A DNA stretch of 62,198 nucleotides, the filler included, from Bonamia ostreae (taxonomy: Eukaryota), in the NCBI GenBank assembly GCA_040357525.1. It is 8 parts of 8 records of this genome, joined end to end, with 100 filler letters (N's around TTAATTAATTAA, not from the genome) between each part and the next. Parts side by side here need not be neighbours in the genome. Positions count along the whole stretch, not along the records: positions 1 to 7,908 come from JBDODL010000069.1; 7 more parts are not named here. One strand, given 5' to 3'. How positions within the stretch are numbered: the stretch's first letter is position 1; the number at the start of each line of letters is the position of its first letter. The translations under genes and the position numbers were made by a program. Below are positions 1 through 62,198 of this stretch, in pieces. The notes under the pieces are model-generated. The model did no database searches. It worked only from the letters and a program-made list of their open reading frames with translations, and was not told the DNA's origin.

Positions 1-274
1 CTTGGATCAAACCGTCTCCAATTAGTCCTTTGGAACAATTCAATCTCGCAGAGAATAAGAAAAATACCAAAGGCGTTGACCTGACCAACCCAAATTTTCA
101 TAAATAAATATTCTAAAACTTCCAAAAATTACAAATTTGCCCTTAAAACAAATATCCGTAAATTTTGCCGAACTTTTATCAGTTGGCACTTTATAAAACG
201 TTTGTGCTACCACCGCAAACTTAAAAAGTTTACTCAAAAAACAATAAACAGTGCAATTTTAAACAATCGTTTAC

Positions 275-930
275 TCATCTGAACCGCTTCTGAGAGAAGA
301 TTCTCTTGAGATAGAACACCTGCGAGACTGAGATGAACACACACAACTTTACGTTAAAATAAAACAGCGTACACGAACACGCTGATGTACAATATCCGAC
401 TCCGAGACCGTCTCAGCTGTTTCTTGACGTAGCTCAACCGCGTTCTCAGGAAAGATTGGTGGTCCATGATCAGACTCAGTTCTTCCATTAAATCAAATTG
501 ACCTTTATTCGCTTCGAAAAACAGCTTTCCGATGTTCTGCAACTGCTCCTCTTTCGGGAGACTAATGATTTGGTTCATGTCGTCGACCCTTACGCTGAAA
601 TTGATGACCAAGAGCTTGTGCGTTTTGGATTCGAAGCAGATCATGTGCTTTCCTTCCGTGTTCCCGTTCAGTTCGATGTCGTCTTCGCGCCTTCCCGAGT
701 TGGAGAAGACCATTTCGTTTGACGGGGAGGTGATCTAGTTTCCATGTAGATTATTTTACGGTTATGACGAGGGCGTTTTCGACGTTGTTCAGGACTCTGT
801 AGCTCAGCCGCAACTTGTTCTGGAAGTCGACTTGTTGTTTGAAGCACGTCGTCCCTTGCACATCGACCACGTAGCTCTCGATATTCACCACGAGCAGCAA
901 AACGAGACAAATGAGATTGTCAAAGGGCAT
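275..930 (-). CDS. p24/TMED (emp24/gp25L) GOLD-domain cargo receptor
   Basis: Manual splicing (introns 735-759 and 347-365) gives signal peptide MPFDNLICLVLLLVV, a GOLD-like region (TTCFKQ...GKHMICF), a coiled coil, a C-terminal TM segment and tail VSQVFYLKRIFSQKRFR*. This is typical p24 architecture. Confidence 0.8.
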
Positions 931-991
931 CCGATTTTTGCTTAAGGCGTTTCGATATAAAGCGAACAAACTGCAAATTGATTTTTGTTCA

Positions 992-2640
992 ATGCCAAAA
1001 AAATCGCAAGATTTCGAAACACACTACCAGTTTACTCTATCAACCAAAGGCGCCAGATTCTGCTGAAACTGGCTTACGACGGTTCGGCTTACAGAGGCGT
1101 TGCGTACAGCACGGAGAAAGTGAACACGGTCGAAAAGAAGTTGCTCAGAGCGATGGCACGGCTGACATTGATCCCCAGCGACTTCAGTTTGAAGGGCATC
1201 AATTTCTCGAGAGCCGGAAGGACTGACGCCGGCGTCAGCGCAACGGGAAATTACGTTTCGGTCGCCGTCTTCGAAAGCTACAAAAGCGAAAGTTCTTTTG
1301 CGCAACAAAAGGAAACGTCAATTTTGCAAACTTGATTAACGGGCTTTTGCCACAGGACATCCGGATTCTGGGCTGGGCGCCCGTGGCACTGTGGTTCAAC
1401 GCTCGGTTTTGCTGCCGCGCGAGGATCTACAAGTACTCGTTTTTTAAGAACGACTTCGACTGCGGCAAAATGGAAGAAGCTTGCAGACGACTAAAAGGAG
1501 AACATGATTTCCGGAACTTTTGCAAAATCGACATTTCGAACACGACCAACTTTGTGCGCGAGATTTCGGATTGCCGCATTTCGAAGGTTTCAAAATTTTT
1601 CGTAGACGGCCCATCCGCACATCGCAGAATTCGTCTTCGAGGCAAACGGCTTTCTGCAGAGACAAGTGAGGTTTATGGTGGCGGTTCTTTTCATGGTCGG
1701 GAAAAATTTGGAGAGACCGGATGTCGTCGATTTCCTCTTGGACTTGGGCAGTTGCACTTCCAAGCCGTCGGTAACAAAATCAATTCAAAGTACAACGCCG
1801 CGCCCAGTTCGCCGCTGCGTCTCCACAACTGCAGATTCGGCAACGGAGAGCAAGACAAATTGGTCAACGCCGATTTCTCGAAGAAGTCGCTGTTGGTGGT
1901 GAGGAACCGATTGAGAGAAAACTGGCTCAAGCTCAATTTCAATGAACAGTTGTTAGCTGAAACGGGAGATCGTTCGAAAGAAACCAAAAGCAATTATTCG
2001 GAAAACTACAAAAATTCGGAAAACGATAAAAATTCTGAAGAAAATTTGAAAAACGGAAAAAATTGGGAACAAAAATTGGAAAACAACAAAAAATCGGAAA
2101 ACGGAAAAAATTCTGAAGAAAATTTGAAAAACGGAAAAAATTGGGAACAAAAATTGGAAAACAATAAAAAATCGGAAAACGGAAAAAATTGGGAACAAAA
2201 TTTGAAAAACGCAAAAAATTGGGAACAAAAATTGGAAAACAACAAAAAATCGGAAAACGGAAAAAATNNNNNNNNNNNNNNNNNNNNNNNNNNNNNNNNN
2301 NNNNNNNNNNNNNNNNNNNNNNNNNNNNNNNNNNNNNNNNNNNNNNNNNNNNNNNNNNNNNNNNNNNAAAAATTGGGAACAAAAATTGGAAAACAATAAA
2401 AAATCGGAAAACGGAAAAAATTCTGAAGAAAATTCGAAAAACAGAAAAAAATGGGTAAAGAATTTGAAAAACGGGAAAAAGTTAGAAAAAAAATTGGAAA
2501 GCGATTACAGATTTTTGAGCTGCAGGAAAAAGTACTTGGAAATAGCCAAACTGCCAAAGGAGCGAAGCGTGGCAGAGCGCATTGCAGCCGATTCGCTCAA
2601 AAGGAAAACCTTTCTTAAAGACATTAAACATGGCAAATAA
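992..2640 (+). CDS. PUS3: tRNA pseudouridine(38/39) synthase, TruA family (PUS3/DEG1-like)
   Basis: Motifs LKLAYDG, catalytic RAGRTDAGVSA, LLPQDIRILGW, FNARF, GEHDFRNFCK, ANGFLQRQVRFMV. The frame is restored by removing introns 1030-1049, 1292-1311, 1587-1605 and 1771-1790. Contains a repeat insert and a 100-N gap. Confidence 0.92.
2005..2500 (+). repeat. Coding minisatellite inside PUS3 (units such as KNSEENLKNGKNWEQKLENNKKSENG)
   Basis: Repeated aaaaattgggaacaaaaattggaaaacaa and aaaatcggaaaacggaaaaaattctgaagaa blocks flank the N gap at 2268-2367. Confidence 0.85.
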
Positions 2641-2696
2641 TTTTTACTTTATCCAAATTACTAATCTGTGCACTTTCCGCTTTTTCTTAGCAATTT

Positions 2697-4116
2697 ATGG
2701 AGAAACGGAGGAGGAGGAAGAAAAAGAAGGTAAATTTAACTTATTAAAGCACTCAAAGTTTGTTCTGTAATCGTAAAGGTGCAGCAATTGTGAGAAGACG
2801 GACGGGCCGTTCGAAAAAGTCGATGACCACCATCTCTGCGATGTTTGTTTGGACAAATATCGGAACGAAGGATTTGAACTGAAGCCAGAGAAGAAGCATC
2901 ATCGCAAAAAAAGCAAAAGCAGGAATAGAGACAGCGAAAACAGTTTTATTGAAATGGCGTAGACTCAAGAAAGAAGAAAAAGAAAAAGAAAAGCCAATCT
3001 CATCACAAAAGTTTTAGTTTAAGTCACCTTAGCTCACCTGGATGTTCCAGATGGAAGCTCGTTTGTTTTGGAGGAGAAAACCGAAGGATCATCCGTCGCA
3101 TCTTTGGACGAAGAAATAGCCAATGGAGAAGAACATCGCGAACCAATCGAAACGGAAGAAATAATTAAGATAAAGCAGGAAAAAGCAGAAACGACGACTG
3201 AAAAAGCAGAAACGACAATGGAAAAAGCAGAAACGACAACAGAAAAAGCAGAAACGACAATGGAAAAAGCAGAAACGCCAACAGAAAAAGCAGAAACGAC
3301 AACAGAAAAAGCAGAAACGACGACGGAAAAAGAAGCTGATGTCAGCGAAATAAAATCGCATGAACAAACAGAAAAAGTCGATCAAAAAGAAACAAGAAAA
3401 TCCATTGTTTCCCTAAACAAGCAGTCGAAGGTTGAAACCAAACAAAAATCAGATGAAAGGACGAATGAACTGGAAAAGCAAATTTCTGAAATGGAAGTTT
3501 CGTTCTTCAAAGAAAACGTTTTGTTTTAATTCGAAGAAACTTCTCAAATCCGAAGACCACTTATCTACCCTTTTGACCGGACTGTTACATGTAAACAATG
3601 TTCTAAAAGATGTTTTGTTGCTAAAATGAAGAAAGTGGCTGACGCCAAGCAGCGACACAGAGATCTGATCACTTTGCACAACAACTCGATTTTTCGCCTA
3701 AGACAAGTCATCAAAGAGAAAAACGACATTCTCAAGCGATTCGCCGAGTTCTATCCCGACATCAACAGCGGTCCGACCGTCCAGGAAGGGGTTAAATTTC
3801 AGTAATAAAAGGAGTTGGTCAACTCGGAAATCAACGAACTGGAAGATAAGCTCACGGACGCGAGAGTTTTTTAAAACATTTGTAGTCGGAGGTGACCATT
3901 TGGATTAACAAATACAACGAATTACTGACGATCAACGACAACTTGCGGAAGAAGATGGAATCGATGTCGCTCAAAAACTTGGGCGGCGAAGAATCGGACG
4001 AAGCAGACAAAGGGAGCGACATCGAAGCCAGCGGTTCAGAATACTACTCCGAATACGAATACGAAGAAGAACCCGCGGAGGAAACAACTGAGGCGGGAAA
4101 AGGGTGGCTTTGGTGA
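2697..4116 (+). CDS. Hypothetical multi-exon protein: basic N-terminus, CxxC...CxxC putative Zn finger, AETTTEK repeats, coiled coil, acidic tail
   Basis: Exons read MEKRRRRKKKK, CSNCEKTDG...HLCDVCLDKY, ORF 3068-3529 and ORF 3892-4116, separated by short GT-AG introns. The exon structure is approximate. Confidence 0.5.
3180..3330 (+). repeat. 21-nt coding tandem repeat (about 7 copies, EKAETT[T/M])
   Basis: gaaaaagcagaaacgacaa(c/t) repeated in tandem. Confidence 0.9.
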
Positions 4117-4135
4117 TTAAAAATGAGGATATACA

Positions 4136-7100
4136 TTAATTTGCGCATCCGATGATCGCGAATGAGAGCATGAACAGCGCTAAATTCATCGCTCCCAGAA
4201 TTCTCGTGTTCTTCTTGTGATTTTCTTCGGTTGAACCAAGAAACTTTCTCTGGAGCAGTTCGTAGTTTTTCAAGGTTTGAAACATTTCATCGCTGTCTTT
4301 CAGCTTTTTTTCCAGTTCACATATTTTCGCTCCCAGTTCTAGTTTTCTTCAGGTGATTTTTTATTAAAAATATTAAAACAATTCTTTGTCATCTTCGATT
4401 TTAGGCTTTTCGATTCCAACGCAGCGACCCGATTTTTCGGCAGAATAAAATTTTCCGACATTTGCCCTTCCTGGTAGCGTGGGATCGAGTTTTGCTCCTG
4501 GACCGAAATTCAGTCTGTTGAAAGCTGGGATCTTGTCCCAAGCTCCAACGGCGACGTTTTTGTCGTATTTTTTCGATTCGCTGTTTTTTATGTTCGTTTT
4601 TGAGTCGATGATGTACTTTTTTAACAAGATGTACTTCGAACTCAGAACATTGTTCAGTTCACCGCTAATTTGACCCAAAAACTCTTCAAACGGGAGACGA
4701 GTCAAGTGCCAGGCAGTTTGGTTTGTTTGGAACGCTTTTTTGATTGCTAACGGTTTTAGAATTTGCTCTTTGTCGTCAGTGCTGTCCTCGTAATCCGACG
4801 AGTCGTCTATAAAATGTTCAGCAAACCTATTTGGCTGTTGTAGTAGTCTGTATCGTCTGGCAACATGAAGCGATTTCGGGTAGATTTTGCATTCGGTTTA
4901 ACGCAGACAGCGTTGCTCCCGAATCTTTAAAGTCGATTGAAAAACGTGATCGGCTTGTTTTTGAATTTTGCTTTGTCTTCGTTTGTTCGAATGAGAATCG
5001 ACTGTCGTGGCTCGCCACAGATCTTCTGGGGTAGTTTGAACTCCATTCGGCTCAAGGAAAGGGTTATTTTGTTTATAGGAAAAAGATAAATTGAAAACAG
5101 GTTTATAAACGCTGTGAAGTTTGGCCATAATTGAAGCTACATAACGTTTTTGTTTATGTGGAGGTGTCGAAATTGTTATTGAATGATAACAATTTACCAA
5201 AATCTCTGTTGCTTTTAAATACCAGCAATTTATCACGTCTGCATTTATCAGGTCTGACGCAACGCTTTGAAAATTTACAAAAACTAGATTTCTACTTGAT
5301 CCATAATAAATTAATTTAAACTAGATTAAATTGTACTTAATCCAGAAAAAAAATTAAAATTAAAATTTATTCTGTCTTAATTTTGCCGATTGCTTATTTT
5401 GTGTGTTTGTTTCGTTGATCCATGGCTTTTTCCCTCTCCCTTCTCTTACCCATTTGATAAAAGTGCGCATGTATACCAATATCAGCATTTTATTCTTGTT
5501 CGGGTCTAGAAACAGTTCGTCAAAGATTTTTGCTAAAACTGGATTTCTTTTGTTGTCCAAAGGAAGTTTTCCCTCCACATTTTTGTTCGCATTTTGGAAA
5601 ATACCAAAAATCTTGTTGTACAAAGAGAAGAACTCTTTTTCAGGGAAGGGCTCCAAGTTTTTCAACGTTTCGTTCAAATAACCTTCATCGTATATTCGAA
5701 GAGACCTCTTTTCGATTGTTGCATCTTCTTCGATTTTGCTTTTTTTCTTTAAAATTTTCCGAGTTTTAGTGTAATCACAGCTTCTGATTTTTAAGCATTC
5801 TGTGTTGCATTCTGCGCAGTGCGCGCTAACAGAATTTGTTCTTCAATCAATAAACAAAACATTAAAAGGTGCAAGCCAAATAATTGATTAGTTTTACATT
5901 TTGAGCAGACGATGTTGATCTGGGCGATTGGTGACTTGCTCTACAATTTGAAATTAAACAAGTTCGTTCGCTTGAGACGTCATTTTCAGAGATTTTTCAG
6001 TTTTCTTTAAAATTCTTTCCAACTCTTTTAGATTTTCCTTTTCGTTCTCGTTTTCCGAGTTGAGTTGGTCGATCAATTTTTTGTTGATTTTTGTTTCGCT
6101 TTCAATTAAAATCTCAGCTTCGACTTTCTTTTTACTAAGCGACTACAAATTAGAGAGAAAACAGCAATTTCGTTTTCATACTTCTTCGAATCACGCAAAA
6201 ACTTCGCCTTGTCAGTTTTCGCTGGGTCCTCTTCTCCCAAATTGCTCAACTTGTCATCCAAATAGCGGTTAATCTCAGAGCCAATTTTCTTTATTTGGGT
6301 TAGATTATTTTGCTGACTTCCAACGAACGCAATGGCGTTTTCAGTCATTTCAACGCAACTTAGTCTGTTGTGTTGTTTTTTCCGCTTATTAAATATCTCT
6401 AAAAAGTAGTTTGCGAATTCTTTAGATTTGTCCAGCGAAGACCTCATGTAATTCGACAAATTCACCAGCTTTTGCATTTGCGCGGCGATCTTTGTTTTAA
6501 AATAAAAACAAATTGCATCGCTTGGATAATCGAATCAATCTTCCTCTCTTTTACGTTCAATCTGTTTTCAGAGTGGATTGAGCAATTGTCGATGTATTCT
6601 GACATTGATTTTCGCTTATCGTTTATATCACTTATCGCATCAAGTTTTTCTTCTAACGTGTTTTTATGACTGTCCAGTTTTTTGGATAAATCTGCTATTT
6701 GTTTTTGATAAGAGGACACTGTTTTTTTGTTGGTCTCAACCGAGTTTACTATATCCGACACAGCGTTTTTTGTATGGATTTTTCTGTCAGTAATTTTTTG
6801 TTGTTTATTTTTGAGCGACTGAATTTTGTCTTGTATAAATTTTAAAGATTTGTACTTTCTGATCATTTTTAATCGCTTATTGCTCTTAAACTTTTCTTTA
6901 GAAATCAAAAGGCGCTGTCGAGATAACTTTTTCTTTTCAATCAACTTTAAAATAATTGTATCGTGATTTTTAAGAATCTGTTCATTGACGCTTTTTTTAG
7001 AATACTCTTTTTTCCTTAGTTCTTTTATTTTATTTTGCAGAAGTACATATCTTTTAAAAGGGGTAATTTCTCTGTTCTTATTGTCAAAAATCAAAATGCT

Positions 7101-7259
7101 TGTTTCATCTGGAAAGTCATCGCTTTTGATAGAATTTTCGTCGACAACTTTTTCTATTATTATTCTAGAAAAATCAAAATTATGATCGTTAATTTTATTG
7201 TGAATGTTATTCTTGAATATAATTGTGTTTGTCAAGTTTGTTTTATTCTTTATTTTCAT
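4136..7259 (-). CDS. Hypothetical coiled-coil protein(s), multi-exon; one or two genes
   Basis: Successive minus-strand K/E-rich ORFs: 6462-7259, 6106-6477, 5360-5677, 4898-5236 and 4373-4705. No family recognised. Confidence 0.35.
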
Positions 7260-7908
7260 TTATTATTCTATCTCTAAAAATGGTGTCTAGTTTAAGCTAT
7301 TACCGAATAACAATAATTCTAATTTTTATATAAAAATTCATTAATAATTAACCTAACCCTTAAGCAATGAAAGCGACTTATTTATAACTGTGAGAGAACT
7401 TAATATTTTATTTTGGTGATCAATTCAATTCACGTATGTCGGGCTCACCATCAAAGTGCAATAAAGCATGGGTCTCCCACTTCTGTTTGCAGCTCGTATC
7501 ACAGTTTTATGTCGTTGCGATATTCCCATACATTTCAACTTTATAGAAGAAAGCGTAATAGCAAAAACATTTGTTTAAAGTAAATGCATTTGCCTCAAAG
7601 GCATTTTTAAATTCTCGCGCAATGGATTTTTTATAATTGTTATTCCCAATGTGACTAAATATATCATAAAAGACGAATTTATACGTCGTTATGTTACATT
7701 TAATAATTAAAAAACAATCCCGTTTCAGGTTTTACTCTATCAATCACCTATTCGAAAATTTTAAATACATTTGAAATATGTCTCTACATTAATCAAATAT
7801 TCATAATTAATATGGAAAAAAATTTGGACATACTCCAAAATTTGTATTAATTAATTAAAACTGAGTTAGCATCTAAATTCGTACAATCAAAGGAGTATGT
7901 GTGACTAA

Positions 7909-8008
7909 NNNNNNNNNNNNNNNNNNNNNNNNNNNNNNNNNNNNNNNNNNNNTTAATTAATTAANNNNNNNNNNNNNNNNNNNNNNNNNNNNNNNNNNNN
8001 NNNNNNNN
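7909..8008. other. Artificial contig linker N-TTAATTAATTAA-N (also about 15764-15863, 23614-23713, 31368-31467, 39121-39220, 46864-46963, 54534-54633)
   Basis: The same roughly 100-nt spacer with six-frame stops recurs seven times. Genes are truncated at these points and segment lengths decrease monotonically. Confidence 0.97.
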
Positions 8009-9669
8009 TATTCAAATTTATGAATTTGCAAAAAAGGAGTTCCTATTGGCCTCGGTTTGCGCCCGATAGTACAGACATTCAATTTTTTTGAAAATTTATT
8101 GGACACAATTTGTTTTGATGCATGAAAAACCACACGAATAGATATGGCTGACCAAACGAGCGTTATAATTTAAAGAAATCAGTCTTTCCTTGAAAAAAGG
8201 AACCAAAGGCAGAAACTTAGCGCAGATCAAAATCAAATCGCTTCGGCTGTCTTTCGCGAAAACTTTCAAGTATCGCAAGACTATTTGATAGAATCCGATC
8301 GACAGCGCCTTAAAATTTTCGTTGAGCAATTTTAGTGAAACCATTCTTGGTGCCCATTTCCCTTTATCGAGGAAACGAGAAAACAGACTAAGCGCTTTTC
8401 TGCGGTGATGTATGTTGTCGGAGTCGAGCAAAATCTTTATTTTTTAATCGCAACTTTTTGCAGCGCCGGGAGCAGTTTTGGTTTTTTGGAAGAAAAATTG
8501 AGGCAAAGATAATTTTCGAAAGAAATCAAATTTTGATGATTGAAAGTTTCGAGCTACGTTAAAATGAACTAAAAACTATTGAATAGTTAAGATCGTCATT
8601 ATTTAAAACGTAAAAAGAGTTTTCAATGAACAAATGAAAAATGTCCCAAAAAGAATGATTTGTGATTTGGGGGAGAATTGGGAAGAATAACGGTTTGCAG
8701 CTGACGGATTTGCACAAAAGTTGTACGAGCATGGCCGACTTTACTATTTTTGAAGTTTTTGTGTTCGTTTTCATAAGAACAATATAACTTTCTGTTTTTG
8801 AGTGTTTGTTCGTCGTTTTTTTTTTAAATTTTCAAGTTTGCAAAACCTTTTGGCCATAAATCGAAAACAACGCAATCCAAAACGGTTTCTAAAACAAGAT
8901 CGATTTCTTTTAAGAAGTTCGAATTGCAAACGAGTTTTGACAGTTTCAAAGATTCCTTTTTAAGTAACTTCGATGCACGCAAAGACCATTTTATGGCCGT
9001 TAGCGCTGGATTTTGAAAGCATTCGCTAAAAAATTGTTTTGGAAGAATCGAAAGACAGTTGTTTGTTGGATTTTTGTTCGGAGGGCAAACGAAAACGGTG
9101 TTTTCTTCTTTCGAGTTTTCGATCCATTCCGCAAAAGTCCCTGGTTCTATGATCAGTATCAATTGACTTTTGACAAATTTTCTCAATTCCCGCACAGAAA
9201 GACTCGAGAAACTTGACTTGTTATGTAAACGACTAAACTCGGTTTCTGAAATAAAGTTTGTGCCGCTCTTTCCTGAAATTGGGCGAAACGCGAGGCGCCA
9301 GGTAATGTATCGTTAAGCAATCTGTGCGGTTCGAGTTCTCGGAGTGTTTGCTGACGGCATCCTGGAACTTTGAAACGGTTGGTTCGTAGACAAAGAAGAT
9401 CTCGTTTTTATCAAAGATTGCAGAATAGCGCTTTTCAAGCTCTTTGGCCTTATCCGAATTTGCTTCTGAAACGTTTTCCTCGAACGTTTTGGGGGTCGAC
9501 TTTGAATCTTCGAATAGCACAATTATCAGTTTGGCTTTATCCGACTAAAAATGTGAGTTTGGACCTGAATGAGCGGAACGTAAGTGTCTTGGTCGGCTTG
9601 CTTTTTGCTCATAAAATGGTGTCTGTTGCTGTTAAACGGAGATACGAAAATGTTGCGTATTCCGGACAT
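8009..9669 (-). CDS. RPTOR: Raptor/KOG1 (TORC1 subunit), N-terminal part, highly divergent, truncated at contig end
   Basis: Segments match Raptor blocks in the correct order: EPTVSKF...TIHY (DPTVDEV..LFHY), LPKQFFSECFQNP (LPADLFTSCLTTP), LETVLDCVVF (FTAITDTIAW), HRRKALSLFSRFLDKGKWA (HRLRALDLLGRFLDLGPWA), ALSIGFYQIVLRYL. Confidence 0.8.
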
Positions 9670-9842
9670 TGTTTAAGCTTGTTTATATTCTAAACGATGT
9701 GTTTGCTTTTTATACAAAATCGCATAAATTGAGAGGAAAAGTTTTGATAATTTAAATTTTGCAAAATGGATAAAAATAACAGCTTGCGAAGAATTTTATT
9801 TTGAAATGGTTAAAATGCTAAAACGACATAAATCTTATTTTA

Positions 9843-10025
9843 CAGTGTGGCGCAAAAAGATAGGTTCATCTGGAATTTTTATGTTAATTGTTACAAGGTA
9901 TTAAAGTTAGTTTTGTCCCGGAAAAATTGAAATTTTTGGCACAACAATAGTCAAAATTTATTTTCATGCCTTGTAACCCCCTGAAATAGAAAAAATTTAG
10001 GGAACTATCTTTTTGCACCACATTG
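9843..10025. mobile_element. Tc1/mariner-type MITE (183 bp) with TA target-site duplication
   Basis: Left TIR CAGTGTGGCGCAAAAAGATAG versus reverse complement of the right end CAATGTGGTGCAAAAAGATAG (19/21 identical). Flanked by TA at 9841-9842 and 10026-10027. An internal inverted pair GTTACAAGG/CCTTGTAAC is also present. Confidence 0.82.
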
Positions 10026-10247
10026 TATCTTGGAAAACGAAGCGTCGAAATATAAAGAATGAAATGAAAAGTGGAGAGATTTGATTAAATATTTATTGAC
10101 AAAACGGATCGTGAAATTTTTAAATTTATCTTGCAAACGAAGCTCGCCGCAAAAGAAAATTTGATAAAAATTATCGAAGAAAAATTTAAATCTGTAAAAA
10201 TTATCAAAGAAGAGACCGCAGCTAAATCTGTAAAAAATCCATGTTAC

Positions 10248-12135
10248 TCAATCGCAAACATTTATTGATTTCCCCCACTCAATTTCATCAAAATTTGTAA
10301 TGGTTAAAGCCAAAAAGCTTAAATTTGCATTAAAACTTTTTTGCAAAATTAATTTGATCCTTTATTTTGTTCATATCTGTTTCTCTTGGGTATTCAAACA
10401 AAGTAGGCGCGAAAATAATTGCCAAAGCTTCTGCGCCCATTTTGTTTTTCTTCTCTTGCATTGCCACTCTCCTCAGAAAGTTGATCAATAAATAGCTCGT
10501 TTTTCTTGTTATTTGTCCCATCTTTTTAAAACAATATTTACGCCGAATTTTTTTGATTAGGCCTAATAGTATCTAAACAATTTTGAATATTCCGGAACAA
10601 TTTTTTATTTCTTCGTCCAGGTCATAGTTCCCGAGTTCCAGTCTTTCTCCAATTTTAAAACAACGATCGCTAATGTCTGGCTCGATGACAGAATTGGGAA
10701 TTTGTTTTAAAAAGTATTTTAGGAAACAAGCCACAACGTGAACGTTTTTAACGTTTTCAAAATTTCGCTTTCCGGATACAATCTGAAATAGAAAAATCTG
10801 AAACCTTTTTCTTTAATTTTTTTAATTTTTTGTTTGGAGCCGCTTTTCTAAAAATGCCTTCTTCCGAAGCTCCTCGCCGATCAATATGTTTGACTAAATT
10901 CGATATTATTTCAGGAACGTTTCTATTTTTATTCTGAAAATTTTCGTGAAAACGTGTGGAAATCTCATCAAATTTAAAAGAGATACCCCGAAAATATCGT
11001 TTTTTTCAAGTTTTATTCGAAAAATCTCGTCTTCATAGTTAAAACTATCATCAATCTCTTGTACTTTCACAACTTTTTGATCGCTTGACCTAAAATGAAA
11101 ATTCAATAAAACGAAAATTTTTTGTCAAAATTGGTTGTGTCGTCAATTTCTGAGATATTGACCCAGCTTTTTTCGAAAAGGCCAACGATCTCTTTAATTT
11201 TCGTAAAATGGTCATTCGAAATGTTTGTGTACACAGTTATGACATGTTTAATCGTTTCTATTCTGTTGTATTCAGAAGATTTATAAATGGAGTGGAATTT
11301 CAGCAATTTGTCCGAATAAAAATTTTTCTGTGATTCGTTAAATCGGATGCGCATTAAAGTGTAGTTTTCAATTGCTTCTTTTGAGTCCATCGGTGTTTTT
11401 GACGCGTTTGATGTTTTTCTATGCCAAGTTTCTTTTGTTAATTGTCTGCCGTGAACGATAAAGTAAAATTTTGATGATTTTAAAATGGCAGAAATTCTCT
11501 AAAAACCAGGAAACTGATTCCAAAATATCAAAGATATAAAAAAATAAAAACGTTCAACATACGCTTTAGAGAACGAAGGTGTGATAGTGTCCGAGTTTTT
11601 AAGATATTCCTCATAAATTATTCTTTGACAATTTTTTCTTTCAGCGAGCACTTTCTCTCTTCGAGTTTTTAAACTGTCTTCTTCAAAGCGCATTTCGCTT
11701 GTATTCCGTTTGTTTATACTGTCCAAATATCTCAATTGCTTAAATAACTCAAAATTACTGTATCCAAATAATGGGAAATGCTTTTTCTTATTTTTACCGC
11801 CGTTTTTTCATAAATTTCACCGTTTTTGCCGATTCCCTCAAATATCTCCCCGACTCCCCTCTTTAAGGTTTCCATTTTATCATCAACTTTCTCATACTCT
11901 TCTTTGAAACTTTCACAAAGTCTTACAATGCTCTTGCCAAAATTTTCGTAAAGACTGGAAATCTTTTTGATGGTTTTGGCGACGATGCGAATGCTTTCAA
12001 TGCCTGTTTTGCTGTAAAAATATTTATAAAAATCTGATTCTTGTAAAATAGGTTTCTCTGAAGCAACTCGTTTGAGTATCCCTGTTCTGTGATAAAGGAA
12101 GACTGCGTCTTGTTCCCGATAGTCATTTTATGCAT
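10248..12135 (-). CDS. RhoGAP with N-terminal coiled-coil (possibly F-BAR-like) region; start uncertain
   Basis: IFGVSLLNLM, GASEEGIFRK (arginine finger), VHVVACFLKYFLKQIP and NKMGAEALAIIFAPTLF are RhoGAP hallmarks. Confidence 0.85.
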
Positions 12136-12212
12136 AGTAATCTATAAGAAACCTTTAATTTGTTAGAAACAAGTTGATTGAAAAACTGTTAATCATTCAG
12201 CCATAAAATCAT

Positions 12213-14498
12213 TTATTTCAATGATGGATTCAACCAATATCGGCAAGCCGGACTGTCACAACACATTACCTCCTTCTCAACCCTTTTCACTGCTTCTAAC
12301 CCACAAATGCACCTTCTTAATAAAATAGTTCATAAGAACCTTTTCTTTTTCAAGTCAGATTTTTTTGCCAAACAAATGCGCACAGAACCAACAAAAATTA
12401 GGAAAAACAACATTATAGTTATCGACAAGCTATATTTAAAGAAAAAGTGCTTTTAATTTGATAATTTGCTTGTAAAAACCTTATCAGCCCAGAAATTCGG
12501 CGGATGCATTGAAGCCATTTTGCGAAAGTACTTTTTATCCACGCAACGCCAATCAGTCTTGGAGTCAAAAAATTTCCAATAACGTCCATTGGAACAAACC
12601 GCTCTTTTTACCAAAGTCTTGTCTTGAAATGTTTTGTTTTTTCTGCAATAAAAATCCATTTCACTCCCAATATGCGATTTCAAAGGTTGTTTGAAAACAA
12701 ATTTGTTTTTAAATGCCAAATTGTCACAATATTTTTCGTTTAACAAACATGCAGGAAAATTTATCTCTTCCCAAAAACCATATTGGTTGCATTTTTTGAA
12801 CACTTTTCCAATTGGGATATAACCTTCATCGCATTTTATTTCCATTAACATGCCGTCTTTTGTTTTTCGATTCAATGCAAGTTTTGCATTGTTCGTTAAA
12901 ATTCTGTCACATGGAATTCTAGCATCAGATTCTTTTTTAACGTAAAATAACTTGAAAAGATATTTTGCAGTTCTCTGTGAAGTAAAGGTTTGTTATCTTC
13001 AACCCATTGCAATGGATTCGAAGCCACAAAAAATTTGCATCTGTGGAAACTGCTAATTTTCGACACATATTTAACCGCCATTTCAATTTCAATTAAACGC
13101 GTTTCACCAACTTTAATAAGAATTTTTGATCTATTGCTGTTCAAAATCAAATTTTTTGGTAATTTGTTTGCTTTCTCGCAAAGTAGATGCAAATCTTTTT
13201 TTAATATGAGTGTATCAAAAACAAAAGAGAGAACTTATTTTGCCGCAATTTTGAACGTTGGCACTGACTATTAACTTATCATCCAAAAATTTACTAGGAA
13301 ACTGTTCAAAACTACAAATTTTCGGTACTAATTCTTGGAAAATACTGTGATTCACACAAAGAGCCGGCTTTTTCAAAACTGTTGGGACAAATTCCATAAC
13401 GTATTCATCCTTCGACAACTAAAATTTATTTTGAAACGGTCCTCATTTGATACAAACTCAGTCTATGATGAAGAGATCTATTCTGTCTGAAAATTTCATC
13501 AGCGTTAAAACGCATATATCGTTGGCAACAATACCCTTTTAGTTTATGGTTTGAGAAAACTTGGAGGCAAAAAGCAATGTTCTCCTATTTCTTGGTAAAA
13601 TACTCTGTCGCAGCCAAAATCAAGCATGTTTTTCAATACAAAAAAGCCGTTTTCTCCCCATCGAACAAAATTTACGAAACCGAAAGAAACTTGAATATTA
13701 AAGAAAACATTTTAAGAAGTTAAAGTGCTCTGATGCATCTACCAACACTGTTTTTGATACATCCCTATCATCATGTTCGAAACTCTCAGCTTTCAACGCA
13801 AAATATGTCGCTGTTTCTGAACTTTCTTTGCTGAAATTTAATAATTTTACCAAGATACTTTTGGGCATAAATTATCCTCTTCCTCGTTAAATATTTTAAC
13901 AAGTCTGCTGCAATAGTTCGATTTGCTTAAAGGCAGGATCGCCGCTTTCCAGATCATTTCTCGTGCGCTGTAAAAAACTTTCATTCTCCAATTTGTCTCA
14001 ATCCCTTTGAAATTCCCTAAAAATGTTTTAACAAACAGAGAACAAAATCGTACCCTTCCGCGTAAAAAGGGAAAGACACAGACTTTGCTTTGACCCTCTT
14101 CTCCAAAAGATCCAAATTTACGTTTGTTACGTTTTTCACGATTTTAAATCGCGTTTTCGGAGAGAAAAAGTAAATCGATTGACGGTCGATACCCTCACTG
14201 TTAAGAAACATCAACGCGATTTTTTTTGTAATGTAATTCGTTGCAATTTCGATCTGAGAACCACTGTGAGAACAAATCCCTTTAATCGGAAATAGCATTT
14301 TTCCTGCTAGAGAGCCTTTTGCCCTTATTCTTAAGACTGTCTTAGGTACAAATATCTTTCGACGTTGTTATAAAAACTTTAATGGCTTTTTTCAGGGTCA
14401 AGAAATCGTTTTTGTAAAAAAAACTAGAGATTGAAACAGGCGCGTTTGCTTTTAGTTCATTCTATTTGTTGAATTATTAAAAATATTGTTTTGTACAT
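12213..14498 (-). CDS. Putative type I membrane protein with sushi/CCP domains near the C-terminus; boundaries approximate
   Basis: ORF 12453-12875 has CDEGYIPIG...CNQYGFW...PAC plus a second CCP-like unit, followed by hydrophobic ITIMLFFLIFVGSV and a basic stop-transfer. Upstream ORFs lie on the same strand. Confidence 0.5.
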
Positions 14499-14612
14499 TG
14501 TCACTGTTGTTTATATTTGTTACATATTTACGAGATAAAAAACGAATCTGAAACAAAATTTTCTGTTGCGATTATTTCCGCTTATTTCTAATTTGGGATT
14601 TTTGGCAAAACA

Positions 14613-15713
14613 AATGGAAAAAGCAGCCATTAAGAAAATTGAAAGGAGTTTCATTAACTTGTTCTGTTCGGATTAGTTAAAGAAGATATCAATGTCCCGG
14701 ATATGTAACAATGCACCGATTGTAACAATCAAAAACTGAAAACGACATAATGACTACTAATATATCACAACAAAAAGAATTTAAACACATAACACAAATA
14801 ATAACGAATTCCAATATATTCGAGGTACTATGAATAAGCTCGATGAGCTTATAAACAACAAAAACGAAAAATCGGAAAAACTGGGTAACCACATCGTCGA
14901 TTTGCAAAACAATTCGACCAGAATAACAGAATTTGTGTCGATCTTGTTAGCGAAGGGGGAGTTTCTGTTAGCTGAAAACAAAGCACTCAAAATCGAAAAA
15001 ATCTGCGCAGAACTTAAATCGATGAATTTGGAGATAAAGCTCAAATCAGTCGAGTTTGAAATGCGCAAAATTAAAGAAAAACTTTCAAGATCAGACGAGA
15101 TTTTAAAAAGAAAAAAATCGACGAAAAGAATTTCAGCGAACGAAAAAAGAATTTCAAGAAAAAAGTCTGTCACTGTTTTAGATAATAAAGAGTCACCAAA
15201 AAATGTCGAAATGGAAAAGCTTAAAGACGAATGGATAGAAAACAAACTAAAAGTGCTCATTGCGATTTCTCCCAAATCTACCGACGAGCAAATCAACGAA
15301 TTCAAAGTTTTTAAAATTTGTTCAAATTTCAAAACCGCAAATTACTATTTTTCGAAAATTGCTAAAATTTGTTCAAAATCGCAAATAACTTCAAATTTGG
15401 CAATTTGTTTAAAATCAAATAACTTCAAACTTGTTTAAACAGCGAATCTAAGATTTTTGATTAAAAAAAGAAAAATTTGAATGCGACTTGGTGGTCTCTT
15501 ACCGACGAGCAAAGAAAAGAAGAAGCGGAAACTGTAAAGATATCACTAGGAACTTTAACAGAAGACTCCTCGAGCGTGAGCGATGACAGCATTGAATTGT
15601 CTGATTACGAATCCTCTACTCTAAGTTCGTCTACCCTTTCAGAAAAAAGCGCAAAAGACTCTGACTCTGTTTCTGATACGAGCAGTTTCGGAAGTTATTC
15701 GGATTCCGATTGA
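14613..15713 (+). CDS. Hypothetical coiled-coil protein with Ser/Asp-rich tail
   Basis: ORFs 14830-15438 and 15477-15713 on the same strand. No family recognised. Confidence 0.4.
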
Positions 15714-15863
15714 ATAAAAATATTTACTTTTTGAGCAAATATAAAAAATGAGCGTTTTTTCGCNNNNNNNNNNNNNNNNNNNNNNNNNNNNNNNNNNNNN
15801 NNNNNNNTTAATTAATTAANNNNNNNNNNNNNNNNNNNNNNNNNNNNNNNNNNNNNNNNNNNN

Positions 15864-18800
15864 GACAATAGCAATAAACTCAACTAACAAATTCTTGCTT
15901 GAAACCAAAATCAACAAACCTAATCTAGCCAAAATTTTGCTAAAACTTATCGGCTTTCTTAATTTTTTGGTGAACTTTGACAAATCTGGTCTTTTCGCCA
16001 AAAACGAAGAACTTCAAAAATGCCTTTTACGAATATTGGAAAAAGTGAATGACAATTTGGAAGAAGTGGACCAATTTGTCTATATTCTCGAAAATCTGGT
16101 CGAGGTCTATTCTCATCTTCGCGAGGAAAATATTCTCTATGTTTTATATAAATAATTTAGATCTTCGAGAAAACGATAAATTTGCTAAAATTCGGCCAGT
16201 TCTCAGAAAAAATTTTGGACTTTAGCTTTGATCAAATAAACACAAATTCGAATGAAAAACAAAAAAATTTGCTAATTTCAGCCAACGCAAAGTTTTCCTT
16301 ACAATAAATTTAGCCTGATATTTCGCCGGATAAGAACGACTTTTCAGAACAAAGAGTTCAACGATAAGTCAAAATCAGAAAAGCTTATAGAATTCCTAAT
16401 AAAATTAGAGAATTCAAACAGTTCTTTAAATTTAGCCAAAAACATCAAATTTGACGACAAAACAAGAACAATAAAATTTTTAGGTGAAATGCTAAATTTG
16501 GACAAAAAAAAATTTAACCCAAAAATTTTTATTAAAATGGCGGCGATTCTAGCCAAAGACTTTGACTTTGACTATTTGTCTTGGCTAAATATTAACACCG
16601 AAGCCAAAAATTTAAAATCGCTAAAAATTGATTTGGTCAATTTTTGCTGCAACAAGTTTTACTTTGGACATTCATCTCAAACGCTTTGCCAACTCTTTGC
16701 AAATTTTGGTTTAAAAATTTGACGTTAAAGAAATGGGGTCAGAGGACCGATTCAAAGTATTTGGAATTCCTTTCGATAATATCGACAATTTTGCAAACAG
16801 TGAAATTTTATCCGTCAAAGCTATTTTCGATATGGCGTTAATCCTTTTCGAAAAAAATTATGGCGAAAATGACTTGGCTAAATTTTTCGAACGGGAGAAA
16901 AATCTGGAAAAAATGGCCTTTTTGTCCCAGACTGGATTTACAAATCTTTTGTTCTCCTTTTTGCAAAACGAATCTGTTTTGATTCGAAAACAAGCGATTC
17001 AGATTTTCACAAATTCGGTGCAACTTTTAAAGATTTTGGCGAATATTCGCCGCAAATTCGGAAAATCCGAATTGGCTGAAAATTCACTAATTGACAAAAT
17101 GAACGTAATTTTGTCAAAAGAGCTAAATTTGGATAACGAGAGAATTTTGGTTTTGGAAATACAAAAAATGGCTGCTTTTTTTGATTTGGGCGAAAAAGCA
17201 AATTTGGTCCTCCAAAATCGACAAATCGAAAATTGCGTTGTCAATTTTTTGCTTGGAATTCTTACTTTGCCCTTTAAGAACATTTGGGCGACAGCTAAAA
17301 ACACTCTCATTTCGATGTTTAGAAATTTAAATTTTAAGACTGAGAAAAGAGGGAAACGGCGATTTATTGAGTTTGGCAATAAACTGTTTAAAATATCGTT
17401 TGATCAAAATTAGCGACGCCGAAAACAACATGGCCCACAAATTTAGCCAAATGTCTAAAAACGTTTCGGAAAACTTGTTCGGTATTCTAACGGAAACTAA
17501 ATTAAGTGAACGAGAAAGTTTTCAAATTTTCGACATTTTTTCGAACATCTTTTACGAAAACTTTGAACGGAGAAAACTGAACTTTCTCGAATATGAAACG
17601 GACACGAAAAATGGAAATACTTTTTTTGTCAAAAATGGAGTTGGCTACAGTGAACGAAAAAATCTGAGTTTTAAGATTTTGGGATTTTTGAAGACTTTTG
17701 CAAAATTTTCGACATTTTTCGATTTTTGTGATTTCGAAGAAATTCTAAACAGGTTTAAACACGATTTTCTTTACAAAAATCTAATTTTCGACATTCAATT
17801 TTTATTAATAAATCTAATATAATTTAAAATAAAGCTTATTAATATACGATGATTGGAAAATTCAGTCTGAAGCTGTAAAATGTCTTTCGTTATGGAAAAA
17901 ACATTATTTAGAACCAATTAAAAATTCTTTATTAAAAACCGCTAACCCCAAATTTTGTAAATCCGAATTAGCTTTGATTTCTTCTTCAAACACAAATTCT
18001 AAAGGACTGTTATTTGTTAGTAAAGAGCTAAGAGAGGATTTTTATAATTCCGTCTTTCGACTTTTGTTGCCGTCTTTTTTCCGAAAAGAAACTGTTTTTA
18101 ATATTTTGCGATTCTATTAAAAAAATAATTTCCGAAATTGCAAATCAAAAAAATTAAATTCAAAAAATAATTTAAAAAATTGCAAGTCAAAAAAAATTAA
18201 TTTTTAAAATTTAGAAAAAACAACATGCCGAAAGCAAAAAAAGAACGATGCTCGTTTTTCTTTCAAATTTGGGCGAAAACGATTTGAATCCGTTTATTAA
18301 TCTGATCTTCGCTCATTTAAATGCGGAAAAACTAAACAAAACAAAAAATGGAAAAATCGAGCATAAAAAGCCAAATTTGAACAAAATAACTAAAATTCTT
18401 ACAGACTTTGCAAAATATTTTAAAAAAGAAACAAAAGTCCATTTTGGCAGATTTTTCGATATCGCCCAAACCGTTTTTGTTAAAGTTTTGAACGGCGACG
18501 AGAAAAAGACCAAATCTTTAATTTTCTCTTTGTTAATTGATTATCTCGACAAGTTTATTTAAAGCTAAATTTTATCCAGTTCACTAAATTTTATCCAGTT
18601 TTATCAAAAGCTCAAATTATAATCGAATTTTAAAGCTTTATTGACGACGATAAAAAATCGGAAAATTTTGCAAAAATGGCAAATTTGGCCAAAATGGCTT
18701 TAGGCAAAATTTCGAAAAACGACTATTCGAAAATGGAAAAAGGAAAAAGAAAAGATGTTCTCGATTTTCTGCTAAAATTCTCCAAAAAGAAAAACGGGGT

Positions 18801-21800
18801 TAATTTTCTGGTCGAAAACAAAACCATTTTTGGCATTTGTTGCAAAATAATCGAAAACAGACAAAAAAGCGATTTTGATAACGACAAACAAAACAAAGAC
18901 CGAAATTTAAAATTTTGCTACAAAAACGATTATTTGGATTGCGCTTTTGAGATATTAACAAATATCTTCGATTTCTACAATGAAAACAACAATGTTCAAA
19001 TTTTAAATCGCAAAAAAAAGATTCCGAAAAATATAAAAACGGAAACGCCAAAAATCTTATTCGCCATTTTTTCGAGAATAAAATCGATTAAGAACGAAAA
19101 ATCAAAAATCCACAAAGAAATCGATCTAATACTCAAATTATTCAATTTTTTGGAGATAGAAGACGACTTCCGAAGAACAACTCTAAATTTACTGCAAATT
19201 TTAGACTACAAAAAACTAAATTTTAGAATTTCGAAGAACTTCCGAGAAACGACTTTCGAAGAAAACTCTTGCGAAGAATCCCGTTTAGACAAAATCGTCA
19301 ACTGCATTTTGACCGCAAATAGCAAAATTGACGACAAAAACATAAGCTTAAAACTATGGACTTTTCTGTCTAACAATATAGAGGAAACAGAAAATTTGTC
19401 GAAAACGGCGAAAAGAATTAAAATTCTTTCGGGGGGACTTAATTTTGATAGTATCGGTGATTTTGTGGAAGGGCTTTGTTCGTTCATAACAGTCGGAAAA
19501 ATCGATCCGGAAATAGATTACGAACGACGGACGAAGACGTATTTTGAAATAAAGAAAGAAATGCCAAATTTGATGAAAAGCGAAAAAGTGGCTATAACGC
19601 CCTGTCTAAATTTGTTCTTCCGAGATCTCAATTCCGACGATTTTGGCTTAAGGAACCAAGCCGTTATAGTGATAAAAGATATTTGCCGATTCTTAAAAAA
19701 TGGCGACGAAAATATTAAAATTGAAAATGGGAACAAAAATGACATTAAAAATAGCATTAAAAAAATGATTGTCAATGGACTTTCATTAAAAAACAGTAAA
19801 TTAGAGACAAAAATGGCCTGTATGGAGATACTTAGACAAATGCTTGAACACAAAAATGGTGTTTTTGGAGATTTAGCCAAATTGCTAAATGTTGAAAACG
19901 AAGATCTCGATTTCTTCGTCAACTTTTTTCATATTCAGACGCACAGAAGAAGAAAAGCAATTTTGCAGTTGCAGAAAATGGCGAAATCTTGTTTTTCAGG
20001 TAAATCGGAAAATGGCGAAAATTCTAAAAATGGCGTTTCAAAATTGAAAAATGGATTTAGTTCTGAAAGCGTTTCAAAAGTTTTGGTGCCGCTTTTGTTG
20101 CACCATATTATCAATTCGAACGCGAAGACGATAGTTTTTAATCAAATTCCAAAATCGATTTCTAATTTTAAATTAAAAAAGAGCTTAAGAGAAGAAGGTT
20201 TAAAGACGCTGACGCCACTATCTTCATTTCTTGAATGGAACAGCACAATGAAATGGTCAAATTTTTTCTTCAAAAAACTGAAAGAAAATTTGTCAAACGA
20301 AAAAACATTTGTCAGCTGCATTTGCGCTATAATCGAAAGCAGCCAATTTGAAAATTCAAACAATTTGGCGAAAATTAACTTTGACAAAAATTTTTTCAGA
20401 AATATTGTCGTTTCTTTAATCGATCGGAATTTGAAGTTTATTTAAGTTGAGAATTAATAAACTTTTAAGAATTAAAGATTAAATTAATATTCCCAAATTT
20501 TAATATAATTATTATTTTGCTTTTAGAAGACGTTTTTACAACAATTTTATAAAATTACTTTTTTGCTTTAAAAGACGTTTTTACAACAATTTTACTAATT
20601 TTATTTTAAAAACTGAAAAAAGTTAAAAATTAATAAAATTCAGCAAAAAACAGAAAACGAAAGATTTACAAAATTTGTCAAATCGATTAAAGTCTTTAAT
20701 TCGAGACAGAAAAAACAGAGATCTGATAAGGTCTCAAGTCGCTGTCGCTGTAATCAAACTTTGCAAAATTTTTAGCCAAGACGAATTTAGACGAGAATTC
20801 TCAAATCTAGTCATTGAAATTTGTTCTTCTTTGAAGAGTCGACAGCTACAAGCCAGAGTTCTTAGATAACTGAACATTTTAAAATTATCTTTTCAAAACT
20901 TGGTTAAAATATAAATCCAAAAACAATTAAAAGAACGAAGCCAGATTTGCATTGAACCAAATAATAAAAATCGCAGGCGCAAATCACATTAAGTTCGCTT
21001 TGGGCGTAATGAAAAAAGTCTTGTTGAAGGGATACCAGAAACACGTACTCGGATACTCTCTGAATTCGTTGTTGTCCTCGATTTTGGAATGGGCTGAAAA
21101 GGGCTCTTTGGACGATTTTGCGCCTAATTTGGTTCAGATTTTGTTGGAAGACATTTTTGGAAGACCTTCGGAAGATCGTTCTGTCGAGAAAATAAAATAT
21201 TCAATGAAAGAAGCGTCGTCTGAAAAATCATTCGACTCTTTTCGGATTTTGGCCAAAATGGTCAACTTTCGCCAAAGTGAAAAAGGACTAAATTTGATTT
21301 TGGATAATGTTCAGAAAACATTTTTCAAAAAATGTTTTGGCTAAATTTTTCAAAAACATTCGATGAACATTTGGATAATTTTTACGACGATTTTATTATT
21401 TTGGCTAAAATTTAACGAGAAATTTTTTAACTCGATTTTGCTATTTTACGAGACTTATTTTTTGTTGTTTAACAAATAGACAAAGATTCCGAAAAAGCGA
21501 ACGAGAAAAATGAAAAATTGACCGATCGGATAATAAGCGGAATCGAAGAAAACGATTCTGTAAAAGCGGACGTTCTGGTGCAAATCATTTCTGTAAAACT
21601 TTCCAAATGTTTTAGAGAGAAAAATAGAATCGATGAGCAATTTTCTAGTTTTAAAAATTATAAATTTTTCTAATTTTAAATTTTAAAAATTTGTAAAAAA
21701 GAATCGACGAAAAAACCAATTTTATCTCAAGAGGGAATTGAAAGAAAAATAACTTTATTCAAGAAAAAAAATTTGTCAACAAAAGAAAGTGCTCAAATCA

Positions 21801-23613
21801 CGATTGAAGTTTTTAATTCGCTAAAAATTGGCAAAAAATTTGTAAAATTTATTCAAAAAATCGCTAAAACTTTTTTTATAAAATTTAAAATTCACAGAAA
21901 TGCAACAACACGATCGAACTTTTTCTAAAACTGCTTTTCCGAACTTTATCAAAACAGTCCAAAAATCTCAAAATAAACAATATTTCATTAAACACTCTGT
22001 CCACCCCTCTAATCCAAGCAGCGACCCTCAAAACAAACCCCAAATTTTCAGTTTTGGCGCTAAAAACTTTTGTTCTTCTCTGTCGAACACCCGATTTTGT
22101 CAAAAAACTAGTCGCACACAAAAACACTGCGCAATACGTCGCCAAAACTTGTTTCCAGAACATCGGAGGAAGCAACAAAGAATTGACGAAAGTGTCCTTT
22201 GCGGTGCTGTCGATGATATTGGGCGACAAAATTTTCAGGTCGAACTTTCGAGCGGAACAAATGGCGATATTGATTGACTTTGCGAGAAGTCACATTATAA
22301 GCAGTGACAAAGAGCAAAACCAAATCGCATTTTCGTTTTTGAATGCGATTTTGTTGAGCGGCAAAAGTCCAAAAGGGTTGTTTGTTTTAATGGATTCTTT
22401 GGAAGACATTTTAGTTCAAAGTTTTGACGAGATTGTCAGAAAAAAGTGCTCTAAAGTTTTTTATGGCAAAGTACATTTCTAATCCTCGTCACAACAAATT
22501 AAAGTACATTTACTAAAAGTTACAAATTGTTTAAAAAAATCCAAATTAAAAAAGTGCATTGTTACATTTTTGTCAGAATATACTCTTGACGAAAAGCGAC
22601 TTCAATCGCATATCCAAAAACTTCTTTCCAATTTAACTTCTTCGCAATCGATCGGAAGACGTTCAGTCGCTGAAACGTTGCTTTCGCTGTTACCAAAACT
22701 TGTCAAAAAATCACCAAATGTCTTCGAAAGTTACGTCGACATCATCTTTTTCCCCATTGTTACCACCTTCGCAAATGAAGAAAACGAACAAGTTTCAAAG
22801 GTTGTTGTCTATCGCGAGCAACTTAAAACACTTTATTGAGACCAAAACAAAAATTTTGGCTTGTTACCAATAAAACAAAAGGTACTTTCGAAAACGATAA
22901 AACAAATTTTCAAATTAACAAAACGAGAAAAGCTTCAAAAGTTCATAAATTGTGCTCTGAAATGGCTTTCATCTGACAAAAAAGAACTTATTTTATTGTC
23001 ACTTAAAATCTTTTTAATTGTAATTTCGTCCGAAAAACGATTCTTCGAAGAAGAAAGTAGTCGAAAGTACTTTGAAGGATTGTTAACAAACATTGAAACG
23101 ATGAATCAAAATTTCGGCGAAAACTGGAAAATTTTGTGTTTGAGTCTGTTAAGTTTTGGCGCTGTCGCCAAAAAGGGCATTGTTTCAAAGGACAGTTCTT
23201 TGAAGAACAAATTGCTGAATTTGTGGAAATCCGTTTTGGGATTAATTGAAAATCCACATTTTTGGGTTCGGAATGCAGCTTTGAAATTGGTTAGCGATGT
23301 TTTGCCGTTTTTCGATGGAAAAGGTATTTCGGTAATATTTTAAGTACATAACTGACTGTTACCACATTTTTGATATCCTTTATAAATTTTTTGTAATCGT
23401 TGCCAATATTGAAATTTAAGAAGAAAAGATTGTTGGAACGACCGAAGAATTGCCGATGAGAATCGCAAAATGTTCGAATTGCAATATTTTCGACGCAAAA
23501 TTTGGGGCTGTTTTGAACGATTGTTACATTCAATCGCTCAAATACCTTTTGAAAACGGATTTTGACAAAAAATTAATATTCAAAAAATCGATCGCGAAAA
23601 TGGCCAAATTTTC
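15864..23613 (+). CDS. UTP20: U3 snoRNP/SSU processome HEAT protein UTP20 (partial, fills the whole contig)
   Basis: IDYERRTKTY, DFFVNFFHIQTHRRRKA, LKSRQLQAR, LLKGYQKHVLGYSL, EDIFGRPSE, MKEASSEKSFDSF, EYTLDEKRLQSH and HFWVRNAA occur in UTP20 order. Confidence 0.9.
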
Positions 23614-23855
23614 NNNNNNNNNNNNNNNNNNNNNNNNNNNNNNNNNNNNNNNNNNNNTTAATTAATTAANNNNNNNNNNNNNNNNNNNNNNNNNNNNNNN
23701 NNNNNNNNNNNNNTTAAAAAAATTGATCAAATTGTGTACAAATTTTTGGAAAAATAAAATAATAAAAATGATGAAAAAAGAAAATACTAATTCTTATGAC
23801 AGCAAAGGTTTTCAATCCAAGATACAACTAATAAAGATAATCAATTTCTTTCAGA

Positions 23856-24098
23856 TTATGCAGATTTCAGAGATTGTTCCGATAATGATATCCATTTTCT
23901 ATAATGCCCATCCAATAAATCTGTTTCAAGTGGTAAATCATATCGAGCCCGGTTGCACGGGGCACAGCTCCTGTTAAACTCCTCGGGTCTGCCATTAGTT
24001 GAAGGACCATTTGGTAAGAACAGTCTTTTACTGTTTTAATGAGTTTTAATTTACTATTGCCATAAATCCCTTTGATATTCTGGTTTACACCAACTCAT
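23856..24098 (-). CDS. Small hypothetical protein (about 72 aa, one 24-nt intron)
   Basis: MSWCKPEYQRDLWQYKRLFLPNGP...LKSA* after removing gtaaattaaaactcattaaaacag. Confidence 0.4.
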
Positions 24099-24354
24099 TA
24101 TTTTTATATATTTTATAAACGCTATTCATGATTTAAATTTAATTTATGTGTAGAAATAGACTGAACTTAAGGTTTCAAAACGGTTGTTCCTCAATATTTA
24201 ATTTTAGAGTTAGAATATTTAATTTCAACATATTATAACACATTACAAAATACAAACATTTTGCTCAATGTGTAGAAATATTTACCATTTTTGCACAAAA
24301 AAATACTATCGATATATCCCTTAATCTTAAAAAAGCTTGTTCTTTAAATCCGAA

Positions 24355-27300
24355 ATGGTTTCGAAAAGTTACATCGTCGGAATAGTGATTTACTGGTTTC
24401 TAAAATAATTTTAAAGTATTTTAGTAATTATCTTCTGTTCAAATTACTTTTTCAGTATTTTTTCTTTTGACAGATTTTTGAAAATAAAACTTCAAAATGG
24501 CAAAATTTTAATAACTGTAAAAAATTTTTCTCTATATTTTCAAAACATTGGCAGAAATTATATTTTGTTATCATTAGTTTTGCGCAAATTGGATAATTTT
24601 GTAAAAATACGTCTTGAGAATGTTCTGATAATTGACCAAAACGGATTAAGTTGTTTGCTTAAAAATTTCTCAATAAGAGAAAATAGTCAATTGTCTTTAA
24701 ATTTATCAGCAAACATAAAATTTGACGAAATTACTTTAAATATAGAAAAAGCTATTATTTGTATTTTTTATCAAAACAATTTTACAAAAATATATTTCTA
24801 TGCCGAAAAAATTGACATTGTAACAAACTTAAACAATATGATCAATTTTTATAATTCTGAAAAAATTTTTAATAAAAATTTTTCGAAAAAAATTTGGATT
24901 AGTGGCAACATTGAAGAATCTGAGATAAATATACAAAATTTTAAAAAATTGAGATTTCTTCAAACAAAATTATCTTTTTATAAAAACAACTATCTCCAAA
25001 TGAAAATAAAATCAGAAAAAATTTTAAATTGCGAAGAAAATACGAAAGACAAAATTTTGGCAAATTTTTCAAAATTTAAGGGCAAATTTACTTTTTCAAA
25101 TCACAATTTTTATTTTTTGCCAAACAAAAATGTTTTAAATATTTTTAAAATACATTAAAATGTTAATTTTCTCGCAAAAATAAAAAAGAAAAACATATTT
25201 CCGAAAAATATCGCCAATTATATTGATCTAAAATTTGACAAAATCTTTATTTTCAAAACTAAATTCTTCAAGATCTTTAAATTTGATAAAACTTTCTCGT
25301 TACAAAATTTAAGCACTCTGCTAAATTTTAAAAAGGATATTTTAAAAAATTTGAATTTCTATTCTAACAACGTTTTGATCAAAATTAACAAAGTTTGCAA
25401 TTTTTTAAATCGATTAAAATTTTTTACATTTGTTAATTTTTATTAATTCGCCAATTTTTAAAGTTGTCCGACATTAAAATCGAAAACGTTGAAATTATAG
25501 GAATTTTCAATTACATAAAAACGAAAAAATTAAATTTTAATATGCGAGATTTCAGTTTAGTTCTGGAACGTATTTATTGCTCAAGATCAAAAAAGACATT
25601 TTTTAAATCAAAACATTTGTTCTTAAAAATTTCGACGGAAAGAACTAAATCTTTAATGGAAAAAATAGTCTTTATTAAAGAGAAATTGCAAAAACTTGAA
25701 TTTCTGTTTAATGAAACTGAGCTCAATTTTCAAATTTACTGTTGTTCTCTTAACGAAAATGTTTTTAATGCAAAATAATAACAGAACAAAAAATTTGATG
25801 TGAAAGATTTTAGACTGGAAAATAAAGATGGTCTGAACTTTAATAAAAATTATTCAATTTCAGCGAATAAAATAGTGACGAATAATTTTATAAAATTATC
25901 AAATGAAAAAATGGCCAGATTTTGTTGCGAAGATTTGCACATGAACGAAATTTTTATTTTTGCGAAGAAAATTGATCTTTTTTTGATCAATTTTTTAAAA
26001 TTTAGCCAAATTTCGGCTAATTTGGATGCCTCAAATTTTTTGCAAAATAATTTTGAAAAATATTTGCAAAATTTTAAAAAGACAATTTATTTAAAAAATA
26101 TTTTAATCGGCAATATTTCGGAAGATAGAAAACTTGATTTCAACATTTTTACTAAAAAATTTAGTTTTTAATATTTCAAATTAATTTTCTTTTGTTTAAG
26201 CTTTATAAAAAAATATTCACTCTTTAATAAAAAGAGATTTTAGAAAACAAAGTAAAATTCGAATACACAAAAATAAATTTTAAAAAAACAAACGAATGCT
26301 ATTTTGGCAAAACAAAATTAAAATTGATTCGAAATAAGATAAAACTAGATTTTGCAAAAATAATCTTAAAAATCGACATATTCGGACAAAATTTCGAAAA
26401 TAAACGATCGACAAACTTTGATAAAATTTATCCGATTTTTGCTAATTTTGAAAAGATTGATATAAATTTGTCTAAACTTGTAGTCAAATTTAACGACAAT
26501 AAAATTAATTCTGTTATCTCACAAAAAAGATGGATCTCTTTAACAGATTACGATGTTTAAAAACAATTTTAAAATTTACTGATTTTGGGTTAATAATTAA
26601 AAAAAAGAAAAAAGTTGAAACGAAATTGAGTCCTCCAGATGCAAAAGATTATTTACATCCAACAACAACAAATTTTAAAAATTTATTCGAACTTTATGAC
26701 TATTTGAAAAATTTTCATGATTCTGTTGTCAGATTTATCTTTACCGATATCAATATTCATTTTTCGATAAAATTGAAAAATATTTTACAAAATAACAGCG
26801 ACGATAAATTTTTATCTAAAGTTAACAAAAAATTGCTAAAATTATTAAATTATAGCAGTAAAGGCATGATTGAAAATATTTTTAAAAGCGTTTCATCGTT
26901 AAAAACAATAAAAAATAGATTAAATATTTATCAATTTATGGTTTCTTAAGTTAAATAATAAATTAAAAATTTTAGTTGGCAAATTACAAAAAGACGATAT
27001 TTAATTTAATACAAAGAACAACATTATTTAAAATAATTTAATTATATTTTTATAATTTATATTTTTATAGAATAGTTTAATTTATATTTTTGTTTATAAA
27101 AGATTATTTTGCGTGATTATCCGATTCCGTTAATACTGTCAAATCAGTTAAAATTCAAAACAAAAATAGAAAATTTCAATTTAAAACAAAACTGCAATTT
27201 AATTTTCGAAGACTTGAACAAAAAATTGATCCTAAAAATAAACGCGCAAATTTTAAATCTAAGCTCTTCTTTTAACACAAAATATTATAGCTTAATTAGA

Positions 27301-30300
27301 AGGTTCTTTACTTCCAATGGATTTGATGCTTATAAGTTTTTATAATTAAAATCTGTCAATAAATTTTAAAAGAATATTTGTTGTTTTGAAAACAGATGTG
27401 AAAAAGTTAAATTTTAAATATATTGTCTCTGAAAGCGTTTACAAACCCGAATTTTTGGTTTTTATAAAATTAAGATTAAATAAAAAATCGATTAAATGAT
27501 AAATTTTCAAAAAATTATAAAGAATTTTGATGTAACAAAATTCAATTTTCTGATTGAAACAAATAATCAAAACATTTTGGACAAAACGAAAAAACTAAAT
27601 TTTGAATACGAAAAATTAATAGCAAATTTGATCAGAAACACAAAAACAAAGAATTTTTACGTGGCAAACCACAGCAACATTTTGCTAAAATTACCAAAAA
27701 CTAATTTTTTGATAAAATATAACGAAAAAGCTAAATTTTCAATAAAATTTATGATTTTTAAAAACAATTTTAAAACAAAAATGGCTGTTTATTTGCAAAC
27801 TTTAACATTTTTGCAAAATTTTGCAAAATCTGAAGTTCATAATTTTGCCAAATTTAATAAAATCGGCAAAATTAAATTATGGGATAAAATTAATATCAGC
27901 TTTATAAGCGAAAATATTTCTTTGGAAGTTTTAGCTAAAGAAAATTTAAAATTTAGCAAATTCCAAAATCTGAATGGACTTCTTTTAAATATCAAATATT
28001 TAAACGCTCGATTATCAATAAATTGCAACAAAAACAAAAATTTGGAAATAAAAAATTTTTATTTTAATGTTGAACAAATCGAAATGGATTTGCTTTACAA
28101 AAAACTGCTTAATTTTAATAAAAATTTGGTCTTTTCATTAAATTGGAATAAAATTTTTTTGGAAGAATTATTGCTGCAGCCAACTCCCTTTGAAAAATCA
28201 CAAAATAATACTTGCGGCGTTAACAATAAAAAATCTTTTGGTGATTGTGGCAACAAAACCGAAAAGGGTCAGATTTGTTATATAAAGCAATTAAGTTACC
28301 GATCTCCCTTAATTCTTAAAAACGAAATAACAGACTTGGCCACAAATACCCCAAAAAATAATTTTGAGCCACCTTTTAACATGAAGATCATCGATATACC
28401 ACAAAAACCTCTTATAAACTTTTCTTCTATTTTCAAATCTCCATCTTCTGCAACATTTTGCAACGAAAAAGAAATATTGAATAAGAAAAAAAGTTATAAC
28501 GATGAGAAAAAATATTCAAATGAAAAAAGTTGCAACAACGAAAAAGAAAAACTTGATAATAAAAAAAGTAACATTGGGAAAAAAGATTCAAATGAAAAAA
28601 GTTTTAACGTTGAGAAAATTGATGCCGATAAAATAAGTCATAGATTAAGCATAAACGGCGTTAAAATATTGTACGAAGAAAAACTGATCACCGCTTTGCG
28701 CACGTTGTGGTGCCAATACATAAATTTTCTTATCTGTAGAAACAACAACATTGATAGCAACAATGACAAAACCGAATCAAAATATAAAAAATTAAAGATT
28801 CCGAAAAAAACATTCAACAGGGACACGAAAACATTATTGGTAACAGAAATCAAAAACGCTCAAATAAACCTTCAAATAAGAAAAAAGTGCGTTCAAATCG
28901 TTTTTGCTACAAGAAAATTGCGATTACAAGTCGAAAAGTACTTTTACAGATTGAGTACTATTACACAAATTTTTCTTGAGAAAATTTGCAAAGAATGCGA
29001 AGAATGGGACGGTAGTTTCATGAACGCGTTTCATTTTGCCTTTGAAGGGGCCCAAATTTTCTTGTCGCCGACTGATATTGATGTCTATAACCAAGTGCAT
29101 TGGATAGCCGATCTAATATTTGGTAACAATGGTTTATTAAAAAGTATAAAATATGTACTTTGAAAATTAATGGTAACAAAATTTTGGAAATAAAAATTCA
29201 TTGTTACACCCTCAATAGAATCTACAAATATAAGTGCGGGGGTTTTGCAACAGATATCAGATCCTTTTGACGTAAAAATGTCTTTTTTGAAAGATAAAAA
29301 ATTTCCTTTTCAAATACACCGCTCTCACAGAGCTTCGGCTCAAGTCGTCTTTCGAGACGATGAGATATCTGTTAATAAAAGCAAAGGTTGCTATATCATT
29401 GTTACTAAAAACTTTGACGACAAAAATTTAATAAAAGATTTGTTACCACAAAACGAACTGACGATGTGTTTACAGACCTTTTTCCCTAAATTAAGACTGA
29501 CAATGACAAAAGAGCAGTTCAATCTCACTATTGTTACCATTAAGTACTTCATTTTTAAAGAATATCAACAGGATAATAGCACTTTCGATATAAGTGCCAA
29601 AAATAATGGTTACAAAAATAAAGATATCAATTTTAATATTAAAAATAATTATAATAAAAATATCAATTTTAATATTAAAAATAATTGTAACAATATCAAA
29701 TATATCATTTTTAATCGCAAAAAATAATTTTATCAATAAATCATTTTTAATAATAGTAAGAGTAACAAAGTTATCAATTTTAATATTAAAAATAATTGTA
29801 ACAATAATAAAGATATCAGTTTTAAGGGTAACGATAACACATTGCTAATTGATAAACGACAAGATTTGAATAAAGTGTTGTTAGAACACACAAAAAAATT
29901 TTTGTCAAAAAGCTTTGTAAAATTAAGTTTGCAAAGTTGCATTCAACTGTTCTATTGGGATTTAAAGTCAGACATGAATGACGTTTATCTTCAATGCAGT
30001 ATTTGCATGTTGGAAATAAAAAGATTATGTTATGTAGAAGGCTTGAGAAAAACGACTTTGACCTTAAAGAAAATTTTGATCACTGAAATCAATTCGGAGA
30101 GAGGTGGTTTGTGTTGCGATAACAATTGTCAAAGTATTTTAATATTTTTTAATTACCAATTAATGTTCTTGTATAATTTTTGTAGCAACTGACGATAATC
30201 AAAGCACATATATTGATAATATTTGTAACAATAAAAAAGAAACAAATTGTAACAATATCAAAAACTTGAATGAAGAAAAGAGAAGCAAAATAATGAGAAA

Positions 30301-31010
30301 AATAGAACAAAGAGTGATATTGAGACCAATAATGGAACATTGGGACAACTCAACAGATATCATGTTTGTTCTCAATACAAAAGAAGGCCCTTTTATAAAA
30401 TGCAAAAATAGCAAAAATTTAATCAAATATTGGTACCACATAACAATTAAGATTTTTCCAATCGAAATGTTCCTTAATCAAGTTTTTAATTTTTATTGTC
30501 GCCAATTTTTTGTTTTTGAAATGATTTTTTTTAAATTATTTTTAGAGAAACTTTGTCTTTTTGTCAAGATATTTTTCCGAAGACGAAAGCGATCACAAGA
30601 ATACTCACAAAAAAATCTTCGAATCAGACAATTATGTCCGCTATTTTTCAATCTCGGACATCAATTTAATCTTACACGCCGAGTACTTGGGCATCAAAAA
30701 AGCGCTCAATTTTAATTTTAAATCTCAAAAATTGACGAACAAATTTTGGAATTGGAAAATCGTCCGCAATTGGATTAAATGGAAGGCGACTAAAAAATGT
30801 TTTAGACAAGTAAAGCCGGTTGTTAAACAGTTTTTGAAACAGTCTGTTGCGAGGAAAGATGCCAATGATATTTTTGGAGGTGTTTTTAATGCGGAGCGGG
30901 GTGTACCAGTGAGCGTCTTCATAAACCGAATTTTGGAAAGGGACTTATTAAGTAATGGCCCGGTCATCGAAAAATCAGTTTCTAGTTCTAAAGATACAAA
31001 AACAAATTAA
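24355..31010 (+). CDS. Bridge-like lipid transfer protein BLTP2 / Hobbit / FMP27 / SABRE family
   Basis: N-terminal hydrophobic anchor, LRDYPIPLI motif, NAQINLQ and GAQIFLSPTDIDV...VHWI (SABRE-like APTDVD...QW). Long, beta-rich, multi-exon gene. Confidence 0.72.
29610..29835 (+). repeat. Degenerate tandem repeat (atatcaattttaatattaaaaataatt...), probably intronic in BLTP2
   Basis: Several imperfect copies are visible. Confidence 0.65.
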
Positions 31011-31113
31011 ATGTGAATTTTTAAATTAAGCTTCAAATATCTAAAAATACAAAACAAACATTTATTATATTAAACTCGCTAACAAGTAAAATTAGTTAAG
31101 TCTAAATTCGCGG

Positions 31114-31367
31114 ATGTTTCCGTTTTTTAGAAAGAGGGCACTTTTTTATCTATCTAACAATGTTTTAAAATATCAATATGTTTATAGAAAAGTCCGAAAT
31201 TCCGGTTTGGTAATTCGGCGCGCTTTTTCTCAACTGACAGAAATTACTATGATGTTCTTGGCGTAAGCAAAGATGCGAGTGACAGTGAAATCAAAAAAGC
31301 TTATTTTAAAGTTTTCAGCATTAATTTTGAAAATAACAAAACTTAATTCGAAAAATATGCTTCAAAA
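31114..31367 (+). CDS. Mitochondrial-type DnaJ/Hsp40, 5' fragment truncated at contig end
   Basis: After removing a 26-nt intron the sequence reads MFPFFRKRALFYLSNNKSPKFRFGNSARFFSTDRNYYDVLGVSKDASDSEIKKAYFK, an Arg/Phe-rich presequence followed by the start of a J domain. Confidence 0.85.
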
Positions 31368-31581
31368 NNNNNNNNNNNNNNNNNNNNNNNNNNNNNNNNN
31401 NNNNNNNNNNNTTAATTAATTAANNNNNNNNNNNNNNNNNNNNNNNNNNNNNNNNNNNNNNNNNNNNTAGTAGATTAATTTTGTCTAACAATCGCATAAA
31501 TCTCTTTCAACATATTAAACAAAAACTTTTTTTGTCAATAAAATATTTCAATTTATTTTTAATTGCTAAATAAACGATAGA

Positions 31582-32442
31582 ATGGTATCAAAAATAATAC
31601 TTCTGTTTTTAACAAATATTTTGATCATGGTACAATCAGATTCCATAAACCAGGAAGTCGACGGAGACTTAAAATATGACATCAAAACACTTATATCCGA
31701 AAAAGACTGGTCTACACTATTCCCTGTTCAAGGAATACGCGGGTGCCATGGCGCAGAATTACTCTCACACAAAAACTTTGTCGCTGCGGTGGAAGAAGTT
31801 TGGGCCAAAGGCTCGAAGTTCCTCAGATCAAAAAATATGCAACAGAACCGCGTCGAGCTTGCTGCCTTCCTTGCACAAACCAGCCACGAAACTACCGGCG
31901 GATATGATGGTGCCAAGCCACCTCGCTATTTTTGGGGATACTGTTTCCCCACAGAAATATCTCACGCCAATAAATACTGCTCAGAGGCTTCAGCCGCTAC
32001 TTGCAAAGCAAACCACTACGATTGCAAGTGCGTTCCTGGTAAAGCATATTATGGAAGAGGGCCGATAATGCTAAGTTGGAACTACAATTATGGCAAATTC
32101 AGTCAAAGTTATTTCAAGGACAACCGATTGATGGCGAATCCTGATTTGCTGGAAAAGAAAGGCGATATCGCTTTTATTGCAGCTATTTGGTTTTGGTCGA
32201 CTCCCGACTATTCGAAGCCATCTTGTCATGATGTCATTCTCGGAATAACCAAACCTTCTGATGTAAGGGGGCGCGATGTCGGATTTGGATTGCTTACGGA
32301 CATCATCAATGGCGGGCTTGAATGCGGTCATGGCAATGACAAAAGGGAAAATGATCGGATTGGCTTCTATAACCACTATCTGAAGTACTTTGGAGTATCT
32401 GACAACCGTCAGAAATCTTGTGCCCATATCAGACCATTCTGA
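31582..32442 (+). CDS. Secreted glycoside hydrolase family 19 chitinase
   Basis: Signal peptide; AAFLAQTSHETTGG (catalytic Glu), WGYCFPTE, YYGRGPIMLSWNYNYG, AAIWFW, PSCHDVI, IINGGLECG, DRIGFY. Intronless. Confidence 0.95.
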   Translation: MVSKIILLFLTNILIMVQSDSINQEVDGDLKYDIKTLISEKDWSTLFPVQGIRGCHGAELLSHKNFVAAVEEVWAKGSKFLRSKNMQQNRVELAAFLAQTSHETTGGYDGAKPPRYFWGYCFPTEISHANKYCSEASAATCKANHYDCKCVPGKAYYGRGPIMLSWNYNYGKFSQSYFKDNRLMANPDLLEKKGDIAFIAAIWFWSTPDYSKPSCHDVILGITKPSDVRGRDVGFGLLTDIINGGLECGHGNDKRENDRIGFYNHYLKYFGVSDNRQKSCAHIRPF

Positions 32443-32889
32443 GTATTGAAGAGTAAATGCCTTAAACACATCATTTTCTTTTCGTTTTTGTGTAGTTTCA
32501 ATGTTTATATGTTTATTTTATAACATAAACTTTTAAAGTATTTGATCGTTCTTTTTAAATTTCACGTTTTGTTAAATATAGTAAATGTTTCAAATGCCAA
32601 AAATTCAAACACACGTACAAAAATTGTTTCAATGATATAAAGTGCAGATTTTGCTCTAAAAGAATTTTAAAAAGGGCGATAATAATTATATTAAATAATA
32701 AGGGAGATATAAAATAAAAAGGGAGATAAAGGGCTTCCTTGCGGAAGTCAGTGTTTAAAAGAAAAACTTCTCGTTTAACAAGAAAGTTTTTTAAAAATTT
32801 AAACATTAATTAAAAACTTATTTAAAGTTTAAACTTCTCATTTAAAGTTGTTTAAAAACTTCATTAGTTTAAAGATAACCAAGAATTCA

Positions 32890-33120
32890 TACAGATTTAA
32901 AATGTGACCTATTATTTGATTCTGAAGATGACTCCCACTTTAAAGATTTGAATATTATTTAACTATTGAATAATATTGGACTGTCTATGTTGCACCATTG
33001 TAATTCGCATTCCATTCCTGTGCGGTTTATCAATATTTTAGAAACTTTTTCCACATTGTCAAGAGATAGGAACATTCTGTCCCAATAGGGTTTTTGTCTC
33101 CCTACCGATTCACAAATTAT
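32890..33120 (-). pseudogene. Possible Myb/SANT repeat remnant (SNAPC4-like)
   Basis: A short frame reads EKVSKILINRTGMECELQWCNIDSPILFN then KW, resembling W.K.S...R...EC...W.N...P..N...W. No clear start or full gene. Confidence 0.3.
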
Positions 33121-33183
33121 AAAAAGTTTGATAAACAAAAATCTGTTAAAAATCGAAATTATTTACTGAATAAGCAAAGGTAA

Positions 33184-33672
33184 TCACTTCTTTGATCTAC
33201 TAGAAATCTTGGATGTGGAAGGTGGAATAGCGCTTCCTGGAGGTCCTGGAGGTCCTGGGGGTCCCGGAGGTCCGATATTTCCATTAATACCTGGAGGTCC
33301 TGGAGGTCCAGTAACTCCTTGGGGTCCAGGTTGTCCTTTCAAACCTGGTAAACCAACAGTCGGGGGTCCAACTGGGCCAATTTCTCCGCTAGGTCCCTTA
33401 GCTCCAGGAGGTCCCATTGGAGCGGCAGGTCCTGGTGGTCCGGGAGGACCTACTGGTCCTGGAATTCCTTGGGGGCCTGGTCCGCCTTTGCCTGGAGGAC
33501 CCTGTAGTCCAATCATACCAGGCTTTCCTGAACATCCTGGTTGACCAGGAGTACCTGGATGGCCTGGAGGACCGACAACATCAGGGCCAGGTGCACCAAT
33601 CTTTCCTATAGGGCCTGGTGGTCCTGTCGGTCCCTGCGGGCACAAATTCTTCATACTAATTTCCGTTTTCAT
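33184..33672 (-). CDS. Short collagen-like (Gly-X-Y) protein 1
   Basis: About 135 aa of Gly-Pro-rich triplets with short interruptions. N-terminal Cys, internal GCSG, Ser/basic tail, no signal peptide. Confidence 0.9.
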
Positions 33673-34027
33673 TTGAAATCACTGAAGCAGTTAATCTATC
33701 CATTCTCGTTCCATTTACATTGAAGAAATTTTAAATATTTGTTAAGCTATCAACAATAAAAAATGTTTTTACTGAGTTAATCTTTATTGAATGATTCATG
33801 TCTAGATCATCTATATTTAAATTATGGGACAGAAGAAAGGGTATCAATAAGAGATTTAGGAAATCAAAAAGTATATAAAAACTCAAGAAGTAAAAAAAAC
33901 AAGTTAAAGAAGGATAACTAAGAATATAGCGAAAAGAAAGACAAAATCGAAACAACATATTTGCACTGTCGTTATTTACCACATAAAATTACAACAAAGA
34001 AATTTATTCACGATAACAAGAAGCCGA

Positions 34028-34513
34028 CTAATTATTTCTAGATCTTGCCGAAGCTGAGGAAAATGGGGAACCAGGCGGGCCTGGTGGTCCAGGAGGTCCA
34101 GGAGGTCCAATTAGTCCTGGTTCTCCCAATGGTCCCACCGGTCCTCCAAATCCTACTAAACCCAAATCTCCTGGTGGCCCCGGTGGCGCGTCTCCAGGGA
34201 TTCCTGGTGGTCCCGGGGGTCCTTGAGGCCCTGTTGGTCCAGGAATTGTCGCAGAGGCACCAGGAGGACCAGGGGGTCCCGGTTGACCAGGAAATCCTTT
34301 TGGACCAGTAGGACCGATAATGGACAGCCCTTCAACGCCATCTTCGCCTTGATTTCCCGGGCAACCAGGTTTTCCACTGCAGCCAGGTTCTCCAGGGGGT
34401 CCTTTTACCTTTTGTCCCGGTTCTCCCATTGCTCCTGGAGGTCCACAAGGGCCTGGCGGTCCTGGCGAGGCATCAGGCTTTTTTTCATAACAATCTTGAA
34501 AGCAATCCTTCAT
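34028..34513 (-). CDS. Short collagen-like (Gly-X-Y) protein 2
   Basis: [10 protein letters not shown] followed by triplets containing GPC, GCSG and GCP. Ser/Arg tail. Confidence 0.9.
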
Positions 34514-34755
34514 TAGTTCTTTCTATAAAATTGCAATCTTTCAAACATGTTCGACATGAAAGAAATTTAATTTATTTGGCTTTTCAATTTCGACTTTTTC
34601 AGATTTGATAATAATTCTCAAAATTTTTTTTAACTTTTCCCAAGAAGTTTTATTTTGGATAAAAATTTCTTTGAAGTATTTAAAACAACAAGAATTTTTA
34701 TTTTCCGCCTTCAATAGGAAAATGAAATTGCCAAAAGCCAAAATTAACCGAATGA

Positions 34756-35427
<672 letters not shown>

Positions 35428-35528
35428 TGGCAGACTTTAATTAAATGATTTCGTTTATCCTTTGCTGACTTTGTATTTGTGTCTGTTACAAGATTTACAA
35501 CATGTTTAAAAAAACAAAATGAAAAAAT

Positions 35529-35999
35529 TTAATTTTCGATTTTTTGCAATTTAAGTTCGTGCAAGAAGTCCTCCAGCATTCCGCAAGTATTTTTTTTAAC
35601 ACTGTTCGCCATTTTGTCGTGCCTCTCAAATTTACGCCAAAAATAAAAATCGCCTTTGTAATCGTGGCGGTCTGCAATTTTCGCGATGAATGAAAACTCC
35701 TCGCGCGATTTCGCAGTGTGTTTTCCCAGCTCATTCAAAGAGATCCCAAACACAAACGCATGCGGTGTGTAGCTCTGGGATATTTTTAACAGTTCCTCTG
35801 AAAACTTGGAAATATTATTGTCGCGTGGAATTACTTTTATTATCTTCGGTCTGTCCATGTATTCGTTCGAAACTGCAAAACATGAAAGGTCTTCGGTGAT
35901 GTTGATTCCGACGAATTTTGGAATCAGATTTTTTAATTCTTTATTTTTGACTTCTCTGTACAGATTCTGCAGCACAGTCGACGACCAAAAACTTTTCAT
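35529..35999 (-). CDS. YqgF/RuvX-like RNase H-fold protein, apparently catalytically degenerate
   Basis: FVGINITEDLSCFAVSN (cf. LGLDxG..IGVAVSD), PHAFVFGISLNELG (cf. PxxIVVGLPLNMDG) and FYFWRKFER (cf. xxDERLS). Confidence 0.6.
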   Translation of the reverse strand: MKSFWSSTVLQNLYREVKNKELKNLIPKFVGINITEDLSCFAVSNEYMDRPKIIKVIPRDNNISKFSEELLKISQSYTPHAFVFGISLNELGKHTAKSREEFSFIAKIADRHDYKGDFYFWRKFERHDKMANSVKKNTCGMLEDFLHELKLQKIEN

Positions 36000-36419
36000 T
36001 AAGTAAATTTATAAGAAGGCCTTAATGAAGAATATCTTATTAAAAGTAAACTTTCTTAAGATCACATTTTTTTAATTGCGTAAAATTAAAGTTTAAGAAC
36101 GTTTTTTAAGATTATTAGATTTAAGATCACATTTTAAGAATTTTGTTTCTGCTCTATTGAATTTAAGAGTACTCTGACAAAAATTTGATTACTTTAAAAT
36201 ATCGATTTTTAATGTGCAATTTTTTAGAGCAATCGAAAAGTCTTTGTACTTTTTCGAATGGTTGAATGGCTCATTGAAAAAACACAAAAGATGTTTTAAA
36301 CAAATAAAGTTATTAAACAAAATGGCATGTTAAATAGATTTCCTTTGAATACGAATTAAAAATGGATACGAATAAGATTGAAAATTGTAGTTTAAAAATC
36401 AGCAAGTCATTTAACAATG

Positions 36420-38930
36420 TCACTCTTTTGTGATCCAAAAACAGAGCTTGGCCACTTCTCCCGAAAAGTTTTCGATTGAATAACTATTTTGTTTGGGCGC
36501 CAAAAAACAGGACCCCTTAAAAAGTGCCAAACTGCTCCCGTTAATCAAAACTTTTATACCTCTCTCACCGGCTCCGTGAACAAAAAACATCTTTCCGTTA
36601 TTCTATGTAAAAACTTGATTAAAAAGAGGTTTTTCGAGCTGCTTAAGGGATTTCGGAGGGATCACCAAGAATCCAAATGAAAATTGATCAAAACTGAGTG
36701 CCTTTGTTGCTTTTAATTTTATTAAAAAACCAAAGACATGTTTTCCCTCTCCTTGGGCGATTTTTTTTAATTTGACGGAAGCAAACGATTTGGCCACAGC
36801 TTTAATTAAATATCAAAAACTTGCACTTTTGGGCACCAAATTACCGCTTCTGTTTTCTACCAAAACTTGTATGGGCTTTTCGACAGTGTTTAACTGATCT
36901 TTGACCATTGTGCTATCGTCGAAAACGATGGTCGCTTCTGATTTAGGAGACTTTATTTGTCGCAACAAAACCTTTGATGCTTTTGTCGATCTTTCTTTTT
37001 TCTTTTTTCTTTCTATTTTCTTCATCAGTCTTTCTTTTAAACTGCCTTTTTTCTCAACAATAGGTTCTTCTGTTTCACCAAAGTTATCAAAATTGTCGTC
37101 TTGGAAAGTACTTTTCGCTACATTATACCCCCCAATATCTGAATCGCCTTTAATGGCCGATTTTTTCAGTTTTTTCTTTTCTGATCTGCGCTTATTCGGG
37201 AACTTTTTTGCTTTTCTGTGCTTATCTGAAGCAATAAATTGTTTTGTTTTGTTTTTTCCTGTTTTCTTCTTTAGGACTTTTTTGACTGGGGCTATTAATT
37301 TAGGAGCAATTTTCTTTCTTTTGAGACGGACGGAGCTTTCAAACGTTATAGCTCTGCGTTTTCGACCCAGCCGCTTTTTAAGACTTTTGGCGCTCTTCGT
37401 TTTGGCGCGAGGTCTTTTTGCTTTACTCGGGACTGAATCGTTATCTGGATTAACATTTTCGACAATATCTGTTTCCCCAAAATCGCCATCGTCTTTATTT
37501 CCGATGACAATTTTTTCGGGGAGATGCTTTTTAGGGCCATTTTTACGACTGGCAACTTTGGTAACCTTTTTGCCAACAATTTTGTGCTTTCCTGGCACAA
37601 CAGATTGTTTTTCAGTTTTTTTGATTTTGTTTCTTTCATTGAAAATGACATAGCCGTTCGCGACAGGAAGGCCGTTTTCTCCTTTAGTCCACTTCACCTT
37701 TTCTCCGATCCACCATTTTAAAGGGGAACGCTTGTTCCTAATTGATCTTCTTTTGCCGGACATTGCGGCAGATTCAGTTTCGTCCATTGTTACAATTTTC
37801 GATTGAATACGTTTATTCTTTTTTGTTCTGTTTTTTGGTTTCGATGTTCTATTTTCCTCGGAGGTTATTTCAATTCTTTCTTTCAATGACTTTTTAGGTT
37901 TAATCTGTACATCCAAATCTCCTTCATTCATATCAAATGCTTCATCATTAAAATTCGGGTCTTCTTCGTCGAGCTTGTTTTCAGAAGACTTTTTTATCGA
38001 ATCTTTGAAGTGTCTGGACTTGAACGTTTTTAGCGATAAGATTGGCGATACAATTCCGATGTTCACAGCTTTTCTCGTTTTGGCTTTTGGTGTTCTTTTT
38101 AGTTCCTTAAAAATAAAGTTGTTGGCTGGAACCTCTGTGCCCTTTCGGATGTTGACATCTTCGGGTTTTTTCGTTGAAGAGATCTGATTTTTTGGCGGCA
38201 ACAACCTCTTGGATTTGCGAGGCCTTCCTCTAGATTTTTTGGCTGGAGCTTTCGATTTGTGTTTTTTTGCCGTGTGCTCTTTTTCTATTTTGTTTATTTC
38301 TTCGCCCAGTTCGTCCAGCTTTTCTTTTATCTGCGCAGTCTTATCGTTCGGGAGTATATCTATTTTCTCTGGCGCTTTTGCCGTCGCGTAAAGATTGGTT
38401 TTAAGTTTTTTGTCTTTTGTTATAAAAAAGAACAATCTTTAACTCGGTTTGATTCTCTTGTTCTGACGTAATCCGGGGATGAAGATGATTCTTCAAAGGA
38501 ATTTTTTTCTTTTGGTAATTTTAAATTACGGTTAGACAGCGGCGTTGAAAGTTTTGCGTTCGCTAATTTTGGTTTTTCCGCTATTTTGATTTCGCGTGAC
38601 AGAAGAGGAGGGAAGATAATGTCATTGTCGTAGATCAGGGAGCTGTTTTCTTTGTCTGGAAAAATTTAACTGCGAAACCGTCAGTTTCAACTTCTGCGTT
38701 GACCGAGTCTTCCTCTTCGTTGCTGTAAAGTAATCCATCCAGAAAATCTACTTCTTTTTCCTCGTTGTCCTCGCTAAGTCCAGATTTGTTCAAATCCAAT
38801 AACTCTTCTTCCGACCCCAAAAACTCGTTTTGTGAGCTGTTCAGAAAATTTGTGATTCTGTTTAACGATTGTTTCTTCGAAATTAAAATAAAACAAATAT
38901 TGTTGACGTGTTTGCGTGTAAATCAGACAT
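36420..38930 (-). CDS. CENPC: Centromere protein C (CENP-C/Mif2)
   Basis: CENP-C motif KRRSIRNKRSPLKWWIGEKV, AT-hook-like RGRPRK, and a C-terminal cupin (FSFGFLVIPPKSLK...YSIENFSGEVAKLCF). Confidence 0.88.
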
Positions 38931-39271
38931 GAACGATTTAGCTTTTTTTGTTTATATTTTTATATTCAAATTACCTATACTCCAAATTACTAAATCCTAA
39001 TTAGAGCTTAAAAATTTTTGATACAAATTTTTTATTTAATAAGAATTTAATCTCTCCATTTTACATTTCAAACTATATAAAAATTCTCCATTCTAATAAT
39101 GTTTACGAAGATATGTCGTTNNNNNNNNNNNNNNNNNNNNNNNNNNNNNNNNNNNNNNNNNNNNTTAATTAATTAANNNNNNNNNNNNNNNNNNNNNNNN
39201 NNNNNNNNNNNNNNNNNNNNAAAAAGCAATTCAATAATATCCAAAAATAAACAAAAAATAACGGCAAGATT

Positions 39272-42186
39272 TTAATTCGACTCATAATCTCCGGCGATAT
39301 AAATCTCGGTCTCATTTGCCTTAACTTCTGTACCCTCATCCAGCTCCGGAAACTCGTCAATATCAAGGTCTTCATTTTCTGGTATATCAAGATATTTGGC
39401 CGACACTCCGTACGCCGAAACTCCTGTCAATACTGAGACTGCCGCAACACCCAGAAAACCGTATATAAACCCATCTTTACGCGGTTCGTTATCCACACAG
39501 AAAGTGTGGGAAGAGTCCCATTCCGTCTTCACGCAAACCGGATCCGTGCCATATCTGTGATACCCCGACTTACAAGAAGTTGCACAATACAAGCCGTTTT
39601 GTATGAATCCACAATGCTCCAGAGACTTCGGGTCCGCGTTTTTGACGTTGGGTTGTTTGGTGCACGCAAAGTCGCATACACCTGCTAACTTCCATCCGTC
39701 CTTGGATGCGCAGGTGTTGTGTCCGAACTGATGTAGTGGACTGGGGCAGTCATAGGGACAATGGCCACCGATAGGGATGAGTGTGCAATCTTTTTTGTAC
39801 TTCCATTGTCTGGCCGGGGGTCTATCCTTGCAGCCGGTGAAGTCGCATTTCGCATTACTAATTATCCAAGTCGGCACATTTGGTTGAGTTCTTCCGCAGG
39901 AGATAGAACCGCTCTTCTTGTAATTAGTTAAGCAAGCGAAATTGCAGATGGCACCGATATTCCCGTTGAAGCAAGAGTTGGCTTTCGTCAATGAGGCGGG
40001 GTCTACTCCAAAGAATTTGGACGGAGCAGCAGTGCAGCCTGGGATACACCCCGTCATGGGCACATTCCACTTCGACATCGCGCATTGTGCGCGGCCGTTA
40101 GGAATTGATCCGGCAACACACATGTAATCGCAAAAGCCATTGTTGGGAGTACCCGCGCAAGCTTTTCCCGAGGATATGTCGAGATTTTTGAAATTGGGGA
40201 GCGGTATCGAGCAGCCGGCGATGCAGGCGCTGCCTTTTGACCAGTCGGGGGAATCGCAAACGAGTTTTTTTTTGTTTCGGACAAAGTTATCTTTGCATTT
40301 GTAAACGCATTCTTTGTTTTTCTCCAAACCGGCGCATGCTGAGACCGTAACTGCTACACTGTTAACAACGAGTGGCGGTTGGTTGGGGCATCCCGCGACG
40401 CACTTAGATCCTGTGTCCCATTTCGGTTGAGAAAGGGATAAACATAACATAATCTTGTTCTTGACGTTATCGGGTTTGCAAGTGTAATCGCATTTCGTCT
40501 TCGGGAGGGCGTTGACGCATTTGTCTACGCTGCCGGGTTCGGCATTTTCTGGTAAAGAAGGTTTGGACCTGCATCCATGTTGGCAGCCCCACGAGGTAGT
40601 CCAAGTGCCTGTTACGGGGTCGCACTTAAGTATTCCATTGGTCACGAGCGGTTCGTTGCATTTGTATGGGCATACGTAATCGATGTCTTTGTTAATGCAG
40701 CCTTTTATCGATTTGGGATCGACGCCGAATTTTGTAGGAGGGAATTTGTCGCATCCTTTTTGATTAGAAATTAAAGTTTTTTTCGCAGCAAATTAAAACT
40801 ACTTTTTATAAATTGAAAATTGCAAGATAAAAATTGCTGAAATATTGCGTTGTTTTGGGCAAATTAGAAAAACTTGAACACTTTCCGGTCCCAGACCAAC
40901 CGCGAGGTGGCACCGTGCAAACAAAATTTTCAGTTCTGGCATAGCCCGGTTTACATGAAAAATTGCATATTTTCCCCACCTGCGCAGAGCAATGTTCAAC
41001 CGAGTGGGGATCTGAGTTTTCAACACTCTTCTTCGGCGGAGCAGAGCAGCCTTAAAAATCAACGTTTTTGGTCAAACCTGAAACGCACGAAGAATCAGAG
41101 AATATTCCGCCGCTCATGCATTGCAAAAGTTTGTCTGGCACGTACCCTTCAAAGCACTTATAACCGGAGCAAGGTTTTCCTACAGGAGTGTTTTTGCACA
41201 AGTGCGCGTTTGATCTAAAGATTTCTGGGTTGTAGTCACATTTGGTGATGCACATGGGCGGCTGGTTGCATTGACTCACACAAAATGAATTGTGTGTCCA
41301 GTTCCCGTCGTTTTCGCAAGCCGATTTGCCCGTTCCGACAGACATGTAGTTCTTGATACAGGTCAAAGGGCATTTAAAATCATGACCTTTGGTAATGCAA
41401 TCATCCGGAAAATTTCCAAATTCGACTTTTGCTGGTTTTCCGATGCAAACATTTTTTACTTCGAGCACCTTCTGTAAAAGGTCTTGTACCACCCAGTAGA
41501 TGTTTCCCGTGTCTTGGAAATTGATGGTTTGGATTCCTAAGTTCAAATTACGGATAACAGTGTTACTCGTTTGCTTTTCGGATTCGTCCTCTGTATTATT
41601 AAAATTGTGTTTTTAACAATCACAAAATTGTTTAAAACGGTTTGTTCAAAAATTTTAACCTGGTATGTACACGATGAGACCTTTTTCGCGAAGTGTTTGA
41701 ATGAGGTTACCGGATGCACTCGCATCGGCAATTTTGGAGTCCGTTACAATAACAACGAGATGTTTTCCGAAACGTTTATCAGTTATATCTTTCACTTTTC
41801 GGAGACATGATTCCAGATAAGTCTTATCTGAAGCTATTTTCATTATTTGTGATAAATTTTTGAAAAAAATTTGTCATTTTATTCAAGATAAAACATTTGA
41901 GATCCAAAGATTTTAACTTATCATAAAATTTATCTTCGTCAAAGGTTGGTTGTAAAACAACTTCCGCCTTGTCTGCAAAACTTATCAAAGCACTATAAGG
42001 TTTTCCTTCAAGGTTTGCAGTTTGTGTGTATACTTCAGTTACAAAATCATGAAGAAAATCTTTCATATTCATTAGATCCATAGAATAGGAGGTATCTGCA
42101 CAAGTCGTGAGAGTAAACAGACTTTTTGGATTTTTGGCATCCAATTTGTTCCAAAGAAGAGCGAAGAAAATAATATTTAAACACAT
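39272..42186 (-). CDS. Type I membrane adhesin: signal peptide, VWA (MIDAS), about 10 sushi/CCP-like Cys repeats, TM, acidic tail
   Basis: ADTSYSM (DxSxS), ALISFADKA and VIVTD for the VWA; repeats of C-x-P..C..G..C.Y.C..G....C...W..C; TM FIYGFLGVAAVSVLTGVSAYGV; tail DIPENEDLDIDEFPELDEG...GDYESN*. The ORFs are joined by GT-AG introns. Confidence 0.82.
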
Positions 42187-42388
42187 TAATTGGTTTGGTT
42201 GATAGATTTAGAATTATTAAATTTAAAATTGCATTTCAACGGTTTAGTTCGAAAAATTATATATTAAAATGGTTATTTTATATTTTGATTTATTTCTAAA
42301 AAGTTAGAAAACGTTTAACATTTTTTAAATATTAGAAAGAACGATTATAACTTCAAAACATTTAATTCGTTAAGTTTGTAATAAGCTT

Positions 42389-43951
42389 CGTTGCGGTTTA
42401 GTCATTTCCAGAGCTCCCCTTCCATATTTGTAGTCTCATCTTTAATTTGCTTTTTTGATGTTATGTTTGTAATGAATACAAAATATTTTCGTGTTGTTTT
42501 TTCAGTTAAATTAGATTTAATCAAATCTCCTCCGATCATGTCGGGCGTCCTTCTTTTTAGGAGTTTATATTTCTAAAATTAAGGCGTTCTGTTACAATGT
42601 TGGAAGTTCTTATTTTGTAGGGTGGAGAATTAACGGGATCTATTAATTCTGTACAACCTCATCTCAATTTTTCCGCTAATCGAAGGATATTTTATAGAAT
42701 TGTTTTTATATTTCGAAACCATTTTACAAAATTGGTTTTCAGACCATGTAAAAGTAAATATTAAAAATTGGCGATTTGCAAAGTTTCAGATTAAAAAAAT
42801 AAAATTGCATTTTTTAAGAATTTCTAATTGCTTTATCGCCAGAAACGAAATTTCTTTCTCGTTTTCAACAAGAAACTCTTCCGTTTTCGCAAAGCCGGAA
42901 AACGCTCTTTTTCTTATTGGCGAAACTTGTTCAATGACCAATTTGCTAATTTCGTCTTTAAAATCTTTTTTGTTTTTGCGTTCTCTTAAAAGACTTTCTA
43001 TGTTTTTGCTATCTTCGTTCCGAAGTGCACTGAAAAATTAAATATTTGAACGCGAAGATGTTGATAAGATTGGACATCGCAATTCGTTTTTCGCCATTTT
43101 TCGAGAATCTGGATATTCCTTTCTCGGAATCGGTTACCGATCGGTTGATTTTCTTGACTATTGTCGAGTCGCCATCGGTCAGATAGATGTTGCCTTTGAA
43201 ATTAGTTTTGTCTGCTTCTTCGCCCATGTCATTTTCTGGGTTCTGCAGCGATTTTATCGGTTCGTTTAGAGTTGAAAATATCTCTTTATAAAAAAGTTCC
43301 TGTTTTCCTTCTTTTTTCTTGATTTGGGACAGAAGAACGTTTTTTGTTTCTTCGTACAATAATTTGTCTCTCTGGGTGGTACCGATGAATAAATGTGTTG
43401 GTTGAATAGCTTGAATAACAGCAGAGTAAAGCAATTTGCTGTAAAGTTGGATCAAGTTTTTATTTCCGATTTTGAGAGGGCATCCGAGTATCCAAGCGAT
43501 ATCGAAAATTTGACGTATTTTGGACAACCTAAAAATTTTTGTGTTGGAAGCATCAAGACCGGATGCCAGCAACGTCGATGTTATTGACTCGAAATTTGTT
43601 TTCGCGTTATCTTATAAGATTGATTATTTTGTTGTTGAAACTTTCCAAATTTAACTCGTAAAATTGAGACTTTCACAAGTTCATTTTTGTAAAAAGAATT
43701 GTAACTATAAAAAACTTGAAAAAATTAAATCTTTCTCCAAAAACGAAACGGTGTCGGCAATGCAAATATACAAAATATTCGAATTCGCCAAATATTTGAG
43801 ATTTTTGACCGTCCCCAAATACGATCCCAAATGAATTCCTTTTTTGACCTAACGAAAATAATAGTTTAAACCCTGAAAACACACAAAACATTTTTTTTAA
43901 TTTTTCCCGCCATTTTGAACAATCCGCAGGTAAATTCTTGCAATTTAACAA
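42389..43951 (-). CDS. Hypothetical multi-exon protein
   Basis: Minus-strand ORFs 43673-43951 and 43009-43572 plus downstream K/E-rich frames. No family recognised. Confidence 0.35.
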
Positions 43952-44076
43952 CGCAACCTATTATAAAGAAACGATATAAAAAGACTTTTGCTATTCCCGC
44001 CTAATTTTTAAAACGGTTTTATTCACAAAAACTAAAACGGAAACCGCAACCCGCAATAATTTTAAAACAACTGCTG

Positions 44077-45006
44077 ATGAACGAGACAAGGACATTATCG
44101 GAAGCGAGTAAACTCGCCGAAAAAATTGATCGCGCTGAAAAAGAAGGAAAACTGGACGAAGTGGCCGACGCGACCAAAAGTTTAAAAGCGTTGCTCTACA
44201 AATATTCAACTCCTTCGGAAAACTCCATCAACGAAAAAAACATTTCATTTTTTCTGCTCTCGCGTTTCGCATTGGAAGTCTCAGCTCTGACCGATCTGCT
44301 CAAAAAGGATTTTTTGGGCTTCGAAAACAACGTCAATATTTTGATTCCTTTTTATTTCGATCTCAACGAGTTTTCTATTTTCCTAAAATCAATCTTCAAA
44401 AATGATCGAATTTTATTTTAAAATTTTTTTGGAAAAAACTAAATTTTAAAAAATAGCAATTTGGAGAATTCTGATAAAAAAGAGTTGATTTTAGGACTTG
44501 TGTTGTTACATTACCTCTCCGAAAACCGGACAGCGGCTTTTTACAATTTGTATGAAAAAATGGACAGAGCAACCTCCGGAAGCCAAAATGTCCGATTTGC
44601 GCTGCGGATCAAAAAATGTTTGGATCGGGGCTCTTATTCTCACATTCTCAATTGCTACTGCGAATTGCCGTCTCCGTTCTACGGCTATTTGATGGAGTCG
44701 CTTATAAAATCGACAAAGTTCTGAGCGAATTTTAACCAAAAAAGGGCGAAAATTTTCGAAGCGATGGAAAAAAGCAAATCAGAAATGACGAAAGAATCGA
44801 TGATAAGAATAGCAGGAACGGAGTTAACGGCGGAGGATGTCAAGAAATTGGGAGAAGAGAGGAAATGGAAAGTCGATTCGGAAGGAACGGTTCATTTTGA
44901 GGACGAGAATTCGAGTTTGACCAAAGAACAATTGCTAAACAAAGCTTCAGACAATCTGATGAGTTTGTCGTACGCCCTCGTTAAGGACTCCGAACGGATC
45001 GTATGA
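44077..45006 (+). CDS. RPN12: 26S proteasome lid subunit RPN12/PSMD8
   Basis: SRFALEVSAL, FENNVNILIPFYFD, ILGLVLLHYLSENRTAAF, LDRGSYSHI, PSPFYGYLMESL and C-terminal SYA..SERIV. Two introns. Confidence 0.9.
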
Positions 45007-45009
45007 TAA

Positions 45010-45250
45010 ACTTTTTATGACAAATTTGTAAATTGCCAAAACTTTTGCGATTTAATTGATAAAACTTTTGCGATTTAATTGATCAAAATGATAAAACTTT
45101 TGCGATTTGATTGACAAATTTTTGCAAATTAAAGAAAATTTGTAAATTGAATTGATAAAATTGATAAAACTTTTGCGATTTATTTTATAAAACTTTTGCG
45201 ATTTGATTGACAAATTTTTGCAAATTAAAGAAAATTTGTGAAAATTGCAA
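45010..45250 (+). repeat. Intergenic degenerate minisatellite (AAAACTTTTGCGATTT[A/G]ATTGA)
   Basis: The AAAACTTTTGCGATTT core recurs at least five times between convergent genes. Confidence 0.8.
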
Positions 45251-45256
45251 GTCAAT

Positions 45257-45665
45257 TTAGTCATCAATGTCATAACCAGATAGATGAAAACTCTCTATCG
45301 ACCCTTTCTTCGACTTTTTTCTATTTGCAACAATTCGCGCTCTTATCAAAATGGGATTCTTCTCTTCCTCTTCTTTCATTTTTTTTCTCATTCGCCATTT
45401 CGTCAATATCTTTGGCTCAGCTGCAAATTCATCCCGCCACGAATCTCTGCTGAACAATGCCAATTGAACATTTAAAAACTAAAATTCACAAAATTTTTCA
45501 ATGGCACTTTTCTCCATTTGTCAAATAAATTGTGGACTTTATTTATTTTTATTCTAGCAATCTATGTTAACGTTAAAGCTCTATTCTTTTTGTTTAACGA
45601 TCATTTGTTTCTTTAAAGATAACATTGTTTCGTTTTTGCAACCTATTAAAGTAAAATTAATCCAT
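45257..45665 (-). CDS. Small basic hypothetical protein
   Basis: ORF 45257-45463 plus probable upstream mini-exons. Confidence 0.35.
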
Positions 45666-46203
45666 CTTCAATATTTACTCTCAAATTTTTACGCCATTTT
45701 TGGGAGAGGCGATCTACTCAAAACATTAATTTTTGATAGATAATTTTTGCAAAATGATTAATTTCTTTGAATGACGTTAAAAAATTTGTGAATTATTTTA
45801 ATTATTGTTAAAACAATCCGTTTCAGTGCAGAAATTTAGTGCAAAAACTTTTACAATCGTTTGGCGTTAGCAGATTTTTGCAAGAAATCGCGTTGGGTAA
45901 AAGTTAAAGACGGATTAAAAATTTATCCAGACAGATTATCGTCTTTTAGATCAATATCAAGCGCGTCAATAAACAAAAAATTTCAAAATAAGATGAGTTT
46001 TATTTTTCAGAAAATGGCAAAATGTTGTGATCAAAATTTTGAAAAACAAAAATTTGCAAATTTTACATTTTGATCGAGTCGAAACTTTCATTTGAAATTG
46101 GTCATTTTTATACTAAAATTGCAATTTTGTAAAATTGGTCGTTTTTTTACTTTTTCAGCATTAAAAACAAAATAAAAAAATGTCAAAAAGAGCGGATCAT
46201 TTA

Positions 46204-46572
46204 TTAAATATTGCTTGGATACAGATAAACGCGCACTCTTTCTCCAATAGCTTTGGCCGGCAAATTTTTGACAAATTTTGCTCTGACAACACCGCTGTTG
46301 CCGTGAGGCCGCATGACCTTTCCGACCATTTCTCTTTTGTCGCCATTCTTATCGCCTTTGTAGACATAAGCGATTTTCTTTCCGATGTAGAAATCGACGT
46401 CTTTTCTGGTTTTAAGGCCATCTATCTCGATTAAGGCGATGTTCATGTTCTGAACTCGTCTGGATCGCTTATATCCCAAGAAAACTCCGTGGCAATAAAG
46501 CCGAGTCGGTTTTTTAAAAACTCGTTTTTGTTTTGTCTTTCTGGTTTTCTTTGTCTTGTCAGAGCGGGACAT
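46204..46572 (-). CDS. RPL35A: 60S ribosomal protein eL33 (L35a)
   Basis: [60 protein letters not shown]. Confidence 0.97.
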
Positions 46573-47029
46573 GTTAAAAATTAGCAAGTTTAGGTTTAGA
46601 AAGGCCGTCTAAATATAATAATTCTCGTGTTCGAAAATAGCTTTTAAATTTAACTTTGTTTTTTTAATATTTTTGTATAAAAAATAAAGTTTCCAAATAA
46701 CGAAATAAAATTTGTCTTTGAAAATGGAGCCTCACAAAAATAGAGCGAAAATTAAAACAAATTTAGACTTTCTACTCCATCAAAATTAAACAGAAATCAA
46801 TAAAACAGTCACAAAAATAAAACAGTGATTTAAAATAACAAAAAAAACAACTTCCAATAAATCNNNNNNNNNNNNNNNNNNNNNNNNNNNNNNNNNNNNN
46901 NNNNNNNTTAATTAATTAANNNNNNNNNNNNNNNNNNNNNNNNNNNNNNNNNNNNNNNNNNNNAACAAACCAAAATTTCGCAATAAAAAAGAACACACCA
47001 AATTTTCTACATCTCAACAATAAACAAAA

Positions 47030-48169
47030 ATGCAAATTATAATCTTGATTTTATGGCTATCGCTGCTTTCTAGTTCCGCCGCCAAGAAAACAACGAGTGA
47101 CAAAGCAGAAAAGTGCCACAGCATCGGAATCGACTACCGCGGCAAACTCAACAAATCCATCTCGGGGAAGCCTTGCAAAGTCTGGCCCTCTTTTTACATC
47201 TACACCTTCCCCGGCTCCGGCGTGGGCCCGCACAGTTTCTGCAGAAACCCGCTCGGAAAAATGGACGGTCCTTTCTGCATCACGAAACTCGGCTTGAAAG
47301 GCAAAATGGACGAAACCGAGCGATGCAACGTCACGTGCGCGCCAGGAATGATCCAGCGCAAACTCGACCACGTCTGCGAAACGGTTGTGAAAGAGTTCGA
47401 CGTTGGCACGCTCCAGAAATGCGTGGAATCTTGCATGAAGAGCAAAGATTGCACTGATCTCTCGTTCAAGACCGGCGGAAGCTGTTATCAATGCGCGAAA
47501 AAAGACAGGGGCCGGAAAAGAAGTGGTTACGACATGTTCGCCCATTTCGACATGAGCAAACTGAATCATTGCAAAGTGTCCAAATCGGTGCGGCGCAATC
47601 GCCTTCTCGACTCCAGCGAATGCACTGACGGCGCCGCGTCCGAGGATTGCGTCATCATGTGCAGGGCAGGCTACGTAGGAGACGTGTCGGTTAAGTGCAA
47701 AAAAGAAGGCACTGAGTTTGAAATAAAGTCGGATTGCGAGATGGGGTGCTACTTGGAAGCCGCCGATGCGAAGCCGATGATGGACTTGCGCAACTGCCAA
47801 AGTTCGAACCGGAAACTAGTGAGTAAGAAGGATTGCGTCATCTCTTGTCTCTCAAAACTGGGCGAAGTGGAGGTAAAGTGCAAACGAGCAGGCGCTGCGT
47901 TTGAGGTGACAGAGAGATGCAAAGTGCCCAAATGCAAAATTAATTTTGTAAGGGACAAAGCCGAATTGAAAAAGATCGATTTGGGCGACTGCGACACAAA
48001 GAAGAGTGGACCGATTCTGTTAGAACAGTGCAATCCGCTCTGCAAAGAGAAATTTAAAGGAACTGTCGTTCCGAACTGCAATCCGAACGGATTTTTTGAC
48101 TTAAATGTGCATTGTTTCGAGGAAGAAAAAGAAGAGAAATCAAAAAAAATCAAAAAAAAGAAAAAATAA
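47030..48169 (+). CDS. Secreted kringle + PAN/apple + Cys-rich repeat protein with Lys-rich tail
   Basis: Signal peptide; kringle CHSIGIDYRG..SISGKPCKVW..HSFCRNP..GPFC..C; PAN-like CVESCMKSKDCTDLSF..C; three Cys-rich modules; ends KKIKKKKK*. Confidence 0.85.
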   Translation: MQIIILILWLSLLSSSAAKKTTSDKAEKCHSIGIDYRGKLNKSISGKPCKVWPSFYIYTFPGSGVGPHSFCRNPLGKMDGPFCITKLGLKGKMDETERCNVTCAPGMIQRKLDHVCETVVKEFDVGTLQKCVESCMKSKDCTDLSFKTGGSCYQCAKKDRGRKRSGYDMFAHFDMSKLNHCKVSKSVRRNRLLDSSECTDGAASEDCVIMCRAGYVGDVSVKCKKEGTEFEIKSDCEMGCYLEAADAKPMMDLRNCQSSNRKLVSKKDCVISCLSKLGEVEVKCKRAGAAFEVTERCKVPKCKINFVRDKAELKKIDLGDCDTKKSGPILLEQCNPLCKEKFKGTVVPNCNPNGFFDLNVHCFEEEKEEKSKKIKKKKK

Positions 48170-48301
48170 ATAATTTTTTTTTGAAAAATTTGTTCGATTA
48201 TTATAAAAATTTGCATTTGAAAATTTCAAGAATGGTTTCCGTTTTTATGTAAATTTTAGATTAAAAAGATCCATTTTTTGTAAATCAAAAGACAGTTTTT
48301 G

Positions 48302-49237
48302 TTAATTTATAAATTCGGCAAAGTTCGAATGACCTGTTTCAGAACCATGTTTCACGGCCTCTTCGTTGCCAACGAAGCACCTGCGACAAACAAGACAACG
48401 CAAAGTGTAGTTTTTCTGGTCAACAAACTGATTTTGCTCTTTCAGCTGAGCGGCAAAATTTTGCATTTTCGATTCAGTTTTGTAGTCGCTCGAGTCGAAA
48501 ACCGTTTCGTCACTTTCCTCTGCCATTTCTTCACTGCGGTTTATAGATAAAGCGTCGTAATGGATTCCGTCGTAAACTTTCGATTAAAGTTTAATTGAAA
48601 CGTAAATAAATCCGTTTGGAATAATTTTCGTCTTCCCCAAAAATCAAAATGTTTTTGCTTCTAATGTCCATTATTGCGATTTCGCGATTAAACAGTTTCG
48701 ACAAAATTTTAGTTTCGACTGAACCTCCCCATTTCGACTTCTTCGAAATCCAATCAACGTATTCTCGAATAGGTTTTCCGAGAATGCCTTCATTGAATTC
48801 GGACTTATTGTTTAAAATATATGATGCGCACTTTTTGCGCAAATCGGAAGCTTCGGAATCGCTTCTTCGTTTGGTTAAACAGAAGATGACCGAAGTGAAA
48901 AGACAAGAATCGTTAGCTGGAATGATCCTTTAATTTATATTCAAGATCGACCTTCTGATGACTATGCGATTGTCAAAGTCCGAAACAGGGACATTTGAGT
49001 TTTCAACGATTAACAGTTTTGATTGCAGATCGGAAACCAAATCTGCGTCGTTCAGAAGAACGGCTTTTGGTGGAACGCCGGTTTTTACTAATTTTAATGG
49101 CTGAAACTAGAGAAATCTCCGATTTCTAAAATCCGGTCAATTTTAGTTCGGAGATCCAAAAATGTCAATTTTTCATCTAACGCGACTGTAAATTTTTTGT
49201 TTTTAAAGCGCAATCGAAAATCAACGGATTTTCCCAT
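48302..49237 (-). CDS. OTU1: OTU1/YOD1 deubiquitinase
   Basis: UBX-like N-terminus (TGVPPK), IPANDSCLF, WGGSVE, YDGIHYDAL and zinc finger LRCLVC...HGSETGHSNFAEF. Introns of 20, 24 and 25 nt restore the frame. Confidence 0.92.
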
Positions 49238-49456
49238 TAAGTTGTTTAATATATGGAGATATGTTATATTTAAGTAATGTCCGACTGTTATTTTTATGAA
49301 AATGTTTAAACAAAATAATTTCATACGAATGGTTTTTATTAAATTTCTATTTTCATCTAAATAACGTTTTCGAAGAGTTGTTGTTTTTTAAAAGAGAACA
49401 AAAAAATTTTTAAAAAATTCTTTTTGTTTTTTAATAAAAACAAAATTTTGCAAAAT

Positions 49457-49998
49457 TTAGGAATCGTCTTGATATTTAGCCAAATCTCGCAACAAGTCTT
49501 GGACCGGTTTTTCGTTTTCGGCAAACTTGGCTTCTAAAGAAGGGATGAGCGTTATCGCTTCGTCGGTGGATCCGACGCACAAATTGTTGATCAAAGCGAT
49601 TTCGAGAGGATCGAAATCGCCTTCAATCACATGTTTGTTCTGGCTAATTCTTAAAATTTAGTTTTAAAACACAGACGCTTCTTTAAGCGCATCTGAACTT
49701 TTGAAGTTGTGGAGTTTGCTCACATAGTCAAAAGTTTTCTGGACAATGCTTTAAATGGAAAATTTTGGGTAAATTTTTATTCGACTAATTTTAATGAAAT
49801 CTGACAAAATTTGCGAATTGGGGAAACTTGTTTCTGGGAAGATCAATTAATTCAGAATTTGAATTTAAATATTGATCGAGCATATAATAGACTTCGGAGT
49901 TCCAAAGTGGACGATAATTTTCGGGTTCTTTATTAGTCGAAAATAAAACTATCTACATAGGGTTGTTTTAACGGGTCTTTGTTGTTTTTGTCATCCAT
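49457..49998 (-). CDS. RPB4: RNA polymerase II subunit RPB4
   Basis: Spliced product contains LWNSEVLYML, IVQKTFDYVSK and FDPLEIALINNLCVGSTDEAITLIPSLEAKF..VQDLLRDL. Three introns. Absent from the ORF track. Confidence 0.88.
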
Positions 49999-50091
49999 CG
50001 GAAAAGCTGTGTCTAATTATCGAGTTTAGTAAAATTGGTAAAATAATTTCAAACAGAAATTATATCGTTCCTGTATAACAAAAATTAGACA

Positions 50092-50295
50092 ATGACCAAT
50101 GCAAACAAGGAGCAATGGGAACACAAAAAATACATTTCAGAGAAAAAGAGTGAACTCTTTTATCTCGAATCGATCGTCAACGCTTTAGACACTTTCTGTA
50201 ACAACAAAATTTGCAAAATAAATCAAAAACTCGAAACGATCGAAAGCGAACAAGATTATCTTGTTGCGAGAACGAACAGTATTGTAGTAGAATAA
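50092..50295 (+). CDS. BRK1: BRICK1/HSPC300 (SCAR/WAVE complex subunit)
   Basis: 67 aa; the QWEHKKYI..FCNNKICKINQKLETIE..DYLVAR pattern matches BRK1 (DW.NREYI..FD.SCR.RL..LNEKL..LE....Y.EAR). Confidence 0.72.
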   Translation: MTNANKEQWEHKKYISEKKSELFYLESIVNALDTFCNNKICKINQKLETIESEQDYLVARTNSIVVE

Positions 50296-50313
50296 AAATT
50301 TTGCAAATTATTT

Positions 50314-50811
50314 TTAATTCGTTTCTTTCAATTTATTGCTTTTTTCGATAAAATTCTTGTTGAGCTTTTCTATCTCTTCAAGAAGCTCATAATTCATTAA
50401 TTGGATTTTATGTAATTTTTCCAGCGCAGAAAGTTCGTCTTTTCTGGCTTTACAGACCTTTTAATTGATTTTAAGCTTGTTTAAATTTTGAAAATTTTAA
50501 ACCGAAAGTTCGGCATCGGACATTAGTTTGAAATTCTCTTTTTCGTCAGAATGTAGAAGATAATAGATCAGGACAAATCCCGAGAGCGACATTAAAGTGC
50601 CGTTTAGAAAGCTTTCTTTCGATAAATTGTTCAGATTGTCTTTGATCGCCCAAAAGGCGTAAGGTTTTTGGGTTTGTTCGATTTTTATGTTCTCGAAAAT
50701 AGTCTTTTTGCCATTTTGTGCAAAGTCCGATTTCGGAGTTTCAGAGAAAAAAAGACAAAATTTTGTTCTTTTCAAAAACGGCGAACGTGATATTTTTCTG
50801 TAAGACAACAT
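50314..50811 (-). CDS. Hypothetical protein with presequence-like N-terminus and a single TM segment
   Basis: MLSYRKISRSPFLKRTKF...; TM LMSLSGFVLIYYLL; one intron. Confidence 0.45.
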
Positions 50812-50925
50812 TGATTTTATAGCGAACTTTTCAAATGGCTATTATTAAATGCTTGAAATATAACAGAAAAGCTAAATTTCGTCATTTTTAATTTATGTGA
50901 ATCACATAGTAAATTGCAAATTTAT

Positions 50926-53124
50926 TCAACGAGCTTTCCGCTTAAATTTTCGATGGATTTTCAATTTCAATCTTTTGCTGTGTTTCCCTGCTATTTTTCT
51001 TTTCTGTGCTTGGCTTCGCCGCGATTTGGTGCGAACTGCTTCGCTATATTTAGTCAATTTGAAGTTTTTGAATCGTTTTTTGTCTTCATTTGTGGCGCCA
51101 GCAGCTTTTTTCGCTTTCTTGTGGCTTTCCTTCAATTTTTGTCTGTCTTTTTTATTCTTTATTCCTATTTCCAAATCTTTCTTTTCCACTGGAAATTCTG
51201 GCGTTATTTTGTCTTCTTCGGCTAAAATTTAATATAATTTATTTTTTTTTCGTTAAAACAATAAAATTGAATTTTAGAACAGCAAAAATTATTTTTAATA
51301 AAAACAATAAATTGAATTTTGGATAATATTTAAAAACAATTGTCAGAACTATCCGATTGAACAACATCGACTTCTTTGGAAACACAAATTCGACCGCGAT
51401 TTTTTTTGCTTAGCAAAGCCGGGTTGACTTGCCTATACAGCGATAGCAGTCCTTTCGCAGCCATTGCGACAGGCTTCGAATGTGAAGTTTTGTATTGACA
51501 CAAATCCGCTAACATTGTTTTGTCCATTGCCATCGGCTGCCTCGAACATATTTCTCTTATCGTATTTAAACCGATCGCTTTATTTTTCGCAATTTAATTT
51601 TGTAAAAATTGTGTTTAATTTTCGCAAAATAAAATTTTAATGTCCTAAAATTATTTTTCCGAGAAGCCTAAAAACTCATAACTGCCACATCGCTTCGGTC
51701 TGTCACAAAATTGTGCGCCAAAACGGCCAGAACCGGTTCCAATTCTTCTTTTTCCACGCCTGAATGAATGCTTTGCGCCAAAGCGGACAAAACCGCAGAG
51801 ACGTTTTTCTGGTGCGGCTGCAAGTACCTCTGCAAAAAGGACAGGAATCCCGGCAGCATCAGGCAATGACAACTCAGCACTCGCGACAACAGTTTCATCA
51901 ACAAAATCTTCATTTCAAAGCCGTCTCGGCAATTTTTAAGCTTTTTAAAAAGCTTTTCGGAGAAAGAGAGAGGATCGTTTAATGACCGAATGGGCCCAAA
52001 ATCGACGTTGTTGTTGTTGTTCGTTTTTGGGTTGTTTTCGCTATCAGTTAAGTTTTCGTCCATTTTCGAGAGTTTTTCGGATTTTGTTTTCAGTTTTTTG
52101 AGTTTTTTGCTTCGTTTTATTTTCCGTTTGTTGACTTTTTGGGAGATCGAAAGTGATTTTCGCTGCTCTGAGAACCGTTCTTTGGCTATTTTGCGGTCCA
52201 GAATTTGTTTAGAAGAGAAAGCGTTGAATTCGCCGAGCAAAAATTTTGCGGCGTTTTTAGTCAATGGCGAAAAGCGGGAGAAACAGCAGTTTGCGATTAT
52301 GTTGGCGATGTGTGCGTTCCTCCATTGAGCTGAAGAGTCTTGTATGTAAAGTTTGGCGATGATTGACAGAGACTTTTTTGCCAACGAGGGATTGTCGGAA
52401 GAAGTCTGCGTTGTCAAGAATTTGGTGAAACCGCTCAATTTAAAGCCGGTTTTGTTGTTTCGGAGATAGTTGGTCAGATGAGAAAATATGAGAGATTTTA
52501 GGGCTTTGTCGGTTATGTTGAAGAGATCGAAAATTTTCTGGAAATAGGCAAAGTTGTTGAAGATGTTTTTATTGTGCAGGAAAATAGCCGATTTTGCTAT
52601 TGAAAGTCGTATTTCCGGTGTTGTCGTCTGAACAGATTAAATTTGTTGTTGTTATTTTATTTGATTAATTGATGCAAAAAATTGATTAAATGTAAAGAAA
52701 TATGATAAAAAATATTTTAACTGTAAAAAATAAAGTTATTTGAAAAGATAAAAATAAAGTTGTTTAAAGAGAAAAAAAAATGATTGACAATATAATAGTT
52801 TTTTAAAAAGGAAAAAGAGAAAACCTGCATAAAGGCCAAATTTTCTATCAATTCGGTAATTGAATTTGGAAAATTGGTGCTAATTTTATCATCTATTGAG
52901 AAAATCTTTTAGCTTAAATAAAAATTTACTTTCGTTGAAAATGCCAACAAGAGTGAAAAATTGTCTGGAAGACTGATTTTTGACGTTTGCAAGTTTGAAC
53001 TGACTTTAATGATCTCTAGAGTGGCTTCAAACCTCCTCAACTGCAATTCGACGTCAGTGCTGCAGTTTTCCGGAAACTGCCTAAAATTTTTAACAAGATC
53101 GTTCAATTCTTCAAAATCCGTCAT
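50926..53124 (-). CDS. SDA1: SDA1 ribosome biogenesis protein
   Basis: LQRYLQPHQKNV, LAHNFVTDR, GLNTIREICSRQP, LLSLYRQVNPALLSKKNRGR and C-terminal TNEDKKRFKNF. Confidence 0.93.
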
Positions 53125-53366
53125 TCAAGCTTAATTTAAGAATTCTAAAATTAAATATTATTTAGACAATTTGATAAAGTGAATACTAAATTTAAAAATA
53201 GACGAATTTGCTTTACATAAAGAAAACAATATCAAATCAATAATGCGTTTATATTAAAAGTTTTATTTTTGTTAAAGTTGCCGAAAAAAGAATCCTTGGA
53301 ATACCAAAACAAACTCGAGATTTCGAATTAACTAATTTCAATATAAAAACTAAAACTATAAAATAA

Positions 53367-53883
53367 ATGACTTCCACCGCGATGGTCCAATATCCGATAA
53401 ATAGAAAGTTAACCGTTCCAGACGACAAAAGGATAAACTGCCCAAAACATAAAATAAGCTTTTTGGATCCTCCGACAAAAAGACGTAGATTCTTACGCAT
53501 CGACAAAAACGCTTCCTGTAGAAAACCGAAAAACGACATAAATTCTTCCACAGCATTTAAAAAAGCTTCAAAAAGAGTCCGCGACGAAATATGTTTTGCT
53601 AATTTAACTAAAAACAGCAACTGCAAAACTGAAATGGCCGGAAAAGTTTTTGAAAAAGTCTGAAGGCGACAAAACTAAAAGAGTTTACACTGCAAACGAT
53701 GTCGACGAAATTTTGGGGACGGTCACTGCCGAAGTTTACGAAGAAATCGAAAGACGGCTCTCTTTCGAATTCGAAATGGTTCTAAGACAAAAATTGGATG
53801 AGCAACTGCGCCAGTTCCGCCAATTCAGCAAAGATAATTTTGCGAAGGCTTATGGAGAACACTCTTTGAAATATATCTCGTAA
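53367..53883 (+). CDS. AKIRIN: Akirin
   Basis: PTKRRR NLS-like motif; the C-terminus EFEMVLRQKLDEQLRQFRQFSKDNFAKAYGEHSLKYIS* matches Akirin (EYE.IL..KL.EQ...F..F..D......SYVS). Intron 53593-53617 joins the two ORFs. Confidence 0.82.
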
Positions 53884-54251
53884 AAACTAAATATTTTCGT
53901 ATTTTTGTTTTTTTGCTTTAATTCTTTCCGAAGACAATTTGTTTCGTAAAAACTTCGTTTTCACTATTTTCGTTTTTAGATTTTCCCGTTAAAGTTGTTT
54001 TAAAAACGGAAAATCCTTTGAAACGGAAAGAAATTTTTTTAGAACAAACATTAAAGTTGATAAAAGCAAAAGTAGTCAAACTTTCAAAATACTTTAAACA
54101 AAAAAGTTTTTTCGATAAAATTTAAATTTTTCGAAGATTCGTCGTTTGGGGATTTTATCCATTCGAGAAAAATTCTGCGTTAGACAAAGAGAAAGTTAGC
54201 ATTTAAACATTTAATTACATATTAGAGCGATAAAGAATATACGAAAACAAT

Positions 54252-54533
54252 ATGGAAAGACAACCACAATTGAAAAATATAACGAAGATGGCAGGTGGAC
54301 ATTACTTGCCACAAGGGAACATGCATCCAGTTAGCAGTCAGCCCTTGATCAATCTGCCAATTGCAAATGTTCACACGATTATGAAAAAGTTTGCAACATC
54401 GATTTTAGAATTTGATAAGAAAAATCATTTTTATTAAAAATGTAATTGTAATACGAAAAAAAGAGCGCTTTGCAAAAACGCCAAAATATCCCGCGAAACC
54501 AAACATCTTATGCAAGATTTCGCAACAGACTTC
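54252..54533 (+). CDS. NF-YB/HAP3-like histone-fold protein, 5' fragment
   Basis: LPIANVHTIMKK / ALCKNAKISRETKHLMQDFATDF resembles LPIANV.RIMK.ALP.NAKISKDAKE.VQECVSEF. Confidence 0.8.
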
Positions 54534-54633
54534 NNNNNNNNNNNNNNNNNNNNNNNNNNNNNNNNNNNNNNNNNNNNTTAATTAATTAANNNNNNNNNNN
54601 NNNNNNNNNNNNNNNNNNNNNNNNNNNNNNNNN

Positions 54634-57016
54634 TTTCAAAAACCCAAATTTTGATAAAAATTCGTAAAAAAAAATTTGTCAAAAACTAAATTTCGAAAAG
54701 CAAATTTTGGCAAAAATTCGCAAATGTTAAAAACTAAATTTCGAAAAGCAAATTTTGATAAAAATTCGTAGAAAATTGTCGAAAACAATTCGTCAAAAAA
54801 CTTGAATCTGCCCCGGCAACGCAATGACAGGATTTTTGAGCGGCAACAACTTTTCATCCAAACGCTCAATCTTGGTATCCAATGCTAAAGGCTTCAAAGC
54901 GTGCTCAATAAAAGTAATCAGATCGTCTTTCGCTTTTTGAGTCTGTTTCAATTTATTTTTGGCGATAATTTGTTCCGTCCGATTATTTTTGGTCTTCCCT
55001 TTTTTGCCTTTTTTCTTCGTTTTTGTGCCTTTTCCCTCTTTTTCCTCGCTTTTAGATTCGCCCAAATCTTCCACTACAACGTCTCTCAAAACTATTTTGG
55101 GCTGCACAAGACTTTCCGAGTATTTTTTCATGAAAGCGTAGAATTTTATGCGGTTAATGCCTTCCAAGCGGATTTTTTCTTGGTCCGTCTCCCATTTTTT
55201 GTTCATCTCGGCATCTTTTATTTCGCTCTCTAACTCGTCTAGAAATAAAAATTTACCATTTTTATGTCCAAATTTTTAGCTTAAAGAAAAGTTTGGTAAA
55301 ATCGATCACTAAAAAATCGCCATTAAAAATTGTCAAATTATCCAAAAGTCGAATAACCGCAAATAAAAAGCTCTTTTTCAAGCTTTTCGTTATTGCCGGC
55401 GTTATCCGGATCGTCGAAAACCAAATTGTTTTCGTTCAAAAAATCGTTGATTTCGCTGCAAAGTGTTTCAGACGCGTCTCCGTCTATTTTTTGCAGCGAA
55501 AAGACAGAAGATCGACTGTTTTCGCCAAATTTAGACCGAAAATTGCTGTTTTGCAGCGATTTCGCAAAACTGGCTAAAACCGCTTTTTGGTCCCTCCACA
55601 AAGAACCCATTTTGTCTAAATCCGAATTTACAAAATTTTCGGACAAAAGGGATTTCATCTTAAAGAAAAATCGAGCTTTAGAATAATAATTGTGACGAAA
55701 AAACAATCGACGATATCGCACATTCGCGACTTTTCTTCGGAATCGAAAATTTCAAAAGAATCGAAGATCGCTGAACAGATCTGATTTAAGAAATCGCTGT
55801 CGGCTTCGGTCCAATCGAAATCGCATTTGATTTGTTTTGAAATAACAGCTCTCGTCTTCAAAGACAAGTTGTTTTTGATAATTGTCGCGGTCGCAAACAT
55901 TTGACAGTTTTCTCTTAATTTTTCGGTTGCGTCCTTTTTCGAGAGCAACATATTTATTCCGAAAGCGACGGGGACAAAAGATTTGTCATTTTTTAACGTT
56001 CTTCTCGTTTCTTCTAAAACTTTGAAAATTTGGTCGTTTTCGTTTTTATTCGAAGCAACGCCATTTTTGTCGAAAATTTTGTCGTTTTCGTTTTTATTCG
56101 AAACGACGCCATTTTTGGCCGGTTTCGGCAAAATTTGAATGGAATCGGTTCTGACGGACAAGAACTGCTGCACTCCAGAAAAAATCTCGAAAACAAAGCC
56201 GTAGAGAGCGTTACTGAAGAAAAAAAGCTCTTCGGTGCGTACACATTGAACTTTTTTCCCGAAGAGGATCAAAGCGAAGCCTCTAATGAAATGTAGCAAT
56301 TTTGCGTCCGCGGCGTCTAACGAGCAACCCGAAATACAGACGAAAGCCGGATCCACTAGAGCGAGATTGTCTCGCCACGAATCCGAGTGCCAATTTTCGA
56401 ACTCTTTTAGTTTTATCAGTTTTTGCTTCTTGAAATTGTCTATGAGGATGCGGCGGGCGAGTTTTTTTACGGGGGAACGGTAAAGTTTTTCGGCGCTCCG
56501 AAAAACGTGAATTTCGAGTCGGCGATGGCCGGACCGAAGTTGCGAAACGAATTTTTCGAAGGCGAAAACGAGTGGGAGGAATTGCTGATTTTGCGCTTTA
56601 AAGTTTTCGACGAGAGGATGTTGGACGAGATTTAGGAAAAGGGAGTCGAACTCGACGACGATTGTTCTGTTGGTATCGTGGCCGATTTGTTTGTAGCCGA
56701 AATCGGCGATTTCGAAAATTCGTTTTCGAGTCGCTTCCGAATTCAAGTCGAGAAGGCCATTTTCGGCCATTTTGTTGAGAAAGTTGACCGCTTTTTCTTC
56801 GTTTTCGAAACGGGGAAAGTCGTCGTCATCGACGAAAACAGACTTTTCCGGATCGGTTGAAATGTGTTCTAGATGTGGAATTATTTCGGTCAAGTCCCAG
56901 CGCTTTTGGTTTTGCTCTGTTTTCAGTTCGGTTTTGTCGGTTTCCGAAACAGCGCTTTCTTCCGAAGAGCTGGAATAGTCTATTTCTTCCCAGTTGTCTT
57001 CACTTTCGCTAGACAT
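54634..57016 (-). CDS. DDX60-like (Ski2 family) helicase, N-terminal part; helicase core beyond the contig end
   Basis: VVEFDSLFL, QFLPLVFAFEKFVSQL, LARRILI, FYAFMKKYSESL and KKKGKK..EQIIAKN resemble the DDX60 N-terminal region. No helicase motifs lie in the window. Confidence 0.6.
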
Positions 57017-57455
57017 CTTTTTAGTTTTATGAGCTTATGTTAATTAGTTTAGCGTTTTGCGATAGTTTTGGTCGGTGTTTACGACTAAATTTTACAAGTT
57101 TTGGAATGGTTATCACATTTAAATCGCTAATTGTCTTTGATAAAACCTTAGCCAATTTAAAGTTTTTGACGAGAAAAAATTTTAAAACGTTGTCGCATTG
57201 AAAACACCCCAAAATCCATTGCTTCAGTTAAATCATCCCAAATTTTACAAGTTGATTATTTTGGTAGAAGCATTATTTAAAAATTGTAACAATGTCTTTC
57301 AAGTTTTAAAATTAATCTTGAAAAATTTATGGTTTGACTTTATTGTTGTGAAAATGATAATAAAACTCAAAAATTTTTAAATGATAATCAACAAATTTTT
57401 TAAGTTTATTTATACAATCATCAATGAAACTCTCCTTTCGATTTTTTAATGAGGA

Positions 57456-58176
57456 TTAGATGACAATAAATTGACATGCACATTTTATTTGTTTAAATAA
57501 ACCGTTAATATGCTTCAATGTTTCATCTACAGTATGTATAAGTTTCTTTCTTTTCTCATCGACTTGTTCTTTCGCAATTCTTTTTTCTTCTTCGGATTCT
57601 GATTTTTCCTGTTACGACAATTTTATTTTGTTACAACCTTCTTTTGCATATTGCTTTTTGCCGTTTTCAACGCGTTTCTGTCTTTTAAAACAGTCGTGAA
57701 ATGTGTTTTCTCCAAGTACAAAAGTGGCTTGAAATATTCTTCTTCGATTTTGTTGAATTTCGTTGTTAACTCACTTTCGATTTGTTTGAATTCTGCCTTT
57801 CTCTAATTGTTTCAAAAAAGTGTTACCTTTTCACAGCATTGTGAAAAATTTGAAATGCTTAAAGGAGGCAGATCCTTTGAGGAATTATCCAAAAGCACTT
57901 CGAGTTTATTCATATCCGTCTGGAAAGCTACAGAAAGTCGAAAAATAAACTTTTCAAATGTGTGTACAATTTTGATTTTAATTTAATTTGTTGCGAAGCC
58001 ATATCCTTTAGTTTCTCGAGCGCCTTTTATTTTAGTCTTCTAAAAATGCAAACTGTGACTTTCTCTATGTAACATTATTTTATTTTACCTCCAAGTTCAC
58101 CTTCGCCTTCTTTCCATTTGCTGTCTGACGAAGAAGATCCTCCAGTGTATTTGCTCCAAGTTTTGCCAAATCCCAT
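57456..58176 (-). CDS. Helical coiled-coil protein, BAR-like (putative)
   Basis: Spliced by eye: MGFGKTWSKY...EEEYFKPLLYLEKTHFTTVLKDRNALKTAK...EEEKRIAKEQ. Confidence 0.35.
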
Positions 58177-58439
58177 TTGGTATTAAATGTTGACTTTAAA
58201 CTTTTCAAACAAACCTAACCGCAATTAATTTAAAATGGACAAATGCATAAAAACATCATAAACCGATTTTGGTAAAAACGAACTATATTAGCGTAATTAC
58301 GGTTGGAAAAAGCAATATTCAAACTTTAAAATGCTCTTCAAAATGAAAATAATCAAAATTTTAAATAATTTGAAAATGGCGATTTACATTTACTCTATTG
58401 ATGCGCCTTCAACGATCGTATCTAATTTTAACAAGAGAA

Positions 58440-59015
58440 AATTTTAAAAAATCATTGATCATATCAGAAATAAAAAATCATTGATCACAAACAAAAATTA
58501 AAAAACTCAAAGTTTCCATCAACTTTTCAATATTTTTTTCAAACTTTTCCAGCTCCTTTTCGACTTTCTCTTTAGCTTCCTCCTTTACAGCTTCACTCCC
58601 CTTTTTCTCAGCTTTTGTAAATTTGTCAAATGCCATTGCGAAATTTTGTCTGTTCGCTTTAATTTGACTAATGTCATCTTCCATCAAAGTTGAAATCTGT
58701 TTTGGGAAGCCCTCTTGAATAGCTTTCATCTCGTCATAATAAGTTTGGGATAGTCTGATAAAAGGTTCGTTTCTCTGTTTTTTGTAATTAACAAGTTTTG
58801 TAAAAATAATAAAATTTTCTAACTTGTTCACATCTTCTGACGTAAGCTTGAAGATCAAATTCAAAAGAAGGAAGCACAACACCGTTTATTGAACAAATCA
58901 TCGAGTGAATGTACTTTGCTTTTTTAAAAAATTTTTCATATTCGTTTTTCTTTTGGCCTACAACTTTAGACAACACGTCTACTGTCTAAATTTGACTTGT
59001 AATAAAAACATCCAT
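58440..59015 (-). CDS. Helical coiled-coil protein, BAR-like (putative)
   Basis: FPKQISTLMEDDISQIKANRQNFAMAFDKFTKAEKK...EEAKEKVEKELEKF. Confidence 0.35.
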
Positions 59016-59356
59016 TTTTTCTTTAAATTTATTAAAATTTGACAAATATCAACCTGCCAATTCTGGATAGGCACTTCTCCATTTGTCGGAAGGACCGCAG
59101 CAAGACATGCACAAAAATCCCATAAAGCAGCAGTTTTATTTTTAATTGTAAATTCGGTTAAATTTTATCCAATAAAGCTAAATTTTGGTTTGACTGATTA
59201 GTTTCGAATACGAAAAGACTAATTTTTGGATTGGCTGATTAGTTTCGAATACAAAAGACTAATTTTTGGTTTAATCATTAAATTCTATATTGTGTTTGCC
59301 GTTTCGACAAACCAAGTTAAATCATTAAATTTGGACGATACGAACTTTAAGTAAAA

Positions 59357-60069
59357 ATGACAGACGTTGAGTTGTTTGGAAGAAGTAAACCTTATTCTCC
59401 CCAATTGCAACAATATGGATGGAAGAGTAATTATCCCGACTTGTTCAGTTTTTAATTTAATTATTTTAGATGAAATTCAGGTTTGATTAAAAAAATGTAG
59501 CCAATTGAACATTTTGTTGAATTCGCTAATTTCGAGCAGAGGATTTTCACAGATTTATTTGCTAAAATAAATCAACAAGAAGAAAATACTAAAAAAATGG
59601 GCGAAAAAGTACCCATCGCGTTGGCCGAAAGTCCTTTACACAAATTAATCGAAAAATGCAAACAGGTTCAAACAAAATTAAAAATTAAACAATTTTTGTG
59701 AAGGTGGACGAAAAACTAAGAGAATTAACGAAACAATACAAAGAAGATTCAAAAAATTTCGCCAGAGAAAACATATTCCCATCGATTGAGACAACAAGTC
59801 CCATCGTCAGCGAATATTTGAGCAAAAGAGATAGATTTACAAACGCTTACGACAAAGTTTACGGAAGAGCAGATTACACTCCACAGACAAATATAGGAAC
59901 ACAGAATTACGGCGCCAACCAAAATCAAATGGCGACCAATTTTGGCGCACAAAATAACATGGGAAACAATTTACAGCCTTCGTTGGAAGAAGAACTCAGA
60001 AATGCAAAATTCGATTTCGAAAATTGTATTGGACCGATAAAACATAAAATAAGGAATCTTTGTTCTTGA
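59357..60069 (+). CDS. Helical coiled-coil protein, BAR-like (putative)
   Basis: ENIFPSIETTSPIVSEYLSKRDRFTNAYDK...EEELRNAKFDFE. Confidence 0.4.
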
Positions 60070-60136
60070 AGAATAAATGAGCAAAGGTATTGTTTAGATA
60101 ACGGAATGTGACAGTAATTTTGTAACAACTTAAATT

Positions 60137-62198
60137 TTATTCAACGGCGGCCAAAATATTCGTAACAAGAACACTTTTAGGTTCTTCAATACTTTCTTTT
60201 GGAGAATTGATTTTTTTGTGACTATTTTTGCCATCCAAAATTTCCTTTTTAATATCTGTTGCGACTTTTTCTCCAAAGCAATTTTCAAGTGACTTTAGAG
60301 TTGTTTCAATCGATTTTGAGAACAATTTGAGGGATGTCTTGTATCTTCCTTCAGCAATTTGGTATTTCGACTGTGCATTGTAATATTTTGGAGTCGATTT
60401 GTCATGTTGAACTTTTTCAAATTGTTTTTTCTGTCAATACTGGTAACAAAACCTTTTTAAGAAGATATTTTTTATCCTTTACAAAATTTTCTTTGCTATT
60501 TTGAATATTTCTAAGTTCACTAGTTCGCATAATCATAATTTTATTGAAGTATGTAACACCAAGTTGATGAAAAGTATCTTCGAACTTAACAATATGTTCA
60601 TCAAATCTTTCCATTTTCTAGATTTTTTAACATTTATCTCAAACTTTTTTATTCGTTTGTGCGAAATGTGTATAAAAAGTACTGTTGCCAGCGATTTTAT
60701 CTACTTCAAACTCTATTTCTTTTTTAAATCTCAAAAATTCTTTTTGTTTTATTGCAAAAACTTTCTAAAAGATTTTTCATATTTTTCCCGTTTTTTTCAA
60801 TTTTCGATAACGATTTGTTTAACAAGATAAGTTTCTTTTTATTTTGAAACAGACACATCAAACAAATTTTTTTTTAAAATTCTAATCGAAACAATAATAT
60901 TGTTGCGATTTTTACCTTATATTTATCGACCATCTCTGGATTCTCTCCTTCAAGATATTTATCTCTGCAATTTTATCAAACATAATATTTTTTGTGTGAA
61001 TAAAAATAGAACGTATTTTTGAAGGATTTGAAGAATTTATTCATTTTTGTATTGATAATTCAGAAATGTGTTAATAATATTTCCACAAAATAGTTTTTGG
61101 ACAATATAATTAAATTATAAAAATTGTTCATTTATGTTTACTCAATTTTAATGGAACCAAAATCTTTTTCATCCATTTTCATAAAAACAGATTCGATTAA
61201 TTGGTTAAGCAAATCTAAAGTAGAATGGTAAAACATGGAAACAGTTCTGAATTTGTTCTCCAATTTTTTATATTTTAAATTTTCTTTGTCAGTATTTTCA
61301 TTTGCGTTCTTTTTCTCCAATTTCTTTTTCTATTGAATTATTATTGATTTTAAACATATTTTAAATAGTTTTTTCTCTTCTTTAATAAAATTTTTCGTTT
61401 TCTTTTTATTTGAGCGATATCATCCAAAAAAGGATAAAAAATATTTTGGAAAAAAGACATTTTTGTCGATTCCACAGAATTGTTAAAATCTGCGTAATAT
61501 TGATTTATTGCGCTCATTTTCTTGTTTTTATATTTTATAAAACATTTTTTGTATTGGTGACATAAACTGTCGAAAATTCACTTAAAACGCTAAATTTTAG
61601 TACTGATTCGTTTATTTCATTGTTCAGTTGATTCACTTCTTTATATTTTATCCATTAAAATTTTGTAACTTTTATATTTAATCAAAGACGACTAAAATCA
61701 GATATTTTAAACTATTTAAATTCTTCGTCATTTTAATGTAACGCTTTTTAATAGCTTTAGCATATTGTTCAAACAAAATTAATTTTTCATATTTTTCGTC
61801 TAAATCAGTTTGTTCTGTCGAATCAATTTTTCTGTTTGTTTAATCGAAAAACTTGTTGGAAAACAAATTTACCATTTCAATCGCGTTTTGTCTATTAAAA
61901 CTGGAATCTCTAGAATCAATGCATTCTTCAATAACCATTTTTACTGATTTACAAGTAATTTTTTGCCTGGAATTTTTAATGTCATTTAGTAATGCAAATA
62001 ATATTTACAATGATGTGCAAATAATGAAACAAAACTTACAAGATTTACAACTTTCTCGTCAAAGAAGAAAGGAAAAAGTTTGAAAAATCTATCACATAAA
62101 AATTTTATAATTGAATCATTTTTAGAAAATTAACAATTTGAAATTTTAACGAAAATTATTTTTAATAATTTAAACGAAGAATTTTAAACGAAAAATAA
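60137..62198 (-). CDS. AT-rich coiled-coil hypothetical gene(s); boundaries unclear
   Basis: Minus-strand ORFs 61138-61320, 60417-60614 and 60137-60325. Confidence 0.3.

Follow-up and report, generated by a model that had tools for sequence, protein, structure and literature searches.

Tightly length-limited GT-AG introns of about 20 nucleotides in contigs of a Bonamia ostreae assembly

Introduction

The minimal length of a spliceosomal intron and the signals truly required by the spliceosome are open questions, for which lineages with introns of 15-28 nt serve as natural experiments. The window analysed here, a stretch of 62,198 nucleotides joined from eight parts of the Bonamia ostreae assembly GCA_040357525.1, raises both questions, since a first-pass annotation proposed that reading frames between positions 347 and 1790 are interrupted by six ultrasmall introns with an atypical GTT...AAG consensus. 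Are these segments introns, by what features are they delimited and which known introns do they resemble?

General features of the window

The window is compact and intron-dense, with a G+C content of about 33% and the standard genetic code. Among 31 gene models, 16 end in TAA, 11 in TGA and three in TAG, and one runs into a gap. Sequencing runs of another organism contain DNA of the window at low depth, and it also occurs in an RNA run labelled 'mollusc metagenome'. No tRNA genes were found in the window.

Judged from the predicted proteins, the gene content looks animal-like, with domains that we call animal-type in three collagen genes and in Sushi, Kringle, VWA and RhoGAP proteins. Apicomplexans are not known to have Rho GTPases, yet a RhoGAP gene is present here. 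Inspection of the three collagen-like proteins by eye revealed no minicollagen cysteine-rich end domains. The best named matches of SDA1 are from corals (two cnidarians), Trichoplax and glomeromycete fungi, and thus opisthokont-like. A protein-atlas search with SDA1 and with the Sushi-repeat protein gave the names of families and no useful taxa. The matches of RPL35A, at 50-63% identity, are spread over plants, fungi, alveolates and flatworms, with Eimeria, Theileria and Babesia among the top named ones, and carry no taxonomic information. Such features would most probably indicate a dicyemid-like 'mesozoan' parasite as the source, another reduced animal parasite being possible; a different lineage with tiny introns (a myxobolid-like myxozoan, an orthonectid of molluscs, an apicomplexan or an undescribed group) seems somewhat less likely to us.

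Short segments in the p24 and PUS3 genes

All six segments have exact GT..AG ends on the strand of the gene that they interrupt and are 19-25 nt in length. Two are located in a p24 gene and four in a pseudouridine synthase gene. X1 and X2 below are DNA runs, X7 is an RNA run and X3 a presumed RNA run; their contigs were compared with the window.

278-930, minus strand: p24/EMP24-GOLD cargo-receptor gene, exons 930-760, 734-366 and 346-278 (Pfam EMP24_GP25L; gene finder)
735-759, minus strand: 25-nt p24 intron 1, GTAAAA..CTAG, spliced in two X3 RNA contigs and called by the gene finder
347-365, minus strand: 19-nt p24 intron 2, GTTTTATTTTAACGTAAAG, with GT..AG ends; after splicing, the final 18 EMP24 profile positions are regained (E 0.047, weak)
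992-2267, plus strand: PUS3/Deg1-type (TruA family) pseudouridine synthase gene of five exons (TIGR00071, PF01416), ending in a low-complexity repeat and an assembly gap
1030-1049, plus strand: 20-nt PUS3 intron 1, GTTTAC..AAAG, phase 2; HMM ungapped at residues 12/13, exon 2 frame without an upstream ATG; kept in X3 contig 15
1292-1311, plus strand: 20-nt PUS3 intron 2, GTTCTT..AAAG, phase 1; TIGR00071 passes from 67 to 77, HMM ungapped, relative P0001 continuous; kept in X3 contig 15
1587-1605, plus strand: 19-nt PUS3 intron 3, GTTTCA..GTAG, phase 0; TIGR00071 passes from 165 to 170 and PF01416 from 34 to 43; kept in X3 contig 15
1771-1790, plus strand: 20-nt PUS3 intron 4, GTAACA..AAAG, phase 0; KPS|YNAAPSSPLRLHNCRF matches the family consensus; kept in X3 contig 15

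In the p24 protein, exon 2 covers positions 43-161 of the EMP24_GP25L profile and the 23-residue exon 3 covers positions 165-182, the latter with the E value given above. At intron 1, a loose end of an X3 contig at 734 reads GGTTATGACGAG, which is window 760-771.

Excision of the four PUS3 segments yields a single open frame from the ATG at 992, along which TIGR00071 is collinear (exon 2, profile positions 1-67; exon 3, 77-165; exon 4, 170-210). A PUS3-like HMM was built from 76 of 150 representatives, namely those of 380-620 residues, and the spliced protein scores 334 bits against it. The alignment is without a gap at junctions 1, 2 and 4, and a variable-loop deletion adjoins junction 3. Removal of 1771-1790 raises the score against this HMM by 39 bits (256.0 versus 217.1). 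For intron comparison, a homologue search with the length setting 'longer' gave one relative, P0001; the 80 loci of a metagenome scan, 40-54% identical, were left out. Restoration of reading frames by removal of such segments, as claimed by the first-pass annotation, was borne out in PUS3 (TIGR00071, HMM), in p24 (EMP24, weakly at 347-365) and in RPN12 (PF10075), the last of which is described below.

That the segments are instead errors of sequencing or assembly, or frameshifts in pseudogenes, could be argued from one RNA contig, in which the four PUS3 segments are retained together with a nonsense change. Errors or frameshifts do not agree with the GT..AG ends of every segment or with an alignment of the spliced PUS3 protein to its family that runs across the junctions. 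The comparison of RNA with DNA contigs bears on the same point.

RNA and DNA contigs over the first part of the window

Eleven GT..AG segments, of 20, 20, 20, 20, 20, 20, 21, 21, 22, 25 and 33 nt, are missing from X3 and/or X7 RNA contigs. Ten persist in the DNA contigs from X1 and X2 (735-759 has no DNA cover), and these are therefore not assembly errors; their precise absence from RNA argues against frameshifts too. Apart from 735-759, these introns are:

2730-2749, plus strand: 20-nt intron GTAAAT..AAAG; in X7 RNA, CACTCAAA alone separates 2729 from 2779; X1 record 2 keeps the segment with 0 gaps
2750-2757, plus strand: 8-nt micro-exon CACTCAAA flanked by two mini-introns (X7 RNA contig; letters checked)
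2758-2778, plus strand: 21-nt intron GTTTGT..AAAG; X7 contig of the 2729/2779 joint, and gene finder
2943-2962, plus strand: 20-nt intron GTTTTA..GTAG; beyond 2942, an X7 loose end has the letters of window 2963-2992
3011-3032, plus strand: 22-nt intron GTTTTA..TTAG; ahead of 3033, an X3 loose end has the letters of window 3001-3010
4347-4379, minus strand: 33-nt intron GTTTTA..GAAG; joint 4346/4380 in X3 and X7 RNA, no such joint in DNA runs X1 and X2
4807-4826, minus strand: 20-nt intron GTTTGC..ATAG; missing from X3 (depth 4133), retained by X1 and X2 (0 of 8.5, 0 of 7.95)
4925-4945, minus strand: 21-nt intron GTTTTT..AAAG; omitted in X3, kept in X1 and X2
5841-5860, minus strand: 20-nt intron GTTTTG..GAAG; missing from X3 record 20, retained by X1 and X2
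6143-6162, minus strand: 20-nt intron GTTTTC..GTAG; missing from X3 record 20, retained by X1 and X2
6490-6509, minus strand: 20-nt intron GTTTTT..AAAG; missing from X3 record 20, retained by X1 and X2

Loose contig ends were compared with the window letter by letter. Cover by X1 and X2 is absent at 1-2016, and cover by X3 is absent in some bins. The status of X3 as RNA is a guess of the tool used, for which our own grounds are its range of depth (0 to 17,611) and the missing introns. At 4124, X7 has a poly-T loose end, the mark of a poly(A) site lying 12 nt beyond the stop of a minus-strand gene. A predicted intron at 5941-5959 is still present in X3 record 20 and is therefore either a false call or a retained intron.

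The introns are thus real at the RNA level, and their lengths are spread very narrowly around a peak at 20 nt. With GT..AG ends in all six cases, protein profiles that become collinear upon splicing, and RNA and DNA contigs that differ as above on the same contig, the proposal of ultrasmall introns in 347-1790 stands. It is very probable that these six segments and their kin are GT-AG introns of the ordinary U2-type spliceosomal kind that have shrunk to a tightly held length of about 20 nt.

The PUS3 introns require a separate consideration. The sole X3 contig over this gene (record 15, 848-2045, depth 362, 0 gaps) retains all four of them, and no RNA contig shows any PUS3 intron removed. Record 15 also spans the p24/PUS3 intergenic region, differs from the window in 16 letters and carries a nonsense change, TAC to TAG, at 1436 of the spliced frame; therefore it may represent pre-mRNA, antisense RNA or a decaying allele. 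One could alternatively suppose that the four segments are introns by descent which are spliced poorly or never, so that most PUS3 RNA is intron-retaining, as the retention of all four in record 15 would suggest. Low efficiency has been reported for other ultrashort introns, with a median of about 25% for microsporidia (cited in PMC13644364) and splicing of 63% versus 37% for the 16- and 17-nt introns of Mikrocytos (PMC10245619). However, Logan contigs follow the dominant path only and yield no splicing ratios, record 15 crosses two divergent genes and contains the stop at 1436 so that it may not be PUS3 mRNA, and the spliced frame of the window is intact and conserved. We consider poor or absent splicing of PUS3 unlikely as the general state of the gene and keep to spliceosomal introns, of which some, such as those of PUS3, may be spliced inefficiently.

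Gene-finder control and further genes

Introns were also predicted with a gene finder of our own, a dynamic programming over a codon model. With GT..AG as the splice pair it returned 53 introns, 18 of them exactly 20 nt in length, whereas controls with 15 other dinucleotide pairs returned 25-49 introns with 0-5 of 20 nt each. With an earlier parameter set, 25 introns of 19-22 nt were obtained for GT..AG against 1-9 in 13 controls; with that set there was no excess of GT..AG over the controls for introns of 23-35 nt or for those of >35 nt, and many of the longer predictions are therefore probably noise. The control is somewhat biased towards GT..AG because its coding model was derived from gene models that already used GT..AG. 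The excess at exactly 20 nt is a further point against errors and frameshifts, and we regard these as an extremely improbable source of the segments.

The 53 introns fall in 28.2 kb of predicted coding sequence, a density of 1.9 per kb. The model at 2368-4116 has eight predicted introns, and in it the RNA-shown intron 2730-2749 is taken as coding. A first version of the gene finder (plain codon usage, intron penalty of -9) missed most genes and was discarded. A count of all donor/acceptor pairs bridging open frames of at least 50 codons gave 0.5-2.9 fold, which is too diluted to reveal an enrichment of GT..AG, and was therefore replaced by the gene-finder control. Contigs of this type escape gene callers that are based on open reading frames or that impose a higher minimum intron length, and they seem to be carried as contaminants in sequencing runs that bear the names of other organisms.

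Similar introns had been proposed in five further genes, and most of them could be recovered:

48577-48601, minus strand: OTU1 25-nt intron (gene finder; OTU and OTU1 zinc-finger domains on the flanking exons)
48928-48951, minus strand: OTU1 24-nt intron (gene finder)
49088-49107, minus strand: OTU1 20-nt intron (gene finder; preceding exon matches OTU1_UBXL)
44718-44744, plus strand: RPN12/PSMD8 27-nt intron (exons match PF10075 at 2-80 and 86-138; gene finder)
49650-49670, minus strand: RPB4 21-nt intron with in-frame stops (by eye; removal gives ..ALKEASVISQNKHV..; next exon matches PF03874 at 69-116)
53593-53617, plus strand: 25-nt intron of an Akirin-like gene (gene finder only)

The gene finder reproduced all three introns claimed for OTU1 (20, 24 and 25 nt), and the 27-nt intron of RPN12 was found both by the gene finder and by collinear Pfam matches. 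From the 22- and 21-nt pair claimed for RPB4, the 21-nt intron could be recognised by eye as restoring the frame; the gene finder picked a 23-nt variant in another frame at this place. The 25-nt intron of the gene that we take to be Akirin-like was returned by the gene finder, while the name itself found no Pfam match. A 26-nt DnaJ intron could not be confirmed: GTTTTC comes after the J-domain exon, whose last base is 31316, with an AG 8 nt from this donor and none further in the 51 nt to the contig end. No single GT..AG solution of up to 80 nt was found for the junctions of SDA1 (51594-51670), UTP20_N, CENP-C and SDA1_C.

Splice sites and intron anatomy

Three sets of introns underlie the counts: 11 RNA-verified, 17 validated and 44 overall. 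The termini are GT..AG on the transcribed strand in 17 of 17 validated introns, and RNA showed no joints other than GT..AG and, for the minus strand, CT..AC. Validated introns range from 19 to 33 nt, with a median of 20 in this set and in the RNA-verified one; the longest intron required anywhere in the window is about 76 nt. Multiples of three make up 3 of the 11 RNA-verified lengths, a small set that lends no support to the suggested depletion of such lengths; the gene finder is of no use here because it is blind to stop-free introns of this class.

The atypical consensus was confirmed. Donors are GTT in 14 of the 17 validated introns and GTA in three. T at +3 (14/17, p = 0.0013; 34/44 overall, p = 6e-6) exceeds the 44% T of intron interiors in a binomial comparison, and T occupies +4 in 29 of 44. 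The base at -3 is A in 11 and T in six validated introns and C in none, so that acceptors are AAG or TAG and never CAG. The first half of the introns is rich in T (49-53%) and the second half in A (38-41%), with an A-rich block at positions 10-14 in the 20-nt class. A yTnAy motif occurs in 10 of 17 validated introns at no fixed distance, and neither a polypyrimidine tract nor an exonic consensus was found in these introns. A hairpin ruler, in which the T-rich half pairs with the A-rich half, was rejected, the mean MFE being -0.30 versus -0.38 for shuffled sequences in the 17 introns and -0.50 versus -0.47 in the 44. Our literature search returned nothing relevant on a GTTT donor consensus.

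In general anatomy, an intron begins with GTTT, passes from a T-rich into an A-rich half and ends in (A/T)AG. The branch adenosine would presumably reside in the A-rich half, 6-11 nt from the 3' end, and the spliceosome would cut by intron definition, near the lower steric limit. The canonical 5' end of U1 is ACUUACCU and the canonical U6 motif is ACAGAGA. Recognition of the 5' splice site would have to depart from canonical U1 pairing, because GUUU pairs with just two positions of the standard U1 5' end, +1 and +2.

Comparison with other tiny introns

Introns of this kind have already been published in dicyemids and myxobolids, and those of the window are slightly shorter and start differently. 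The first-pass annotation had named nucleomorphs, ciliates and Mikrocytos as known cases; tiny introns do occur elsewhere, but its list lacked these two closest groups.

Dicyemid introns measure 26.2 +/- 1.9 nt (n = 16) in an excerpt of PMC2222250 and have a median of 27 in one of PMC6543705; for D. japonicum, Q10-Q50-Q75 are 22-24-25 (PMC13644364, table S14), and mini-introns of Dicyema acuticephalum, D. japonicum and Dicyema sp. are also covered in PMC6736024. Dicyemids share with the window GT-AG introns below 30 nt in a narrow range, a reduced AT-rich genome, weak splice-site logos with A residues 5' of the AG, occurrence with molluscan (cephalopod) host sequence, and a high intron density, of about 5-6 per gene against four in PUS3 here. 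Their lengths centre on 24-27, whereas median and mode here are 20 and 19-nt introns are present, and their 5' logo is 'GTa' according to the text of PMC13644364, in contrast to GTT in 14/17 here; one RPS13 intron of D. japonicum starts with GTAATA, unlike the GTT majority.

Myxobolids (Thelohanellus kitauei, Myxobolus rasmusseni, Henneguya salminicola), whose hosts alternate between fish and annelids, have median introns (Q50) of 22-27 nt (PMC13644364). Many of their GT-AG introns are 20-22 nt (table S14), they lack a polypyrimidine tract, and weakly conserved A's before the AG have been read as the branch point. The mode of 20 nt lies closer to M. rasmusseni and T. kitauei, with a Q10-Q25 of 20-21, than to D. 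japonicum (Q10 22, Q50 24). Myxobolids differ from the window in the donor, 'GTa' in the text of that paper, in medians above 20, and in a large class of long introns (Q90 317-2911 nt), whereas about 76 nt is the maximum needed here. For I. linei the median is 56 (PMC13644364, table S14). Beyond I. linei, nothing relevant was found in the literature search on orthonectid intron lengths, nor on an Aggregata genome.

Mikrocytids (Mikrocytos mackini, Paramikrocytos canceri) have, as stated in an excerpt of PMC10245619, 224 introns in 179 genes, all of 16 or 17 nt and highly conserved in sequence. They resemble the present case as parasites of molluscs and crustaceans with extremely short, uniform introns, and the incomplete splicing and the reduced spliceosome without detectable U1 given in the same excerpt may be a further likeness. 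In contrast, introns of the window are 19-33 nt, the shortest validated one being 19, and are dense and degenerate in sequence, and mikrocytids are rhizarian protists without animal-type genes. Ascetosporean mollusc parasites have 0-2 introns per mRNA, or introns of 16-17 nt, in the portions of the literature consulted.

Introns of 18-21 nt in the Bigelowiella natans nucleomorph (cited in an excerpt of PMC2222250) and of 20 bp in Babesia microti (28 bp in Porospora; excerpt of PMC9250747) share the size class of 18-21 or 20 nt and the GT-AG ends. In Porospora and B. microti, a conserved A lies some 6 nt upstream of the acceptor, which is a likeness as well. Porospora, by that excerpt, has 54% G+C and an intron mode of 28, unlike the ~33% and 20 here. 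These introns belong to a relic endosymbiont nucleus or to apicomplexan genomes, which the collagens, Sushi, Kringle and RhoGAP of the window do not fit.

Possible divergence of the spliceosome

A further reading would place the novelty in the spliceosome itself, with U1 or U6 changed to pair with GUUU or U1 lost, and a 3' recognition that tolerates AAG without a pyrimidine tract. The dominance of GTT donors, the want of CAG acceptors and of an exonic consensus, and the pairing limited to two positions all point in this direction, as do the mikrocytids, for which an excerpt of PMC10245619 reports no detectable U1 or U5 snRNA alongside introns of 16-17 nt. On the other hand, myxobolids with introns of 22-27 nt keep a conventional U2 branch-point region and U2AF1/2 (PMC13644364), and genomes rich in introns commonly have weak, degenerate splice sites although their snRNAs are unchanged. 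A divergent spliceosome seems possible to us, but we lean somewhat against it and retain ordinary U2-type introns of constrained length as the main reading. Searches of the window for snRNA genes were negative at the gathering threshold and at E<=1, where a RAGATH-25 match was dismissed as chance.

The sharp mode at 20 nt, the U at +3/+4 of the donor and the AAG acceptors would add a data point with signals unlike those of dicyemids and myxobolids, and the GUUU donors would provide a testable prediction, namely a compensatory change or a loss of U1. A more specific proposal is that the window belongs to a parasite lineage, animal or animal-like, in which introns are typically 20 nt long and donors GUUU instead of GUR. 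Such a donor would be unreadable by the canonical U1 5' end, and therefore, if the proposal is true, either U1/U6 would have co-evolved with it or the 5' splice site would be selected independently of U1, at the steric minimum. This combination is rather unlikely in our judgement; if true, its typical intron of 20 nt would lie below the median of 22 nt that a 2026 publication gives as the shortest for animals.

Introns in the p24 and PUS3 genes

Six short segments had been described in the first-pass annotation as introns interrupting conserved frames. Our analysis confirms this observation with one caveat, namely the retention of the PUS3 introns in a single RNA contig. All six have GT..AG ends and lie in two divergent genes, the EMP24-GOLD cargo-receptor gene (p24) and a Deg1-type TruA-family pseudouridine synthase gene (PUS3):

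347-365, - strand, 19 nt, p24
735-759, - strand, 25 nt, p24
1030-1049, + strand, 20 nt, PUS3 junction 1
1292-1311, + strand, 20 nt, PUS3 junction 2
1587-1605, + strand, 19 nt, PUS3 junction 3
1771-1790, + strand, 20 nt, PUS3 junction 4

Excision of the four + strand segments yields a single open frame with its ATG at 992, and protein homology supports every PUS3 junction. The exons match the TruA model TIGR00071 at profile positions 1-67, 77-165 and 170-210, ordered and without overlap, and the PF01416 profile continues from 34 to 43 across 1587-1605. A search with exon 3 gave 150 representatives, and the 76 of 380-620 aa were used to build an HMM; the spliced protein scores 334 bits against it and aligns ungapped at junctions 1, 2 and 4. 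In this alignment KKSQDFETHYQ and RQILLKLAYDG, which meet at junction 1, lie opposite the family N-terminal motif and a variable-loop deletion adjoins junction 3, while retaining 1771-1790 costs 39 bits. P0001, a relative with 58% identity, is continuous across junction 2. In p24, the match of exon 2 ends at EMP24 profile position 161, before the exon behind 347-365, which matches the final 18 profile positions weakly (14.2 bits, E 0.047).

Comparison of RNA and DNA contigs

Logan contigs of four runs were placed on window 1-7908: X3, which the tool guesses to be RNA; X7, labelled 'mollusc metagenome' and recorded as RNA-Seq; and the DNA runs X1 and X2. Eleven segments, all with GT..AG ends, are missing from RNA contigs, where each loose end was compared with the window letter by letter:

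735-759, excision shown by loose ends of two X3 contigs
2730-2749 and 2758-2778, missing in X7, with an 8-nt micro-exon CACTCAAA at 2750-2757 kept between these 20-nt and 21-nt introns
2943-2962, excision shown by an X7 loose end
3011-3032, excision shown by an X3 loose end
4347-4379, 33 nt, missing in X3 and X7
4807-4826, 20 nt, missing in X3
4925-4945, 21 nt, missing in X3
5841-5860, 20 nt, missing in X3
6143-6162, 20 nt, missing in X3
6490-6509, 20 nt, missing in X3

At ten of the eleven sites contigs of X1 and X2 are present and contain the segment in full (735-759 lies outside DNA cover). Since the segments are kept in DNA and all ends are GT..AG, they are RNA-level excisions and not assembly errors. 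The window DNA is found at ~8x in DNA runs registered to a different organism, and the depth of X3 on the window is very uneven. The intergenic 70 nt at 5205-5274 (TC..AT), present in the window, are missing from both X1 and X2, where 5204 adjoins 5275; the difference is an indel in the DNA of individuals or assemblies rather than an intron. At 4124 an RNA-Seq contig has a poly-T loose end, which places a poly(A) site ~12 nt past the stop of the - strand gene 4136-5046, whose 3' UTR is therefore extremely short.

The sole X3 contig over PUS3 (record 15, 848-2045, depth 362) is ungapped and so retains all four introns, which is the main result against the claim. Record 15 also continues through the intergenic stretch as far as the divergent p24 gene. 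Its sequence departs from the window at 16 letters, and the 14 listed differences comprise 3 upstream of the PUS3 ATG, 11 in the spliced coding sequence and none in the introns. Five of the coding differences are synonymous, five missense and one nonsense, a G for C at 1436 that turns a conserved Tyr codon TAC into TAG. Record 15 may derive from pre-mRNA, from antisense or read-through transcription, or from an allele decaying in another strain, which contigs alone cannot separate. Inefficient splicing has been described before for ultrashort introns (PMC13644364, PMC10245619).

Chance control with a gene finder

A dynamic-programming gene finder was run with a 3-periodic second-order coding model trained on the window, its introns being constrained solely by the end dinucleotide pair, without a splice-site matrix. 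With GT..AG it gave 31 models containing 53 introns, of which 18 measure exactly 20 nt, against 25-49 introns for each of 15 other pairs, 0-5 of them of 20 nt, the coding model having been trained beforehand on GT..AG-based models. With an earlier parameter set, the 19-22 nt class held 25 introns for GT..AG and 1-9 for each of 13 controls; in its 23-35 nt and >35 nt classes GT..AG showed no excess over controls, and many longer predicted introns are therefore probably noise.

Five of the six p24 and PUS3 introns were recovered; 347-365 was missed because the unspliced frame ends four codons past the donor. All RNA-shown introns were recovered except 2730-2749, which was taken as coding. The predicted intron 5941-5959 is kept in X3, and two early predictions had a wrong donor. 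Pfam-collinear exon pairs at SDA1 (51594-51670), UTP20 (20858-20933) and CENP-C (36603-36815) have no single short GT..AG solution, the sole UTP20 candidate being 76 nt; these loci may contain additional micro-exons, introns of greater length or different end types.

Anatomy of the introns

The validated set consists of 17 introns (11 RNA-shown and 6 homology-supported) with a median length of 20 nt: two of 19, nine of 20, two of 21, and one each of 22, 25, 27 and 33 nt. A wider set (n=44) adds the gene-finder introns of 19-23 nt, minus 5941-5959. The earlier description of mostly GTT-type donors, and of acceptors often AAG behind A-rich rather than pyrimidine tracts, holds. Donors are GTT in 14/17 and GTA in 3/17, with T at +4 in 12/17 and at +5 in 10/17; +3 is T in 34/44 of the wider set (p = 6e-6 vs 44% T of intron interiors). 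Position -3 is A in 11/17, T in 6/17 and C in 0/17, and A in 23/44 of the wider set. The introns are rich in T over their first half (49-53%) and in A over their second (38-41%), with A in 7-11 of 19 introns at positions 10-14 of the 20-nt class. No pyrimidine tract precedes the AG save two weakly Y-rich positions, the validated introns show no consensus on the exon side, and the introns fold no better than shuffles. Depletion of lengths divisible by three was unsupported (3/11 RNA-verified introns are multiples of three), and a 26-nt DnaJ intron, a side claim, was unconfirmed. The divergent spliceosome suggested in the first-pass annotation is a hypothetical but reasonable mechanism.

Comparison with published short introns

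Dicyemids, which are cephalopod kidney parasites, are known for intron miniaturisation, and a dicyemid would be the best fit to the animal-type genes and to the runs in which the window DNA occurs. Published accounts give 26.2 +/- 1.9 nt for D. acuticephalum (PMC2222250), a median of 27 for Dicyema sp. (PMC6543705) and a mean of 38 for D. japonicum (PMC6736024); for the latter, table S14 of a 2026 paper lists 22/23/24/25 as Q10/Q25/Q50/Q75 (PMC13644364). The same paper names T. kitauei and M. rasmusseni as having the shortest introns in animals (median 22), reports that in myxozoans and D. japonicum little more than 'GTa' is left of the donor logo and 'AG' of the acceptor logo, and finds U2 and U2AF conventional in myxozoans (PMC13644364). 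In contrast, the typical intron here is 20 nt and starts with GTTT, the published 'GTa' being a text description; short dicyemid introns may share the T preference. Mollusc-infecting rhizarians, with 16-17 nt introns or few introns, are unlike the present case, as is Porospora (54% G+C, intron mode 28). A full-text literature search returned nothing relevant on a GTTT donor for short introns. Tiny introns are already known as a kind; among those described here the mode is shorter than in the published animal cases, and the donor differs.

Gene content of the window

The window (G+C ~33%) is composed of eight contigs of ~7.7 kb each, sorted by decreasing size and joined by N44-TTAATTAATTAA-N44 linkers (7909-8008, 15764-15863, 23614-23713, 31368-31467, 39121-39220, 46864-46963 and 54534-54633). 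The contigs are separate, and neighbourhood across linkers is meaningless. A real assembly gap lies at 2268-2367. It falls within an A-rich tandem repeat (1996-2490, 78-nt unit, 94% matches) coding KNSENGKNWEQKLENN-type repeats, which begins at the PUS3 C-terminus, enters the gap in frame and emerges in the following gene model; a gene boundary may be hidden in the gap. A second tandem repeat (3179-3332, 21-nt unit, 7.3 copies, 90% matches) codes EKAETTT repeats in the 2368-4116 gene model.

All N-free stop-to-stop ORFs of >=50 aa (251 of >=70 aa and 252 of 50-69 aa) were scanned with Pfam, revealing a eukaryotic gene set in which conserved domains are repeatedly split across adjacent ORFs in differing frames. 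Housekeeping matches are p24/EMP24, the TruA-family pseudouridine synthase, UTP20, a class-I Trp/Tyr-tRNA synthetase, RPN12/PSMD8, RPL35Ae, OTU1, RPB4, SDA1, CENP-C and a DnaJ exon. Cell-surface, matrix and signalling matches comprise three collagen triple-helix genes, Sushi, VWA, Kringle and RhoGAP; a GH19 chitinase and a DDX60-like gene were also found. Stop codon usage is standard in the gene models. The window contains no tRNA gene and no Rfam match at the gathering threshold, the sole match at E<=1 being a chance sRNA.

The collagen, Sushi, Kringle, VWA and RhoGAP genes, together with the SDA1 relatives (best named: Acropora, Dendronephthya, Trichoplax and glomeromycete fungi), speak for a possible animal source; RPL35A matches are taxonomically uninformative. 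A single-exon GH19 (class I) chitinase at 31627-32442 (E 1e-58) belongs to a family unusual in an animal genome. The three short collagen triple-helix genes (162-200 aa, without introns) are clustered on both strands at 33184-35427, where G+C reaches 47%, well over the window mean.

Follow-up and report, generated by a model that had tools for sequence, protein, structure and literature searches.

VWA domains of adhesion proteins, such as integrin I-domains and that of TRAP, grip an acidic residue of the ligand with the metal ion of the MIDAS. VWA domains and CCP (sushi) modules are also found in one chain in factor B/C2, which is secreted and has the order CCP-VWA-protease, and in SVEP1, a secreted chain of 3,500 aa with EGF, HYR and pentraxin domains. 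The repeats of selectins, which share the CCP fold with complement regulators, have six cysteines and are capped by a lectin and an EGF domain. In TRAP and MIC2 of intracellular alveolate parasites, an N-terminal VWA domain with a MIDAS is followed by an extended stalk of thrombospondin repeats, a single transmembrane (TM) segment and a short acidic tail. The last part of this tail holds a conserved C-terminal tryptophan (PMC4427158, excerpt). Calcineurin-docking membrane proteins (NHE1 with PVITID, KCNK18 and AKAP5, and viral A238L) carry PxIxIT in a disordered tail, and none of them is an adhesin. The docking consensus is Px[IVLF]x[IVLF][TSHEDQNKR], bound by beta-augmentation (PMC4654906, excerpt), and PVITID in the tail of a membrane protein binds calcineurin strand beta14 (PMC6677818, excerpt).

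Here, we present MHBO_000470, a gene of the intracellular parasite Bonamia ostreae whose product resembles TRAP and MIC2 in its N-terminal VWA domain with MIDAS, extended stalk, single TM segment and short acidic tail, and which, together with its paralogues, probably represents a family of MIDAS-dependent, adhesin-like surface proteins. This parasite is responsible for heavy losses of European flat-oyster stocks. Unlike TRAP and MIC2, which are alveolate proteins, the Bonamia protein is rhizarian, sequence relationship was found only at the level of the VWA fold, and the stalk is built from ten six-cysteine CCP modules. These cover the stalk fully, a thrombospondin repeat is absent, and no TSP family is among the three Pfam matches at E<=10. 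The order VWA-CCPx10-TM-tail is the reverse of that in factor B/C2, the length of 879 aa compares with 3,500 in SVEP1, the cap is a VWA domain rather than lectin plus EGF as in selectins, and protease, EGF, HYR and pentraxin domains gave no Pfam match (E<=10). With regard to uptake by oyster hemocytes, both hemocyte and parasite are active in internalisation (PMC6104086, excerpt), and HSP90 is the only parasite protein tied to Bonamia uptake in excerpts of PMC9329632 and PMC6104086. Comparative genomics of Ascetosporea reported hundreds of unannotated signal-peptide clusters, and no adhesin is named in that text, from which willebrand, sushi and adhes are absent (PMC11069148). A VWA/CCP family with the tail motif described below was not found in published literature.

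The analysed window, a stretch of 62,198 nucleotides, consists of contigs strung together, and the contig of interest is flanked by linkers at 39121-39220 and 46864-46963, so that the real neighbourhood of the gene is 39221-46863 only. Positions of all features are given in Table 1.

Table 1. Features of the MHBO_000470 gene and protein, with positions counted along the window
Feature	Position	Strand	Basis
Whole gene, 5 exons, encoding an 879-aa type I membrane protein (MHBO_000470, Bonamia ostreae)	39272..42186	-	Spliced translation
ATG; stop codon	42186; 39274-39272	-	
Exons 1 to 5	42186-41895, 41833-41660, 41590-41078, 41050-40874, 40755-39272	-	
Intron 1, 61 nt, GT-AG	41834..41894	-	Spliced frame and RNA contigs
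Intron 2, 69 nt, GT-AG	41591..41659	-	Spliced frame and RNA contigs
Intron 3, 27 nt, GT-AG	41051..41077	-	Spliced frame and RNA contigs
Intron 4, 118 nt, GT-AG	40756..40873	-	Spliced frame and RNA contigs
13-nt 3' UTR to poly(A) site; poly(A) tail begins at 39259, 13 nt past the stop	39259..39271	-	Loose poly(T) end of one RNA contig, run X2
Probable signal peptide with short hydrophobic core, aa 1-17	42136..42186	-	Judged by eye from sequence
VWA domain, ~aa 23-200, interrupted by introns 1 and 2	41457..42120	-	Pfam VWA_2; Atlas structure matches
MIDAS DxSxS, D31-T-S33-Y-S35	42082..42096	-	Alignment with five related VWA domains
Remaining MIDAS residues, T102 and D129	41822-41820 (T102), 41741-41739 (D129)	-	Same VWA alignment
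Stalk, ten six-Cys CCP/sushi modules, aa 204-807	39491..41447	-	Module alignment, HMM, predicted fold
Transmembrane segment, aa 815-838, Gly/Ala/Ser-rich	39398..39469	-	Hydropathy, composition
Acidic cytosolic tail, 41 aa, 15 D/E	39275..39397	-	Spliced frame
TEIYIA, aa 868-873, Pro-less form of [DE]-P-x-I-x-[IVL]	39293..39310	-	Alignment with paralogue motifs

The spliced frame is identical at every letter to the database protein (P0001), and 4/4 introns are absent from contigs of public RNA runs. In run X5, one contig (12) has 41833-41660 spliced to 41590-41489 and another (11) covers 41480 to 39422 with introns 3 and 4 removed, while contig 6 of run X1 connects 41348-41593. Removal of intron 2 connects the VWA core with the exon where the stalk begins. 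The joining RNA contigs, none of which extends over the entire gene, rule out that the VWA domain and the stalk are separate genes. An alternative 27-nt in-frame GT..AG just ahead of the MIDAS Asp was rejected, as RNA contigs are gapless over 41895-42174. The runs with the transcript carry the label mollusc metagenome, and the transcript is thus made in the oyster-associated phase. The contig itself is not oyster DNA, since protist, plant and fungal proteins match its eL33 gene better than animal ones; host contamination was ruled out by these matches together with the dinoflagellate-type modules and the compact, AT-rich introns.

The preliminary description had placed an intact DxSxS MIDAS, a six-cysteine sushi-like array, a Gly/Ala/Ser-rich TM segment and an acidic tail of about 40 aa ending GDYESN in one gene, and all of this is confirmed by the spliced frame, the RNA contigs and the analyses below. 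Pfam VWA_2 matches with E=1.6e-8 (35.6 bits against a cut-off of 27), and the Atlas structure matches to VWA have TM scores of 0.59-0.64. All five MIDAS residues are present, whereas across the six aligned VWA domains DxSxS is intact in four, and P0003 and C562a carry a degenerate MIDAS. TM residues 815-833 have a hydropathy of 1.85 and 8/19 Gly/Ala/Ser.

The ten stalk modules span 56-68 aa each and contain six cysteines in 8/10 cases and seven in the first two, which border a short linker with additional Cys. HMM and structure prediction, which had been proposed as a check, both point to the CCP type. The Pfam Sushi match is weak in MHBO_000470, with E=9.5 for the full-length sequence and 0.003 and 0.03 for individual exons, and above cut-off in relatives. 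A model of modules 5-6 (40214-40573) reached a pLDDT of 95.7, and when it was compared with 48,161 chains, all eight matches with Z>=5 were CCP pairs, the best being DAF (VIA-align; Z 6.6, rmsd 4.4, 115 residues aligned). Single modules superimpose on CCP with rmsd 2.5-3.2 over 55-59 residues, and the matches listed by Foldseek are CCP proteins, with 0 at E<=0.001; the full-length fold from a single sequence had a pLDDT of 30. In predicted structure, the stalk modules thus fold as CCP/sushi, a beta-sandwich of about 60 aa in which Cys and Trp are conserved. Structural neighbours include the complement regulators DAF and factor H, which inform on the fold only, because most CCP proteins in the PDB are human, and the only PDB sequence match was C4b-binding protein (E=0.02). 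The ten-module profile finds 32 modules in one Polykrikos kofoidii protein and 0 in a Mercenaria sushi protein, and the spacing C-x8-C-x3-C occurs 39 times in the former and 0 times in the latter. The multi-CCP proteins of P. kofoidii (P0002, P0011, P0012) share the six-cysteine spacing with MHBO_000470, but lack a Pfam VWA domain and such a tail.

At least six VWA+CCP genes are encoded in the B. ostreae genome (C73, C6, two on C562 and two on C565), besides many further CCP membrane proteins, and family members are very unlike in how many modules they have and in the condition of the MIDAS. In five more CCP membrane genes (C98, C288, C69, C1707, C229), tails are short, basic or absent. The closest relative of MHBO_000470 is P0003, whose best match in the genome is the MHBO_000470 gene (E=3e-40). 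Among 26 homologue matches, none was an orthologue with a VWA domain from a named free-living organism, in line with the expectation that orthologues are not widespread in free-living relatives. A word-indexed search for longer related proteins returned only MHBO_000470 itself, as did a search with a four-sequence profile, which is weak since it also missed the other rows of the profile. The single gene, type I architecture, MIDAS, CCP stalk, acidic tail, paralogues and lack of a free-living VWA orthologue together make an adhesin-like surface protein the best class.

The tail of MHBO_000470 has 15 D/E against 2 K/R, with Tyr at -4. The conserved element of the family tails is the motif [DE]-P-x-I-x-[IVL], which occurs in 8/14 tails (12 long Bonamia tails and two Logan proteins) against 0.37 expected, a count reached by 0/30,000 shuffles. 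The motif is found in 7/12 of the long Bonamia tails (shuffle expectation over both tail sets 0.31-0.37), in 6/11 once close kin are collapsed, and in 3/265 other frame ends as background. In the part of the tail that precedes the motif, median identity is 15%, and the residue before the motif Pro is D/E in 8/8. The pattern was picked after the first tails had been inspected; of the two tails read once it was set, one matches (C212, PDILII; p=0.017). The tail of P0003 ends with DPVIYIK, and the motif is also present in C239, a protein with another CCP subtype. We consider it very probable, judging from sequence, that the tail motif is a selected binding site.

Published PxIxIT is matched by 6/14 tails, and two more (PEIFII, PDILII) fit only a looser, ELM-like pattern, P-x-I-x-[IV]-x. 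The Pro-less TEIYIA of MHBO_000470 fails both patterns, as do the tails of C1054, C46, P0004, C5069 and C842. The Thr that gives PxIxIT its name is in 0 family motifs, and an LxVP-like word is absent from 11/12 tails. A looser acidic I-x-I core, including the Pro-less forms TEIYIA, HEIFVV and QIEIIH, is present in 10/12 tails against 2.8 expected. Paralogues with a conserved acidic/aromatic tail had been anticipated; the family was found, but its aromatic residue has no fixed position. Phe/Tyr is among the last five residues in 9/14 tails (5.3 expected, p=0.03), drifting from -2 to -5, and Trp in 0/14. The TRAP-type tail proposed earlier is thus unsupported, and a Gly/Ala/Ser-rich TM segment is no trait of the family, as family values range from 4 to 10/19 (C6 with 10/19) and are <=5 in 8/12.

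In its PxIxIT-type pattern in 8/14 acidic, low-complexity tails, the family resembles the calcineurin-docking membrane proteins, and B. ostreae encodes both calcineurin A (contigs C1787 and C1906, the gene having introns inside and being divided between the two) and calcineurin B (C6280). The likeness is incomplete in that the MHBO_000470 motif lacks Pro and that beta14 of Bonamia reads K-V-K rather than N-I-R. The strand is L-K-V-K-Q-F in Bonamia, while N-I-[KR] is found in 48/59 readable calcineurins, of which only two have Lys at the start of this stretch; the diverged beta14 could favour acidic motifs or reflect a changed groove. One PP1-like and one PPEF-like protein returned by a homologue search with the calcineurin exon were set aside as not calcineurin. 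A first metagenome scan for calcineurin gave no match, and L067, a metagenome contig that encodes the catalytic domain of a calcineurin A, was used as a stand-in because it had the top score against the Bonamia exons and K-I-K in beta14. Complex prediction with the TEIYIA-bearing tail gave a score of 0.02 for this stand-in enzyme, with a method unvalidated for peptides and without alignments or folded controls, and this score counts neither for nor against docking. Calcineurin is the partner that we tentatively favour for the tail motif.

The explanation that we prefer, also tentatively, is that MHBO_000470 is an adhesin or receptor of a diversified paralogue family whose tails dock one cytosolic protein, most likely calcineurin A. 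The protein would be carried to the surface of the parasite along the secretory pathway; there the MIDAS would bind Mg2+/Mn2+ and, by analogy, hold a ligand of the host or matrix by an acidic residue. The ten CCP modules would act as a spacer of roughly 35-40 nm, by comparison with P-selectin, in which nine repeats measure about 40 nm (PMC7355470, excerpt). In place of a TRAP-type Trp, the tail would offer [DE]-P-x-I-x-[IVL] as a beta-strand to one cytosolic parasite protein, with the PxIxIT groove of calcineurin A as the likeliest dock, and adhesins would thereby anchor a Ca2+-activated phosphatase below the contact site. The tails are poor in Ser/Thr (1-6), which argues for an anchor rather than a substrate, and the Pro-less motif of MHBO_000470 may imply weaker or different binding. 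Possible, but on the unlikely side, is the wider proposition that haplosporidians, independently of apicomplexans, evolved an expanded family of VWA/CCP adhesins whose tails dock calcineurin via PxIxIT-type motifs that differ in strength by degrees, with the more basic K-V-K strand of the enzyme as their counterpart. If true, this would be a direct physical adhesin-calcineurin link and the first molecular handle on how Bonamia contributes to being taken up by oyster hemocytes. Calcineurin is reportedly required for host-cell attachment in malaria parasites. The family provides concrete candidates for host-cell grip, would represent a further solution of the VWA-stalk-TM-acidic-tail design outside Apicomplexa, and offers a testable connection between adhesion and Ca2+/calcineurin signalling. 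Possible uses include diagnostics, breeding of resistant oysters based on the ligand, and understanding how calcineurin governs parasite attachment.

The main rival to calcineurin docking, which we regard as rather unlikely, retains the same ectodomain and takes the acidic tail with [DE]-P-x-I-x-I as a trafficking signal for COPII ER exit or for adaptor sorting to a secretory organelle, e.g. the haplosporosome. COPII signals include IxM and DxE, and di-acidic words are abundant in the tails. Many different cargo-like proteins, C239 included, have the motif at their C-terminal end or close to it, and the Pro-less tails keep the acidic I-x-I core. In Toxoplasma, MIC2 is directed to micronemes by the acidic, Tyr-bearing tail motifs SYHYY and EIEYE (PMC3812028, excerpt). 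However, the 6/14 tails closely fit the calcineurin consensus (Pro 1, Ile 3, Ile/Val/Leu 5, polar 6; PMC4654906, excerpt), and [DE]xxxL[LI] is found in 0/12 tails and YxxPhi in 3/12.

A surface or wall protein with some function other than host entry is improbable. Such a protein might serve plasmodial or spore cell-cell adhesion, vacuole-membrane contact or antigen-like variation, with the tail in the parasite or even the host cytosol. Six-cysteine CCP arrays are common among free-living protists in homologue searches, module number and MIDAS state differ widely in the family, and 8/12 variable codons change the amino acid, all being in the stalk; against this reading stand the oyster-associated transcript and the intact MIDAS on a long stalk, which is typical of ligand-gripping receptors. 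Positive selection on the stalk is not claimed, as the share of non-synonymous changes, 9/13 of the letter differences listed, is close to the neutral ratio and has no control gene beside it.

Decidedly improbable is a convergent TRAP/MIC2-like invasin, with an acidic, aromatic-ended tail coupled to the actin-myosin motor and a TM segment shed by rhomboid. The domain order, the excess of terminal Phe/Tyr and the Gly/Ala/Ser-rich TM segments of MHBO_000470 and C6 would fit, and the genome encodes a rhomboid that carries the serine motif GxSG (C216, where the contig end truncates the gene) as well as myosin heads, the latter on 6 contigs, although rhomboids and myosins are common across eukaryotes. 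The tails, however, lack Trp in the last five residues and a conserved aromatic position, Pfam gave no TSR domain, most family TM segments are not rich in small residues, and uptake is described as shared by hemocyte and parasite (PMC6104086, excerpt), with no gliding report found. The complement-like mimic or decoy suggested earlier, possibly host-derived and imitating factor B/C2 or regulators for opsonisation or for blocking thioester proteins, is very doubtful, for although DAF and factor H are structural neighbours, C4b-binding protein is the sole PDB sequence match and a C2-like Sushi+VWA cluster ranked top in the Atlas feature search (0.90), it has no protease domain by Pfam, the domain order is reversed, the PDB neighbours show fold only, the modules are of dinoflagellate and not mollusc type, and eL33 marks the contig as non-oyster. 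The N-termini of the paralogues resemble the putative signal peptide of MHBO_000470.

The gene MHBO_000470 comprises five exons on the minus strand, and its spliced frame of 879 aa is identical to the database protein P0001 (source name: hypothetical protein MHBO_000470, Bonamia ostreae). Its four GT-AG introns are all skipped in RNA contigs from four of six listed public runs, overlapping contigs connect the VWA exons to the last exon, with the whole gene in no single record, and one contig ends in poly(A); because of this, the VWA and sushi parts are to be regarded as one gene rather than two. In the window, contigs are strung together by N-TTAATTAATTAA-N linkers, across which adjacency is not genomic, and MHBO_000470 is the first gene on its own contig, so that genes to its left are not neighbours. 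An oyster origin of this contig is ruled out by its eL33 gene, which resembles chains of protists, plants and fungi (E about 1e-32) more closely than those of animals (1e-29 to 1e-28). The upstream neighbour is a divergent gene with a weak match to class I (W/Y) tRNA synthetases (E=7e-5). Additionally, the RNA contigs differ at 13 letters, all in stalk modules 4-10, and in a count confined to this gene 8 of 12 variable codons encode a different residue; the differences include a cluster at aa 572-576.

Positions of MHBO_000470, its contig, the linkers and other genes along the window
Feature	Position	Strand
MHBO_000470	39272-42186	-
Intron 1	41894-41834	-
Intron 2	41659-41591	-
Intron 3	41077-41051	-
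Intron 4	40873-40756	-
Poly(A) end	39259	
Span of RNA differences	39589-40642	
Contig of MHBO_000470	39221-46863	
tRNA-synthetase-like gene	43009-43611	-
Sushi-domain membrane gene	12456-12992	-
GH19 chitinase gene	31570-32439	+
Collagen-like gene	34028-34522	-
Collagen-like gene	34756-35427	+
Kringle gene	47024-48169	+
Linker	7909-8008	
Linker	15764-15863	
Linker	23614-23713	
Linker	31368-31467	
Linker	39121-39220	
Linker	46864-46963	
Linker	54534-54633	

The N-terminus, on visual inspection, is probably a signal peptide, and it is followed by a VWA domain that exceeds the Pfam VWA_2 cut-off (E=1.6e-8) and for which all matches in an Atlas structure search were VWA-type. The intact DxSxS of the metal-binding MIDAS, noted in the preliminary description, is confirmed and extended, with D31-x-S33-x-S35, T102 and D129 all in place. 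The sushi-like array also described there consists of ten modules of 56-68 aa with the pattern C-x(13-20)-C-x8-C-x3-C-x(10-12)-C...W...C, and the six cysteines per module are reminiscent of selectin repeats. Pfam Sushi stays below its cut-off on MHBO_000470 itself. Folded from a 28-row alignment, modules 5-6 gave a model with pLDDT 95.7, for which all eight matches at Z>=5 among 48,161 chains were CCP pairs, with DAF ranking first (Z 6.6, rmsd 4.4, 115 aligned), and the Foldseek rows were likewise CCP proteins, with none at E<=0.001. Values of Z below 8 are modest, but all the listed structures belong to a single class and Pfam Sushi exceeds its cut-off in close relatives, and the modules are assigned the CCP fold. 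The chain ends in a single TM segment (hydropathy 1.85, Gly/Ala/Ser 8/19) and, as previously described, an acidic tail (41 aa, 15 of them D/E).

At least six VWA+CCP genes are present in the Bonamia genome (C73, C6, two in tandem on C562, two on C565), together with at least 32 Sushi matches on at least some 20 contigs. The VWA domains of relatives are 15-24% identical to that of MHBO_000470, and DxSxS is intact in four of six aligned domains, being degenerate in C562a and in P0003, a database protein. A search of MHBO_000470 against 1.84 billion representatives gave 26 proteins at E<=0.001; the 20 looked up of the 25 others include two Bonamia paralogues, three Polykrikos kofoidii proteins and one from Mercenaria, and Pfam VWA is found in only one of the 25, P0024 from Bonamia. 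P0003 has the same VWA-CCP-TM-tail order, its VWA recognised by alignment, and its best match in the genome is MHBO_000470 (E=3e-40, 34%). The stalk-module type occurs 32 times in P0002 of Polykrikos kofoidii and was not found in the Mercenaria protein, and is therefore common to Bonamia and free-living dinoflagellates. The complete order of domains, in contrast, was encountered in Bonamia and P0003 alone, and since free-living Endomyxa are probably thinly sampled, its restriction is unproven.

The tandem pairs (L007 on C562, L021/L024 on C565) form an array that is either a recent duplication or an assembly collapse, because the final 17 residues of the second gene on each contig recur at the start of C5957 (L004). 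Further long CCP-array surface proteins, of other subtypes and reaching 800+ aa in one frame, are encoded at L052 (C193), L047 (C229), L045-L046 (C239), L162 (C98) and L147 (C288), and the Bonamia surface seems to be dominated by such arrays.

For the tails, 17 Bonamia CCP membrane genes with a readable C-terminus yielded 12 tails of at least 30 aa (C98, C288, C69, C1707 and C229, with short, basic or absent tails, were left out), to which P0003 and P0004 were added. The conserved element is [DE]-P-x-I-x-[IVL], present in 8 of these 14 tails (PEIFII, PEIRID, PSIRVD, PEIKIE, PEIMIH, PEIVLS, PDILII, PVIYIK) where shuffling gives 0.37 and none of 30,000 shuffles reaches that count, in 6/11 after collapsing close kin, and in 3/265 other frame ends, while upstream of it the tails are 15% identical. 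The pattern was fixed after the first tails had been seen, and one of the two read later fits (p=0.017). An acidic I-x-I core without Pro is found in MHBO_000470 (TEIYIA), C1054, C46 and P0004, and neither form in C5069 and C842; the motif is also absent from the TM-bearing matches P0014, P0020 and P0025, of free-living or unassigned type. Conservation of the motif is well supported. In one C565 tail (L030:1478-1810) it occurs twice, the copy closer to the membrane being PEIYFI and the one towards the end PEIKIE. Phe or Tyr falls among the last five residues in 9/14 tails (5.3 expected, p=0.03) at a shifting position, and Trp in none of the 14.

The tails of the TRAP family combine an acidic composition with a conserved Trp at the C-terminus (PMC4427158). 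MHBO_000470 is similar in outline to a TRAP-class adhesin, as had been suggested, but it is not a TRAP because it has neither a TSR nor this Trp. Identity with factor B/C2 or with SVEP1 was rejected. The terms willebrand, sushi and adhes have no matches in the available text of PMC11069148 and PMC9329632, whose supplements may list these domains, and the family was not found in print in a search largely outside the subscription literature. The adhesin-like family is real and apparently undescribed.

The tail motif agrees with the consensus for calcineurin docking, Px[IVLF]x[IVLF][TSHEDQNKR], where binding is by beta-augmentation and P1, P3 and P5 occupy hydrophobic pockets (PMC4654906). The membrane protein NHE1 places PVITID of its tail against strand beta14 of calcineurin A (PMC6677818). 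Regular expressions are cautioned to overlook flanking effects (10.1101/632547). The Bonamia gene for calcineurin A, whose best PDB matches are calcineurin, is divided between C1787 and C1906, and calcineurin B is encoded on C6280. Strand beta14 of this calcineurin A (L058:1092-1229, C1906) reads L-K-V-K-Q-F versus human M329-N-I-R-Q-F; among 69 metagenome loci, 10 of them unreadable, N-I-[KR] is found in 48/59 calcineurins and Lys first in 2/59. The extra positive charge would suit the acidic motif flanks, or could mean altered specificity. Alternatively, the tail may be a sorting signal, as MIC2 of Toxoplasma is routed to micronemes by acidic Tyr motifs (PMC3812028). Calcineurin, required for Plasmodium host-cell attachment (PMC8355824), is the most likely partner, attractive yet unproven and weakest for MHBO_000470 itself.

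The protein would be displayed on the parasite surface, where the MIDAS metal may grip an acidic ligand of the hemocyte or matrix, the CCP array would serve as a spacer of about 35-40 nm, and the tail would recruit a cytosolic protein, for which calcineurin is the likeliest candidate, and act as an anchor beneath the contact site. Such a role in uptake, which we infer, concerns an internalisation in which hemocyte and parasite are both active and HSP90 is implicated (PMC6104086, PMC9329632).

The window also holds a further Sushi-domain membrane gene with a short, basic tail lacking the family motif, and an intron-free frame with a signal peptide, a kringle (E=7e-7), a PAN-like Cys stretch and CCP-like modules, a candidate surface or secreted adhesin. 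On C216, a Sushi-module gene is followed immediately, in the same orientation, by a rhomboid gene with GxSG (L027/L033). Two short collagen triple-helix (Gly-X-Y) genes, over the Pfam Collagen cut-off, stand head-to-head in this protist parasite, and a secreted-looking GH19 chitinase (Pfam E=1e-58) is unusual for an intracellular oyster parasite.
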